A DNA stretch of 50,050 nucleotides. Source: a virus (lineage: Duplodnaviria; Caudoviricetes). The translations under genes and the position numbers were made by a program. Under the pieces are notes generated by a model that did not search any database, was not told the origin of the DNA, and saw only the letters and a list, made by a program, of their open reading frames with translations. Positions 1-50,050 of the stretch are shown here, piece by piece (positions within the stretch are counted from its first letter, which is position 1; the number at the start of each line of letters is the position of its first letter). The stretch covers positions 1 to 50,050 of IMG/VR virus record IMGVR_UViG_3300025676_000024, one strand, 5' to 3'.

Positions 1-880
1 GAAGTTTAGCAGAAGAAATTAGAGTGTTTTGACTGCCCAAGAAGTCGCAAATAAATTCTTGTTGGAATTGCTCTGCACTGGTATTGGCAATAGTTTCTTC
101 TTTCCACTTTTCATCTCGTAACGGACCACCAGGATATTGTGGTACTTCATTCCATTGAACTTCAATTGGAATATAATCGTTTTTGCCAGATTCTCCTGGT
201 TTCTTTGTCGCACCCTTCCAATAATAATAGAACATATTCAATCCGTTTGGTGTTGAAATCATAATCACTTTGGTGTCTTGCCCTGCGGAGATTGTCGGAT
301 ATACAGAATTAAAGAATTCTTCGGCAATATTAGTAGGGACATGAGCAAATTCATCAAGTAAAATTGCGTTATATGAACCACCACGAATCGCACTGGATGA
401 TGTAGATGATGCAATAATCCTTGAACCGTTTTCAAGTTTAATGGATGCTTTGTTCCATTCTACAATACCCTGTTGCAACCAAAGTGGCAAATACTCGTAT
501 GTGAGTTGCAATCTACTGAGAATATCTTTAGCAACCGATTGCTTGTTTGCAAGGATAGCAACATTCATATTCTGGTTAAACATAATATAGTGTAGTAGGT
601 ATGCAACCATCGTAGTGGACTTACCTGACTGCCTAGGGAGTTTTGCAATAGTGAATCTATTTTCATGAACAGTTCGTATCATGTCATCTTGGAAGTCATA
701 TAATTTAAATGGAACAAGGCCCTCGTCCAACGAAACAACCTTGATATACTTCTCAATAAAGTACACAGGGTCTTTGGCACATTTCATATATTCAATCACC
801 TGTTCTTCGGTGAATTGTATATCAATACCAGCCTCTTTTAGTTGTTTATTTCCTAAATAACCTTGTTGTTTATTGCTCAT
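1..880 (-). CDS. gp17: Terminase large subunit (5' part; runs off the left edge)
   Basis: Not in the ORF track (no stop in window). Hand translation from ATG at 880: MSNKQQGYLGNKQLK...DPVYFIEKYIKVVSLDEGLVPFKLYDFQ...LPRQSGKST (Walker A)...ILLDEFAHV (Walker B)...ISTPNGLN; follows gp16. Confidence 0.97.
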   Translation of the reverse strand, partial: MSNKQQGYLGNKQLKEAGIDIQFTEEQVIEYMKCAKDPVYFIEKYIKVVSLDEGLVPFKLYDFQDDMIRTVHENRFTIAKLPRQSGKSTTMVAYLLHYIMFNQNMNVAILANKQSVAKDILSRLQLTYEYLPLWLQQGIVEWNKASIKLENGSRIIASSTSSSAIRGGSYNAILLDEFAHVPTNIAEEFFNSVYPTISAGQDTKVIMISTPNGLNMFYYYWKGATKKPGESGKNDYIPIEVQWNEVPQYPGGPLRDEKWKEETIANTSAEQFQQEFICDFLGSQNTLISSAKL

Positions 881-1343
881 TTACAATCTCTGTATCAATA
901 ATATCATGGGTCATTGCTTTTGTTCTGCTTCGTTCTTGATTTATTAAGTCTTGCAAATCACTGGTCGAACCAACATAAATTGATTGGTTGGTTGTGTTAT
1001 TGATATTAAGTTCTTCTTTATTGATTTCTTTTACTTTCTTGTGTAAGTCCATAAGGTCTTTGTTCACCTCTGCAACAGTTTTAATCATCTGTGCGGCCAC
1101 TTCATATGCTCTTGGTGCATCACCTTCTGTGGCAACTTTAATAATACCATCAATCGCATCCTCTCCCGTTTTTATTAATTCTTTCATATTCTTACGAACC
1201 AACCAATAATCCTTTTCGCTGTCAACGGCGTTCACCTCAATTGCTTTCGCGTGTGCGGGTATAGGTTTTGATAACTCTTTAGTATTAAATTCTGTATCTA
1301 ATGCTTCTGATAACTTGTCATCTACACTTTTCTTATGTTTCAT
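870..1343 (-). CDS. gp16: Terminase small subunit
   Basis: DYWLVRKNMKELI...APRAYEVAAQMIK...NQSIYVGSTSDLQ motifs. Likely start is ATG at 1343 (MKHKKS), overlapping the gp15 stop, not the 1427 start in the ORF track. Confidence 0.92.
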   Translation of the reverse strand: MKHKKSVDDKLSEALDTEFNTKELSKPIPAHAKAIEVNAVDSEKDYWLVRKNMKELIKTGEDAIDGIIKVATEGDAPRAYEVAAQMIKTVAEVNKDLMDLHKKVKEINKEELNINNTTNQSIYVGSTSDLQDLINQERSRTKAMTHDIIDTEIVNEQ

Positions 1344-2130
1344 AATAAAAATCTCCATACCATTCGTTACCTGCTGTGAATCCACCTGTGAATCCACCTG
1401 TTGCTCCAGATGCTCCACTATATCCACCTGTTATTCCTATTCTTAGGTCGTGTACGCCATCTACAGGATAGTTGAATTTTTCTGATGAACCAAATATATC
1501 TATCTCTGCTGTTGTAATAATTTTGCTTGTCTTCGGTGGACCATATATGTAAGTCTTTGCTGTAAACTCAAAAGTAGTAGTTAAGTTTCTCCGAGTATCA
1601 AATTCACCTTCATATTCTTCTATTGTACTCACACCACCCAAAACAATAGGAATGTCAACATTAGAATTAATTCTATTAACCTTTACGGAAACATTAAACT
1701 CTGGAGTAAAATAAGGAAGTATTTGTTCTATAATCTGCAAGTTATCTGTTTGATTTCTTGAGAATGCATATAAACCGAATGAAATATTATATGGAACTTC
1801 GGAATAATTGTAAGAAGTAGATATACCGTCTGATGATTTCACCGAAGTTTTTCTTAACTTATTTCCTTTTCTTTGAGGGTCATACATTATTCCAGTAATA
1901 TCGAATCCCAATCTTGGAAGTGTTATTTCAGTATGCACACCACTGGATATGCTACTACCCTCTTGTATCCTTCTTATAAACTTTTCTTTTGGACCATATG
2001 ATAGAGGAACACGAATAATTTCTTTGGTCGTTCCATCTACATTTTCTCTTTTAACGGTTATATCATTAAATAACGAACCAAATCCGATTACTAATTTTCT
2101 AATAGATTCATTGTAGAATTGTGTAAACAT
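1333..2130 (-). CDS. gp15: Tail sheath stabilizer / tail terminator
   Basis: FYNESIRKLVIGFGSLFNDI, VPLSYGPKEKF, LPRLGF, QIIEQILPYFTPEF motifs; position next to gp14 and gp16; Gly/Thr-rich C-terminal extension. Confidence 0.95.
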   Translation of the reverse strand: MFTQFYNESIRKLVIGFGSLFNDITVKRENVDGTTKEIIRVPLSYGPKEKFIRRIQEGSSISSGVHTEITLPRLGFDITGIMYDPQRKGNKLRKTSVKSSDGISTSYNYSEVPYNISFGLYAFSRNQTDNLQIIEQILPYFTPEFNVSVKVNRINSNVDIPIVLGGVSTIEEYEGEFDTRRNLTTTFEFTAKTYIYGPPKTSKIITTAEIDIFGSSEKFNYPVDGVHDLRIGITGGYSGASGATGGFTGGFTAGNEWYGDFYYET

Positions 2131-3059
2131 TAATACTCACCTTCTGAGAATGGGTCAGTATCAGTAAAGTCAAAGATATCATCTTGGTCACGAATCAATT
2201 CAATATCTTCATTATCACCAATTGGGCTATCGTCTTCTGGTTCGTGTGGTATAATTAGAGTAGTTGTGGTAGATGTTGTTATAGGATATTCTGCACTAGA
2301 TACTGCACCTTTAATTGTTTCTGAAGCAGAAACATTAATAGTACCCACAATATTTGTAACTGTTAGTTTGGTTAGTGTAGAATCCCAACCAGTAACAACA
2401 GCAGTAGAAGTTGCATTGGCAAGTTCAGCAGTCGCACCAGTAACACCAGACACTTGATATACGGTTTCACCCTCAAAGAAATTGGTGTATACACTACTAC
2501 TGACTCTAGTTCCCAAATCCCATTCAATTGCAAATTTCTTTGTAGAACTTTCAACACTATCGATATCCGTATATCCAGTATCGATTTCTTCGTGACTGTA
2601 TGTGAATACCTCACATGATAGTTTATATGTGTAAAGTTTTCCTAATTGATAGAATGGATTTTCATGTTCTACAAAGTTAATTTCAAACAGAGTTTTACTC
2701 AACGGAAAATATATTAAATCGCCTTCTTTAGGTCTGGTTACACTTTCATAGTCACCGACAGTCTGTTCAAATCTTTTTTTAGAAACTAATAGTTCTACTC
2801 TATCTCGAATTTCCAATCCAAATTTTGAGAGTATATCTCCTTCACCTTCAAATCCATCTACGGACTGAATATACATTTCTAATTGATAACCATCATCAAA
2901 CTTAGAAATAAGGTCTTCACCAAAGAGTTTGTCTTCGTTGACCAAAGTTCTAGGAATATAGACCATGTCCTTACCCATTGCTTTGATAGTTTCAATGGTG
3001 AGGTCTTCTAATACATTCTGCTCTCCAGAATATTCTTTAAAGTGTGGATTACGAGCCAT
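2130..3059 (-). CDS. gp14: Neck protein
   Basis: EQNVLEDLTIETIK..G.DMVYIPR, LSKFGLEIRD, RPKEGDLIYFPL, FEINFVEHENPFYQLGK, C-terminal DFTDTDPFSE. Confidence 0.95.
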   Translation of the reverse strand: MARNPHFKEYSGEQNVLEDLTIETIKAMGKDMVYIPRTLVNEDKLFGEDLISKFDDGYQLEMYIQSVDGFEGEGDILSKFGLEIRDRVELLVSKKRFEQTVGDYESVTRPKEGDLIYFPLSKTLFEINFVEHENPFYQLGKLYTYKLSCEVFTYSHEEIDTGYTDIDSVESSTKKFAIEWDLGTRVSSSVYTNFFEGETVYQVSGVTGATAELANATSTAVVTGWDSTLTKLTVTNIVGTINVSASETIKGAVSSAEYPITTSTTTTLIIPHEPEDDSPIGDNEDIELIRDQDDIFDFTDTDPFSEGEY

Positions 3060-3069
3060 TTATAAACCT

Positions 3070-3879
3070 TTAACCTACATCAAAATTAATTGGTAGTTCA
3101 TATGTCAATAGGAGTTGTTCCTCTAGTCTTAATATTTCTTCATTTGCTTCACTTGAAATTGCTTCTCCTCGCAGAGAAACTCCACCAGGCAATTGAACCC
3201 CCTCAAATTTTGATAAGTTTTGTCCCCATTGTTTTTTGATAAGTGCTGTGGTATATTTCCTCATCCAAATATCATTGAATATTTCAGAAAAGGTAGAAGA
3301 TTTAAGTTTTACATATGCTTCAACTATAACATATCTATCTACCGTAAGGTCATCTTGCCTCATGTCTAAAAATAGTCTATTTCTAACCTTACTAAATCTA
3401 ATCATTTTTTCTGGTTGAAAAAAGTCCTCAATCATATTAATGTATTGTTTTGTTGAATGATATCGGGCAAGACCCATAGAACTATTATATCCTAGTCCTC
3501 TATTAATTCCAAAATAATCACTTAGAGCCATTTGATACCTTACATCAAACATATTAATGTTAGCAAAATTTCCAAACTGAAGCACCTTAGTAACACTTAC
3601 TATATCTGCTCCTGTAGGTGCATCAACATCAGCAGTCAGTCCATTAACTGGACCAAAATCGTTAGTATCAATATACAGATTATCTTTATTTGCTTGTGTT
3701 ACTTTATGCTTGAAATATGCTTTTTCTGTGCCATCATGATGTCTTTCAGAAAACAATAAAAGAGCCTCGTCAAGACGGTCTTCACACTGTTGTCTATCTA
3801 CATTTACTTCTACTACTGGGTCGCCCAATTTTCGTAGAGCATAATCAATTAATTCATCTCTACTGGTAAGATTTGCCAT
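3070..3879 (-). CDS. gp13: Neck protein
   Basis: ELIDYALRKLGDPVVEVNVD, YTTALIKKQWGQNLSKFEGVQLPGGVSL motifs; upstream late promoter. Confidence 0.95.
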   Translation of the reverse strand: MANLTSRDELIDYALRKLGDPVVEVNVDRQQCEDRLDEALLLFSERHHDGTEKAYFKHKVTQANKDNLYIDTNDFGPVNGLTADVDAPTGADIVSVTKVLQFGNFANINMFDVRYQMALSDYFGINRGLGYNSSMGLARYHSTKQYINMIEDFFQPEKMIRFSKVRNRLFLDMRQDDLTVDRYVIVEAYVKLKSSTFSEIFNDIWMRKYTTALIKKQWGQNLSKFEGVQLPGGVSLRGEAISSEANEEILRLEEQLLLTYELPINFDVG

Positions 3880-3900
3880 TTAAAATACTCCTGATACTTA

Positions 3901-3908
3901 TATTTATA
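3901..3908 (-). promoter_or_regulatory. T4-type late promoter TATAAATA upstream of gp13
   Basis: Plus strand reads TATTTATA at 3901-3908, about 20 nt before the gp13 start; gp33 co-activator is encoded in the window. Confidence 0.8.
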
Positions 3909-3963
3909 GAAATTCTACAATATATGTATAAAAGCATCATGAGCAAGATGGCGTATTAATTAT

Positions 3964-4476
3964 TTAAGATTCTTCTTTTATGTCGTCTTCTGTAATTTCT
4001 TCCCCAATAACAACAGAAACATTTTGAACTTTATCGTAGTCAATGTTCTCAATGTAGTATTTTCTAGTAACAGGTTCTTCTGCTTCGTCAGGGGTGCTTA
4101 CAATATAATTTGTAAATCCTGGCATTTGCAGGGGACAAGATAATTTTGGATAATCTAATTTACCATATTCATCTGCATTTGCTATCAAAAAGGTTCGACT
4201 GGCATCTCCACATCCACATCCGCCACAGATATGTTTAGTGGGGTCAGTTTCACTTTGTTGTAGATATTCACAGGGAGGCAATTCTCCTCCATTTTCGGTA
4301 TTACCAAAACAACTTAAAACTCTAAGTTGTTTAATGGGTTTATTAATTTTATTGTTGTTTATATTTCTAGAAGCAAGAGCCACAGCAAAACTTTGCACCA
4401 TGCTCAATTTTTTCTTTAATCCCCTATGGTTGGGGTTAATGGGTACTTTTCTAAATTTCTTTTGTTCTTCTGTCAT
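3964..4476 (-). CDS. Hypothetical small Cys-motif (putative metal-binding) protein
   Basis: 170 aa; RVLSC...PPC...HICGGCGCG...LSCP pattern; GGAG RBS and a sigma70-type promoter upstream. Confidence 0.8.
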   Translation of the reverse strand: MTEEQKKFRKVPINPNHRGLKKKLSMVQSFAVALASRNINNNKINKPIKQLRVLSCFGNTENGGELPPCEYLQQSETDPTKHICGGCGCGDASRTFLIANADEYGKLDYPKLSCPLQMPGFTNYIVSTPDEAEEPVTRKYYIENIDYDKVQNVSVVIGEEITEDDIKEES

Positions 4477-4507
4477 TTAAATCTCCATAATTTAAGAATT
4501 CAATAAT

Positions 4508-4535
4508 ATTATACACCATATACTAACATTGTCAA
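4508..4535 (-). promoter_or_regulatory. Consensus sigma70-type promoter TTGACA-N16-TATAAT
   Basis: Minus strand reads TTGACA ATGTTAGTATATGGTG TATAAT, about 30 nt upstream of the 4476 start. Confidence 0.75.
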
Positions 4536-4551
4536 GAGAATTTTATTAGGT

Positions 4552-6252
4552 TTAATCATCTACCACTTCAAGTGCTAGAAATGTTCTGGCTCTATGTTTG
4601 TTATCTCGTCTAGATAAAACAACTTTAGAAGAATCTCCGAAACTTTGGCAATATACTAATTGTGTTTTAGTTCCATAATCAAAACCGATTTCAAAAGTAG
4701 ATGTCCAATAGAATGTAACATTATTTTTTTGTAACCCCGCATAAGGGAAATTTGGAGTATCATCAGATATCGTTGTATTGGTAATAAAATCTAAATCATT
4801 AACTTGATTCGCTACGAATCCCCATAAATCTTTTGATGCTATACACCAACTCCACCAAACATTTTTATTATATGTTCTATTGATATTTTTTGTCAAGTTG
4901 AGATTATTGTGTGAGTGATTATACCAAGAATCCCAACTAGAACTGCTCAACACATCGGAAGAATTTAAGTCTGCTTCATATGGCAAATTTGAACCACCAA
5001 AATCATTTTCTGCAATTATTATAGCAAATGTTTTATTAGAGTTTTTAGTATTATCATTATTTTTTGGATAATAAGGATAGCAACTACCTGTGTTTTCTGA
5101 TGTACCAAAACATTCACTGCCTGGACTGTGTGTATCATCTGCAACAATAAATTCACCAAGATATCTACCTTGAGCCAAAACTCTATCACCAAGTTTCCAA
5201 GTGTTTATAATACTTCTTGGTATTTTATTTTTATTTGTCATATATGCTTGTATGTCTGTGGTAATTGTATCTGAACATGCAATTTGTTTTCCATCTTTAT
5301 TATAACCAGACCAAATACCTTTATATTCATCGCATATTGTTTTAGTTTCATTACTACAAACTAATTCTTTGGATTTTAAATATGAGCAACTAGATTTTAA
5401 AGTGTCAGAATAATTATCAAACAATAAAGCATTTATATTGCCCTTTGCAATGTAAACACCACTTCTTTTATCCTTTTCATAAAATCCTTGACTTTCTCCT
5501 GATGTATATTGTTCACTGTCGCATCCTGCTAGAACAATATCCCCTCCTTGATTATCAGGGTCATACCAACCATTACCGATTGGATGAATGCAATAATTAT
5601 TTGGATTCCAACTAATTCCTGTTGCTCCATGAGCATTACCAATAACTGCACATTCTTTTGGAGAGCAAGTAGTGTCACAAGTATTACCAGAACAACATGC
5701 ACCAGGCCATCTAACATCAGGTTGCGTTCCACCCCTTGAACATAACTGGTATGCACCAATCTTCACCATATCTGGAGCATTTGCATCATCATCGTAAGGT
5801 TCGATTTTTGTATATGTGTCACAAGATATTCCTTGCGCCCATACACCACCCCTATCAGAACATTCGCAAAAAGTTATATTGTCTTGTAAACCGCCTTGGT
5901 AACAAGGGAAGACCAAGGTTGGGTCGTCTGTATCTATCATTTCACAGTTTTGACTACTTTCGTTATATGCGTCAAAAAATCCAGTTGCACCATCAACACC
6001 TTGCCCTCCACCCCAATTATCTACATAACTGCAAGAACAGCAACAACCAGTTACACCCAAATTAGGGCATGCAACTTGTGTGAGGTCACCTATATCGTCA
6101 ACAGGTTGCCAGTGACCACCATTCACAACACAAGTATTATAATATTCTGCTACAGGACCTTCTGCACGAGCGTAACAACATGCACCTTGACTATTTGCGT
6201 TCGAGGTGTAATCTGCAATAGATTTAATTCTAGACCTATGTTGAATACTCAT
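4552..6252 (-). CDS. Cys-rich (GxCC-repeat) putative virion protein with C-terminal DUF1566/Lcl (CLec-fold)-like domain
   Basis: 566 aa; GACC/GCCC modules in the N-terminal half; C-terminus WCIASKDLW...FYWTST...HRARTF parallels the end of ORF 19650-22799; late promoter upstream. Confidence 0.7.
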   Translation of the reverse strand: MSIQHRSRIKSIADYTSNANSQGACCYARAEGPVAEYYNTCVVNGGHWQPVDDIGDLTQVACPNLGVTGCCCSCSYVDNWGGGQGVDGATGFFDAYNESSQNCEMIDTDDPTLVFPCYQGGLQDNITFCECSDRGGVWAQGISCDTYTKIEPYDDDANAPDMVKIGAYQLCSRGGTQPDVRWPGACCSGNTCDTTCSPKECAVIGNAHGATGISWNPNNYCIHPIGNGWYDPDNQGGDIVLAGCDSEQYTSGESQGFYEKDKRSGVYIAKGNINALLFDNYSDTLKSSCSYLKSKELVCSNETKTICDEYKGIWSGYNKDGKQIACSDTITTDIQAYMTNKNKIPRSIINTWKLGDRVLAQGRYLGEFIVADDTHSPGSECFGTSENTGSCYPYYPKNNDNTKNSNKTFAIIIAENDFGGSNLPYEADLNSSDVLSSSSWDSWYNHSHNNLNLTKNINRTYNKNVWWSWCIASKDLWGFVANQVNDLDFITNTTISDDTPNFPYAGLQKNNVTFYWTSTFEIGFDYGTKTQLVYCQSFGDSSKVVLSRRDNKHRARTFLALEVVDD

Positions 6253-6268
6253 ACAGTTTCCTTTATCT

Positions 6269-6276
6269 TATTTATA
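6269..6276 (-). promoter_or_regulatory. T4-type late promoter TATAAATA
   Basis: Plus-strand TATTTATA upstream of the 6252 start. Confidence 0.8.
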
Positions 6277-6280
6277 ATCA

Positions 6281-9200
6281 TTAACATCGAGGCCACTCAC
6301 AATTCCCTTCACAATATATTTCTTGACACAATCCATTCACCATATATCTACTAATTCCTTCTGTGGAATTTTTTGTTATTTGTTTCTTTGTGGTGTTTGA
6401 TATTTTCTTTTCTTTAATTGGTTCTTCTGTGCTATGATAGTATGGAACATAGCCTGGCATGGATGGGTCCATACCTGCATTATCTGGAGCAACTGCTGGT
6501 TCTGAGTAATATGCTCGTTCTTCCAAATCTTCTTCGATTCCAGGACTCCAACAACCCCAACCATCCCAGTCGTCCGTACCACACCCCTCCTGCGAAGCGC
6601 AGTTGGCTTGTGTACACCCAACTTGTCCAGGTGGAACGCAACCTTGGGGACAACAAACAGAACCAACACCACCATCGGCCGCGCACCCTGCAGCGCAACA
6701 TGCAGAGTCACCCGCAGTCGAACAAATATGACCCGGCGCTCCATCACAACATACAAAGTCAGTTTTGTCAACTATTACTAGGTCGTCTGGCCAGACCCCG
6801 CAACATAGTTGGGTCACATCGTCATAACATACATTGTTGCAACATTTCTGGTCCATCAACCCTTGCGAATCGCCAACAGGACAACACACACACTCATATG
6901 ATTCACCAGTAACTTGGTCAGTTTTACAACAACATCCTTTTCCAGAATAAAATTCGCCGTCGATGCACATGATGGCGCCATCACAACAGTACTGCCCATC
7001 GTTGGGCCCCCCCGCGCGAGTATCAATACATGCTCCATCGCAACATCCAGTATCTGGCAGGTCGTATGGGTCATTGTGACCAGTAGATATTCCACAATCG
7101 CAATCAATATTCCCCATCCAATGACAGGCCAATTTCCAGTTTCCATTACAGCAAGTCGTTCTAGTAAGGTGTGTACCATTGCAACAATATCCCACCCCAT
7201 CATTGATACATTCACCATCTATTTCCCAGAAACCACCTTCTACCGTTCCACAGTCACCACCATTATCGCTAACATAGTAACAACCACACAAATCCGCACC
7301 TGTAAAGTAACCAACAGCATCCATATCTTGCATCATACAATCCATTTCAGTTGGACAGCACATCCAATTTCCGGTCCATTGACAATTGCCATCGGTCTCT
7401 GGGTCATCAGAAGTTTGACCACCACAGTCCCATTCTTTTGTCCAACCAGTACAGCATTGCCCAAACCAAGGTGGTTCTTGTTCAACAGTTGGATTGCCAC
7501 TTCCATCGCATATGTTTGGTGGTATACAGTTATAACCCAAAATAGTTCCGCATTGTTCATGAACAATGTGACAATTAGGAGGTTCAGCACAGTCACACCG
7601 TTCTTCCCAACCACAACAAGAAACTTCTCCAAAACCGGGACAGCAACCGTTTTTCCAATCATCATACGGAATGTCCAAGTCCCAATACCAAGGGCAACAC
7701 TCGTGTTCTTTTCCAGTAAGACTTAAACAACAGGACTCACCTGGGTCTATTAATACTTCATTAAGAATTTCTTCGTTTGCACAACATTCTGGTTCGCCAT
7801 CAGCCCATTCATGCGCGCAACAGGTTTCTCCCGGTTGTATGAGGCAACCTCTACATGTTGTGTTAGTTTTAAAAGTCCATACTCCTGTGGTAGTATCGCA
7901 ATAATTATGGTCTGTTATTACACATAAATAATCGGCATCACACGGTTCATATCCTGTTGTATGACATGACCCCCAATCACAAAACCCAGGGTCCTGCGAG
8001 TTGTTGCTACCAACCCAAGCGCCACCAAGGGCAATACAACCTTGCACCGTGTGGCACGGACTGCACCAGCATGTGCCATTGGTTGGACTAGAACCAACCC
8101 AGAACCCACCCCAAGCATCACATCCACTTTGTTGATGACAATTTTGGCAACCACAGTCAATCATATCCGGGATATCAGTTGTGGGGTCCATATCTGCATT
8201 ACAAGGATTATCATCATACGGAAACATCATACCTGGTTTTTCACAGCATGTGGTTGGCTCCCAACCAACACCGTCAAACCACTCACTCTTACAACATGTT
8301 TCACTAATTTCGTGACAACATTTACTTGTGGCCTCGCCACAACACTGTTGGTGATTCATACAACACTTGTCACTACAATAGAAACCACCGGGACAATCTG
8401 ATGGCCAAAAACCACAACATCTTTCTTCAGTACATACACCATCCACACATGTAAAACCGCACATGTCTTCACACTCGCAACTAGTACAACCACCAACACC
8501 AAAACATTCTCCGAACATATCGTCTTCAAGACAATCACCAATACACCCATTACAATTTGGCATCGGCGAACTGTTATTATCACCCGGCTCACAACATCTC
8601 AAAAGAGCGCTTCTCAGGAATAGTGGAGTATCTTCATCCAGTGTTGCACAACACGGTCCATCCTTGCACATTTGCGGTGAAAATGGATGGTAACATGTAC
8701 CACCACACCCTCCACCAAATTGAGGCCAGTATGGCATACACATATCACCACCTGCCCAACAACAACAACACATATCGGCGGGTTCTGCACATGAGATTTG
8801 TTCTAGAATCCCACATGTACTATCGCATCCATGAAAACCACCACCACTCGCCTCACATGCTTCTTCGGTTGTGTGGGCACAATGCGCGAATACTGTGTTT
8901 GGTAGTACACAACATGCACCAGGGCAACTTCCACCACCATTGCAAGCAACGCATTGGCCGGGAATTCCCGATTCTTTTAAGTCACCACATACTCCATCAC
9001 AACAACAACTTCCATCAGGACAATCGTTATCGTTTGCACAAAGTTCGCCCGGGCATACTTCACACACCCCGTCTTCGCAACAGAATTGCAACCCATTGAA
9101 AAGACAATCAGAATCGTCTGTACAACCAGCGGCAGCGCAACAAGAGGTTTCAGGCGGCACATCGTCACATGCAGTATTAATGTAAGTTCCACCACTTGCC

Positions 9201-11185
9201 GTACAATCTTCTAATGTACTATTATTTAAAACTTGTTCACCACCGTCACAAGTACAGCAACAACCAAGACATGTAGTTGCGTCACAGGATGTACCACTAC
9301 CTTGGAAATCACCAACACAACCCGATTCATAAACTTCGGAACATATCCCATTAGTACAACATGCACCAGTAGACACACAAATATCTGATTTTCCACACTG
9401 ACAACTTCCAACTTCTGGTGTGCATGAACCACCACCACCACTACTAGCGTGCCAAGTACCACCAAGATAGTCACATTCTGAAAATGTTAAATCTCTACAA
9501 CAATTATTTTGAGGTACTGATGGAGAATCACAACAGTTACATTGTGCGGCATTTAAACAACAAATTCCTGTTTCAATATGATAACAACAAACATCTGTTT
9601 CACAATCGGTGCCAGGTCCCATGAATATACCACCAAGGGATGAACACATTTGATTGGTGACATCTTGACATTGTTCTATTCCTTCAATACAACATGCACC
9701 AACTACAACACTATGGTCACAACAATCAACAGTTCCACAAATACCACCTTCTACTGGAACACCACCCAAAACATATTTGCAAATATTTGACGACACTGAA
9801 CCAAGTTCAGTAGAACCCACACTATCTCCAACACAAACACCATCTACACAACAAGCAACCCATTCTTCTTCACAAGGACTTGCACATAAATCTTCCATGA
9901 TGTAACAATCAATTGGTGTGGGTGTTTCTAGTTCTTCTAAGTACCATGCACCATCGTCTGTTTCTGCATCTTTATAATACAAGTACTCCCAGAAACTTCC
10001 ACCAAAGTAATTACATTCTGCTAAACCTTTTCCTTCGATGCAAACACCAGTTCCGATATAACTTCCCCAGTTGCCACCATCACTACAACAAATTCCTTCA
10101 GCAGTAAGACCACAATTTCCCGAACAATCGGAAAGCATACTCCATACTGCCATGTTCTTTTCTTCGCATATATCTTTTGTTGTATATTCTATACATTGAT
10201 TATCGCCTTGGTCATCTATGAAACAACAAGAACCGATATTTATTATCCCATCACAATCTCCATGTGATACTCCATATCCTCTAACTGTAAATGAAGCATT
10301 CCATGTAGCACCACCATCATTGCTTATGAAATTTATAATGTCTTCTGCACAGGAAAAGAATGCATCGTCTTCGTCAAAATAAACATTTGTAGGCCAGTCC
10401 CATATGTTATTACTTTCAATAACAGTTGTAAAACTAAAGACTTCATTTGAATTAAATTCACCAGTGAACCCTGCAATTCCTATTGGTGTGCTGATTTTAT
10501 ATACAGAACCATTTCGTATTTCTAATTGTATTCCTGTTCCATCGCCAGCAGTTTCTCCACCACTAATATATTCTCCACCAGTAATACCTACAATGTCAGT
10601 AGATTCTATTTCTGCTACAAATATAATATTTTCTTCTGGGTCTAGTGTCACAGTATTATCAAATGACATCATACCACCAGACTCGAAAGTCAACCCCGAT
10701 GCACTCGCAGTTCCTCCGTCAGATAGGTATAAGAATTTATCTGTGGCAAGTGTCCCCGCAGTTCCACCTTGCTTGATAGCGTCCCCACTTATTGCAATAG
10801 TTTTACTGTCTTGAGAAAGATAAACAGAAATAGAACCATCAGAAGTAATACCTCTAAACCACATTGTAGCACCAGTAACACCGTTACCTACTGTACTGAA
10901 TATAGTTATACCATCACCAAGATTAACCCCATTAACCGTCCCTGTTGCTCCTGTAATCCCTCCAACACCCTTTATTTGAACAACACTACCATCTGATAGG
11001 TTTAAATTCAAATATGGAAATTCTTTGCTAGTAGAAACAACATGAACACCAGTTGCACCAGTTGGACCTGTATTACCTGTAGCACCAGTGTTCCCTATAG
11101 GTCCAGCAACAGTCGCGCCACTTGGACCTGATGGACCAACTGCGTTAAAGTCTGGTGTTATTGAACTACTTCCGATTACTGGCAT
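6281..11185 (-). CDS. Giant Cys-rich putative tail fibre/adhesin, paralog A
   Basis: 1634 aa; MPVIGSS start, short Gly-X-Y collagen-like run, conserved ~320-aa domain, then GxCC and other di-Cys repeats; no signal peptide; late-promoter variant CATAAATA at 11216-11223. Confidence 0.75.
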   Translation of the reverse strand: MPVIGSSSITPDFNAVGPSGPSGATVAGPIGNTGATGNTGPTGATGVHVVSTSKEFPYLNLNLSDGSVVQIKGVGGITGATGTVNGVNLGDGITIFSTVGNGVTGATMWFRGITSDGSISVYLSQDSKTIAISGDAIKQGGTAGTLATDKFLYLSDGGTASASGLTFESGGMMSFDNTVTLDPEENIIFVAEIESTDIVGITGGEYISGGETAGDGTGIQLEIRNGSVYKISTPIGIAGFTGEFNSNEVFSFTTVIESNNIWDWPTNVYFDEDDAFFSCAEDIINFISNDGGATWNASFTVRGYGVSHGDCDGIINIGSCCFIDDQGDNQCIEYTTKDICEEKNMAVWSMLSDCSGNCGLTAEGICCSDGGNWGSYIGTGVCIEGKGLAECNYFGGSFWEYLYYKDAETDDGAWYLEELETPTPIDCYIMEDLCASPCEEEWVACCVDGVCVGDSVGSTELGSVSSNICKYVLGGVPVEGGICGTVDCCDHSVVVGACCIEGIEQCQDVTNQMCSSLGGIFMGPGTDCETDVCCYHIETGICCLNAAQCNCCDSPSVPQNNCCRDLTFSECDYLGGTWHASSGGGGSCTPEVGSCQCGKSDICVSTGACCTNGICSEVYESGCVGDFQGSGTSCDATTCLGCCCTCDGGEQVLNNSTLEDCTASGGTYINTACDDVPPETSCCAAAGCTDDSDCLFNGLQFCCEDGVCEVCPGELCANDNDCPDGSCCCDGVCGDLKESGIPGQCVACNGGGSCPGACCVLPNTVFAHCAHTTEEACEASGGGFHGCDSTCGILEQISCAEPADMCCCCWAGGDMCMPYWPQFGGGCGGTCYHPFSPQMCKDGPCCATLDEDTPLFLRSALLRCCEPGDNNSSPMPNCNGCIGDCLEDDMFGECFGVGGCTSCECEDMCGFTCVDGVCTEERCCGFWPSDCPGGFYCSDKCCMNHQQCCGEATSKCCHEISETCCKSEWFDGVGWEPTTCCEKPGMMFPYDDNPCNADMDPTTDIPDMIDCGCQNCHQQSGCDAWGGFWVGSSPTNGTCWCSPCHTVQGCIALGGAWVGSNNSQDPGFCDWGSCHTTGYEPCDADYLCVITDHNYCDTTTGVWTFKTNTTCRGCLIQPGETCCAHEWADGEPECCANEEILNEVLIDPGESCCLSLTGKEHECCPWYWDLDIPYDDWKNGCCPGFGEVSCCGWEERCDCAEPPNCHIVHEQCGTILGYNCIPPNICDGSGNPTVEQEPPWFGQCCTGWTKEWDCGGQTSDDPETDGNCQWTGNWMCCPTEMDCMMQDMDAVGYFTGADLCGCYYVSDNGGDCGTVEGGFWEIDGECINDGVGYCCNGTHLTRTTCCNGNWKLACHWMGNIDCDCGISTGHNDPYDLPDTGCCDGACIDTRAGGPNDGQYCCDGAIMCIDGEFYSGKGCCCKTDQVTGESYECVCCPVGDSQGLMDQKCCNNVCYDDVTQLCCGVWPDDLVIVDKTDFVCCDGAPGHICSTAGDSACCAAGCAADGGVGSVCCPQGCVPPGQVGCTQANCASQEGCGTDDWDGWGCWSPGIEEDLEERAYYSEPAVAPDNAGMDPSMPGYVPYYHSTEEPIKEKKISNTTKKQITKNSTEGISRYMVNGLCQEIYCEGNCEWPRC

Positions 11186-11218
11186 TGTTTTTATTCCTAG
11201 ATAGAATCTCCATTATAT

Positions 11219-14200
11219 TTATGTTCCGTTAGTGCATGCTGGATATGGACAACCATTTATATCACAATCAATCCATTCACACCTTCCGTCTGGAAGTTGA
11301 AGATATTCAAAATTTGTTACAAGGGGTTGAGGACCTCCGCAAGATGGGCAACCCCAACCAGCCTCCCAAGACTCGGCACAACTCAACGTGGGATGTCGGA
11401 AGGAGGATGTGAAAAGTTCGCATTCATCGAAGAGCAAATCATCACAGCAAAAAGGGCCCGCAGGAGTGTTGTGACAGCACGCCATGATGCCACAACTATC
11501 ATGAGTACAATCCACACATTCATTCACATAAGCATCGCACTCCATGTTGTACTGGATGAATTCATCGCAAGTTACATCACCACCAGCACAATTCCAATTA
11601 CAGCAATAAACTTGGTTGCATTCAATACCCAAACAACTATTTATAGAGTGCCAAACATCTGGTGCAGTGCAATCAATTGCATCAATATCTGTTTCGCAAA
11701 TTGCTCCAACTGCCCGGCAACATCTACCTCGCGGGTCTGTATCGCATATGTCATCAATGCAGGTTGTATCAACCCCGTTCCAGTATGAGGTTTCGCTCAC
11801 CAACCAACACTCGCATTGTGTTAGCATGCTACAGGATTCAATCCCATTACAACATGCTCCAATATCAGAATCATTGCAAGTACATAGAACATCAGCGCAA
11901 ATTGTACCCTCACCCATCCAAACAGAACCAGTGGTAGCATTACACGAACCCTCAGACCTAATGTCGCAATCAAAATGATGGCAACATGCGCCGAGAGGGT
12001 CATTGGGAGTTCCACAAAAAATACCTTCTACTTCACAAGTTGTGTTGTCGCCAAGGTATGTGTGGCCCTCCATTGCTTCACAAATGCACCGTTGCTCCAC
12101 GAAGCATTCGGCAGCGCACTCTGCGTCAAAAATGCCAGTATATATCTGGTTGTATATTAACGCAAGGTCATCAGAAGTCGGAGAAAACCAATAATAAATA
12201 TTTGAGCCCAAATTGGGAGTTGCGATGCTTGCCAAAAAACCCTGGTCTGCGCCATCGCCCAAACCGATAGTATATATGGTAACTCCATTAGATTTTAAAT
12301 ACGATGCCTTCTGAAGCGCGAGTTCTGAATTCGCATCTGCGCCGTCAGACAATATAATAATAGCACGATGCGAGAAGTCCTGTGCAGGACCACCGTCAGC
12401 AAATTGCAAGATAATTTCATTAAGTCCCTTAGACATCCAAGTTGAACTCATAGATTGAAGTGCCAGAACATCCACAATTAGTCCTTCATAATTGTTGTCA
12501 AGACTGTGATTTAAATAACCATGTTCCGAATATGATACAAGACCTAGGTGTTTGTCAACTTCATTAAGGTCGATGAAATTTTGAATCAATGTATTTATTG
12601 CTTCTTTAGCCGCGGGTAACAATGCCCCCATAGACCCACTCACATCAACCGTAAAAATTAAATCTATACCACTACATGGCACCGCAGGTGGACAACACGC
12701 GCCGGAAGTCGTGACCGCAACACATGGCATATCGCAATCCCCAGCGGACCATATTCCACCACTACCACATGAATTCGATGAAGAATAAGTACAACCATCA
12801 CCGCACGGATTACAACATCTTCCGCAAGGATTGGTTTCGCAAGTAGTATCATCTCCAGCATATACACCATTAAGCAATGAACACTCGTCAGGTGGGAAAA
12901 TGATACAAGGATTGTTAATAATACAACACGCGCCTTGCACATCAGTTGGGTCATCACATATACTACCATCACCGCACAGAGTGTTTATCCCCTTAAACTC
13001 ATCACCCCTAGCAAGACATATTTGAGCAGTTGTTATATAACATTCAGTTGCAGAACAACACGCACCCACATCGTTCGTTGAACACTGGGAACAATCAGTA
13101 ATACCGAGCCACTCACCGTAATACTCATCACATACACACTCTTGTAATTCTTCGCAATAATGCACGCCATTTTGGTAATAACAGCACAGTCCAATATCCC
13201 CACCACTGCAACAAGTTATATCTTCGCAAGTAGTATTATCTCCAGCATAGAAATAGTTCAAAATGTTGCAATCTGCTGAAGTAATGACGCCACACCAACC
13301 ACTCACATAATCACAACATGCACCTGTTGGGTCGGTTGGTTCTTCACAATCTACACATAAGTCTGTGCCTTCATCCCAAACTCCACCACCGGCACTACAA
13401 TCTGCTTCAAATTGGTCTGTAAGACATTGCCAATCGGCAGTGCAACAAGAACCAGTTGGTTCTTCACAATCTACACATAAGTTTGTGCCTTCATCCCAAA
13501 CTCCACCGATGGCAAGACAATCTGCTTCAATTTCTTCTGTAAGACATTGCCAATCGGTGGTGCAACAAGAACCAGTTGGTGCGGTACAGTTTTTCGCTGG
13601 ACAATGGGTATAGTCACCATCATAAGTGCCAGAAACACCACTACATTCACTTTCAGTAATTTCCGAACACTTATAATTACCCCAACAACACGCACCTGTT
13701 GGTGATGGTGTCGTGCATGTTACATCGACACACTCTACACCATCGCCTTGATATATACCACCTGCATCGATACATTCTTGTTCAGTGTATACACCACTCT
13801 CAAAACATGTTTCAGAAATACAACACGCACCATCAGTCGGTTCTGGGACAATACAGTTCGTGTTCCAACAAATCGACCCATCGCCTTGCCAGTCACCACC
13901 CTCGCCTACACACCTTGGTTTAGTTGTCATCGAACATACTCCACTATTACAACACGCACCATTTGAAGCAATACTACAGGGATTACTTGAGCAATCAATA
14001 TCATAACCTAACCAAACACCACCATGTTCATCGCGACATTCAGAACAAGTAACAGTCAAGCAATTATCTGTCACGCAACAAGCACCAAATTCTTCAACAC
14101 ATCCACCACTCACATTATTTGTACATTTTGTGGCATTCCAAACACCACCTGGTAATTCATCACATTGACAAATATCTAAATCTAAACAGTTCATACCACA

Positions 14201-16306
14201 GTGACCAGTCTGCTGCCAACAACATCCACCAATCGTATCATCTTCACAACACTCTACACCAATACAAGTAGGAGAACCATTCCAAGTATATCCTTGAGTT
14301 TTACAACTTGTTTCGGTGTCAATAATGCAATCATCTTTACCTCTACAACATGCACCAGCATCAGGCGACCATCCACATAACTCATCACTACAAGTACTAT
14401 TATTTCCCATGTATTCACCACCAAGCAATGCTACACAATTATCTTGGGTTTGATTATTAATACATTGGTTTGCATATTGGCCCTGAATACAACACGCACC
14501 TGTTGGTTCGTCTGGTTCTACGCAAAGTGAAGAAGTTCCACATTGACAATTACCACTCTCTGGGCAAGTCTTTCCTCCAATCCATCTGCCTCCAATTCTT
14601 TGACACATAGAACTGTTTAGATTTTTACAACAGTTAGAATTTTCTCTACCCGAACCACAACAATCACAAGCATTAGAGTCTAAACAGCATAATCCTATTT
14701 CATCAGTGAAACAGCAGATATCATTTAAACATTCAGTATCTGGACCCATGAATATACCACCACTCGATGTACAGTCAAATGCAGATATTACATCACAACT
14801 TGAAATTTCTGGATAACAACATGCACCTTCCATCTTACTATAATTACAACAATCCACTTCACCACATACTGCGTTTTCTACTACTTGTCCACCAAAAACT
14901 CTCTTACATATTAGTGGTGAAACTGAACCGTGTATTGTACTCCCTATCGAATCACCAATACACACACCATCTTTACAACAAAGACTTTCTATACAAGGTT
15001 CTGCACATAATTTATCATACCCCTCTGGTAATGTCATTGTGCATTCAATTTTTTCTGGTTCTCCTACTAATAACTCCCCTTCAATATCATAATAGAAATA
15101 ATTCCAGAAACTTCCTCCGAAGTAATTACATTCTGCAACTCCCGAACCTTGAATACAAAGTCCAGTGTCTTGAAAGGCGCCCCATTCGCCCCCTTCACTA
15201 CAACAAATGCCTTCCGCAGTTCTACCACAGTTCTCCCCACAAGAAATTTGCGAGGCCCAAGTTCCATTATTGAAATCTTCTTGACAAGAATTTTGTGTAA
15301 TATATTCTATACATTGTTGTGACCCATTGTCATCATTATAACAACAAGAACCAAATGTTTGTATCCCATCACACTCACCATATTCTGCACCATATCCTCT
15401 GGCAGAAAATGAAGCATTCCATGTAGAACCACCATCAGTCGTTATAAAATTAACAATATCTTCTGCACAGGAGAAGTATGCATCGCCTTCATCAAAGTAA
15501 ATATTTGATGGGAAAGTCCATATATGATTTCCATCAACTATAGCAGAGAAACTAAAAACTTCATCTGAACCAAATTCCCCAGTAAAGCCACCAATTCCAA
15601 TAGGTGTATAAATTTTATATACCGAAGCATGTCTAACTTCTAATTGTATTCCTTTACCATCTCCGGCAGTTTCTCCGCCTTCAACAACTATCCCACCAGT
15701 AATGCCAACAATATCATCGAAACTTGCAACAGAACCAATAGTTATAATATTTTCTTCTGGGTCTAGTGTCACAGTATTATCAAATGACATTATCCCACCA
15801 GATTCAAATGTTAATCCTGAAGCACTAGCAGTACCACCACTAGAAAGATATAAGAATCTATCTGTAGAAAGTGTATCCGCAGTTCCTCCCTGTTTACTAT
15901 TATCACCACTAATAGCAATAGTGTTGCTATCTTGAGATAAGTAAACAGAAACAGAACCATCAGAAGTAATTCCCCTGAACCACATTGTAGCACCAGTAAC
16001 ACCATTACCTACTGTACTAAATATTGTAATACCACCACCAAGATTAACACCATGAACTGCACCAGTTGCACCAGTTATGCCTGCAACTCCATCTATTTGA
16101 ACTATAGAACCAACGGATAGGTGCAGATTTAAATATGGAAATTCTTTGCTAGTAGAAACAACATGAACACCAGTTGCTCCAGTATGACCAGTTGCACCAG
16201 TCGCTCCAGTATTCCCTATAGGTCCAGCAACAGTAGCGCCACTTGGACCTGATGGTCCAACTGCGTTAAAGTCTGGTGTTACTGAACTACTTCCGATTAC
16301 TGGCAT
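11219..16306 (-). CDS. Giant Cys-rich putative tail fibre/adhesin with vWA domain, paralog B
   Basis: 1695 aa; N-terminal ~600 aa closely similar to paralog A; about 22 GxCC modules by hand count; vWA domain with VDVSGSM (MIDAS DxSxS) and IIILSDG. Confidence 0.8.
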   Translation of the reverse strand: MPVIGSSSVTPDFNAVGPSGPSGATVAGPIGNTGATGATGHTGATGVHVVSTSKEFPYLNLHLSVGSIVQIDGVAGITGATGAVHGVNLGGGITIFSTVGNGVTGATMWFRGITSDGSVSVYLSQDSNTIAISGDNSKQGGTADTLSTDRFLYLSSGGTASASGLTFESGGIMSFDNTVTLDPEENIITIGSVASFDDIVGITGGIVVEGGETAGDGKGIQLEVRHASVYKIYTPIGIGGFTGEFGSDEVFSFSAIVDGNHIWTFPSNIYFDEGDAYFSCAEDIVNFITTDGGSTWNASFSARGYGAEYGECDGIQTFGSCCYNDDNGSQQCIEYITQNSCQEDFNNGTWASQISCGENCGRTAEGICCSEGGEWGAFQDTGLCIQGSGVAECNYFGGSFWNYFYYDIEGELLVGEPEKIECTMTLPEGYDKLCAEPCIESLCCKDGVCIGDSIGSTIHGSVSPLICKRVFGGQVVENAVCGEVDCCNYSKMEGACCYPEISSCDVISAFDCTSSGGIFMGPDTECLNDICCFTDEIGLCCLDSNACDCCGSGRENSNCCKNLNSSMCQRIGGRWIGGKTCPESGNCQCGTSSLCVEPDEPTGACCIQGQYANQCINNQTQDNCVALLGGEYMGNNSTCSDELCGWSPDAGACCRGKDDCIIDTETSCKTQGYTWNGSPTCIGVECCEDDTIGGCCWQQTGHCGMNCLDLDICQCDELPGGVWNATKCTNNVSGGCVEEFGACCVTDNCLTVTCSECRDEHGGVWLGYDIDCSSNPCSIASNGACCNSGVCSMTTKPRCVGEGGDWQGDGSICWNTNCIVPEPTDGACCISETCFESGVYTEQECIDAGGIYQGDGVECVDVTCTTPSPTGACCWGNYKCSEITESECSGVSGTYDGDYTHCPAKNCTAPTGSCCTTDWQCLTEEIEADCLAIGGVWDEGTNLCVDCEEPTGSCCTADWQCLTDQFEADCSAGGGVWDEGTDLCVDCEEPTDPTGACCDYVSGWCGVITSADCNILNYFYAGDNTTCEDITCCSGGDIGLCCYYQNGVHYCEELQECVCDEYYGEWLGITDCSQCSTNDVGACCSATECYITTAQICLARGDEFKGINTLCGDGSICDDPTDVQGACCIINNPCIIFPPDECSLLNGVYAGDDTTCETNPCGRCCNPCGDGCTYSSSNSCGSGGIWSAGDCDMPCVAVTTSGACCPPAVPCSGIDLIFTVDVSGSMGALLPAAKEAINTLIQNFIDLNEVDKHLGLVSYSEHGYLNHSLDNNYEGLIVDVLALQSMSSTWMSKGLNEIILQFADGGPAQDFSHRAIIILSDGADANSELALQKASYLKSNGVTIYTIGLGDGADQGFLASIATPNLGSNIYYWFSPTSDDLALIYNQIYTGIFDAECAAECFVEQRCICEAMEGHTYLGDNTTCEVEGIFCGTPNDPLGACCHHFDCDIRSEGSCNATTGSVWMGEGTICADVLCTCNDSDIGACCNGIESCSMLTQCECWLVSETSYWNGVDTTCIDDICDTDPRGRCCRAVGAICETDIDAIDCTAPDVWHSINSCLGIECNQVYCCNWNCAGGDVTCDEFIQYNMECDAYVNECVDCTHDSCGIMACCHNTPAGPFCCDDLLFDECELFTSSFRHPTLSCAESWEAGWGCPSCGGPQPLVTNFEYLQLPDGRCEWIDCDINGCPYPACTNGT
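13335..13580. repeat. 120-bp in-frame tandem duplication (40-aa GSCC module x2)
   Basis: Copies start at 13335 and 13455; 11 mismatches in 120 nt by hand; encodes PTGSCCT.DWQCLT...EADC...GGVWDEGT.LCVDCEE. Confidence 0.95.
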
Positions 16307-16339
16307 TGTGTTTCATTCCTTGTAGAAGTTTCCATAATA

Positions 16340-16347
16340 TATTTATA
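16340..16347 (-). promoter_or_regulatory. T4-type late promoter TATAAATA
   Basis: Plus-strand TATTTATA upstream of the 16306 start. Confidence 0.8.
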
Positions 16348-16351
16348 TCAA

Positions 16352-19300
16352 CTATCCACAGGAATTGCCGTTTGGACATTCACCACCGACAACACCACCA
16401 TCACATGTTCCTTGATGTACCCAACAGCCACCGTAAAAGTCACAACGAGTTTCATTCATTTGGTATGCATAGTACATACCCCATCCTTGTTCAATACAAT
16501 CACCTGCTTCTGGAATCTGCCAATCATCAAATTCAGATAACCATTCAAGGCCTTTCAATTCCAATGACCAAGTATCATTGAAGCAACAACAACCATCCAT
16601 ATTAACATTCTCACAATTATTATCTAGTAAGTCTGAAGCAGAAGTACCATGATGTATTGCCATGCAAACTTCGTCAGCACTTAGCCATGGATGTGCAGGG
16701 CTGCCCTCACTACCAATCCATTCACATTGACGACCCATAGTTTCGTTGACAGCGCCTTCCCCTTCTATTCTCCAGAAACAACATGTTGACATTAATTCTT
16801 CTGTAGGATAACCACTTGGGCAAGGGTCACCAGTATCAGAACAACACAACATATTGTTCGGGTCGGTAATTCCATTATTTAAATTACCTCCTGCTAATCC
16901 TTTTAAATCAGTACCATCATGGTCACAACAACATTCATAAGGAGTCAAATCTGCTAATATAATACTACCTGTACTAATTGTTGTTGTAAAAGTTGTAACA
17001 TCCTCACCACCACATGAAATTGCATGACCAATTTGATTTAAAGTATTTTTTATTTCATTGGATGTAATTGTTTTATAATATTCTTCCACTCCATCAACAC
17101 TAGGTGTTGCTAGTTCACGCACGAAATTAAGGTCTGAATTTTCACCTGTGTTTACACCTATAGCGTAAATGATAACACCTGCTTCATCCCTTAGTTTTCG
17201 TGCTTGTTCAATCGCTGCATCTTTTTCTTCTATAGAACGCATGTTTCCGTTAGACAGTATGATTAATATTTTTCCGTGAGTTCCTTGTGTAGCACTATTA
17301 AAATTAATACCAACATATTCCAACGGTCTAGCAAGTACTCTATCTCCAATTGCCATACTGTGTATGCCTTCTTTTACTATTGCATAATTATTGGTAAGAG
17401 AAACATCCACCGAAGTGTCTGCAAACACGGAATCATTAAATCCTATTTTTTCATATGTTGAATCTAGTTGGTCTACAAACGAAGTAAGTGCGGGTTTAAT
17501 AATATTTGATAATTGGAACATCTCTATATTAGTATCAACTTGCAACATTACATTTGGACTGCTTGTTAGATTTTGTCCAACACATTCTGGCGCAAGCAAG
17601 TGATTACCACCCAAAGACGATGGAGGTCCTATTATTGGGATAGATAAACTATAATTATTAGTCGAACATCCACTCCACTTAATATGGGAGTAAATATTCT
17701 CGACACCATCGTTCATATCTGAACATGCATCTCTTGTTTTCTGTGTACAATCCCAAGTACCTTCTAGTAGTGTTCGGTAACAACACATACCCTCACATTG
17801 GTTTTCTATATCTACACTGCCTGGTTGGCATATTGGAAGGTCTTCAACATAACACTGTCCAGGTCCATCACCGTAACCAACACCTTCACATGCACAAATG
17901 TTTACATGGTTTCCACTTTCATCTACACAAGGACCGCCGCCTATTATTTGCCTCCATCCAACACATGTAGGACATGGTGGATATATTGGAAGTCCATTGC
18001 CTCCAAATAATGGGGTCCCACTTGCATCTAAACAAACACCATCAACATTAACTAAACCAGCAGGACCAGTTCCCCAATCTGCAATCCAACCATCATAGTC
18101 CCTTCCACTCTCTGGTGACCATGTACAATTAAATGGTGCATATGCGGCATCTTCATTAATTCCACCACCACCAATTCTTGAAGGTCCTGCACATCGAGAA
18201 CCGACACCCCAGAAGACCCCTTTAGTAAAACCATCCGATGCAGTAAGAGTTGAACAAATCGCAGGGGAAGTTTCATAACATGCTTCTTCCACACAACAAG
18301 CACCAATGCCTCCTTCTAGACAACAGTTTACAGCCTCACTTCCTGTACACACACCACCATCAAAGAATACACTGTTAGACTCAAACGAACATTGATATTC
18401 ACTCATTTCATAACAAGAACCCTCTACACAACAAGCACCTGTGGCTTGACAGGGTTCTGGACAACCACCTAGAATTTCAACACCAATACAAGTCTGTCCT
18501 TCAACATAGAAACCACCATAAACATTTCTACATTTATTCAAAGAGGTTTCTGCACATATTCCATTTACACAACATGCACCTTCTGAATAACAGTTTGGTC
18601 CTTCTGGTCTTGCAAGACAAGTTGTTGTATCAAACACACCACCAAGATTAGTACAATAATCTTGCGTAACATAATCTACACATCCTGGATAATCCTCCCC
18701 TACCGTACTATCAGTACAATAACAACAAGAACCAAGAGCGCTTGCACTTGAATATTGAGTATCATGTGTTGTCTTTGAATTGCTAAACACATGTGTTACA
18801 TCTGTAGAAGTTCCCAATACCGCATCGTGTGTCTGTCCCATATGAAATCCAGAATAGATTTCAGTATTACCGTCAATGTTTGTACTTATATAAGTGAATG
18901 GAACAAACGCACCAGTTTGACCAGTAGAAGAACCAACACTCGAAGTATTTGTAATTTCATCTTCACTATCGAGATTTACTGAATCTTTTGCTTCTCTAAA
19001 TGTTGTTAATCTTGCTGTAAGATTTTTCTTATCATCATCCCAGAAAGTATTTAATGAACCATGTGCAGACAACCCATCATATATGTGAAGCAATTCTCCA
19101 GTATTGCCCATAATACCATACTCGTATGTTGCTCCCCTTATTCGGATATAATAATCCGTGACACCATCTATAGAAATATCTCTACCACTTGAAGTGAGAG
19201 TTCTAAAATATGCAGTCCCGCCAGCAGTACCATTTGATTCTAAATATGAAAAAATTTCACTGTAATCTTGGTGGTTAGTATAGGTATTATCAATTTCAAA

Positions 19301-19648
19301 GGATGTATGCCATTGACCATTATCAAAATTAATACCATCACCTGTTGCACCTGTACAACCTGTTACTGCAATTGTTGTTCCTGTATCAAGAGTAAATGTT
19401 ATTGTTCCAAGACCATAAGAATTACCACCAGAGGTTATACCATATGAAACTCCTACTCCGATTTCACCACCAAAGTCATAATTTAGGTCAAATGTAATTC
19501 CTTCCCCAATAATTCCAGTATCACCAGTTGGTCCTAGTGGACCAGTGTTGCCAGTTGGTCCTGTAGGTCCAGTGTTGCCAGTTGGTCCTGCAATAGAACC
19601 ACTCACACTTGTTTCTTGTATTCTGCTTGAACCGTAAATTACTGGCAT
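16352..19648 (-). CDS. Cys-rich putative fibre protein with degenerate vWA domain
   Basis: 1098 aa; MPVIYGSS, then GPTGNTG collagen-like run, GACC modules and a vWA-like segment (NVMLQVDTNIEM...KILIILSNG...GVIIYAIGV...ELAT). Confidence 0.75.
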   Translation of the reverse strand: MPVIYGSSRIQETSVSGSIAGPTGNTGPTGPTGNTGPLGPTGDTGIIGEGITFDLNYDFGGEIGVGVSYGITSGGNSYGLGTITFTLDTGTTIAVTGCTGATGDGINFDNGQWHTSFEIDNTYTNHQDYSEIFSYLESNGTAGGTAYFRTLTSSGRDISIDGVTDYYIRIRGATYEYGIMGNTGELLHIYDGLSAHGSLNTFWDDDKKNLTARLTTFREAKDSVNLDSEDEITNTSSVGSSTGQTGAFVPFTYISTNIDGNTEIYSGFHMGQTHDAVLGTSTDVTHVFSNSKTTHDTQYSSASALGSCCYCTDSTVGEDYPGCVDYVTQDYCTNLGGVFDTTTCLARPEGPNCYSEGACCVNGICAETSLNKCRNVYGGFYVEGQTCIGVEILGGCPEPCQATGACCVEGSCYEMSEYQCSFESNSVFFDGGVCTGSEAVNCCLEGGIGACCVEEACYETSPAICSTLTASDGFTKGVFWGVGSRCAGPSRIGGGGINEDAAYAPFNCTWSPESGRDYDGWIADWGTGPAGLVNVDGVCLDASGTPLFGGNGLPIYPPCPTCVGWRQIIGGGPCVDESGNHVNICACEGVGYGDGPGQCYVEDLPICQPGSVDIENQCEGMCCYRTLLEGTWDCTQKTRDACSDMNDGVENIYSHIKWSGCSTNNYSLSIPIIGPPSSLGGNHLLAPECVGQNLTSSPNVMLQVDTNIEMFQLSNIIKPALTSFVDQLDSTYEKIGFNDSVFADTSVDVSLTNNYAIVKEGIHSMAIGDRVLARPLEYVGINFNSATQGTHGKILIILSNGNMRSIEEKDAAIEQARKLRDEAGVIIYAIGVNTGENSDLNFVRELATPSVDGVEEYYKTITSNEIKNTLNQIGHAISCGGEDVTTFTTTISTGSIILADLTPYECCCDHDGTDLKGLAGGNLNNGITDPNNMLCCSDTGDPCPSGYPTEELMSTCCFWRIEGEGAVNETMGRQCEWIGSEGSPAHPWLSADEVCMAIHHGTSASDLLDNNCENVNMDGCCCFNDTWSLELKGLEWLSEFDDWQIPEAGDCIEQGWGMYYAYQMNETRCDFYGGCWVHQGTCDGGVVGGECPNGNSCG

Positions 19649-19649
19649 G

Positions 19650-22600
19650 TTATTGATTAATTCCTTGGTCTGAATCTCTTAATGTTTTTGGTAAATCCCA
19701 AAGTTTTTGATTTCCATCCCCACCCGTTGCATACTTACCATCACATCTAACTAAACGAATAGGTCTTACTTTATATGTATTCTGTGTTCTATTTTTCTTT
19801 CCTACCATGAACTTATTTTCGTCTTGATTTATGTTAAATTTCATTGCCCATGCAAGAGTGCCTGGGTCAGCAGTAGAACCACCAATACCTATAACACCTT
19901 CTCCTGATGCAGTTCTTCCTTTTGTTTCATCGAATGCACCAGTGGATGTCCAATACCAACCATCAAGTGGAACAGCACCCTTTACCAACAAGGAAGCATT
20001 TAAATTGAAGTCATATGGTCTACTGGTTATACAGTTGGAAGCAATGAATGACATTTCATCATGACTTGGAACATACCACGAGGAAACTTCAGGAATATTT
20101 GAACCTGTTCCACCTGTAATAGTTGTTAAGGCATCGTCCATTAATCTTGTTGCTCTGAATGCAGAAATATAATCACTTGTCAATCCTGGACCAAAGTCCG
20201 TTGATGAGTAGTGACCATTTTTATCATCGTACCCTTTATACAAAACATTGTCAGCATTAATGATTCTGATATTATTGTAAATTCCCCATGCTCTATGCCA
20301 AAGTCCATGTGCAGACTGCAAAGGTTTTGTTGTAAGTTTCTGTGCATATCCTGTACCAAGTCTTCGTGCATTTCTACATGATGTAAATGTATGACTTCCT
20401 AAAACATTTAATGATTGTTCACCAATATTTTCATTAAACCAATATCCTTCAGAAAGTTTAAATACTGTTTCAATATATTTTTCGTTTATCTCATCAACCT
20501 GTCCTGTGTTTGGATTGTAAAGTGGTCCCCACGAACTTCCTCTATTACCCCAATAGAATTCTTGAGTCGCACCATCAAAGTCTGAATTGTTATAGTTTAC
20601 AACCTGTCTATCACCAGTTATTGCAATTGGAGATGGTGAGATTATCATATAGTATGCATCTGGTCTTGATAGTTCATCATCCTCTAATGATAATTTATTA
20701 TAATCTGGGCAACCCTTTTCTGAAGTAAAACCATATCCATGCCAGTCATATTTGGAACGATATATATCACAAGTTAATCCCAAATTGTCCGTTAAAGAAC
20801 CAGTTGCTCCAAGCATCAATTCATTCCAAGTAGCAGTTTTATCTTTACCGAAACTAGATGAACCGAATACCTGTGAACCAAATGGTCTATAAAGTCCAAC
20901 CACGATACCACCTGCATATTCATCTCCAGGCACAAGGTCTAACCCCGCGATAGATGCAACGCAACTACTATGTTCATCGGTTCTACATGTAATATCATCA
21001 CAATCTATACCAGCACCTGCATATAAGTTACCATCTTCTATACACGAACTTCCTGTAATTCCATTAACACATGTTCCACCCGAATAACAACAAGCACCTG
21101 TTCCACCATAACAAATTTCAGTTCCATTATCTAATGAACATATACTTCCTTCTCCATGAAAATGATAACCGAGTGTAAGACATCCACTTCTTGTTTTCTG
21201 TGAACATCCTCCTCTACCATCACAACATGCACCCAAACTTCTACTAGCATTATCACAGTCCATATTCCTACAGTCTGCTGATAGTCCACCGAATGAAGTT
21301 TCGACATCTAAAAGTTCACCAAGATTTATACAATCGTCTACACTTAAATCATTGAAGCATTCTATTTTTCCAGAGTTTGTATAGTGAACACAACATGCAC
21401 CTGTATCAAAACAAATACTTCCTGTCCATCCACTAGTTAATCCACCACATACTGTTGCAGAACCATGCCAATATCCTGTACACAAACCTTCTATTGTGTG
21501 TATACATTTACCTTCTCCTCTACAGCAAGCACCCGTAGAACCATCATCACTAAATGATTGTCTTTCGCTGCCGTTTATATTAACTAATCCAGTTGGATTA
21601 TCATATAAAAAGTCACCACATAAAGCATCGGGATTGTTATCATGACAGAAAAATGGGTCCTCAGAAGTGTTTTCTATTATATTAGTATCAGCAGATTTCC
21701 ATTGAACTATATTTCCGTGCCATGCGGCACCATTTGGACAAAGTATACTACCGTGGTCATGTTGAGGACCTGGACAATCAGAATATCTTGGGTCACACGG
21801 CAACCAGAAGAAATTAAATATATCTGTTCCACCACTAAAACATGGTTGTCTATCGAAAGGCCAAACAACATTGGAAAATTGGTAATTGTTTTGATTTCCA
21901 TATGTTGCACCTTTAACTATAAGTGTAAAGGATTTACCAACATCCGTTAATACACCAATATTATTTCCTGTGTAACCAAAACTAGCATCTGCAATATCAA
22001 TTATTTGTATTGGTCCAGTACTACCAACACTATAATCAAATCCGTCAAGAGTAGTTAAGTCTAGTTCAACTATACCAAACTTATTTGGTTCTAATATACC
22101 TCTAACTCCGCCAGACTGCAAATCATATGGTGGCCAGTCACCAGCATATGTTGATATTTCATATGTCGTTCCTAAACCGTCATTGTTGTGTCGGAAACTT
22201 AAATATTTTGAGTTTTCTTTATAACTTTTTAGTTTAACACTAATACCACCAGAAGTTCCACTTATATTATAAGTTGCTCCAGTAAGTCCTGTCAAATATC
22301 CACCAACTAACTGACCAGTAACACCAGAACCACCTGTAACATCTAAGTAACCAAAGTTCCCACGGTCGTAATTTAAGTCAATCGTTGGTGGTTCATTGTA
22401 TGCTGTACTTGTTAAAATACCACCAGTACCTTCAATGGTTCTGATAGTAATTTTATGGGAAGAATCTTGAACCTTAAATACTGTAGCACCACCAACGGCA
22501 TCATAAGTATTTCCACCATCTATAATAGTTTCTGTATTACCAGTAGGTCCTATAATAGAATTAGGAGTTGTCCAATTTGAAATAATAGAAGTTCCATATT

Positions 22601-22799
22601 CCCATCTTTCAAATTCTGTATAAAGTCCACCTGTTGCATTTTTATACATTGCGGTGATACCACCACCACTCCACCCAATTGGTCCCGCTACGGTTGCTCC
22701 AGAGGGCCCAGATGGTCCAGTTTCACCAGTATTACCAGTAGGTCCAGTTACTTCGGTTGTCCCTATAACTTTAAAATAACTGCTACCATATACTACCAT
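19650..22799 (-). CDS. Cys-rich putative fibre protein with C-terminal DUF1566/Lcl (CLec-fold)-like domain
   Basis: 1049 aa; MVVYGSS, then collagen-like GPTGNTGETGPSGPSGATVAGPIG, four GACC modules and the C-terminal pattern WYVPSHDEM...WYWTST...AWAMKF...VRPIR. Confidence 0.75.
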   Translation of the reverse strand: MVVYGSSYFKVIGTTEVTGPTGNTGETGPSGPSGATVAGPIGWSGGGITAMYKNATGGLYTEFERWEYGTSIISNWTTPNSIIGPTGNTETIIDGGNTYDAVGGATVFKVQDSSHKITIRTIEGTGGILTSTAYNEPPTIDLNYDRGNFGYLDVTGGSGVTGQLVGGYLTGLTGATYNISGTSGGISVKLKSYKENSKYLSFRHNNDGLGTTYEISTYAGDWPPYDLQSGGVRGILEPNKFGIVELDLTTLDGFDYSVGSTGPIQIIDIADASFGYTGNNIGVLTDVGKSFTLIVKGATYGNQNNYQFSNVVWPFDRQPCFSGGTDIFNFFWLPCDPRYSDCPGPQHDHGSILCPNGAAWHGNIVQWKSADTNIIENTSEDPFFCHDNNPDALCGDFLYDNPTGLVNINGSERQSFSDDGSTGACCRGEGKCIHTIEGLCTGYWHGSATVCGGLTSGWTGSICFDTGACCVHYTNSGKIECFNDLSVDDCINLGELLDVETSFGGLSADCRNMDCDNASRSLGACCDGRGGCSQKTRSGCLTLGYHFHGEGSICSLDNGTEICYGGTGACCYSGGTCVNGITGSSCIEDGNLYAGAGIDCDDITCRTDEHSSCVASIAGLDLVPGDEYAGGIVVGLYRPFGSQVFGSSSFGKDKTATWNELMLGATGSLTDNLGLTCDIYRSKYDWHGYGFTSEKGCPDYNKLSLEDDELSRPDAYYMIISPSPIAITGDRQVVNYNNSDFDGATQEFYWGNRGSSWGPLYNPNTGQVDEINEKYIETVFKLSEGYWFNENIGEQSLNVLGSHTFTSCRNARRLGTGYAQKLTTKPLQSAHGLWHRAWGIYNNIRIINADNVLYKGYDDKNGHYSSTDFGPGLTSDYISAFRATRLMDDALTTITGGTGSNIPEVSSWYVPSHDEMSFIASNCITSRPYDFNLNASLLVKGAVPLDGWYWTSTGAFDETKGRTASGEGVIGIGGSTADPGTLAWAMKFNINQDENKFMVGKKNRTQNTYKVRPIRLVRCDGKYATGGDGNQKLWDLPKTLRDSDQGINQ

Positions 22800-22814
22800 A
22801 GAACTATTACCTCA

Positions 22815-24110
22815 TCACACAGTTGGTGCTGTTTTAGTTTTGCCAAGTGCCGCCATTGCTGTATCGTTATCATCAGAAAGTAATTTTACTTGTTTTGCTA
22901 AATCTGCAATATTATTTCCGTCAGCATCTGTAACATTTAATAAACCGAGTGCTGTTATCTTTTGAACCGTGATGTCATCCGCAATCACCATTGCCGCCTG
23001 TCTATCATCCCCTGCGATGTGCATCACATATTTTTTGTTCTTTGTTGTTGAAACCCCATACATGTCAGTAAACGAAACAGTATCATTAGAAACTATAAGT
23101 GGCATTTTAACTGCCGTTTTTGTGATAGTAGTAGGTGTATATTGAGAATTGTTGTGGTAAAAATTCTTAGTAACATCTGGTTCTTTTATACTACCGTTGC
23201 TTGATTTTTCTGTAGAACGAAAAGTAATTGTGTTTGACGGTGTATCTACACCTACAACCAATCCTTTCCATTCTGTTCTGCCTTTAGTATCTCTCTGTGT
23301 AATCGATTGGCCTGTCATCGTGCTTGACGGTGTAGAAGAAACAATGCCCTCATACTCTGCACCATAAATTCCACCTGCAAGATAGTTCTCACAGAAACCT
23401 TGATATGTTCTGTCTGTATATGTGGAATGTGACGAATCATAAGGCAACCATGTTTCTTTGCTCAAATCGTGCCAGTTATTTTCATTTATAGTAAGTTTAC
23501 CATCAAAATCAACAACTTCGTTAATAGCACCTTCTACAGCGGCTTTTTCTGTGCTGCCAGCAACATTACCACCAATTTGATATCCAATATAATTTACAAC
23601 ATGTGCATTGAACACACCATCATTTGCAACTTGAAGAACTGGTTTTGCAATTTGTCCTGCAACATTTGGTGCAAGATTACTAATACCGCCAGCAGTAACT
23701 CCACTTAAAAAGTAAACATCATTCCCACCAGACGCTCCACCAACTCCAGAGGGTTGAAAATCTGCTGTTGCAAATCTAGCAGTAGGGAATTTAATTTGTC
23801 CCGATAGAACAACATTCACCACATCATTTTCTATAGTTTCAATAACACCAACAACCTCTGCATATTCTGATGAACTAGCAACTGCTTTTGTATATTGATT
23901 ATAACTTACAGAATCTGGAACTGTATCATATCGAACAACATCACCAGCCGTAACACCGTCACCAGCAGTTTCACCAAAAAGTGCATGCGTCATAATTCCA
24001 CCAGAAAATCCACTGATGGGGTGCGACATTATAAGTCTTGCACCACTATTAGAAATCTCAAGGTTGTTTGTATTTCCCCAAAGATTTGAACTGGTATTTG
24101 TACTTGACAT
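22815..24110 (-). CDS. Putative virion structural protein
   Basis: 431 aa; beta-rich module (AEVVGVI...VYFLS...AGGI...P...GQIAKPV) shared with ORF 24129-26465; short C-terminal helical segment. Confidence 0.7.
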   Translation of the reverse strand: MSSTNTSSNLWGNTNNLEISNSGARLIMSHPISGFSGGIMTHALFGETAGDGVTAGDVVRYDTVPDSVSYNQYTKAVASSSEYAEVVGVIETIENDVVNVVLSGQIKFPTARFATADFQPSGVGGASGGNDVYFLSGVTAGGISNLAPNVAGQIAKPVLQVANDGVFNAHVVNYIGYQIGGNVAGSTEKAAVEGAINEVVDFDGKLTINENNWHDLSKETWLPYDSSHSTYTDRTYQGFCENYLAGGIYGAEYEGIVSSTPSSTMTGQSITQRDTKGRTEWKGLVVGVDTPSNTITFRSTEKSSNGSIKEPDVTKNFYHNNSQYTPTTITKTAVKMPLIVSNDTVSFTDMYGVSTTKNKKYVMHIAGDDRQAAMVIADDITVQKITALGLLNVTDADGNNIADLAKQVKLLSDDNDTAMAALGKTKTAPTV

Positions 24111-24128
24111 TATTGTTTAACTCCTGTA

Positions 24129-26465
24129 TTAACTAGGCCTTCTCCAAACCATGTTATCATCTAATTCTGCATCTGCAAGATAGTGCAATGAAATGTTATC
24201 GAATATAACTGCTCCCGAAGGAATGCTAATATAAATTCCATACTTATCATAATAATCTGCACTAATAGTAGTAGCACCTACACCTGCTATTCTGTCTGCA
24301 TCATTCCATCCAGATGTTCCAGATGTGTTTCTTAAATCTTTTTTCGCAGTTCGATTATATACATCACCTGTATATCCACTAGCAGGCGAATAGAATGTAA
24401 TCGATGGAGTATCTCTTAGTGGTTCTGGGAATTTATAAAAATAATCTTTCTCTGGTGTAATTGTAAAATCTACAGAACTTATACTTGGAGTATCATTATC
24501 CAACATAGTTACTGTATGTGTAGATTCATCCATGTTATAACTTCTTTGATAGAATCTCTTACATTTATCATGTTCTTCATTTTCTTCGGTCCAAGGATTG
24601 TTTGTAGCAACTAATCCCCTTTCCAATTTAACTTTTGCTAAATCTAAAGTTGTACCTGATAATTTTTCTGTTCTAAATCCAACACCAAGATAATGTTTTC
24701 CTGATGGAGTTGTAGTTATATTTGGAACTTGGAATGCTACTTCATATTTGTTCCACACTGTTCCCAAAGAAACCGTAGAAGGATATGTTGTAGTTGAAGT
24801 ACTACCATCCCATTGTGTAACAGCAATATCCATTGTTGAACCAGTGACACCACACTTAGACCAGAACGACAATGACACTGTTTCATTTCTTGCAGTGCGA
24901 ACATCTTCCATTCTATTTTCAACATGAACATAGTCTAAAGTTGTACCAGTTGTAATATCATTCTGTATAGAACAATAATATTTTGGTTGACCATATACTT
25001 CTGTTTGATTTGTGTCGAAAGTTTGTCTTTCAATGTTCCACTTGGCAGAAGTATATGCTGAACCTGTTCCATAAGAAATACCATCAACCCTTACCCAACG
25101 GTCTGCAAAGTATGTACTTCCAGTTGAACCATAAGAACTGCTCTTACCGATATCTCTTTGCCATACATCAAACCCACCATTAATCATCATGTTTGAATTA
25201 ATTGCACTGCCGAATGTAACACCACTAGCAGTTGAAGAACGCGTCGCCCACGAACCAACATTAGAGTTACTAATTTTTGCATCAGATGAAATGTTTGATA
25301 AATGGTTGAGAATAATACCACGATAAGTCCCACCGTTTTCCCAAACTATAGAAAATATCTTTTCTGTTTGACCTGTTCCTGGGTCAGTACTTGTTAGTTT
25401 TCCGTTTGTTTGGTTCACATACAACACACCAGTTTGACTCTCTGATGGGAACTCGTCTACCCATCCACTGTTTGCCAATTCGATATATTTATTTCCACCA
25501 ACATCAAAATTTGCTTTAGTGCATATACCTACTGCTTTGTCCCAATTTAATACTGCATCGCCGTTACATATAAACCAACCGTAAGAATCAGCAGTTGGTT
25601 CGCTTATTGCGTCTAATTCATAACCAACAACATGACCAACTTCAAAAGCAACACTGTCCTCTATCTGAACAATACTTCTATTATTGTCTATACCACCAGT
25701 ACCACCAGTTCCTGTACCCTGTAAGTATTGTCCTCTATAGTTAAGAACTAATCCCTTATCAGAAGTAATACCCATCAAAACAGGTTTACTAACTTGTCCT
25801 GAAACTACTGGTTCGACTGTAGTAAGTCCACCAGTTACGCCTGGGTCTAAGAAATATACTTCACCTGCACTAAGACCATATCCTGTAACATTTGCTTCAG
25901 TAAAGTCGCCTTGAATTACACCATTTGTAGTAACTTCAAAATATGTGTTATCTTCTGTATATGGCGCACTTCCTAAAACTACTTTAGAAACAACACCATA
26001 GACTTCTGCACCAGTAGTACCACTCGCTTGTGCAAGAGTAAATCCATAACCATAATCCAATCCAGAGTAATCACCATCAACAGTAGACATTCTAACAGGT
26101 TGTCCAACAGTATATCCACCAGAAATTCCAGTTAATCCTGCTGAATGACCATATCTAGATTTAATTCCACCTATTACTAAATCATTATCAAGATTTAAAG
26201 TTCCTTGAATAGTAATATCATCACTAAATGTAATACCTTTGGTTATTGTATCATTTAAATCAACTCTAAAAACTCCACCCCAAGTTGTACCGTCAGCAGT
26301 AGTTCCAAGAGTGAGTCCAACACCATCGCCAGAAACTCCATCATAAATCCTTATTTTGTTGAGTTTCTCAACAGCATAATTGTTGTAATGATTAACCCAA
26401 TCCAAAAAGGTGTCGTCACCTGTTAGATACGGTATGTCGTAATAATTGTCGTCTACATTTGCCAT
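24129..26465 (-). CDS. Putative tail fibre with C-terminal carbohydrate-binding-like domain
   Basis: 778 aa; DTFLDW..HYN N-terminus; C-terminal INGGFDVWQR...FADRW...SFWSK...KLERGLVAT...CKRFYQ pattern common in phage fibre tips; late promoter upstream. Confidence 0.72.
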   Translation of the reverse strand: MANVDDNYYDIPYLTGDDTFLDWVNHYNNYAVEKLNKIRIYDGVSGDGVGLTLGTTADGTTWGGVFRVDLNDTITKGITFSDDITIQGTLNLDNDLVIGGIKSRYGHSAGLTGISGGYTVGQPVRMSTVDGDYSGLDYGYGFTLAQASGTTGAEVYGVVSKVVLGSAPYTEDNTYFEVTTNGVIQGDFTEANVTGYGLSAGEVYFLDPGVTGGLTTVEPVVSGQVSKPVLMGITSDKGLVLNYRGQYLQGTGTGGTGGIDNNRSIVQIEDSVAFEVGHVVGYELDAISEPTADSYGWFICNGDAVLNWDKAVGICTKANFDVGGNKYIELANSGWVDEFPSESQTGVLYVNQTNGKLTSTDPGTGQTEKIFSIVWENGGTYRGIILNHLSNISSDAKISNSNVGSWATRSSTASGVTFGSAINSNMMINGGFDVWQRDIGKSSSYGSTGSTYFADRWVRVDGISYGTGSAYTSAKWNIERQTFDTNQTEVYGQPKYYCSIQNDITTGTTLDYVHVENRMEDVRTARNETVSLSFWSKCGVTGSTMDIAVTQWDGSTSTTTYPSTVSLGTVWNKYEVAFQVPNITTTPSGKHYLGVGFRTEKLSGTTLDLAKVKLERGLVATNNPWTEENEEHDKCKRFYQRSYNMDESTHTVTMLDNDTPSISSVDFTITPEKDYFYKFPEPLRDTPSITFYSPASGYTGDVYNRTAKKDLRNTSGTSGWNDADRIAGVGATTISADYYDKYGIYISIPSGAVIFDNISLHYLADAELDDNMVWRRPS

Positions 26466-26484
26466 ATATGTTATCTCTTTACTT

Positions 26485-26492
26485 TATTTATA
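26485..26492 (-). promoter_or_regulatory. T4-type late promoter TATAAATA
   Basis: Plus-strand TATTTATA upstream of the 26465 start. Confidence 0.8.
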
Positions 26493-26504
26493 CCTTTTCT
26501 ACCA

Positions 26505-27515
26505 TCAATAAGTCGTAATTAACAAATTATTCATATATCTTACTTCCTTATCTGTTGTATCCACAACGCACACAGGATTCATATTTTCTCTTATTACAAA
26601 ATCAGGATGGTTTACACTCCAGTCTGAATTTGCATCTGGAATTGCAACACTCACGACAGCATTTGTTTCCTGTATATCCCCCAAGAAATTAACACTATAC
26701 CTACTTGCACCACAAGAGGCTGAATTGGGAATACCTGTTGCATTATCTGCAAGTTCTTCATCTCCATCTATTGGGTTTGTTCCGCACTCTACATAAGAAG
26801 TTTCTAGTTTAAGACCTACGGTAATATATCTTCCGATTGATGTGGATACATTGATGTCGTCAGATACGATTGGGGTTTTTAAATAAATCCAATGTTTTAA
26901 TCCACTGACACCTTCTGGCATATCCTCACCCGCCCAATGTCCTTTGTCTTCCACTAACCACCATCCTGGATTAAATGTAAATGTAAGTCTATTATTAACC
27001 AAACCCGATACAAATACAGAGTTCATATTACTAGTATTGTTTGGTTGTTGATATGGAGATTTAAAAGGATGTAAAGGTGTTGCACCCCTCCATCCAGGAC
27101 CAGATACAACCTTCTCTTGACTATGCCCGGCTCCATCGGCTCCTCCACCAACACCGATTCCTGTTTGTATTGCAACAGGAGGGTGATTGTTCGCAGTCCA
27201 AGCACCACCTTCTCCACCAGGAGAATTATGTTCCCAAGGCATCCACAAACTTCCTGCACCAGAAGTAATCCAGTTATGCATCATTGAAATCGTCAAAGAC
27301 ATTTGCAACTGAAAGTTTTCTTGAATTTCGTTTAGTTCGGATGCTTGTAGGGAAAATCCAGGTCTAAATGCAAGAGATTTATAATTACCATATTCAGGCA
27401 ATCCATCGTCAATAAAGTTTACATTTTTATCTTCAGTCCTACTGTAATAGGGCGCCGGTGATAGGGGAAATGAAGGGTCCCCTCCTGAATATAATGGTTG
27501 TATGTTGTTTGTCAT
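26505..27515 (-). CDS. DUF4815 (VrlC-like) domain virion protein
   Basis: PYY...YKSLAFRPGFSLQASELNEIQ signature, with later L.DNA.G.PN..SCGASRY; lies just downstream of gp8 as in many T4-like phages. Confidence 0.75.
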   Translation of the reverse strand: MTNNIQPLYSGGDPSFPLSPAPYYSRTEDKNVNFIDDGLPEYGNYKSLAFRPGFSLQASELNEIQENFQLQMSLTISMMHNWITSGAGSLWMPWEHNSPGGEGGAWTANNHPPVAIQTGIGVGGGADGAGHSQEKVVSGPGWRGATPLHPFKSPYQQPNNTSNMNSVFVSGLVNNRLTFTFNPGWWLVEDKGHWAGEDMPEGVSGLKHWIYLKTPIVSDDINVSTSIGRYITVGLKLETSYVECGTNPIDGDEELADNATGIPNSASCGASRYSVNFLGDIQETNAVVSVAIPDANSDWSVNHPDFVIRENMNPVCVVDTTDKEVRYMNNLLITTY

Positions 27516-27529
27516 TTTAAATTAATCTC

Positions 27530-29500
27530 CTAAGATGTTGTTACCTTGCTAGGGTCTTGGCTTCCCCACAAAATTGTTAAACTTATTACACTTCGTGTTG
27601 ATTGTTGACTAAAATCCAATATTATTGGATTTCTGAATAGTGTTTTTGTTTTGGTAAAATTTATATCATCATTTCCATGACTTTTTGGATGATAATATAC
27701 ACTCTCCACATTCATCGACAATTTTGCGGCAATGTCATCAATATTTGTAATGACACAAAGGGTTTTACCTACCAAATCCTTTGCATAAGAAGTTTGAAGT
27801 GGAACTCTAAGTGAAGTACCGCTTCTTCTGTATGAATCATATGCAACAATATTGTTCAAAGTGGTCTCATTGTATATTTTCTTATTCCCTGTTGTTACTA
27901 GTCGTTCACTATTATGCATTACCTCTTTTCCTTTTGGTAGGTTTGCATATCCACCACTCCCTTTAGCACCAAACTCCGCGCCAATGTTGCTTACTGTAAT
28001 CACAGGTACTAGAGATTTGTAACTCGTAGCATTTGGACCCAAACCAGCATACATTGGCGCTCCTGCATCGGTGAAGAATTCTTGTATAGCATAAAAATCA
28101 AATTCTTTTGGTGTATTGTCATGGTCAGGTGATGCTGAATCAAAAGCATCTGTAATATCATTTACATTTATCGATACATGTATCACTGTAGAAAGGTCCA
28201 GAAATTCATCAAGATGTTTTGCAAGGCCTCCGATAGGTGTTAAGTTAATTTTAACCCTATCATTAACATCTCCAGGCCAATTGGGAAAATATCGCCCCCA
28301 CATAACTGTATCAACTACTGCTGATGTATATCCAGAACCTGGTTCTTTTGGTTCTCCGAAACCATCAATCATATGCCTTCCTTTTGCAGCGTCATACACT
28401 GTAGAGATTGGAATCAATGCTTCAGTGATAGTACTACCTGCTCTTATTGGAAGATATAATGTTCCATCTTTTATATTAGTATCATAAGTTCCAGCGGTAA
28501 TCATCTTTTCTTCAACTGTCATACTACTCAAATCAGCACTTGCAGATAATATAGAACCAAAAAGATTTTCTTGATGGTAATTAATCATGTCTGCATTTCT
28601 TCCTAGTGCAGAAGTATTTGGAATATGTTTATCATTAATAACACTAGTGTAATAACTATTCTCGTTCCAATCAATTGTGCATCCACAAGGACCACAATCT
28701 GTTGGATAGTTTTCTCCATCACATCCTGTACATCCACAAGTAGTACAACCAGACGGGTCAAATTTATTAAACACATATTTCATGTTTAATGCTTCTGCCA
28801 TTTCTATACATCTGTAACACTTAGAACATAGACATTTATAAAATTGGCCAGCGGCATATGTGCTACCACCGATAGAGTCATATCCAGATTCACCATAATA
28901 CAAACAACAATTTCCTGTTCTTCCTTCACTACCCGCACCACATATATTTTTTGCTTTAGTTGACAGCGAAGTTGTCGAAGTAACATTCTTTAACAAATCC
29001 TCAAACGGTGCAATCTCCTGATATCTACTACTCAACTGGTCAAAAGAATCTGGAACAGCATTAATTGCCATCCATGATATTCCGTCTGGAGTAGTTTCTA
29101 TCCCACCATCAATTCTGGTGGGTTTATTTCTTGTAAGGATAGTACCCATCTTGTCTATTCTGTTTTGAATACCAGGCATACCAACAACCATAAACAAAAT
29201 ACCATCACTAACAAACACTATTTGTCCAGTGGCAGTTCCGTCAGAGTAATAGCAATGTGGTGCTAGACCAGTTTTCCAATACTTTGTTTCGGTTGCACTA
29301 AACTGCACAACTGTTTTTATATTGTTGTCAGTAATTCTTTGTGCAAACATACTATTATCATTAGTATCATTATTACCTTCTGGAGAATTATTTATAATGT
29401 CCGAATCTGACCTGCCAAGACAAAGTGATAGATTTCGCTTGCGAAGTCCATCTCTAATTTCTTGGGTTGTTCCGTTTATTTTTCCTAATGTTTTAGCCAT
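27530..29500 (-). CDS. gp8: Divergent baseplate wedge subunit (gp8-like) with Cys-rich insertion
   Basis: Position after gp7; LCLGR...MFAQRIT...YWKTG...KPT...TPDGISW resembles the gp8 N-terminal pattern; strongly diverged. Confidence 0.6.
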   Translation of the reverse strand: MAKTLGKINGTTQEIRDGLRKRNLSLCLGRSDSDIINNSPEGNNDTNDNSMFAQRITDNNIKTVVQFSATETKYWKTGLAPHCYYSDGTATGQIVFVSDGILFMVVGMPGIQNRIDKMGTILTRNKPTRIDGGIETTPDGISWMAINAVPDSFDQLSSRYQEIAPFEDLLKNVTSTTSLSTKAKNICGAGSEGRTGNCCLYYGESGYDSIGGSTYAAGQFYKCLCSKCYRCIEMAEALNMKYVFNKFDPSGCTTCGCTGCDGENYPTDCGPCGCTIDWNENSYYTSVINDKHIPNTSALGRNADMINYHQENLFGSILSASADLSSMTVEEKMITAGTYDTNIKDGTLYLPIRAGSTITEALIPISTVYDAAKGRHMIDGFGEPKEPGSGYTSAVVDTVMWGRYFPNWPGDVNDRVKINLTPIGGLAKHLDEFLDLSTVIHVSINVNDITDAFDSASPDHDNTPKEFDFYAIQEFFTDAGAPMYAGLGPNATSYKSLVPVITVSNIGAEFGAKGSGGYANLPKGKEVMHNSERLVTTGNKKIYNETTLNNIVAYDSYRRSGTSLRVPLQTSYAKDLVGKTLCVITNIDDIAAKLSMNVESVYYHPKSHGNDDINFTKTKTLFRNPIILDFSQQSTRSVISLTILWGSQDPSKVTTS

Positions 29501-29512
29501 ATAAATATCCTA

Positions 29513-30763
29513 TTATGTCCAGCATTGTCCAGTACCTGAAGTGCATCCCGTTATTCCAATATTTGGACTGTTTGTTGAGGAATACAGATATATAAAGTCA
29601 CGAATATATATGCCTCCAAAAGTTAGTCCGGCATCAATATCAGCATCCCATGTAGGCCATCGGTGTGTTGGTGAATTATAATCAGCAGATATACCACCAC
29701 CACCGACTGCACCCCAACCTTGTCCCATTGTCCAACCACCAGAAGCACCACCGAATGTACCAAGAGTTGCACCAATATATGCGGTAGGACCGTCATAACC
29801 AAACGCACTACCACAACAGCCAATACACGCAGAATATCCTGTAGTTCCTACCGCAGAACCTATTCCTCCTGTATTGCTCAAACGGTATGCAAAATAATTT
29901 CCTAATACTGGTTGTTCTCCTAGAAGTATATTACCATCAAAATCATCTGGAGGAACATAATCATTAATAGTTTGTTCAAAAAATCCTTTAGTGCCCGCGG
30001 GGTGAAGCATTGTATTTAAATCTTCATAGTAAACTGGCAATCCAGTTTCTTCATTGACCACATTTACTCCTGCTTTTATAACATAAGAGAAGTCTTGATA
30101 AAAATCACTATCTTGAATTTTATAATTTCCATTTAGGAAACTACCACCGAGATGATTAAGATTTTCATAATAACCAGTAAGACCATCATGTAGACCCCAA
30201 GGGTTCGTTGGATTATCAAACTTGCCACCATTTAGACGAAATACGGTTTGTTTAGGATATTGTATGGATACATCAGTTCCGTCAGAACCAAAAAGACTTT
30301 GAAAGAAATATCGATATGCTTCTTCAGTACCTTTTCGCATATACAAGTTTTTACGAATACCCTTTAAAAACTCTCTTACATTACCATCCGAAGGTCCAGA
30401 GGTTGCACCGATAAAATGAGTAGAAAGACCAGTTGCATATGCATATGCAAAATGTTTTAAAAACTCTGTTGGTGTTGCATCTATATCTGCTAATTTACTA
30501 AACCCACTGTAATGATATGATGTCCTATTTAATTCATATCCACTTTTAATATATAACCAATTATAATATTCTTGAACAAAATCAACTAAAAAATTAACAG
30601 GGTCACTGGATTCTGACCTTTCTAATATCCAATAAGGAAATAACTCTTTAATGTCCACCACTCTCTCATATTCTACATCTACAGGCTGAAGCAATGACCC
30701 AAAAAAAAGGGTTTGGTATCTAGTGTTAGCATCAGAGTTTTGTATGATAGAAGTATAAAACAT
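29513..30763 (-). CDS. gp7: Baseplate wedge initiator (compact gp7-like)
   Basis: FVQEYYNWL, DIDAT, LYMRKGTEEAYRYFFQSLFG, IQDSDFYQDFSYVIK, LHPAG motifs; follows gp6. Confidence 0.8.
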   Translation of the reverse strand: MFYTSIIQNSDANTRYQTLFFGSLLQPVDVEYERVVDIKELFPYWILERSESSDPVNFLVDFVQEYYNWLYIKSGYELNRTSYHYSGFSKLADIDATPTEFLKHFAYAYATGLSTHFIGATSGPSDGNVREFLKGIRKNLYMRKGTEEAYRYFFQSLFGSDGTDVSIQYPKQTVFRLNGGKFDNPTNPWGLHDGLTGYYENLNHLGGSFLNGNYKIQDSDFYQDFSYVIKAGVNVVNEETGLPVYYEDLNTMLHPAGTKGFFEQTINDYVPPDDFDGNILLGEQPVLGNYFAYRLSNTGGIGSAVGTTGYSACIGCCGSAFGYDGPTAYIGATLGTFGGASGGWTMGQGWGAVGGGGISADYNSPTHRWPTWDADIDAGLTFGGIYIRDFIYLYSSTNSPNIGITGCTSGTGQCWT

Positions 30764-30767
30764 ATTA

Positions 30768-32576
30768 TTAACTTCTTGCGACTAAAGAAAAATCCTCAAA
30801 TTTTAAATTAGAAAAATACATATTTTCTTTTATATTAAATTTATCAGAACCAAGACCACCAGGCTTCACCTTTAAATTAATAGTATCACCAGAAAATACA
30901 TTTTTAGTTATAATAACTTTTCCTGTATACGAATGCCATTTTCCAACAGGTATGCGATTAATACCATCTGAAGCCTCTAACTTTTGAAATCCTTTATCAT
31001 CGAGTGAACCATCAGTTGTGTCAGTTTGTATTTTTATATTCACATCAGAACCAATATCCATTTCATCGCGTGCGTCTTCTGATGGAATAAAATAATCAGA
31101 TTCAAGAGAGCCAACTAAGCATATATTTTTAAAATGTTGTATGTCTATCCTATTATTAATAACAGTACATGGTTTTACTAATTTCAAAGAGAGTTCGTCA
31201 GAAGAAACTCCAAAAGAGTCATCTACAGAATTTACTAGATTAGCAATAGAAGAAGTATCAAACTTCTCCAATTCAAATCTGGATGAATATTTATCGATAA
31301 TTTTTTGTTTTATATGCGACAGTAAGACCTCGCGAGATTCTCCTGTTTCATCGGGATTATATATACACCGACCAGAAACAACACCTTCAACCCTTTCTAA
31401 ATTTATAAATTCTGGAATAATAGTAACACAGGTTTTATCTTTTAGAATATTTATTGCAGTCGCGGATGCAAATGGGTCTGTTGTTGTATCTAAAGAAACA
31501 AAAAGTCTTCCGTATCTTGGTGGAGTCATCGTTTCCCCGCCCCACACATTAAATACTGAATAGGGGTCTTCGTCACCTGTTACAAATCCCGATTCTGCAA
31601 GAAGTCCTTTACAGTCCTCTACAGTAACTGCTCTATCTTGTGCAGCGAACCACTTTGGAGCAAAAAATCTAATTGCTTCTAGGTCTGGTTTATTCCTGCC
31701 ATCTTCAGACAAACCACCAGTTGGAGTAGAACTGTTGATGTTGGAATCCATATCTCTGATTGTAAAATTACCACAACCATTAGCAACAGAACCGCTGCTC
31801 TTTAAATATGAAACTCTCACTTGTTGGTTTGGAGTAAGTTCTTGTCCTATATTTCCATAAGAAGAATCAAACCCACCACCAAATACTATAAAGAATCCAA
31901 GTTCTGCTCTTTCCATCCAATACACTTTGCTTGTTTGATTTAATCCTGATTGTGTATTACTTGCCTTTGACCATTCTTGCCAACCAACATCACTTCCATC
32001 AATATTTTGGTCGGTATTATATACTTCTATCCTAACTGTGGATATGTCTATATCTAAACCATAAATGAACCCCTTATTTGTTGTACTGTCTACAATTAAT
32101 GGAACTCCTGTTATTAAACTTTTACCTTCTACAACAGTAAATGTATTTTCACCTTGGTCATTTAAAACACCATCTTCTAATGTGTAAAAATTATATAACA
32201 AACCAGAAGGAGCATTTCCAGTAAATCTTGTATATCTCGGAATAAGATATCCAGAACCACCGACTGTATCCTCCGATTTAACAAATGCTAATCCTTTAGA
32301 AGATGTTTTGCCAGGCACCACATACCCTAATGGTTTCACTAGTGAAATTATAGATTCTTCTTTTTGTGCAGTATCTAGAAACATCTCACTAGCAGTCATG
32401 TTTGCATAATACCCATAATATAAAGTATTATATGCAAGCATATCTAAAAGAACCTGTGCGGCCGAACCAGTGTACTCATAATCTTTAATATCATTTTGTG
32501 TTTTTAGGTGGTCTATGATATTAGATTTAATAGATTCAAAATCAAGACTTCCTAGTTGAATATTTACATTGCTCAT
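30768..32576 (-). CDS. gp6: Baseplate wedge subunit
   Basis: LDFESIKSN..DYEYTGSA..LLDMLAYNT..EMFLDTA..LGYVVP; AIRFFAPKWFAAQDRAVTVED; VWGGE..PPRYGRLFVS. Confidence 0.93.
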   Translation of the reverse strand: MSNVNIQLGSLDFESIKSNIIDHLKTQNDIKDYEYTGSAAQVLLDMLAYNTLYYGYYANMTASEMFLDTAQKEESIISLVKPLGYVVPGKTSSKGLAFVKSEDTVGGSGYLIPRYTRFTGNAPSGLLYNFYTLEDGVLNDQGENTFTVVEGKSLITGVPLIVDSTTNKGFIYGLDIDISTVRIEVYNTDQNIDGSDVGWQEWSKASNTQSGLNQTSKVYWMERAELGFFIVFGGGFDSSYGNIGQELTPNQQVRVSYLKSSGSVANGCGNFTIRDMDSNINSSTPTGGLSEDGRNKPDLEAIRFFAPKWFAAQDRAVTVEDCKGLLAESGFVTGDEDPYSVFNVWGGETMTPPRYGRLFVSLDTTTDPFASATAINILKDKTCVTIIPEFINLERVEGVVSGRCIYNPDETGESREVLLSHIKQKIIDKYSSRFELEKFDTSSIANLVNSVDDSFGVSSDELSLKLVKPCTVINNRIDIQHFKNICLVGSLESDYFIPSEDARDEMDIGSDVNIKIQTDTTDGSLDDKGFQKLEASDGINRIPVGKWHSYTGKVIITKNVFSGDTINLKVKPGGLGSDKFNIKENMYFSNLKFEDFSLVARS

Positions 32577-32577
32577 A

Positions 32578-33012
32578 TTATCTTACCTTCTGTAATGTTA
32601 CTTGTAAAGTGTCCGATAGTTTGGACTTTCTTCCGTTAAGAATAGTGTAGTTGATTGTCATATTCAATTGATTTCTAGTCCCCGAACTTCCTTGTTTTGC
32701 AACATCCGAATCTTCTTCAAAAATAACAGAATCAATAACTGCTCTGGGTTCAAATCTAGAAACTTGAATCTTTATATCTTTTTCCACGAGTTTGGATTGG
32801 AGTGGAGTCCACAACTCAAATAACTTCTTACGAATACCTACACCAAACCTGTCATTAAATCTTTTTTCACCCGGAGAGGTAAGAACTATATTCATAATAG
32901 ATTGTCTAATTGCATTCCTATCACCAACAACAGAGATATCGTTATTGAACACATTTTTATTTAAATCTATATCAAAATCTATGAATTGAAAATCTGATAC
33001 TGTCATTGGCAT
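32578..33012 (-). CDS. gp25: Baseplate wedge / sheath initiator (GPW/gp25 family)
   Basis: AIRQSIMNIVLTSPGEKRFN..FG..I...LFE, FEPRA motifs. Confidence 0.92.
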   Translation of the reverse strand: MPMTVSDFQFIDFDIDLNKNVFNNDISVVGDRNAIRQSIMNIVLTSPGEKRFNDRFGVGIRKKLFELWTPLQSKLVEKDIKIQVSRFEPRAVIDSVIFEEDSDVAKQGSSGTRNQLNMTINYTILNGRKSKLSDTLQVTLQKVR

Positions 33013-33034
33013 TCCTTTTTAATATGTATAATAA

Positions 33035-33856
33035 TCAATTCCATATCCAGTTCCAAATCTCACCAAAGAAACCTAAAGATTCACTCTCATTTGGGTCCAT
33101 CGGACTACTATCTCTGATTAAAGTGCAATACATTTCATGCTGTCCACCCCTTTTCATCGAGTGCTGAATTTCTGCAAGTAACCATCTACCACCCATTCTT
33201 CTTTCTTTTCCCGAACCAGGATTTTGATTTGTTATGTTAATTATTTCTCCAGGCCTCAAACTCAAATCTCCACTCAACATAATTACGGCTTGTTGAGAAT
33301 TTATCAGAGTCATTTGAGCATCTCTCCATAAAGGAGTTTCGTTAGGAGTATCCCAATATGTTGCACTGGTTCTTGTATATTCAATATACTTTTTAAAGTT
33401 CTCACCTACACAGGGACAATCACAACTGCTAGGATGGTGTTGGTCTTTCCATAAACATCCCATCCATGATTCGGCATCAGGTAGTGAAGACGATTTAATA
33501 TAATCGCATTCTTTTATAGATTCTATAGATTCTCTTATTTGGTCTTTTGTTGGTTCAGTAACAGCCTTATCACCCCAAATCCAATTCCAAACGGTTTCTA
33601 CAAGTAGTCCCCCAATTCCAGCATACCACGGAAAATCAATTTTATTTTCTACTTTAGAGGGGTCAAGATGTTTAGTACATTCTGGGCAATTACAAAAAGG
33701 GTCATCATCAGGACAATCTGAATTGTCTACTGGACCCTCTGGATTAGCACACGGATAGTTATCATCAAACGCACCGACAGAATGACCCAACTTGACACTA
33801 GGCCATTCGGTGTTAGCAAAGTGAGTGAGTTTTACTAGAAAGTCATGTTCTGCCAT
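33035..33856 (-). CDS. C-terminal part of gp27-like baseplate hub (separate gene)
   Basis: SQQAVIMLSGDLSLRPGEIINI...GGRWLLAEIQH...CTLIRDS is the hub/GpD C-terminal pattern; own AGGAG RBS and late promoter; Cys-rich N-terminus. Confidence 0.7.
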   Translation of the reverse strand: MAEHDFLVKLTHFANTEWPSVKLGHSVGAFDDNYPCANPEGPVDNSDCPDDDPFCNCPECTKHLDPSKVENKIDFPWYAGIGGLLVETVWNWIWGDKAVTEPTKDQIRESIESIKECDYIKSSSLPDAESWMGCLWKDQHHPSSCDCPCVGENFKKYIEYTRTSATYWDTPNETPLWRDAQMTLINSQQAVIMLSGDLSLRPGEIINITNQNPGSGKERRMGGRWLLAEIQHSMKRGGQHEMYCTLIRDSSPMDPNESESLGFFGEIWNWIWN

Positions 33857-33871
33857 ATATTTCTCCTAATC

Positions 33872-33879
33872 TATTTATA
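33872..33879 (-). promoter_or_regulatory. T4-type late promoter TATAAATA
   Basis: Plus-strand TATTTATA in the gap between the 1384-aa gene and the hub C-terminal gene. Confidence 0.8.
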
Positions 33880-33883
33880 CAAT

Positions 33884-36800
33884 TTATAGACATACTATAC
33901 CATTTCTTGTGTTTAAACAGTTACATTTACATCCTGCATCAATGCATTCTTGTGGGCAAGTTTGTTGTGGGATTTCTGGTGTTCCGGCATCAGGTGTTCC
34001 GGCATCAGGTGCAGGTGTTAGGGGTAGGGGGCAATTGGTACAACCACCCCAATAATCATAATACCAAACACCGCGGTGACCGCCGAAAAAACCGTCTTGT
34101 AAGCACTCAGCCTCTGCTATTGAGTCGCATCCAAGAGGGGTTGTATTTTCGACACAAGTCCAAGGTTCAAAACAACCACCGTCCTCGCAATCACTACACC
34201 ACACACAACAATCACCAGAGCAAGTGTTGTTGCCATCGTTGCATTGTGAGCAAGGACTGTCATTGACTCCGGGAAACCAAATGTACAAGTCCAATTCACT
34301 ACCAAGTTGTTCACACTCAACATCCGTCAGATTATCTATGCACTCACTGCCGGCGCAACACCCACCTCTCCAAGGTCCACAAGGTGTATTGTCAAAACCA
34401 CAATCAAGATAGCCATTATGGAATGTTCCACCAATATTATTACAAAGCGTGCTGTTAGTTATATGACACGACCCACAATCATCAGTACAACATGCTCCCT
34501 CTGTTATGTCACTACTACACATACAACAACAAGAATCGAACTCTCCTGTTTGTTCATGTGTGTAATTATAAAACCATCCACCCGGTCCGAGGGGGTCATT
34601 TACACAGTACTCCCAAACACAGTACCATTCTCCCGAACAATGACAACCTGCATCATTGCAATCAGGCCCCTGTCCAGAACAGTTTTCGACACCCCCATCC
34701 AGATTTGTTGTACAACATGTTCCTTTGTCTAGGTCACATTGGTAGTTGTTCGGGTCAACACCCGAGCCGAAGCAAGCATCACCGTTAAGCCAAGTTCCCT
34801 CCAACTTAGCACATGCAATCTGAGTTAACTCAATGCAACCAGCACTACCAACACAACAACCACCAAGTGCATCTGGGTCGCATAGTGTAGGGTTCTCCCA
34901 GCAAGAATCGTCAGGTTCTCCTGATGAACAATCATACGCAGTCCATTCACCTTCCCAACCATTATCATCATAACTTGCTTCGCATTCATTTTCAAATGTG
35001 CAATCCTGGCAAGAACAAGCACCACCATCAGGAATACAACTATGACAACAATATCCAGTGCTACACATTGAAGTTTCTCCTTCAACATCACACTGCGAAC
35101 CTTGAGTATAATATACCACTGGATGGGGAGGTGGACCTTTTAATTCATCCAGACATTCTTGTTCGTTGGCAACATTTTTACAATGTCCAACACAACTGAC
35201 TGGATGGGTATTATCTTCTACATCAAAACATTCAGAAATACAACAAGAACCAAACCCTTCACAATCAACCTGCTCACTACCAGACACTCCATCACAAAAA
35301 CAATCCTCGCAGGGATTCCATGATGGAGTTCCGTTACAGTTTTCACCGTGGTTGAAATGCAAACAACTCCATTGTCCCCATAAATAACTCGTACTTAAAC
35401 AGGAACTTACATCATCTATACAACAACACGAACCACAACAAGTAACTTCACTGCAATCCTTTTCTGCATGAAATGAATTGGGTTGAATTTCCGTACCGCC
35501 TAGTTGCATTCCCATTGTGAAGCATTCTTCTATTGTTACATTACCTACACAACAACATTCGCCCTGCTCACCACACTCTCCATACGATATATCGACACAA
35601 CAGGCACCAAATTCTTCAGTACATCCACTTGTGTCGCATGGGTTAGAAGAACATGATAAATCCGAATTCCAAAATCCACCCGCATCTTCACACTGTGTGT
35701 CCGTCAGGTCCTGACAACTTTCACAGTTTTCTAATGCTCCAGGAATACAACATGCCCCATACACAGGCGGTTGGGTGCAATCAGCATCTGCACAAGCAAC
35801 ACCATCATCCTCATAATTACCACCACTATTATTACACTGTATGTTCGTTAGGTCCTGACAACTACCATCTTCAAAACAACATGCACCAGTATCAAATTCA
35901 CAATCATTGCAAGTTGAATTTTCACCCATCCAATCACCATCCAAAGCAACACAATCTGATTCTGTAAAGTCTTCAAAACATGTATCACCTGTTTCAACAC
36001 AACACGCACCCAATGGGTCGCATAGGTTTGCATTACTCTCACAAGAAACATCTTCGTGAAAGTTTTTTTGTCCAACGGCTTTTTCACACTCGTGTTTTCT
36101 TACATCATTATTACATTCCCCAAAATTAGGATAGTCGCAACACGCACCAGTGACATAACAAGCCTTACAAGTATCATCAGGATATTCATCACCAGTGAGT
36201 GTCCACATATCTTCAACATCTTCTGGTTCAAATCCAGCATCTTGTGCAAGTCTACAACATTCATATTTGTATACTAAATTAGGTTTATCATTAGTGAATC
36301 CTTCGTCCTCACTCAAACAACAAGTTATGTCTGTAAGGGGGTTTGCAGAACATCCTAGGTCTAAAGAACAACATAATTTTTTATCTTGTTCTATACAATC
36401 AATATCTCCACATGTCAAATCACAAGAACCAATACCACTTGGATGAACTGCTTCTGGACCCCACCAAATGCCAGGCAATCTATTTTCGTTTTCATCTTCA
36501 TATTCAAAACATTCCCAGACAGTAACATCGTCTAGACAATCACCGTTTGGTAAACAACACGGCGCAGTTGGAAGACATGGATTTTCAGAAGTATAATTTT
36601 CTGGGTCTTTGTTATCCCAATAACTATCACTCTCTGTGCATGAATAGGTTGGCATCTCACCACCAAGAAAATCGTCACACATAAATCTCCAGAAATCACT
36701 GTTACATGCTCTTAGTTTTAATGTTTCTGCATCAAAACCATACTCATACATTGTAGTGTTGTATGTTTCTTGTTCCCACCAACTCAATGGAATTTGTGAA

Positions 36801-38038
36801 TTGGTTGCACCCCACACATTTGAATCATATACAACAACGACTGCACCGTCACCATTAGGTTTCCATACTACTGTACATCCTTCACCATTACAATGTCCTA
36901 CTAATCCTTGACCTTTTCCTCTTGGAAGGAGTCCACTACTAGAAGAACAATGAAACGAAAATGATTTAAGTGGGTCGTCTTCAGTATCTCGTTTTAGAAA
37001 TGGTCTTTTCGACCTTTGACAACAAGACGATGTACTTATATCTATCAAGTTCCACCAAACAGATTCAACTTCAAAATTGTTTATAAAGTTTTCATCTCTT
37101 TCTACATCATAATATTCATCATCTCTAAATCTAAAGAATTCTTCTATTTCTTCTTCATCTTCTTGTTGCGCGCAATACAGTGCAAAGTTTCTTAATAGTT
37201 CTGCTACTTGTAAACCAGATAAAGGCTCTGCATCGTCACCATCTAGACACTTAGTAGTATAATAATTTGAATCATTAAAGAATCCTATCTTCTCTTTACA
37301 TTCTGTTCCGAGCATTGGACTTCCACTGGATTCTCCCATGACAATTAATTTACCACCAGACCTAACCCATTCACGGATTTCAGGCCAATCACTTTCGGGT
37401 GGTGGAACAGTAACAATGTCAGAACCACATAACGGACCGTTGAAGTATCCACTGCCGTCTGTATTCTCATGTTGAGAACCAAAGTTCTTTCCGATAGCAC
37501 CAACGAATGCCAATTTATGACAACCAAGATTACCTCCACTACCAAGAGTACAATGCATTGTACAATCACCTTTTGGTAATAGTGGTCCTTCCCAATTGTC
37601 TATCCAATCTGTAAATGCTTGTGGTGACCATGGGAGAAGTCCCATAGGAGAATCGTATTGATAGAATGTAGATTTTGGAATAATCTTTTCATGAAAAGAA
37701 TAAGTTGGGTCATTGATGTATTCTGTCCAACAACTATTCCACTCACATTCTTCAGGATAATACTCCCAATCTTTTTCTCCCGGATGCCAACAAAGATTTC
37801 CATAATGTAAACCATCTGGATGGCCATCACTCGCTTTATCCCTCCAATCCCAATCGGAATCTCCCTGGTTCGGTTCGGGTGCGGTAGGAGCAAATTCTTC
37901 AAAGTCCCTTGCACTAGTTGTAGTTGTGCCCAATGCACATATAGGACAGTTTGCTTCACCACCGTTATAACGATATTCGTTATCCCAATCTTTACAAGGT
38001 TTATCCCCGCAACAGCAACATGTTTTATATGTTCTCAT
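33884..38038 (-). CDS. Giant Cys-rich (GxCC-repeat) protein with class-I-GATase-like/DUF4350-like domain
   Basis: 1384 aa; starts MRTYKTCCCC; EIREWVRSGGKLIVMGE...GDGAVVVVYDSNVW; many GACC/GSCC modules in the C-terminal 900 aa. Confidence 0.72.
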   Translation of the reverse strand: MRTYKTCCCCGDKPCKDWDNEYRYNGGEANCPICALGTTTTSARDFEEFAPTAPEPNQGDSDWDWRDKASDGHPDGLHYGNLCWHPGEKDWEYYPEECEWNSCWTEYINDPTYSFHEKIIPKSTFYQYDSPMGLLPWSPQAFTDWIDNWEGPLLPKGDCTMHCTLGSGGNLGCHKLAFVGAIGKNFGSQHENTDGSGYFNGPLCGSDIVTVPPPESDWPEIREWVRSGGKLIVMGESSGSPMLGTECKEKIGFFNDSNYYTTKCLDGDDAEPLSGLQVAELLRNFALYCAQQEDEEEIEEFFRFRDDEYYDVERDENFINNFEVESVWWNLIDISTSSCCQRSKRPFLKRDTEDDPLKSFSFHCSSSSGLLPRGKGQGLVGHCNGEGCTVVWKPNGDGAVVVVYDSNVWGATNSQIPLSWWEQETYNTTMYEYGFDAETLKLRACNSDFWRFMCDDFLGGEMPTYSCTESDSYWDNKDPENYTSENPCLPTAPCCLPNGDCLDDVTVWECFEYEDENENRLPGIWWGPEAVHPSGIGSCDLTCGDIDCIEQDKKLCCSLDLGCSANPLTDITCCLSEDEGFTNDKPNLVYKYECCRLAQDAGFEPEDVEDMWTLTGDEYPDDTCKACYVTGACCDYPNFGECNNDVRKHECEKAVGQKNFHEDVSCESNANLCDPLGACCVETGDTCFEDFTESDCVALDGDWMGENSTCNDCEFDTGACCFEDGSCQDLTNIQCNNSGGNYEDDGVACADADCTQPPVYGACCIPGALENCESCQDLTDTQCEDAGGFWNSDLSCSSNPCDTSGCTEEFGACCVDISYGECGEQGECCCVGNVTIEECFTMGMQLGGTEIQPNSFHAEKDCSEVTCCGSCCCIDDVSSCLSTSYLWGQWSCLHFNHGENCNGTPSWNPCEDCFCDGVSGSEQVDCEGFGSCCISECFDVEDNTHPVSCVGHCKNVANEQECLDELKGPPPHPVVYYTQGSQCDVEGETSMCSTGYCCHSCIPDGGACSCQDCTFENECEASYDDNGWEGEWTAYDCSSGEPDDSCWENPTLCDPDALGGCCVGSAGCIELTQIACAKLEGTWLNGDACFGSGVDPNNYQCDLDKGTCCTTNLDGGVENCSGQGPDCNDAGCHCSGEWYCVWEYCVNDPLGPGGWFYNYTHEQTGEFDSCCCMCSSDITEGACCTDDCGSCHITNSTLCNNIGGTFHNGYLDCGFDNTPCGPWRGGCCAGSECIDNLTDVECEQLGSELDLYIWFPGVNDSPCSQCNDGNNTCSGDCCVWCSDCEDGGCFEPWTCVENTTPLGCDSIAEAECLQDGFFGGHRGVWYYDYWGGCTNCPLPLTPAPDAGTPDAGTPEIPQQTCPQECIDAGCKCNCLNTRNGIVCL

Positions 38039-38054
38039 AATATAAGTATACTAA

Positions 38055-40244
38055 TTAAGAAAGACACCCACACAGTCCATCGTGTGCATTCGGAACATCG
38101 AAGAAGTATATGTCTTTTGGAATGGTTGGGTCTGGGTCACCCAATGGGTCTTCTTCGCTTGGAGCAATCGTTCCCTTTACAACATCTCCGTCTTCATTTA
38201 ATTCTCCTAGCATGTAGTTAGGAATTCTATACATCTGTACGATGTGATGTTTCATGGTCCAAGGTCCATCCATTATACCATTTTCATCTAAGTCTTCTAA
38301 TGCACATGGGTCTACTAACATATCAGCACCATCGGGAACTTGAAAATATCCACCTACTGGCATCATTTGATATGATTCAGGATAATCATTAAACTCCAAA
38401 TCAGCAACATTAATACCAGGACCAACATTAACATTAGGACCTACTGTTTCATTCATTAATTCATTTAAATTGTAAGCAGGATTTGTCCACTCTGATTCTG
38501 AAGTGGGATTATTTTCTCTGAATGTTCCTGCTAGACCTTGACCTTCAGGTGGTTTAACAATTTTCACTGGTGAACCTAATGGACTAATGACTGTACCCAA
38601 ATTGTCTTCCACATGGTCACTAGGCCATATCTCAACTTCTCTCCAAGAATATTCGTAGATTCCACCCCTGTCATCTCCTGTAACCTTTTTTGCATCTTCA
38701 ATGACTGCAAGAAACACAAAAGGTTTAATAGATTGTTTATCACAACAAATCGAGTGTCTGTACACATTAAACTTTTCTTTAAGATTAACTACTTGAAGGT
38801 GTGCTTTAATACTATCAGATGTTGGTTTTTTAATTTCTTCTTGAATGATTTTTATTTTTTCCCCTTCAAGATTTGTTTGGTCAAACATGCTCTGCCAAAG
38901 TTTATCATTTTGCTTCCCTTGCTTTCCTTCTAGTGCCGCAGAGCCAAGAAAATCATAAGACTTTTCTCCATGATAATTATACGGAGAATCAAAATATCCA
39001 TACAGTCCAGTTACATCATGTTTCCTTATAGACTTTCTTTCTATATTTACTGGATTCTCAACCTTGATAGAAGTGTCTATACTGTCTGGAAGAAGTTTAA
39101 ATTGTTCTACCCTTCCACCGACTGTATGGTCACCCCATTTTCCATCTTCTCCCTTTCCACTTGTATTAACTTCATGATAACCATATGTAATAATTTCTCT
39201 GCCTCCCCAATCAGTTGACAGCGGATGCGTGTGTGAAGTAGTAAAATCCATATAGTCAAAATATGGGTCTTCATATGATGGTTTTATTCTTTCATAGTAT
39301 GCTGTGTATGCGCCAGACTTAAACGCATTCAAATGGTCGTACTCACTACAGTTTATTATCGCTGCAATTTTCGTATTACCTTTTGTTTCATCCTCATCAT
39401 CTTTCATAGAAACTTTATATTCGTTTTTTCCACCATGCACACCACCATAAAGAACACCCTTTTCGTTTGCATCTTTAATCATCTTTCTAATTGATTTAAA
39501 ATGCCATCCATCCAGGTCTGCATAGAATAAATAATTTACTCCACTCAAGTCTTCCGTAACAGCATTTTCAGAAAGGTTATTCATTAGTTGCATAAGGTTT
39601 GGTGGATGAACATCTTTACCCCAAGGATACATGCTTTGATTTTTTTTCAACCATATCCAGTTGTGTGTTTTTTCAATGTCCATTGGGTTTTTGGCGTTAG
39701 AAAATCCTTCTACAGCACCGGGGTTTAAATATTTTTCTGCTAACTCATTCACCAAACCCTCCTCACCCTCCTCACCTGCAATTGGTCCAATAAAATCTTT
39801 ATCCATATAATCCAAATTGTCCCAATCTAATATGTAACTTTCGCAGGAAACAAATTCAACATCCCATCCTGCTCCAAATCTTGCACTTGGTCCAGATACT
39901 GCATCCAATGCTTCATTGCCTGTTGCTCTTACATCATTCACACAAAAGGTTAATGTATGTTCAGAATTTTCAATCTCTGGAGATTCCATTTCTATCTTTA
40001 CAAATTCATGACCCGTCATATTAAAGTAATCACCTACTGTATTTGGTTCTTTGAATTTTAAAGAACCAACTATTCCATTACGCATTATATTTTCATTGAT
40101 TTGCATACTAACGAATATTTCATCCATCACCTTATCGTCCCCTTCACTTGTAGGTGCAGGTATAATTTGAAGTTTATTACCACTTCGTTGATTTTCTATA
40201 ACTATTTTTTTAATATTAATTTCTGATGGAGTTTGCTTTGCCAT
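38055..40244 (-). CDS. N-terminal part of gp27-like baseplate hub fused to an extra C-terminal domain
   Basis: Follows gp53; INENIM..GIVGSL..TGHEFVKIE, FVS.E, DIEKT, YLFYADLDGWHFKSI are typical of T4-like hub N-termini; the hub C-terminus is missing and the ORF ends NAHDGLCGCLS. Confidence 0.7.
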   Translation of the reverse strand: MAKQTPSEINIKKIVIENQRSGNKLQIIPAPTSEGDDKVMDEIFVSMQINENIMRNGIVGSLKFKEPNTVGDYFNMTGHEFVKIEMESPEIENSEHTLTFCVNDVRATGNEALDAVSGPSARFGAGWDVEFVSCESYILDWDNLDYMDKDFIGPIAGEEGEEGLVNELAEKYLNPGAVEGFSNAKNPMDIEKTHNWIWLKKNQSMYPWGKDVHPPNLMQLMNNLSENAVTEDLSGVNYLFYADLDGWHFKSIRKMIKDANEKGVLYGGVHGGKNEYKVSMKDDEDETKGNTKIAAIINCSEYDHLNAFKSGAYTAYYERIKPSYEDPYFDYMDFTTSHTHPLSTDWGGREIITYGYHEVNTSGKGEDGKWGDHTVGGRVEQFKLLPDSIDTSIKVENPVNIERKSIRKHDVTGLYGYFDSPYNYHGEKSYDFLGSAALEGKQGKQNDKLWQSMFDQTNLEGEKIKIIQEEIKKPTSDSIKAHLQVVNLKEKFNVYRHSICCDKQSIKPFVFLAVIEDAKKVTGDDRGGIYEYSWREVEIWPSDHVEDNLGTVISPLGSPVKIVKPPEGQGLAGTFRENNPTSESEWTNPAYNLNELMNETVGPNVNVGPGINVADLEFNDYPESYQMMPVGGYFQVPDGADMLVDPCALEDLDENGIMDGPWTMKHHIVQMYRIPNYMLGELNEDGDVVKGTIAPSEEDPLGDPDPTIPKDIYFFDVPNAHDGLCGCLS

Positions 40245-40269
40245 TATTATTCACCTTTGATATCATTTT

Positions 40270-41274
40270 TTATATGAAAGTTACTAATTTAGTAGTTCCT
40301 CTTGGAACATTACCTTTTAATAAGTATTCTACTTCATTAGCAACCAAATTTGCTAAAGTTCTATTTAATAGTTTAATAATTTTATTTCTATCATTATCAT
40401 ATACTAGTTCTTCCTCAACAGTAATTATAGAAACTTCCTCTGGTAACGATACACCTGTCATATATTTATATAACAAAGTTCCAGTTAATCCACACATATT
40501 ACGAAACTGAAAATAGTCGTGAGTTAGTCCGTCAGTAGTATAGGGATTTAGTTCATCTATTCTATCACCACTCTTATATGAAAATCTAGAAACACCTTCT
40601 TTAATAGAAGTTTTCTTTTGTATCTTTGCAAATGTTGCACCAGCAGTTGCACATAAAGGGGCAGCATTTGAATCGGGTGCAGTAAATGCAGTACAACTTG
40701 TTGCACCCACATTTTGTCTAAAGCAACCAGTTTGCCCAAACCCAGATGTAATTTGATTAGTCCACTGTCCCTGCTCATCCAAACCAAATGCACAAATTTC
40801 ATGTCCTTCAGAAATAGTACCCACTTTTCTTTTTACATTTATTCTATGTAAAAGTCTATCATAAGAATCTACTACTCCAAAATGGTCTACATCAATCCCA
40901 CCAGTTGCACCTACATCTCTCTTAACAACTATATCACCTTCAGAAATGTCCAAGTCTTCTAACACAAAATAACTATCTCCATTTAAATAATTATTGAACA
41001 ATGATTTTATTTGAGATTGGGATTTAGGCCATTCTGAATTCACATCAGACATACTATTTGAAAATAATACCAACCACCAATATTTTGAACTTCCATAATA
41101 ACTTCTTGCTACATCGTCTGGTCTAGAACCTTCTGGTACTAATACCTCTACAAAGTTTTGGGCTTCCTCAAGTGTCTTATCCGTAAATTTTACTCTACGA
41201 AAAATATCCACCATTTCTAAATCGGGCAAACCAGGAAAACTATAATTAATATTTTCCATTTTTTCAAAATACAT
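40270..41274 (-). CDS. gp53: Baseplate wedge subunit
   Basis: MYF..M..INY, DIFRRVK, EGSRPDDVA..YYG..KYWWLVL..N, EWPKS, NDRNKIIKLL. Confidence 0.9.
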   Translation of the reverse strand: MYFEKMENINYSFPGLPDLEMVDIFRRVKFTDKTLEEAQNFVEVLVPEGSRPDDVARSYYGSSKYWWLVLFSNSMSDVNSEWPKSQSQIKSLFNNYLNGDSYFVLEDLDISEGDIVVKRDVGATGGIDVDHFGVVDSYDRLLHRINVKRKVGTISEGHEICAFGLDEQGQWTNQITSGFGQTGCFRQNVGATSCTAFTAPDSNAAPLCATAGATFAKIQKKTSIKEGVSRFSYKSGDRIDELNPYTTDGLTHDYFQFRNMCGLTGTLLYKYMTGVSLPEEVSIITVEEELVYDNDRNKIIKLLNRTLANLVANEVEYLLKGNVPRGTTKLVTFI

Positions 41275-41276
41275 TA

Positions 41277-42155
41277 TTAATCTCCACCTCGTGCCGCACC
41301 ACCACGAAGTTGACTTCTGGACTGTAAGAAACTTCCAGTGTTGATTGCAGGTTCTAATTCAGCGAACTCTATCGTTAGCGCAGTAGCCGCAGGATATCCA
41401 CCCTGTGTTTGGTGCAACGCACCGTCCGCGGTTTTTATCTTCACCGTTGTTAGGACAGAAGGTAGTGGGTCGATAACCCAAGTGTGGTCCAAGTTGTTGA
41501 CGAAGTCCATAGTACTAATCTGCCAAATAGGAGGATGAATCACCCTAGAATAAATTTCATCCCCAGAAGCCATAGGATATGCCATTCTCTGAAATGTCTT
41601 AACAATTTCATCAACTCTCTTACCTTCGCCTCCATTTTTTGGAATGAGAATCCATGAATATGAATGCTTCCTCATCTCTGCGGATTTAAATATATTATCA
41701 CTTTCATCCATAGGTCTTTGTCCTGATAAAGAACTAAAGCCAAGAAAATCACTCGCGAGTGTTGAAAGACCAAACCAAGTTCTCCATGATTCTCTCCATC
41801 CACCCGAAGTCATATCCCAAATACCACCAGTGGTTTCTGTTTGACCTCGCTGATAATTTATTGATGTATCATCAGAAAGTTGCAATGGTAAAGGTAGGGT
41901 TATATCAGTAAGTTCTCCTGCAATTACATCCTCTCTGTACTGTTGCTTATTTTCATACATATCTGCCTTGAAATTAATAGCAACTGGAATTCCCATTCCA
42001 CGACCTGTTGCATCACCGAATGCTGTTTCCCTCGGAAACCACTGCTTGCCAGTCCCCTTTGTTCCGATTTGAGAATCGTCTTCAGTGGATATGACATCCG
42101 ATGCAAACTTTCCTGCAAGAAATCCTACTCCTGCGATTATAAGTGGTGCTACCAT
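41277..42155 (-). CDS. gp48: Baseplate tail-tube cap
   Basis: ITLPLPLQLSD, FKSAEMRKHSYSW.LIPKN..E, HPPIW, LTIEFAELE. Start reassigned to ATG at 42155 (MVAPLI) after an AGGAG RBS. Confidence 0.85.
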   Translation of the reverse strand: MVAPLIIAGVGFLAGKFASDVISTEDDSQIGTKGTGKQWFPRETAFGDATGRGMGIPVAINFKADMYENKQQYREDVIAGELTDITLPLPLQLSDDTSINYQRGQTETTGGIWDMTSGGWRESWRTWFGLSTLASDFLGFSSLSGQRPMDESDNIFKSAEMRKHSYSWILIPKNGGEGKRVDEIVKTFQRMAYPMASGDEIYSRVIHPPIWQISTMDFVNNLDHTWVIDPLPSVLTTVKIKTADGALHQTQGGYPAATALTIEFAELEPAINTGSFLQSRSQLRGGAARGGD

Positions 42156-42207
42156 ATTATTAATTCTCCTTCTTGTATAATATATATCTAAAGAAACGGT
42201 ATAATTT

Positions 42208-42639
42208 ATGGCATATAAAACAAAATATAAAACAATAAATACATCAAAGTATATAGGAAATCCAACGAACATCATTTGTCGTTCTTTATGGGAGAGAAGG
42301 GTGTGCAAATACCTTGACTATAACAAGAATGTTATAAGATGGGGAAGTGAAGAAGTGATAATTCCATACTATTCTCCAGTAGACAAAAAGAATCATAGAT
42401 ACTTTCCAGATTTTATAGCAGAAATAAAAACCAACAACGGCGAGGTCAAAACCTACATCATAGAGGTAAAACCAAAAAAACAAACTATCCCACCAAAGAA
42501 AAAGAAAAAAACCAAGTCATATATCAGAGAATGTTTGACATATAGTGTAAATGAAGCGAAATGGAAATCCGCTAATAAATACTGTAAACAAAAAGGTTGG
42601 ACTTTTATTATTCTTACAGAAGATACGATATTACCATAA
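42208..42639 (+). CDS. gp4: Head completion nuclease (TnsA-like PD-(D/E)xK fold)
   Basis: KYIGNP.NI.CRSLWER, WGSEE..IPY.SP.D...HRYFPDF, IEVKPKKQT, VNEAKW, ILTE. Confidence 0.93.
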   Translation: MAYKTKYKTINTSKYIGNPTNIICRSLWERRVCKYLDYNKNVIRWGSEEVIIPYYSPVDKKNHRYFPDFIAEIKTNNGEVKTYIIEVKPKKQTIPPKKKKKTKSYIRECLTYSVNEAKWKSANKYCKQKGWTFIILTEDTILP

Positions 42640-42645
42640 TTTTAT

Positions 42646-42653
42646 TATAAATA
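42646..42653 (+). promoter_or_regulatory. T4-type late promoter TATAAATA
   Basis: Exact match about 20 nt upstream of the 42673 start, followed by a GAGG RBS. Confidence 0.8.
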
Positions 42654-42672
42654 GTAAGAGGAAACTATAAAA

Positions 42673-43236
42673 ATGGCATCAACATCATCAATAGATTATT
42701 TCAAAGAAACATTTCTCAGAAATGGACTGGCAAAACCTTCTAGATATCGTATAGAATTTGCAAATGTTCCAGACGGTCGTTTTTCCATGCGGAACGACCC
42801 TATATTTCCAGCAGAATCTTTAAACCTACCGTCTAGAAGTTTTATAACCACACAAGAACAGTGGTTTGGGCCCAAAAGAAGTGTTCCTGTTGGTAATTCA
42901 TATACTGGAGAAGTAGTTGTTGTTTTTCCTGTATCAGCAGACCAAAGAGAAAGAGCATTTTTTGAGGGGTGGATGAGTTCAATAGTTCCTGACCATCAAC
43001 CGCAGTCCGGGGACAATGCAGAGCAACACAATTATTCAAATTATGTTGGTTCAACACACATGTCAATAAAAACATTAGACGAATCGGATAAAGTGACATC
43101 CACATACACCTTTCAGGAAGTTTATCCGTCAAATATATTTCCTTTATCTCTTGGTGCAAATATGTTTAATGATTATACAAGATTACAGATTGCATTTACA
43201 TATAGACATTATGCCTTTCATATGGGTGAAGTATAA
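42673..43236 (+). CDS. Tail tube initiator / gp19-fold tube paralog (gp54-like)
   Basis: GLAKPSRY, ESLNLP.RS, ERAFFEGWM, EVYP..I, FTYR motifs; lies between gp4 and gp26. Confidence 0.8.
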   Translation: MASTSSIDYFKETFLRNGLAKPSRYRIEFANVPDGRFSMRNDPIFPAESLNLPSRSFITTQEQWFGPKRSVPVGNSYTGEVVVVFPVSADQRERAFFEGWMSSIVPDHQPQSGDNAEQHNYSNYVGSTHMSIKTLDESDKVTSTYTFQEVYPSNIFPLSLGANMFNDYTRLQIAFTYRHYAFHMGEV

Positions 43237-43246
43237 TATTAATTGA

Positions 43247-43254
43247 TATAAATA
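43247..43254 (+). promoter_or_regulatory. T4-type late promoter TATAAATA
   Basis: Exact match upstream of gp26, followed by a GAGG RBS. Confidence 0.8.
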
Positions 43255-43275
43255 TAATAAAGTGAGGTAAATAAT

Positions 43276-43995
43276 ATGAACAGATTGTCAAATTTATTAG
43301 TGTCCGATATTCCAAAATATGAAGTAGTTCTTCCATCTTCTGGTGATAAAAAATCATTTAGACCTTTTTTGGTAAAAGAAGAAAAAGTTCTTCTTCTTGC
43401 TCAACAGTCTGAAGAAGATTCTTCTATGATTAGAGCAATACAAAACATAATAGAATCGTGTGTGGATGATATAGAAGATGCAGGCTCATTGCCATTATTT
43501 GATGTGGAATACATATTCCTACAAATAAGAGGAAAATCTGTGGGTGAAGGAATCGAACCTATAATTATATGTCCATTTACAGAAGAAGAAATACCAGTGA
43601 AGGTATTGATACCAGATATAAAAGTAACAAAGACAGAAGGACACACAAAAGAAATAGAAATAAGCAAAGAAATCACAATAAAAATGAGATATCCAACATT
43701 AGACGATTTATATAAAAGAGATGGTGTTATTGATTATGAAGACCCTTCTTCTTTCTATGATTTAATTTCTGATTGTATAGTTCACATACAAACAAAGTCC
43801 GAATTAATCAATTCGTCTACTATACCCAAACAAGAAATATCAGAGTTTATTGATAATATGACCAAGAAACAATTTGAAAAAATACTAGATTTCTTTTTAA
43901 CATCCCCCAGAATAGAACATAAGGTTTTATATACTACATCTGATGGTGCTGAAAGGGAGGTGGTACTATCTGGATTGTCGGATTTTTTCGGTTAG
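43276..43995 (+). CDS. gp26: Baseplate hub assembly chaperone
   Basis: PKYE..LPS, FRPFLVKEEKVLL, FDVEYIFLQIRGKSVGE, MRYP, ends GLSDFFG. Confidence 0.93.
   Translation: MNRLSNLLVSDIPKYEVVLPSSGDKKSFRPFLVKEEKVLLLAQQSEEDSSMIRAIQNIIESCVDDIEDAGSLPLFDVEYIFLQIRGKSVGEGIEPIIICPFTEEEIPVKVLIPDIKVTKTEGHTKEIEISKEITIKMRYPTLDDLYKRDGVIDYEDPSSFYDLISDCIVHIQTKSELINSSTIPKQEISEFIDNMTKKQFEKILDFFLTSPRIEHKVLYTTSDGAEREVVLSGLSDFFG
43983..43989 (+). promoter_or_regulatory. Candidate -1 ribosomal frameshift heptamer T TTT TTC
   Basis: X XXY YYZ heptamer in the gp26 frame, two codons before its TAG; the -1 frame is open into gp51. Confidence 0.7.
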
Positions 43996-44042
43996 GACTC
44001 AGCCATCTGAGTCTTAAAGATTACTTCCAAACAATATTCCAG

Positions 44043-44213
44043 ATGGTACAACACCACAAATATAACCTATCTGAATTAGAAAATCTCATTCCGTGGGAAA
44101 GAGATGTGTATTTGGCTCAATTGATTGAATATATAGAAATAGAGAATGAGAGAATAAAATTAGCACACATAGAATCTGAAAGGGCTGGTTCAAGAACAAA
44201 TATTACGAGGTAA
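44043..44213 (+). CDS. gp51: Baseplate hub assembly catalyst (possibly made as a gp26-gp51 frameshift fusion)
   Basis: Below the ORF-track cutoff; hand translation MVQHHKYNLSELENLIPWERDVYLAQLIEYIEIENER...; the frame is open upstream to 43983. Confidence 0.88.
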   Translation: MVQHHKYNLSELENLIPWERDVYLAQLIEYIEIENERIKLAHIESERAGSRTNITR

Positions 44214-44218
44214 ATTAA

Positions 44219-45658
44219 ATGAAGAATAAAAAGAAAATTAAACAAAATATTATTTCCCATTTCAATAAAAGAAAGAATGGAAGTGTGGTCAATATAGTTC
44301 CAAAAGATAAAAATCCGATACCCAACATAATTAAGCCAATTGAAAAAGAAAAGCAGGAACAACCGAAGAATAAAAATTATATTCCAACAGAATTTAATGA
44401 AGCAATATTAAAATTAAATAAAAAAATAGAATTTATTACCAACCGACCAAATGATTATCTCAACACAAAGACAATAGAGAAGCATTATTATACAGATACT
44501 AATAATAACAAGACAATAGAGAAGCATCACACAGATACTAATAATAACAAGACAATAGAGAAGCATCACACAGATACTAATAATAACAAGACAATAGAGA
44601 AGCATCACACAGATACTAATAATAACAAGACAATAGAGAAGCATCACACAGATACTATAACAGATACCAAAAACAACAATACAATAGAGAAGCATCATAC
44701 AGATACTAAAAATAATCAAAGAATAATTAATATTCCAAAGGAAATTAAAATTCCTACTGTAATAACTCCAGCACCAATAAAAGAAAGAAGTTCAAATAAT
44801 AAAGAAACCAAAAATATAAAAAATGTACAGAACAATATTAAAAAAATGTTATTTCAGAATTTTAGAGATATAACCAAAAACAACAATGTAACCAAAAATA
44901 ACAATATAACCAAAAACAAGAATGTAGATAAAAATAACAATATAACCAAAAATAACAATATAACCAAAAACAAGAATATCGAATTACCAACAATAATAAA
45001 CAACACAAAAAATAATAAAAACCCTTTATCTTATACAATAAACAAAACTAATATATCAAATAAAGAATTATCAAATATACTAGAAAGAAATACAGATACC
45101 AATACCAACAAAACAAATAATAAATATTTTACTATAGATAAGTCAACAGTAAATAAAATATTATCTGGTAAAGCACAAGTTCCTAAAACTATACCTGCAT
45201 ATGGTGAAGGCACACCGGCAGGTTCACCAGTTGCAAGAACATTTGGTGGGAAATTGGCTTTACTGGCTGACAAAGGTGAAGACGAAATAGTGACACCAGT
45301 GTCAAAGATAAAAGCAGCCGAGCAGACTCGTGGACTGGTCGGCCGTGAACGCCAACAATCCCCAGCCATTGCATTCAAGCCATACGCACTCTCGCGCGTA
45401 AAGAACCAAGAGAAAGCATTATCTCAGTTGCACGCCGATTCAATAATGGAAAATACAGAATTAAAACATCTTAATACTTCCACGGGGGATAAAGAACAAT
45501 CACAACCCGGCCCACCATCCATTATCAATAATAATACGACTAATAATGGAAACAACAGCAGCGACGGTCCCTCTCAAGGTTTTGGTGGAGGCACTAAAGC
45601 AACCGAGTCTATGGGATTACAAACTCAATATCCAATATGGCGTAGAGGGTTTGGTTAA
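44219..45658 (+). CDS. Low-complexity Asn/Lys/Thr-rich protein at the tape-measure (gp29) position
   Basis: Directly after gp51; LLADKGEDEIVTP resembles the GE.GPE.V.P motif of tape measures, and PSIINNNTTNN resembles T4-like gp29 tails; function inferred from synteny. Confidence 0.55.
   Translation: MKNKKKIKQNIISHFNKRKNGSVVNIVPKDKNPIPNIIKPIEKEKQEQPKNKNYIPTEFNEAILKLNKKIEFITNRPNDYLNTKTIEKHYYTDTNNNKTIEKHHTDTNNNKTIEKHHTDTNNNKTIEKHHTDTNNNKTIEKHHTDTITDTKNNNTIEKHHTDTKNNQRIINIPKEIKIPTVITPAPIKERSSNNKETKNIKNVQNNIKKMLFQNFRDITKNNNVTKNNNITKNKNVDKNNNITKNNNITKNKNIELPTIINNTKNNKNPLSYTINKTNISNKELSNILERNTDTNTNKTNNKYFTIDKSTVNKILSGKAQVPKTIPAYGEGTPAGSPVARTFGGKLALLADKGEDEIVTPVSKIKAAEQTRGLVGRERQQSPAIAFKPYALSRVKNQEKALSQLHADSIMENTELKHLNTSTGDKEQSQPGPPSIINNNTTNNGNNSSDGPSQGFGGGTKATESMGLQTQYPIWRRGFG
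44468..44716 (+). repeat. 39-bp coding tandem repeat (KTIEKHHTDTNNN), about 6 copies
   Basis: aagacaatagagaagcatcacacagatactaataataac is perfect at 44510, 44549 and 44588, with degenerate flanking copies. Confidence 0.95.
44870..44977 (+). repeat. 18-bp coding tandem repeat (ITKNNN-like), 6 copies
   Basis: ataaccaaaaa(c/t)aa(c/g)aat units encode ITKNNN VTKNNN ITKNKN VDKNNN ITKNNN ITKNKN. Confidence 0.9.
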
Positions 45659-45662
45659 TAAA

Positions 45663-45688
45663 AAAAAGGAGTCTTGCGACTCCTTTTT
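45663..45688. terminator. Bidirectional intrinsic terminator
   Basis: AAAAAGGAGTC-TTGC-GACTCCTTTTT perfect inverted repeat between convergent genes; GCAA tetraloop on the minus strand. Confidence 0.9.
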
Positions 45689-45706
45689 AGTGAAAATTAG
45701 AACGAA

Positions 45707-46597
45707 CTATTCATTTGCCAACTTTTCAAAGTAAGAAAGAGCATCAGTTTCTTCAGTTCCTTCTTCATTTCCAAATGCTTTTTCTGCTCTTGCGACTCCA
45801 CCATCTTCTGATTCACTAACAGTTTCAGCAGTAGTTGGCGTGTCTTGTGTTGTCTGTCGAATGTCAGCACCAAGAACAGCATCTCGTTTTGTCTTTAATT
45901 CAGTATATGATTTAAAGTTTGCGGCATCAGTGAACTCAGTAAGTGCATATTGGGTTTTCCAAAGTACTTCTAAATTCGCATCATTACCATCCAAGAGTGC
46001 CGAAGTTGATTCAAATTCACTCTTATCGTAGTTGATAAATCCTGCAACCTTACGAACCTTCAGTTTGAAGTTTGCACCCTTCCAGAAATCGAATGGGTTG
46101 ATTGCTTCTTCATCAGCAAATTCTGGATTCATTGCTTCGTTGATTTTATCAAAAATCTTCTTACCATATTTGTAAAGGAATACTTTACCCTCGTTTTGAG
46201 GATTAGCAGGGTCACTTATAATCATAATGTTTGAAGTATAGTGCAATCTTCGTTTACGATTTCGTGCAATATCCTTATCCTTTTCGATTCCACTATTCCA
46301 AAGTTCACTGTTTGCTTCACACACAGGACACTTTTGACCAAGAGTGGTAGGACAATTTTCAATAAACCATCCACCCTTACCTTGGAAACCGTGTGAATAA
46401 TACTTTGCCCATGGCAAGTCTTCACCGTCTGGTGCGGGTAAGAATCTAATAACAGCAAAACCGTTACTGGATTTGTCCAACTCTGGACGCCAGAAACGGT
46501 CATCGGTGTATGATTCTTTCTTGTTTGTTTCTTCAATCTTCTTAGTCAATTCATTAATACTTGACTGAGAACGCTTCTTAAAATCTGCAAATGACAT
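45707..46597 (-). CDS. gp32: Single-stranded DNA-binding protein
   Basis: DDRFWRP..DKS.NGFAVIRFLP, HGFQG..GWFIENC.TT....CPVC (Zn site), FDFWKGANFKLK, acidic tail DALSYFEKLA. Confidence 0.97.
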   Translation of the reverse strand: MSFADFKKRSQSSINELTKKIEETNKKESYTDDRFWRPELDKSSNGFAVIRFLPAPDGEDLPWAKYYSHGFQGKGGWFIENCPTTLGQKCPVCEANSELWNSGIEKDKDIARNRKRRLHYTSNIMIISDPANPQNEGKVFLYKYGKKIFDKINEAMNPEFADEEAINPFDFWKGANFKLKVRKVAGFINYDKSEFESTSALLDGNDANLEVLWKTQYALTEFTDAANFKSYTELKTKRDAVLGADIRQTTQDTPTTAETVSESEDGGVARAEKAFGNEEGTEETDALSYFEKLANE

Positions 46598-46622
46598 ATA
46601 AAATGCTCCTTATTTTGCTACT

Positions 46623-46667
46623 CATGGGACTACCATGTTCTAATACTCGGTCAGGAACTACCCAACC
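46623..46667 (-). promoter_or_regulatory. Twin hairpins with UAGUY loops in the gp32 leader
   Basis: Minus strand: GGTTGGG-TAGTT-CCTGACC and CATGG-TAGTC-CCATG, just upstream of the TAAGGAG RBS. Confidence 0.55.
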
Positions 46668-46683
46668 ACAACTGTATATGTAT

Positions 46684-46711
46684 ATAATACTACAAAACCA
46701 CCAATAGTCAA
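46684..46711 (-). promoter_or_regulatory. Sigma70-type promoter TTGACT-N16-TATTAT for gp32, overlapping late-like TATACATA (46677-46684)
   Basis: Read directly from the minus strand in the gp33-gp32 intergenic region. Confidence 0.6.
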
Positions 46712-46714
46712 ACA

Positions 46715-46942
46715 CTAAATTGGAAGTTTTGCAGTATTTTTAGAGAACATATTATATTCTCTGGCTTCTTCTTCTATCTTTTCAATAATTGGCTGTGAAA
46801 GTATCTTAGATGCCACATTAGGTTCTATCTCATTTTCTTCGCAAGCAACTATAACTGCCTCAATATAACCAACTCCACCATTTAAAACAATGGTATCGAT
46901 TCTTTTTAAAAATTCCCCTTGTGTTTCTTCGCTAAATAACAT
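46715..46942 (-). CDS. gp33: Late promoter transcription co-activator
   Basis: YIEAVI..CEENEIEP...KIL...IIEKIEEEA...NM pattern; adjacent to gp32. Confidence 0.88.
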   Translation of the reverse strand: MLFSEETQGEFLKRIDTIVLNGGVGYIEAVIVACEENEIEPNVASKILSQPIIEKIEEEAREYNMFSKNTAKLPI

Positions 46943-46994
46943 GTAAGATTCCTTTCATAATATACACACGCCCCGTAGGACATTTGTTATATAT

Positions 46995-47022
46995 AGTATA
47001 ACACGAAGACTATAAAAATCAA
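46995..47022 (-). promoter_or_regulatory. Sigma70-type promoter TTGATT-N16-TATACT with TGn extended -10, upstream of gp33
   Basis: Minus strand TTGATT TTTATAGTCTTCGTGT TATACT. Confidence 0.55.
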
Positions 47023-47055
47023 GAAGAAACTTGATACTTTGGAGAACTTTCAAAC

Positions 47056-48486
47056 ATGACAGATATAACAGACAATATTTTAATCACTACTAGTGGCGAT
47101 ACCGCATCCATGGCAACCGACTATGGAAATGCAGGGACTGGCTTTACAAACTCTCACATTCCTATCTCAAAGATTGCATGGGGCGATTTAGACAATGGAT
47201 ATAGGACTTCACTTACAAACCCACTTCCAATACAAATATCAGGTCAAACTGGACCGTTAGAAGTTAGTATAACCAGTTCAACTGGGGCACTCACCAACAT
47301 TAAAATACGGAACTATGGTTATATTGGCGCAACTGCTGGATTAGAATATATTGCAGTTTCAGGAAATACTACTGGAACACAAGCAGTTGGTATATCTGGT
47401 TGGATTCAAGGTGTAACAAATGGAATTCCTGTTATTATTGCAACAACTGGACCATCAAACGGTGACTATTCAACAGGTATACATTTAAGAGGTGCAATGG
47501 CAAGTGATGGTGCAAGTTATGGACCAACATTCGGTGGTACATTTGGTACTGCGCTAGGTATCCTCGTACAAGGAACTTCAGCAGGTGCAACAGCAACAGT
47601 TGCAGGGGAAGTATTCCCAGGCTATGGATTCGGTGTTCCTATTGCAGTCACCGCAGGACGAAGACTCGGAAAAGATACCGACATGATTACCGTAACTGGT
47701 GATGTTGGAACTAGTAGAGAATGGACAACTTCTGTAGCAACAGATTCTATTGCGGTATATGGTGCAGACGCAACAAAATATGTTCGTGCCAATCTTTATG
47801 GAAGCACGCTAGATTCCTCTATAATTGGAACATCTGGAGATGCACTTAAAGTTGCAGTTGTAAACGGTGGAATTACATTCAGTGTAACTATGGGGGCAAC
47901 TATAGATGTAGGGGTAACTGCATCGGGTGGTGCATTAAGAATCCAAGGAACAACAGGAACATGGGGCGACCCAGTTACCATTCGTGGTGAACAAGCGGGT
48001 GCTGTTGATGTTGTTTCAACCGCTGGATTGTCAACCACAATATCTGGAACTGTTACTATAGACGATAATGATATTCTACAAGAACTCAAAGGAACAACTG
48101 GAGAACTCATTGGTGGTCTAAAAAATATTAAAACTGGAACAGACCAAATATCTGCAATCCGTACAGATTTAAAGAGTGGTAGTGTAAGAACTACAATTTC
48201 TTCTATAACAAAACCAGAAAATCTTCGAGCAGGTAATAAGAAAGTATTAAACGATGCAACAAGCCTTCATAACGGAATGGAACTATTAACTGGTGTTACT
48301 ATTAAAAACTTAATAACAAGTGGCACAGATGTTTGGGTTGGTTCAAACACAATACAATCAAATCCAACTAATGGATATTTGTTAGAGCCAGGAGAAAGTA
48401 TCTACCTAGAAATTAATAACTTAAAACACATATATTGTAGAAAAGATGGCGACCAATCGGCAACCCTACACTATATTGGAACTTGA
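47056..48486 (+). CDS. Gly/Thr-rich putative virion protein
   Basis: 476 aa; KIAWG...NPLPIQ N-terminus; many G-x-T motifs; C-terminal GVTIKN...VWVG...NGYLLEPGES..LEINNL..IY beta domain; GGAG RBS. Confidence 0.75.
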   Translation: MTDITDNILITTSGDTASMATDYGNAGTGFTNSHIPISKIAWGDLDNGYRTSLTNPLPIQISGQTGPLEVSITSSTGALTNIKIRNYGYIGATAGLEYIAVSGNTTGTQAVGISGWIQGVTNGIPVIIATTGPSNGDYSTGIHLRGAMASDGASYGPTFGGTFGTALGILVQGTSAGATATVAGEVFPGYGFGVPIAVTAGRRLGKDTDMITVTGDVGTSREWTTSVATDSIAVYGADATKYVRANLYGSTLDSSIIGTSGDALKVAVVNGGITFSVTMGATIDVGVTASGGALRIQGTTGTWGDPVTIRGEQAGAVDVVSTAGLSTTISGTVTIDDNDILQELKGTTGELIGGLKNIKTGTDQISAIRTDLKSGSVRTTISSITKPENLRAGNKKVLNDATSLHNGMELLTGVTIKNLITSGTDVWVGSNTIQSNPTNGYLLEPGESIYLEINNLKHIYCRKDGDQSATLHYIGT

Positions 48487-48493
48487 TTAAAAT

Positions 48494-50050
48494 ATGTCGT
48501 TAAGTATTCATAATAGAAATTCTAGACGAAAAAGTAAAAAACCAAGCGAACAAAAGGAATTGGTTGGTCAGGCATCCTTTATAGGTTGCGATTTTGTTAC
48601 CAGAATATCCGACATCGTTGACAGCGTAGAATCTTTTTCGGTAAATCCTAATATTCTTTTTAAAGGTGATAGTGTTTTAGTGGACTATGGTGATGCACTA
48701 AAAGGAAGAAAGAGAATTAAAGATGAAATCACAACCTTCTTTGAAGCAACAGCAGTCAAGGGAGATACCCTTACATTAACCGATGGTGAATTTATTAACG
48801 AAGGTCTTGGGGATGCAGAAATAAAGAATCTGTCTGGTACTTACATATTTGAGAAATGGAATCCCACCACAGGTATAGCATTGCTTACTAAAGTTTCTGT
48901 AAAGAATGAAAGTTCAACATACTCTAGATACGACAAAAACTTTTTTATTAATGGCTCTTTAAAATGGACCACATCATCAAGCACACAAGAAAACAAAACA
49001 GAACAAATCAACGAGTTAGTTAATCGTATTGGTAAACATTCTGCAAACTCTTTTTCTTCAGTATTTAAAACGGTCAAACCAAACGATACACTGGACATTA
49101 AAGTAGGAAGCAGTATATCTTCTTATACGGTTTCTTCATACTATGTCGATGCAGAAGGTATGGAACATATAGAATTAATTGAAGATGTCCCTACAGATAC
49201 AACTTTATTTGGCAGTGAAGTGTTTATTATGTTAAGAAGAAGAAAAGAAGAAACAGAAGAAAAAAGTAGAAGACCTTCTTTGCCAATTGCAATTGGTGGT
49301 GCAGGTGGTGGTGGTGCAGGTGGTGGATTTAATCCAAGTACTCCACTGATGTCACCAAAAAAAGATACGGGAACTGCTCAACCAAAAGAAATATCAGATT
49401 TAGTAAAGTCTGCAAAGGATACACTTGCTTCGATAAAGAACAGAAAAACAACACAAACATCTACTGTTAAAACATCTCCTGTTAATAGTTCTATATCATC
49501 AAGTCTTCAGGGTGCAACAGAAAAATGGCAACAATCTGGAAAGAAGACATTCCATGTTTCTATAGAAAATGATAGTAAAGGTTCTTGGTCATATGTAATT
49601 GACGGAAAAACAAAACCCACATTAGAATTAGATGCAGGCAAAACTTATAAGTTCAATATTTCTCATATATCAAACGGTATAAAGGGGTTTACAAATATGT
49701 ACCATGAATTTATTATTATGGGAGAACAAGGAGTAAGTCTTAAACCCGGCAGTCATGTTCGTTCTTCAGCAAAGATAGGAACTAGAGGAGCATATGTTTA
49801 TATTACAATACCAACAAATAAAAACATTTTAAAATATTTGTGTAAGGAAAGAACTGTATTGGGTGGTGGTATAGAAGTTGCCAATACCAGAAAACAGCCA
49901 AGACAAAGTACACAAAAACAACCTTGTCGAGAGGGATATCATTTGATGCCAGCAGACGGTGACCATGATGCCCCTTGGTGCATGAAAGGTAAAACCCATT
50001 CAGATTCAGAGACATTACCAATAAGAACTTCTACCACTTCTCAAAGAAGT
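48494..50050 (+). CDS. Hypothetical protein (3'-truncated) with cupredoxin-like domain
   Basis: Not in the ORF track; open from ATG at 48494 (MSLSIHNRNS...) to the window end; Gly linker, then YVIDGKTKPTLELDAGKTYKF...YHEF...GAYVYITIP...YLCKERTVLGGGIEV and EGYHLMPADG. Confidence 0.75.
   Translation, partial: MSLSIHNRNSRRKSKKPSEQKELVGQASFIGCDFVTRISDIVDSVESFSVNPNILFKGDSVLVDYGDALKGRKRIKDEITTFFEATAVKGDTLTLTDGEFINEGLGDAEIKNLSGTYIFEKWNPTTGIALLTKVSVKNESSTYSRYDKNFFINGSLKWTTSSSTQENKTEQINELVNRIGKHSANSFSSVFKTVKPNDTLDIKVGSSISSYTVSSYYVDAEGMEHIELIEDVPTDTTLFGSEVFIMLRRRKEETEEKSRRPSLPIAIGGAGGGGAGGGFNPSTPLMSPKKDTGTAQPKEISDLVKSAKDTLASIKNRKTTQTSTVKTSPVNSSISSSLQGATEKWQQSGKKTFHVSIENDSKGSWSYVIDGKTKPTLELDAGKTYKFNISHISNGIKGFTNMYHEFIIMGEQGVSLKPGSHVRSSAKIGTRGAYVYITIPTNKNILKYLCKERTVLGGGIEVANTRKQPRQSTQKQPCREGYHLMPADGDHDAPWCMKGKTHSDSETLPIRTSTTSQRS

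Follow-up and report, generated by a model that had tools for sequence, protein, structure and literature searches.

A conserved array of cysteine-rich late genes in uncultured aquatic T4-like phages, probably encoding attachment fibres with disulfide-type beads

The window, i.e. the whole stretch of 50,050 nucleotides that was analysed, is a 50-kb virus record carrying the late region of a T4-like phage, with the gene order gp17, gp16, gp15, gp14, gp13, array, gp7, gp6, gp25, gp53, gp48, gp4, gp26 and gp32, the gp32 being at best about 57% identical to that of cyanophages. The array comprises five consecutive minus-strand ORFs in the region 4552-22799, encoding proteins of 566, 1634, 1695, 1098 and 1049 aa with gaps of 1-45 nt, and the ORF calls bear out the number and sizes given in a preliminary description of this DNA. 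A small cysteine-rich repeat, hereafter called the bead, is present in all five. The array and its flanks contain the following features:

3964-4476, minus strand: 170-aa six-cysteine gene (SC...PPC...CGGCGC...CP), DUF6171-like, candidate maturation factor
4508-4535, minus strand: perfect sigma-70-type promoter match (TTGACA-16-TATAAT) before the 170-aa gene
4552-6252, minus strand: ORF E, 566 aa, three degenerate beads, without a collagen start
6269-6276, minus strand: T4 late promoter motif TATAAATA, upstream of ORF E
6281-11185, minus strand: ORF D, 1634 aa, paralogue of ORF C with 65% identity across 620 aa; most of its 199 Cys are found in non-canonical CC repeats
11216-11223, minus strand: late-promoter-like CATAAATA, upstream of ORF D
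11219-16306, minus strand: ORF C, 1695 aa, which has a collagen start, 15 beads and a vWA domain with DxSxS (aa 1215-1370)
16340-16347, minus strand: T4 late promoter motif TATAAATA, upstream of ORF C
16352-19648, minus strand: ORF B, 1098 aa, which starts with 10 collagen triplets and carries four looser beads and a degenerate vWA domain (aa 716-858)
19650-22799, minus strand: ORF A, 1049 aa, with a collagen start, a beta-rich region at the N-terminus, four GACC beads at aa 423-605 and a predicted C-type-lectin/Lcl-fold domain at the C-terminus (aa 610-1019)
19743-20972, minus strand: predicted C-type-lectin-fold tip of ORF A, fold match to 8q4e and 4eps
22815-26465, minus strand: two fibre-type genes with few Cys, encoding 431 and 778 aa, located upstream of the array in conserved order

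The five proteins hold 509 cysteines in total, with Cys shares of 5.1% in E, 12.2% in D, 10.7% in C, 5.8% in B and 3.4% in A. GxCC occurs 3, 12, 22, 6 and 4 times in E, D, C, B and A, respectively, each count lying above the maximum of 1000 shuffles (2, 11, 8, 3 and 2). As described earlier, four ORFs begin with an M(P/V)V(I/Y)..GSS-type start (MPVIGSS twice, MPVIYGSS and MVVYGSS) followed by a Gly-X-Y run, here 6-10 triplets; collagen triplets are absent from the start of E and of a sixth bead protein, ORF F, presented below. The absence of a signal peptide was likewise borne out, since no hydrophobic N-terminus exists in any of the five (best 10-residue hydropathy at most 1.0, a heuristic measure rather than SignalP), and so was the presence of own promoters, which was observed for three of five genes: TATAAATA lies 24 and 41 nt upstream of two genes and CATAAATA 38 nt upstream of a third, with two array genes having neither. 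Sigma-70-type promoter-like sites occur overall at chance frequency (68 vs 66.9), and the perfect match before the 170-aa gene is clear in few relatives. Two more perfect sigma-70 matches on the minus strand fall within ORFs E and A (4867-4896 and 22266-22295).

The bead has the consensus GACC-x5-C-x7-C-x3-GG-x-aromatic-x-G-x4-C-x4-C, i.e. 37 residues with six Cys, for which no matching model was found in Pfam, NCBIfam or PHROG. Profile copies number 3, 3, 15, 4 and 4 in E, D, C, B and A, covering 18, 7, 34, 14 and 15% of the respective proteins. Hence the earlier statement that the ORFs are built from a module of about 40 aa holds as to its presence in all five and is overstated as to extent, since coverage is 7-34%. 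In ORF D, canonical modules hold 19 of 199 Cys, and because canonical beads contain only the smaller part of the Cys in D and F, the cysteine chemistry of these two proteins may differ. The ORF A model predicts its four beads as hairpin-helix-strand units with pLDDT near 80. Among 67 homologues of ORF A, Cys is the most conserved residue (mean 0.95; 29 of 34 Cys at 90% or more), and no conserved His is found in the bead region. ORF C contains 32 CC and 9 CxxC vs 19 expected, and ORF D 48 and 12 vs 24 expected; their His content is 1.3-1.7%. A weak match (E 0.007 over 37 positions; range E 0.007-0.17) links the bead profile to the iRhom1/2 homology domain (PDB 9xy4, 8snl), in which one segment aligns all six bead Cys and for which eight disulfides are described (PMC11248996); iRhom differs in being an animal membrane protein with two partial copies, and at this score homology is not established. 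Taken together, Cys conservation, the lack of a conserved His, CC above and CxxC below expectation and the likeness to iRhom favour a bead that would be held by three disulfides rather than by metal.

The search of viral and bacterial proteomes proposed in the preliminary description spoke against a module confined to phages. ORF C residues 735-1000 retrieved 286 proteins; among the best 120, the 28 named by organism are 24 Planctomycetota and four Eisenbacteria, and 95 have a hydrophobic N-terminus vs 1 of 73 phage homologues of ORF A. A pattern scan of 2 of the 64 parts of a genome collection, using a bead pattern biased to GC-rich genomes, gave 139 loci, and among the 80 of them that were listed titles name Phycisphaerae in 37, other Planctomycetota in 16, Eisenbacteria in 13 and others or none in 14. 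Four Phycisphaerae genomes contain 26-36 bead matches each. A profile made from bacterial-type matches only recovers 15, 3, 3 and 6 beads in C, D, A and F, and none in 120 shuffles. Judged from these sequences, the bead is abundant in apparently secreted proteins of Planctomycetota and Eisenbacteria and is not phage-specific. The GACC repeat of the secreted Planctomycetota and Ca. Eisenbacteria proteins and the phage bead share the six-Cys spacing and GG-aromatic-G, whereas phage carriers lack the hydrophobic N-terminus and have a collagen-triplet start. Two further bead-rich proteins, P0076 and P0113, have no hydrophobic N-terminus and a different start, and are probably tail proteins of unrelated phages. 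All eight bead matches of a Micrococcales bin (G006) lie on one 8.5-kb contig, C30 (L054-L055), which is probably stray.

The adhesion-type domains proposed earlier were confirmed in part. A vWA domain (PF00092) is found in ORF C with an intact DxSxS motif, DVSGS (E 9.5e-13, 49.2 bits), and in ORF B without it (E 4e-5, 24.3 bits). For Lcl_C/DUF1566 (PF07603), ORF A scored 15.1 bits (E 0.029) and its 21 homologues at most 18.6, below the Pfam cut-off of 34.9, which leaves the predicted fold as the support for this assignment. The tip in the ORF A model, with pLDDT mostly 80-95 (the N-terminal 200 residues are of low confidence), gave Z 8.6 to the Lcl C-terminal domain 8q4e (130 of 131 residues aligned, rmsd 3.5) and Z 10.5 to 4eps, the closest structure, with TvpA, a Bdellovibrio fibre domain and Mtd coming below the Lcl domain; a C-type-lectin fold is thus predicted for this tip. 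By eye, the C-terminal half of ORF E has motifs like those of the ORF A tip, for which a profile gave no confirmation. Lcl of Legionella is described as a trimer with a collagen stalk and a DUF1566 head, its C-terminal domain having no disulfides (PMC11162425). ORF A resembles it in combining a collagen region with a C-terminal lectin-fold head, and differs in its tip of about 400 aa with large insertions, its short collagen region, the beads in between and the score below the Pfam cut-off. In a viral structure library, 27 partial fold matches reached E 0.001 or lower, annotated tail fibres among them, all with low TM-scores; at this threshold Foldseek found no match for ORF A in the PDB. A spike or tailspike N-terminal domain at ORF A residues 192-383 was rejected, as Z values of only 4-5 lie within background. 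PDB sequence searches with the bead array, the ORF A profile and the hub halves described below returned collagen or nothing, and a language-model search with the ORF C N-terminus gave collagen and fibre clusters alone, all below 0.9. Compared with gp9-12, gp34-38 and wac, the array has no Pfam or PHROG match except in the collagen stretch of ORF B, which matches PHROG tail fibres (E 7e-5).

The order fibre-778, 431, A, B, C/D, E, 170-aa gene, gp13 is kept across 77 loci, with A followed by B in 74 of 75, and the 778-aa gene matches the tail-fibre family phrog_4492 (E 1e-34). B, C and D vary strongly in length and Cys content between loci (B, 365-1920 aa; C/D, 2-16% Cys; ORF C counterparts in close relatives, 1922 and 2569 aa), which is the pattern that would be expected of host-recognition parts. 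The array occupies the same position, from baseplate wedge to gp13, as the T4 gp9-gp12/wac slot and the fibre genes of cyanophage P-SSM2, whose ten tail/fibre proteins differ in having 0-1.3% Cys, no GxCC and no sequence match. Synteny hence agrees with the fibre slot between gp8 and gp13 assigned earlier, apart from three Cys-poor genes that intervene between the array and a gp8 presumed by position alone. The gene at the gp8 position (27530-29500) has no family match and carries 17 Cys with one GxCC-type cluster, and many relatives have it. Window DNA is present in marine runs from 10 studies, with at least half of its words in 3 of 19 rows. An assembly artefact was rejected, since one run, possibly the source sample, covers all 30 bins and shows hardly any differences, a run from a second study covers 28 of 30, and the ORFs are intact in relatives. 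Eight short pieces in an RNA run fall over ORFs B-E and may reflect DNA carry-over as well as expression. None of 50,697 GenBank phage records matches ORF A, the ORF C bead array, the 170-aa gene or the CGWC thioredoxin described below. The array genes are real, intact and order-conserved in dozens of uncultured aquatic T4-like phages.

A sixth member, overlooked when the array was described as five ORFs, lies between the halves of a gp27-like hub:

33035-33856, minus strand: C-terminal half of the gp27-like hub, with conserved Cys; phrog_350 positions 348-435
33884-38038, minus strand: ORF F, 1384 aa, seven beads, 154 Cys (11.1%), 14 GxCC, beginning MRTYKTCCCC, between the hub halves
38055-40244, minus strand: N-terminal half of the gp27-like hub with an extra domain ending NAHDGLCxC; assigned by fold and phrog_350 positions 173-276

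The product of 38055-40244 matches T4 gp27 (1k28_D) in Foldseek with E 2e-6 over about 265 columns, i.e. in the fold of its first 260 or so residues; the gp27 fold was matched for this N-terminal half, and the C-terminal half is assigned by PHROG and by the record G409 only, in which both halves form one 1457-aa ORF with an 800-residue Cys-poor insert. Unlike T4 gp27, the window hub consists of two genes around a variable Cys-rich gene, with no gp5 detected beside it. Among 22 distinct relatives in which a gene follows the N-terminal half, this half ends in HDGxCxC in 20, a slot gene comes after it in 21 (in all 21 with CCC within the first 15 residues), the second half follows the slot gene, here of 294-2745 aa, in 18, and the two halves are adjacent in one. 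A search for gp5 (PF06714) found none in 40 contigs, with a weak control, as P-SSM2 gp5 itself matched only at E 5.8e-4, and P-SSM2 gp5 as a query found nothing in the window, G001 or G409; the weak control leaves the absence of gp5 unestablished. ORF F may be an exchangeable central appendage, anchored by its own CCC start to the CxC end of the hub. A baseplate whose hub is split around an exchangeable insert, with gp5 not detected, would be out of the ordinary.

Two genes bear on how so many cysteines might be handled. The 170-aa gene has six invariant Cys and stands immediately before gp13 in each of the 18 loci that extend to gp13. None of 17 members matches Pfam DUF6171 (PF19668), the language-model score of 0.84 being a lead only. 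Its family has 321 representatives, of which the best 150 contain a CxxCGC-type motif in 127 and a fusion to thioredoxin in two; among 64 of these 150 scanned for fused domains, mostly chosen by length, a glycosyltransferase was found in 28 and a thioredoxin fold in two. The glycosyltransferase fusions, together with sugar clusters in G001 and G409, suggest that the 170-aa domain may act in decorating virion proteins. These clusters hold 20 or more nucleotide-sugar, glycosyltransferase and methyltransferase genes (G001, 8-28 kb, L005-L006; G409, 43-68 kb, L269-L270) and possibly serve virion or host-surface glycosylation. The fused thioredoxins are 45-46% identical to the copy in G409, and G409 and the closest long relative, G001, encode the same thioredoxin as a separate gene. 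This CGWC thioredoxin, with four Cys, is located at L006:13758-15251 in G001 and L274:8610-9134 in G409, and is fused to glutamine synthetase in many relatives. Its four Cys and the GTP are unchanged in all 16 rows compared, and 30 of 35 loci found with the fusion as query have CGWC and CGTP in an ORF. The protein thus carries the CGxC-aromatic and Thr-cisPro sequence signature of DsbC-type isomerases; the DsbC signature is given as CGYC/Thr-cisPro in PMC5909903, which describes Thr before cis-Pro as common in isomerases and as dispensable in the protein studied there. No family-level DsbC profile match was obtained for it, NCBIfam matches were all weak (best YruB, thioredoxin and TrbB), and no export signal is visible. 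It occurs in 3 of 40 array-bearing contigs, all fragments, and in 2 of the 12 that reach RNase H. The scan for thiol-oxidation genes proposed earlier thus yielded a partial lead in this thioredoxin and the 170-aa gene: no Erv/ALR gene turned up in nine incomplete records, among them a 157-kb record with an estimated completeness of 87%, and no positive control responded, and among five long contigs glutaredoxin was found in none and thioredoxin in one. G409 encodes a class II ribonucleotide reductase, which would need a redoxin.

The reading we hold to be probable on balance is that the array encodes host-binding fibres of a T4-like phage with a collagen-trimerised, disulfide-stiffened bead stalk and vWA or lectin-fold tips. 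The collagen start would likely trimerise the chains, the strings of six-cysteine beads are predicted to form the disulfide-stiffened stalk and the tips likely bind the host surface. Folding of the chains and their attachment to the baseplate would take place in the cytoplasm while the thiols are reduced, and oxidation by air or in the periplasm, at lysis or afterwards, would form the three disulfides of each bead; ORF F would be the central appendage on the split hub, joined through the hub CxC end and its CCC start. The bead itself may have been taken from surface proteins of a Phycisphaerae-type host, and its distribution points to Phycisphaerae as host, an argument that is weakened by the unrelated phage-like proteins carrying it. 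No real host link by spacer or DNA emerged in 401 Phycisphaerales-order genomes, the DNA matches in two of them being rejected as collagen-codon repeats. Tail-gene position, conserved order, late promoter motifs and partial fold matches to tail fibres support fibres; the shortness of the collagen runs, 6-10 triplets, argues against. The earlier proposal of modular adhesin-type appendages gains from synteny, collagen starts, vWA, the lectin-fold tip and the partial tail-fibre fold matches; the bead is not phage-specific. In line with that proposal, no already characterised fibre type was found in PDB sequence, Foldseek and GenBank phage searches, and no description of a GACC repeat or of such fibres was found in the literature, mostly openly accessible papers without their supplements. 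The premise that phage virions lack disulfides was too strong, as several disulfide-linked virions are cited (Milano, PD491P1, Q-beta) and disulfide-linked phage tails are reported in PMC13576161. Those particles resemble the array in having disulfides despite assembly in the cytoplasm, and differ in that few Cys crosslink their subunits, whereas the tandem small domains of the array would rely on internal disulfides. The same source (PMC13576161, 2026) states that disulfides can form spontaneously and that phage-encoded disulfide machinery has not been described. The rarity of the thioredoxin, the other roles available to it, the disulfide-linked phage tails and the statement that disulfides can form spontaneously together put oxidation at or after lysis first, although it is difficult to imagine more than 500 Cys per chain set being oxidised spontaneously and without error.

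Alternatively, the products might decorate the capsid or collar, or be set free at lysis as soluble decoys imitating surface proteins of the host. ORF A residues 192-369 match a Pseudomonas phage capsid spike (Z 5.0), and three genes have their own promoters; the fixed position among baseplate and neck genes and the sixth member inside the hub gene make this reading unlikely. Metal-stapling of the beads in the mature virion (Zn or Fe-S), with the 170-aa protein as metal donor, is unlikely too, and we rank it after decorations or decoys. Folding in a reducing cytoplasm, the CxxCGC-type motif of the 170-aa protein and the HDGLCxC and CCC ends at the hub-F junction, which resemble metal sites, would suit it. 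Metal sites have precedents in phage tail parts, such as His-bound Fe/Zn in T4 fibres, Fe-S in lambda gpL and Zn in PAAR. Against it stand the depletion of CxxC, the lack of a conserved His in the bead region, the secretion of the bacterial homologues and the disulfide bonding of the sole solved bead relative, the iRhom domain. Of the three routes offered earlier for the cysteines, metal-stapling of the bead is consequently the least supported, and a dedicated oxidation route is a partial lead.

In that route the same fibres would have their disulfides made or corrected in the cell by a phage relay consisting of the 170-aa protein and a cytoplasmic DsbC-like CGWC...GTP thioredoxin. The constant place of the 170-aa gene before gp13, its two thioredoxin fusions, the invariant Cys and GTP with the isomerase-like Thr (PMC5909903) and the thioredoxin of G001 speak for such a relay. 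Its doubtfulness, greater than that of metal, comes from the small share of array contigs with the thioredoxin, its frequent glutamine synthetase fusion and possible reductase role with the G409 enzyme, the lack of Erv/ALR matches in a search without a responding control, the far commoner glycosyltransferase fusions and the dispensability of the Thr in the protein of PMC5909903. Least probable of all is the broadest proposal, in which this phage clade would build its entire host-contact apparatus from a host-derived disulfide bead, including a central appendage replacing the gp5 needle in the split gp27 hub, and would encode its own cytoplasmic thiol relay to fold it; if true, bacteriophages would here be seen for the first time to have machinery that forms disulfides, a counterpart of the poxvirus pathway.

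The host-binding fibre reading being kept, the array is a real, undescribed variant of phage attachment fibres, and a widespread aquatic phage clade without a cultured member appears to build such fibres from an uncatalogued disulfide-type mini-domain. This gives a new repeat family to define and a pointer to Phycisphaerae as hosts, and poses the question of how a virus assembled in the cytoplasm forms hundreds of disulfides; the 170-aa gene and the CGWC thioredoxin make phage-encoded disulfide machinery testable in vitro. Elsewhere in the window, a 479-aa low-complexity protein with TNNNKTIEKHHTD repeats (44219-45658) follows gp26 at the position of a hub or tape-measure gene, and a conserved Gly/Thr-rich 476-aa gene without family match (47056-48486) adjoins gp32. 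In G409, two tail-tube and two tail-sheath paralogues lie in tandem (L271:12807-16669).

Follow-up and report, generated by a model that had tools for sequence, protein, structure and literature searches.

A gp27-type baseplate hub divided between two genes, with a variable cysteine-rich gene between them, in a T4-like phage record

Hub and gp5 spike are considered the invariant core of contractile tails. In VgrG, the complete hub comes first and the OB domain after it. The second barrel of T4 gp27 is built from residues 207-239 and 307-368 (PMC3004832), and PMC10721106 lists the hubs of T4, T5, 80alpha and the T6SS as single proteins. The same paper describes hub domains distributed over two genes in lambda (gpL/gpJ, with K and I in between) and in RcGTA (gp13/gp15), where a Cys-rich part beside the cut binds an iron-sulfur cluster through four Cys (PMC10721106). 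Split hubs with intervening genes are thus already known; a search of full texts (with few subscription papers among them) returned no paper on a contractile T4-like hub that is cut in its second barrel, is without gp5 and carries exchangeable cargo.

The arrangement analysed here lies in a 50-kb stretch of DNA, hereafter the window, which is a linear virus record of an uncultured phage, 23% complete, present in marine metagenome runs (no RNA run is listed among those that contain it). Profile searches revealed a T4-like myovirus set consisting of gp13-16, gp6, gp7-like, gp25, gp53, gp48, gp54, gp26 and gp32, with gp6 being ~25% identical to its best-covered matches; no tRNA was found in the window. 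The relative G001 has sheath, tube, major head protein and late sigma factor genes, and T4-type neck, baseplate, sheath, tube and late sigma genes are found in the window and G001 jointly. Three ORFs, namely hub-N, a middle gene and hub-C, sit between gp53, directly upstream, and gp25 (Table 1).

Several other features of the window and its relatives deserve mention. On the plus strand, gp26 and a 56-aa ORF (44043-44213), which we take to be gp51-like, are followed by a 479-aa Asn/Lys/Thr-rich ORF (44219-45658) with 39-nt and 18-nt tandem repeats, possibly the tape-measure gene judging by its position. Beyond gp32 (47056-50050, plus strand) lie two long ORFs, one of 476 aa that is Gly/Thr-rich and has no Pfam or PHROG match, the other of 519 aa and open at the contig end. 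Record G002 harbors two tandem tail-sheath-like genes of 417 and 418 aa (L086:19-2573), and the sheath genes of G001 and G003 are likewise short (432 and 406 aa). A close relative, L078-L079 (G001:C1:8000-29000), displays a run of ~20 genes with nucleotide-sugar epimerases, aminotransferases and glycosyltransferases, whose products might add sugars to the virion or change the surface of the host.

Table 1. Features of the split-hub locus and of the gene sets around it
Feature	Coordinates	Strand	Description
gp53 baseplate wedge subunit	40270..41274	-	upstream flank; phrog_232, PF11246
hub-N ORF	38055-40244	-	729 aa
hub-N residues 1-501	38742..40244	-	first tube-like barrel, middle domains, first part of second barrel, long helix 461-498, invariant C500-C501
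hub-N residues 502-729	38058..38741	-	beta-strand module (~225 aa) ending N-A-H-D-G-x-C-x-C; AF2 strand pattern, alignment A3
Middle gene ORF	33884-38038	-	1384 aa
Middle protein residues 7-10	38009..38020	-	CCCC; sole feature common to nearly all middle genes
Middle protein residues 1-470	36629..38038	-	conserved domain of one cargo family; alignment A4
Middle protein residues 492-1384	33884..36565	-	~15 acidic GxCC-type repeats, mostly 40-75 aa; like five Cys-rich genes at 4552-22799
TATAAATA	33872-33879	-	upstream of hub-C
AGGAG	33863-33867	-	upstream of hub-C
hub-C ORF	33035-33856	-	273 aa; Cys-bearing N-terminal part, then last part of second barrel (residues 175-250, nt 33107-33334)
gp25 baseplate wedge subunit	32578..33012	-	downstream flank; phrog_261, PF04965
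Tail/head genes		+	gp26, gp54, head-completion gene
Other genes and hub locus		-	gp48, gp53, hub-N, middle gene, hub-C, gp25, gp6, gp7-like, further baseplate genes, five Cys-rich genes, gp13-gp16

Two ORFs that tile one hub

Both outer ORFs, located after gp53, match the hub family phrog_350 in non-overlapping parts of the profile, hub-N at 173-276 (E 7e-18) and hub-C at 348-435 (E 4e-9). Complementary ranges were also obtained on five solved hubs, with hub-N and hub-C covering respectively residues 1-253 and 257-325 of the R2 pyocin hub, 17-263 and 272-337 of P1, 2-259 and 267-340 of MuSo2, 3-270 and 275-342 of AFP, and 3-268 and 279-346 of PVC; in other words, hub-N accounts for residues 1 to ~260 and hub-C for ~260-340 of the same structures. 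In addition, hub-N aligns to ~260 columns of T4 gp27, and in four of four cultured Kyanoviridae the one-gene hub is matched in its N-part by the HMM of hub-N and in its C-part by that of hub-C. The two barrels and two middle domains occur in gp27 order only when both halves are taken together, and the single polypeptide of the gp27/gpD/VgrG family is replaced by two ORFs 4.2 kb apart. A first-pass annotation of this DNA had proposed a gp27-like hub split over two genes and suggested comparing each half with gp27-type hubs; the ORFs were found exactly where it had placed them, and both halves match the hub by profile and by fold.

It follows that hub-N and hub-C tile a gp27-type hub without overlap and that the cut falls between two parts of the second beta-barrel. 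Since the cut separates two parts of this barrel, reassembly is likely to proceed by strand complementation rather than by Cys bridges, and it is very probable that hub-C completes the second barrel of hub-N. Foldseek gave no match with E <0.001 for hub-C, sequence searches of the PDB with alignments A1, A2, A3 (module) and A4 (N-domain of the middle protein) gave nothing below E 0.4, and tblastn of hub-N and hub-C against 50,697 GenBank phages gave no match, a fused relative as query yielding weak matches to Kyanoviridae hubs. That the hub goes unnoticed when these genomes are annotated is explained by the split.

Conserved sets of Cys flank the cut on both sides. C500-C501 are invariant in 54 aligned hub-N proteins, while hub-C contains C36, C48, C55, C57, C117, C134, C145 and C147, with its two Cys motifs present in 12/12 fused, 4/4 two-gene and 25/26 three-gene loci; canonical one-gene hubs have 0-3 Cys. 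The CC before the cut also occurs in fused hubs. Since fused hubs possess both the CC and the Cys of hub-C, neither is an adaptation to the split: these motifs mark the clade, and whether the hub is fused or split, they might seal the insert at its base. The earlier description of the chain ends as Cys-rich holds in general but not for the start of hub-C, which reads MAEHDF, with CANP at residues 36-39.

The hub-N module and the gene between the halves

The C-terminal module of hub-N has predicted strands at 510-520, 530-536, 590-592, 667-675 and 711-715, a pattern compatible with a five-stranded OB fold (AF2 model). A search of 1.84 billion representatives with its profile returned 73 hits, of which the long ones consist of hub-N and the module; an ORF uniting module and hub-C was found neither among these nor among six longer hub-C hits, and no module was found in GTDB genomes. 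The ESM Atlas was uninformative (best 0.87). Homology with the OB domain of gp5 is unsupported by hhalign, which assigned a probability of 0.2% to the comparison of the module with eight gp5 N-termini, and whole-model fold searches barely reach this part of the protein.

No gp5 was recognised between gp53 and gp25, and in the hub-N module and the middle protein, where a gp5/VgrG spike would have a lysozyme or triple beta-helix, Pfam and PHROGs gave no match. A gp5-OB profile made from eight sequences recovered three cultured-phage gp5 genes, all of them among the sequences it was made from. In the window and 157 further clade loci (2.15 Mb, including 122 of the 123 kb of G001; 59 of L001-L077 span gp53 to gp25), no match was better than E 4.1. 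PHROGs detected no gp5 among 99 further proteins of G001-G003, and a PF06714 search of five records was without match, as were its controls, and is hence uninformative. Because G001 is only 68% complete, absence of gp5 from the genome is not proven. According to PMC10038345, an OB domain and, beyond it, the spike close the tube in myophages, and therefore something must fill the tube-closing role. The module would occupy the place that the OB domain of gp5 has in T4, and the chances that it closes the tube as gp5-OB does appear evenly balanced.

Middle genes encode proteins of 264-2745 aa. The one in the window specifies 154 Cys (11.1%) and 14 GxCC motifs; its N-domain (1-470) has no Pfam or PDB match, and the ESM Atlas points to DUF4960 (0.93, 142/256 features), a weak match that serves as a lead only. 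One cargo elsewhere has a Pfam VWA domain. The repeat part of the middle gene shares DNA repeats D9, D11, D14 and D17 with the five Cys-rich genes, and among the 20 largest repeat families there is no near-identical two-copy repeat, the sign of a diversity-generating retroelement, in the middle gene. The five Cys-rich genes themselves (4552-22799, minus strand) encode 566-1695 aa with 3-12% Cys, 3-22 GxCC and, in two of them, VWA domains; four start with Gly-x-Thr-rich stretches, and the N-termini of those at 6281-11185 and 11219-16306 are paralogous, two blocks of 300 nt being 75-84% identical at the DNA level. Elsewhere in the clade, a 157-aa Cys-poor ORF lies between a cargo of 2600-2750 aa and hub-C (L049:16006-16482 and L052:16367-16840), and in L018 and L023 the cargo is carried by two ORFs of ~500 aa each.

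An N-terminal CCC was found at 49/50 distinct junctions, which were drawn from 146 loci (114 with a hub-N tail) and are related by descent, and in 0/341 other annotated genes used as controls. It is kept on seven middle genes whose bodies do not match the N-domain profile of the window, the 17 middle genes that do match having been used to build that profile. Facing the DGxCxC tail of hub-N, this CCC is the best sign of a putative docking tag, and one Cys contact between the two motifs is plausible. That the cargo is a virion tip protein seems probable; that a metal or disulfide junction of Cys between DGxCxC and CCC holds it in place is proposed more tentatively, the prospects being slightly below even.

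Architectures among relatives and competing explanations

Both halves occur in 61 of 77 IMG/VR loci, 41 with three or more genes, 14 with a fused ORF and six with two genes. The corresponding distinct loci, counted without L060, are 26, 12 and 4; this apparent two-gene locus, with Ns at the break and a fused-type insert, was excluded from these counts and from one hub tree but kept, labelled by insert type, in later trees. The 57 hub-N homologues within the length range searched end in H-D-G-x-C in 52 cases, and 78 hub-C homologues were collected; among six longer hub-C hits, four are full-length fused proteins. Fused single-ORF relatives, which the first-pass annotation recommended looking for, therefore exist. 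They measure 1588-2016 aa and carry an insert of 872-1320 aa (0.6-2.7% Cys) at the same loop as the cut, between CC and YxCxN; BLAST of this insert against the module and middle protein of the window gave no match.

Five of the 61 loci have no middle gene, and hub-C directly follows hub-N in 21/22 loci of distant lineages, gathered through three distant members (P0150, P0175 and P0163), the remaining locus being cut short. The Cys-bearing tail of hub-N persists in these loci, where no CCC gene follows. Since the halves are split where no middle gene exists, the Cys-rich gene is an optional passenger and not the cause of the split, contrary to the initial idea of a fission around it. In L054, L055, L062, L067 and L074, which have no middle gene, in-frame GxCC repeats lie inside the hub-N module (~400 aa between its halves), so that hub-N reaches 975-1029 aa, and hub-C overlaps the hub-N stop. 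In two other loci, a 1390-aa ORF lies directly before hub-N, where gp53 is found elsewhere (L169:5820-9992 and L170:5823-9998).

Quick trees, one of the hub and one of four flanking genes, each imply three changes of architecture. An enlarged hub tree adds 19 distant split-type and five fused-type proteins, whose labels come from domain content and not from their genomic surroundings. It requires five changes, of which starred branches force two or more; here, the four canonical hubs stand apart from a single group of inserted and split hubs (support 99). In the AU test, a single origin of split hubs was not rejected (p 0.082). Because fused-type and split-type hubs interleave on the tree, fission is just one possible direction of change. 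Of the evolved fission suggested at first, what stands is a real, conserved arrangement that is no error, and what does not is the order of events. Most simply read, two kinds of cassette came to be exchanged at one loop of the hub.

As the first-pass annotation had noted, hub-C possesses its own TATAAATA, the T4-type late promoter consensus, and AGGAG, both located before its start. The window contains 11 copies of TATAAATA against 5.2 expected, and 2/100 shuffles are as high, so this motif alone is modest evidence. TATAAAT lies at most 40 nt from the hub-C start in 9/30 distinct split loci, overlapping the start codon in one.

The account that we consider likely as a whole is a two-gene hub rebuilt by barrel completion, with the module replacing the base of gp5 and the cargo docked by its N-terminal Cys. 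Gene anatomy, fold mapping and conservation are its observed part; from these we infer the remaining steps. Three hub-N and three hub-C chains would form a pseudo-sixfold ring by strand complementation, helix 461-498 would carry the module to the axis, and three module copies would close the tube. The middle protein, as product of the next gene, would bind the module tail through CCC and project its ~15 acidic Cys-rich repeats as a host-binding adhesin. A bolder version, in which a large uncultured T4-like branch abandoned the gp5 needle, a grafted module closes the tube and CCC-tagged tip proteins clip on through an inter-chain metal-thiolate (zinc or iron-sulfur) site on the threefold axis, is rather unlikely.

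Other explanations deserve weighing. The hub might be split and reassembled while the middle gene encodes an ordinary fibre or adhesin that binds elsewhere on the baseplate, CCC folding within its own chain. The resemblance of its repeats to the five other Cys-rich genes and the existence of the hub-N tail in loci without a middle gene speak for this; yet those five genes do not start with CCC, the motif sits on unrelated bodies at this one position only, and one lineage, with GxCC repeats inside the module, ties such cargo to the module, which makes the idea improbable. More improbable still is the original proposal that all three chains are held mainly by inter-chain Cys at every junction, including that of the middle C-terminus with hub-C. 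Every chain end near the junctions does have Cys, and DGxCxC and CCC are conserved together, but the C-terminal CxCxCL..VCL occurs in 4/25 distinct middle genes, so that a conserved contact of this end with hub-C is unlikely; moreover, the hub-C motifs are found in 12/12 fused hubs and 21/22 distant loci have no middle gene. The proposal was thus not upheld.

That the three ORFs are joined into one chain after transcription or translation, by splicing, intein-like trans-splicing or recoding, is very hard to sustain: fused relatives and Cys near the chain ends would agree with it, but the insert of the fused hubs resembles neither the module nor the middle protein, no ORF combines module and hub-C in the hits described above, the spacers between the ORFs measure -8 to +31 nt and keep no constant frame, and hub-C has its own AGGAG. 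An assembly artefact has a negligible likelihood. L060 demonstrates that such artefacts occur in the collection, but the three-gene layout recurs in 41 of 61 loci, down to ~32% identity, and both junctions of the window (33856-33884 and 38038-38055) are bridged by contigs of three of four runs (X3 and X4 from its likely source study, X5 from a second study), no other letters being found among those listed at either junction, in contigs and not raw reads. The earlier judgement that the layout is no assembly error is thereby confirmed.

Comparison with described hubs

The clade examined here retains the T4 baseplate, yet its hub is cut within a barrel and no gp5 can be recognised. What is attached at the cut differs: an in-frame insert of 900-1300 aa, nothing at all, repeats placed within the module, or a gene of its own encoding 264-2745 aa. 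Should CCC be a docking signal, tip proteins could be exchanged by way of this short natural handle, and it would mark the probable host-range gene in an abundant group of aquatic phages that is still unannotated.

The one-gene hubs of cultured Kyanoviridae (phrog_350), i.e. those of BUCT-ZZ01 (412 aa), S-8S56 (425 aa), and Melnitz and Mosig (483 aa each), are the closest known counterparts. Together with T4 gp27, they share sequence profile and fold with the hub of the window, and in BUCT-ZZ01 (by gene size and order), Melnitz and Mosig they occupy the same position after gp48/gp53. They differ in being one chain with 0-3 Cys, with gp5 next in 3/4 records viewed, whereas the hub of the window consists of two chains, is cut before the last half-barrel, has added Cys motifs and an added module, and is without a gp5 that could be found.

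Lambda and RcGTA resemble the window in having the hub over two genes, with genes between them and a Cys-rich part next to the cut (PMC10721106). They are, however, non-contractile tails cut after the first barrel (HDI), while the hub of the window belongs to a contractile, T4-like tail and is cut within the second barrel: hub-N contains ~260 of 320-380 hub residues, and lambda gpL matches only hub-N 2-136. Unlike in lambda and RcGTA as described there, the gene between the halves is a variable cargo. The likeness to VgrG, a gp27-gp5 fusion, lies in a hub fold continued in-chain by a beta module with variable cargo beyond, as presented in PMC3004832; the difference is that the module of the window, which hhalign did not relate to gp5 OB, precedes the last half-barrel, which is a separate gene.
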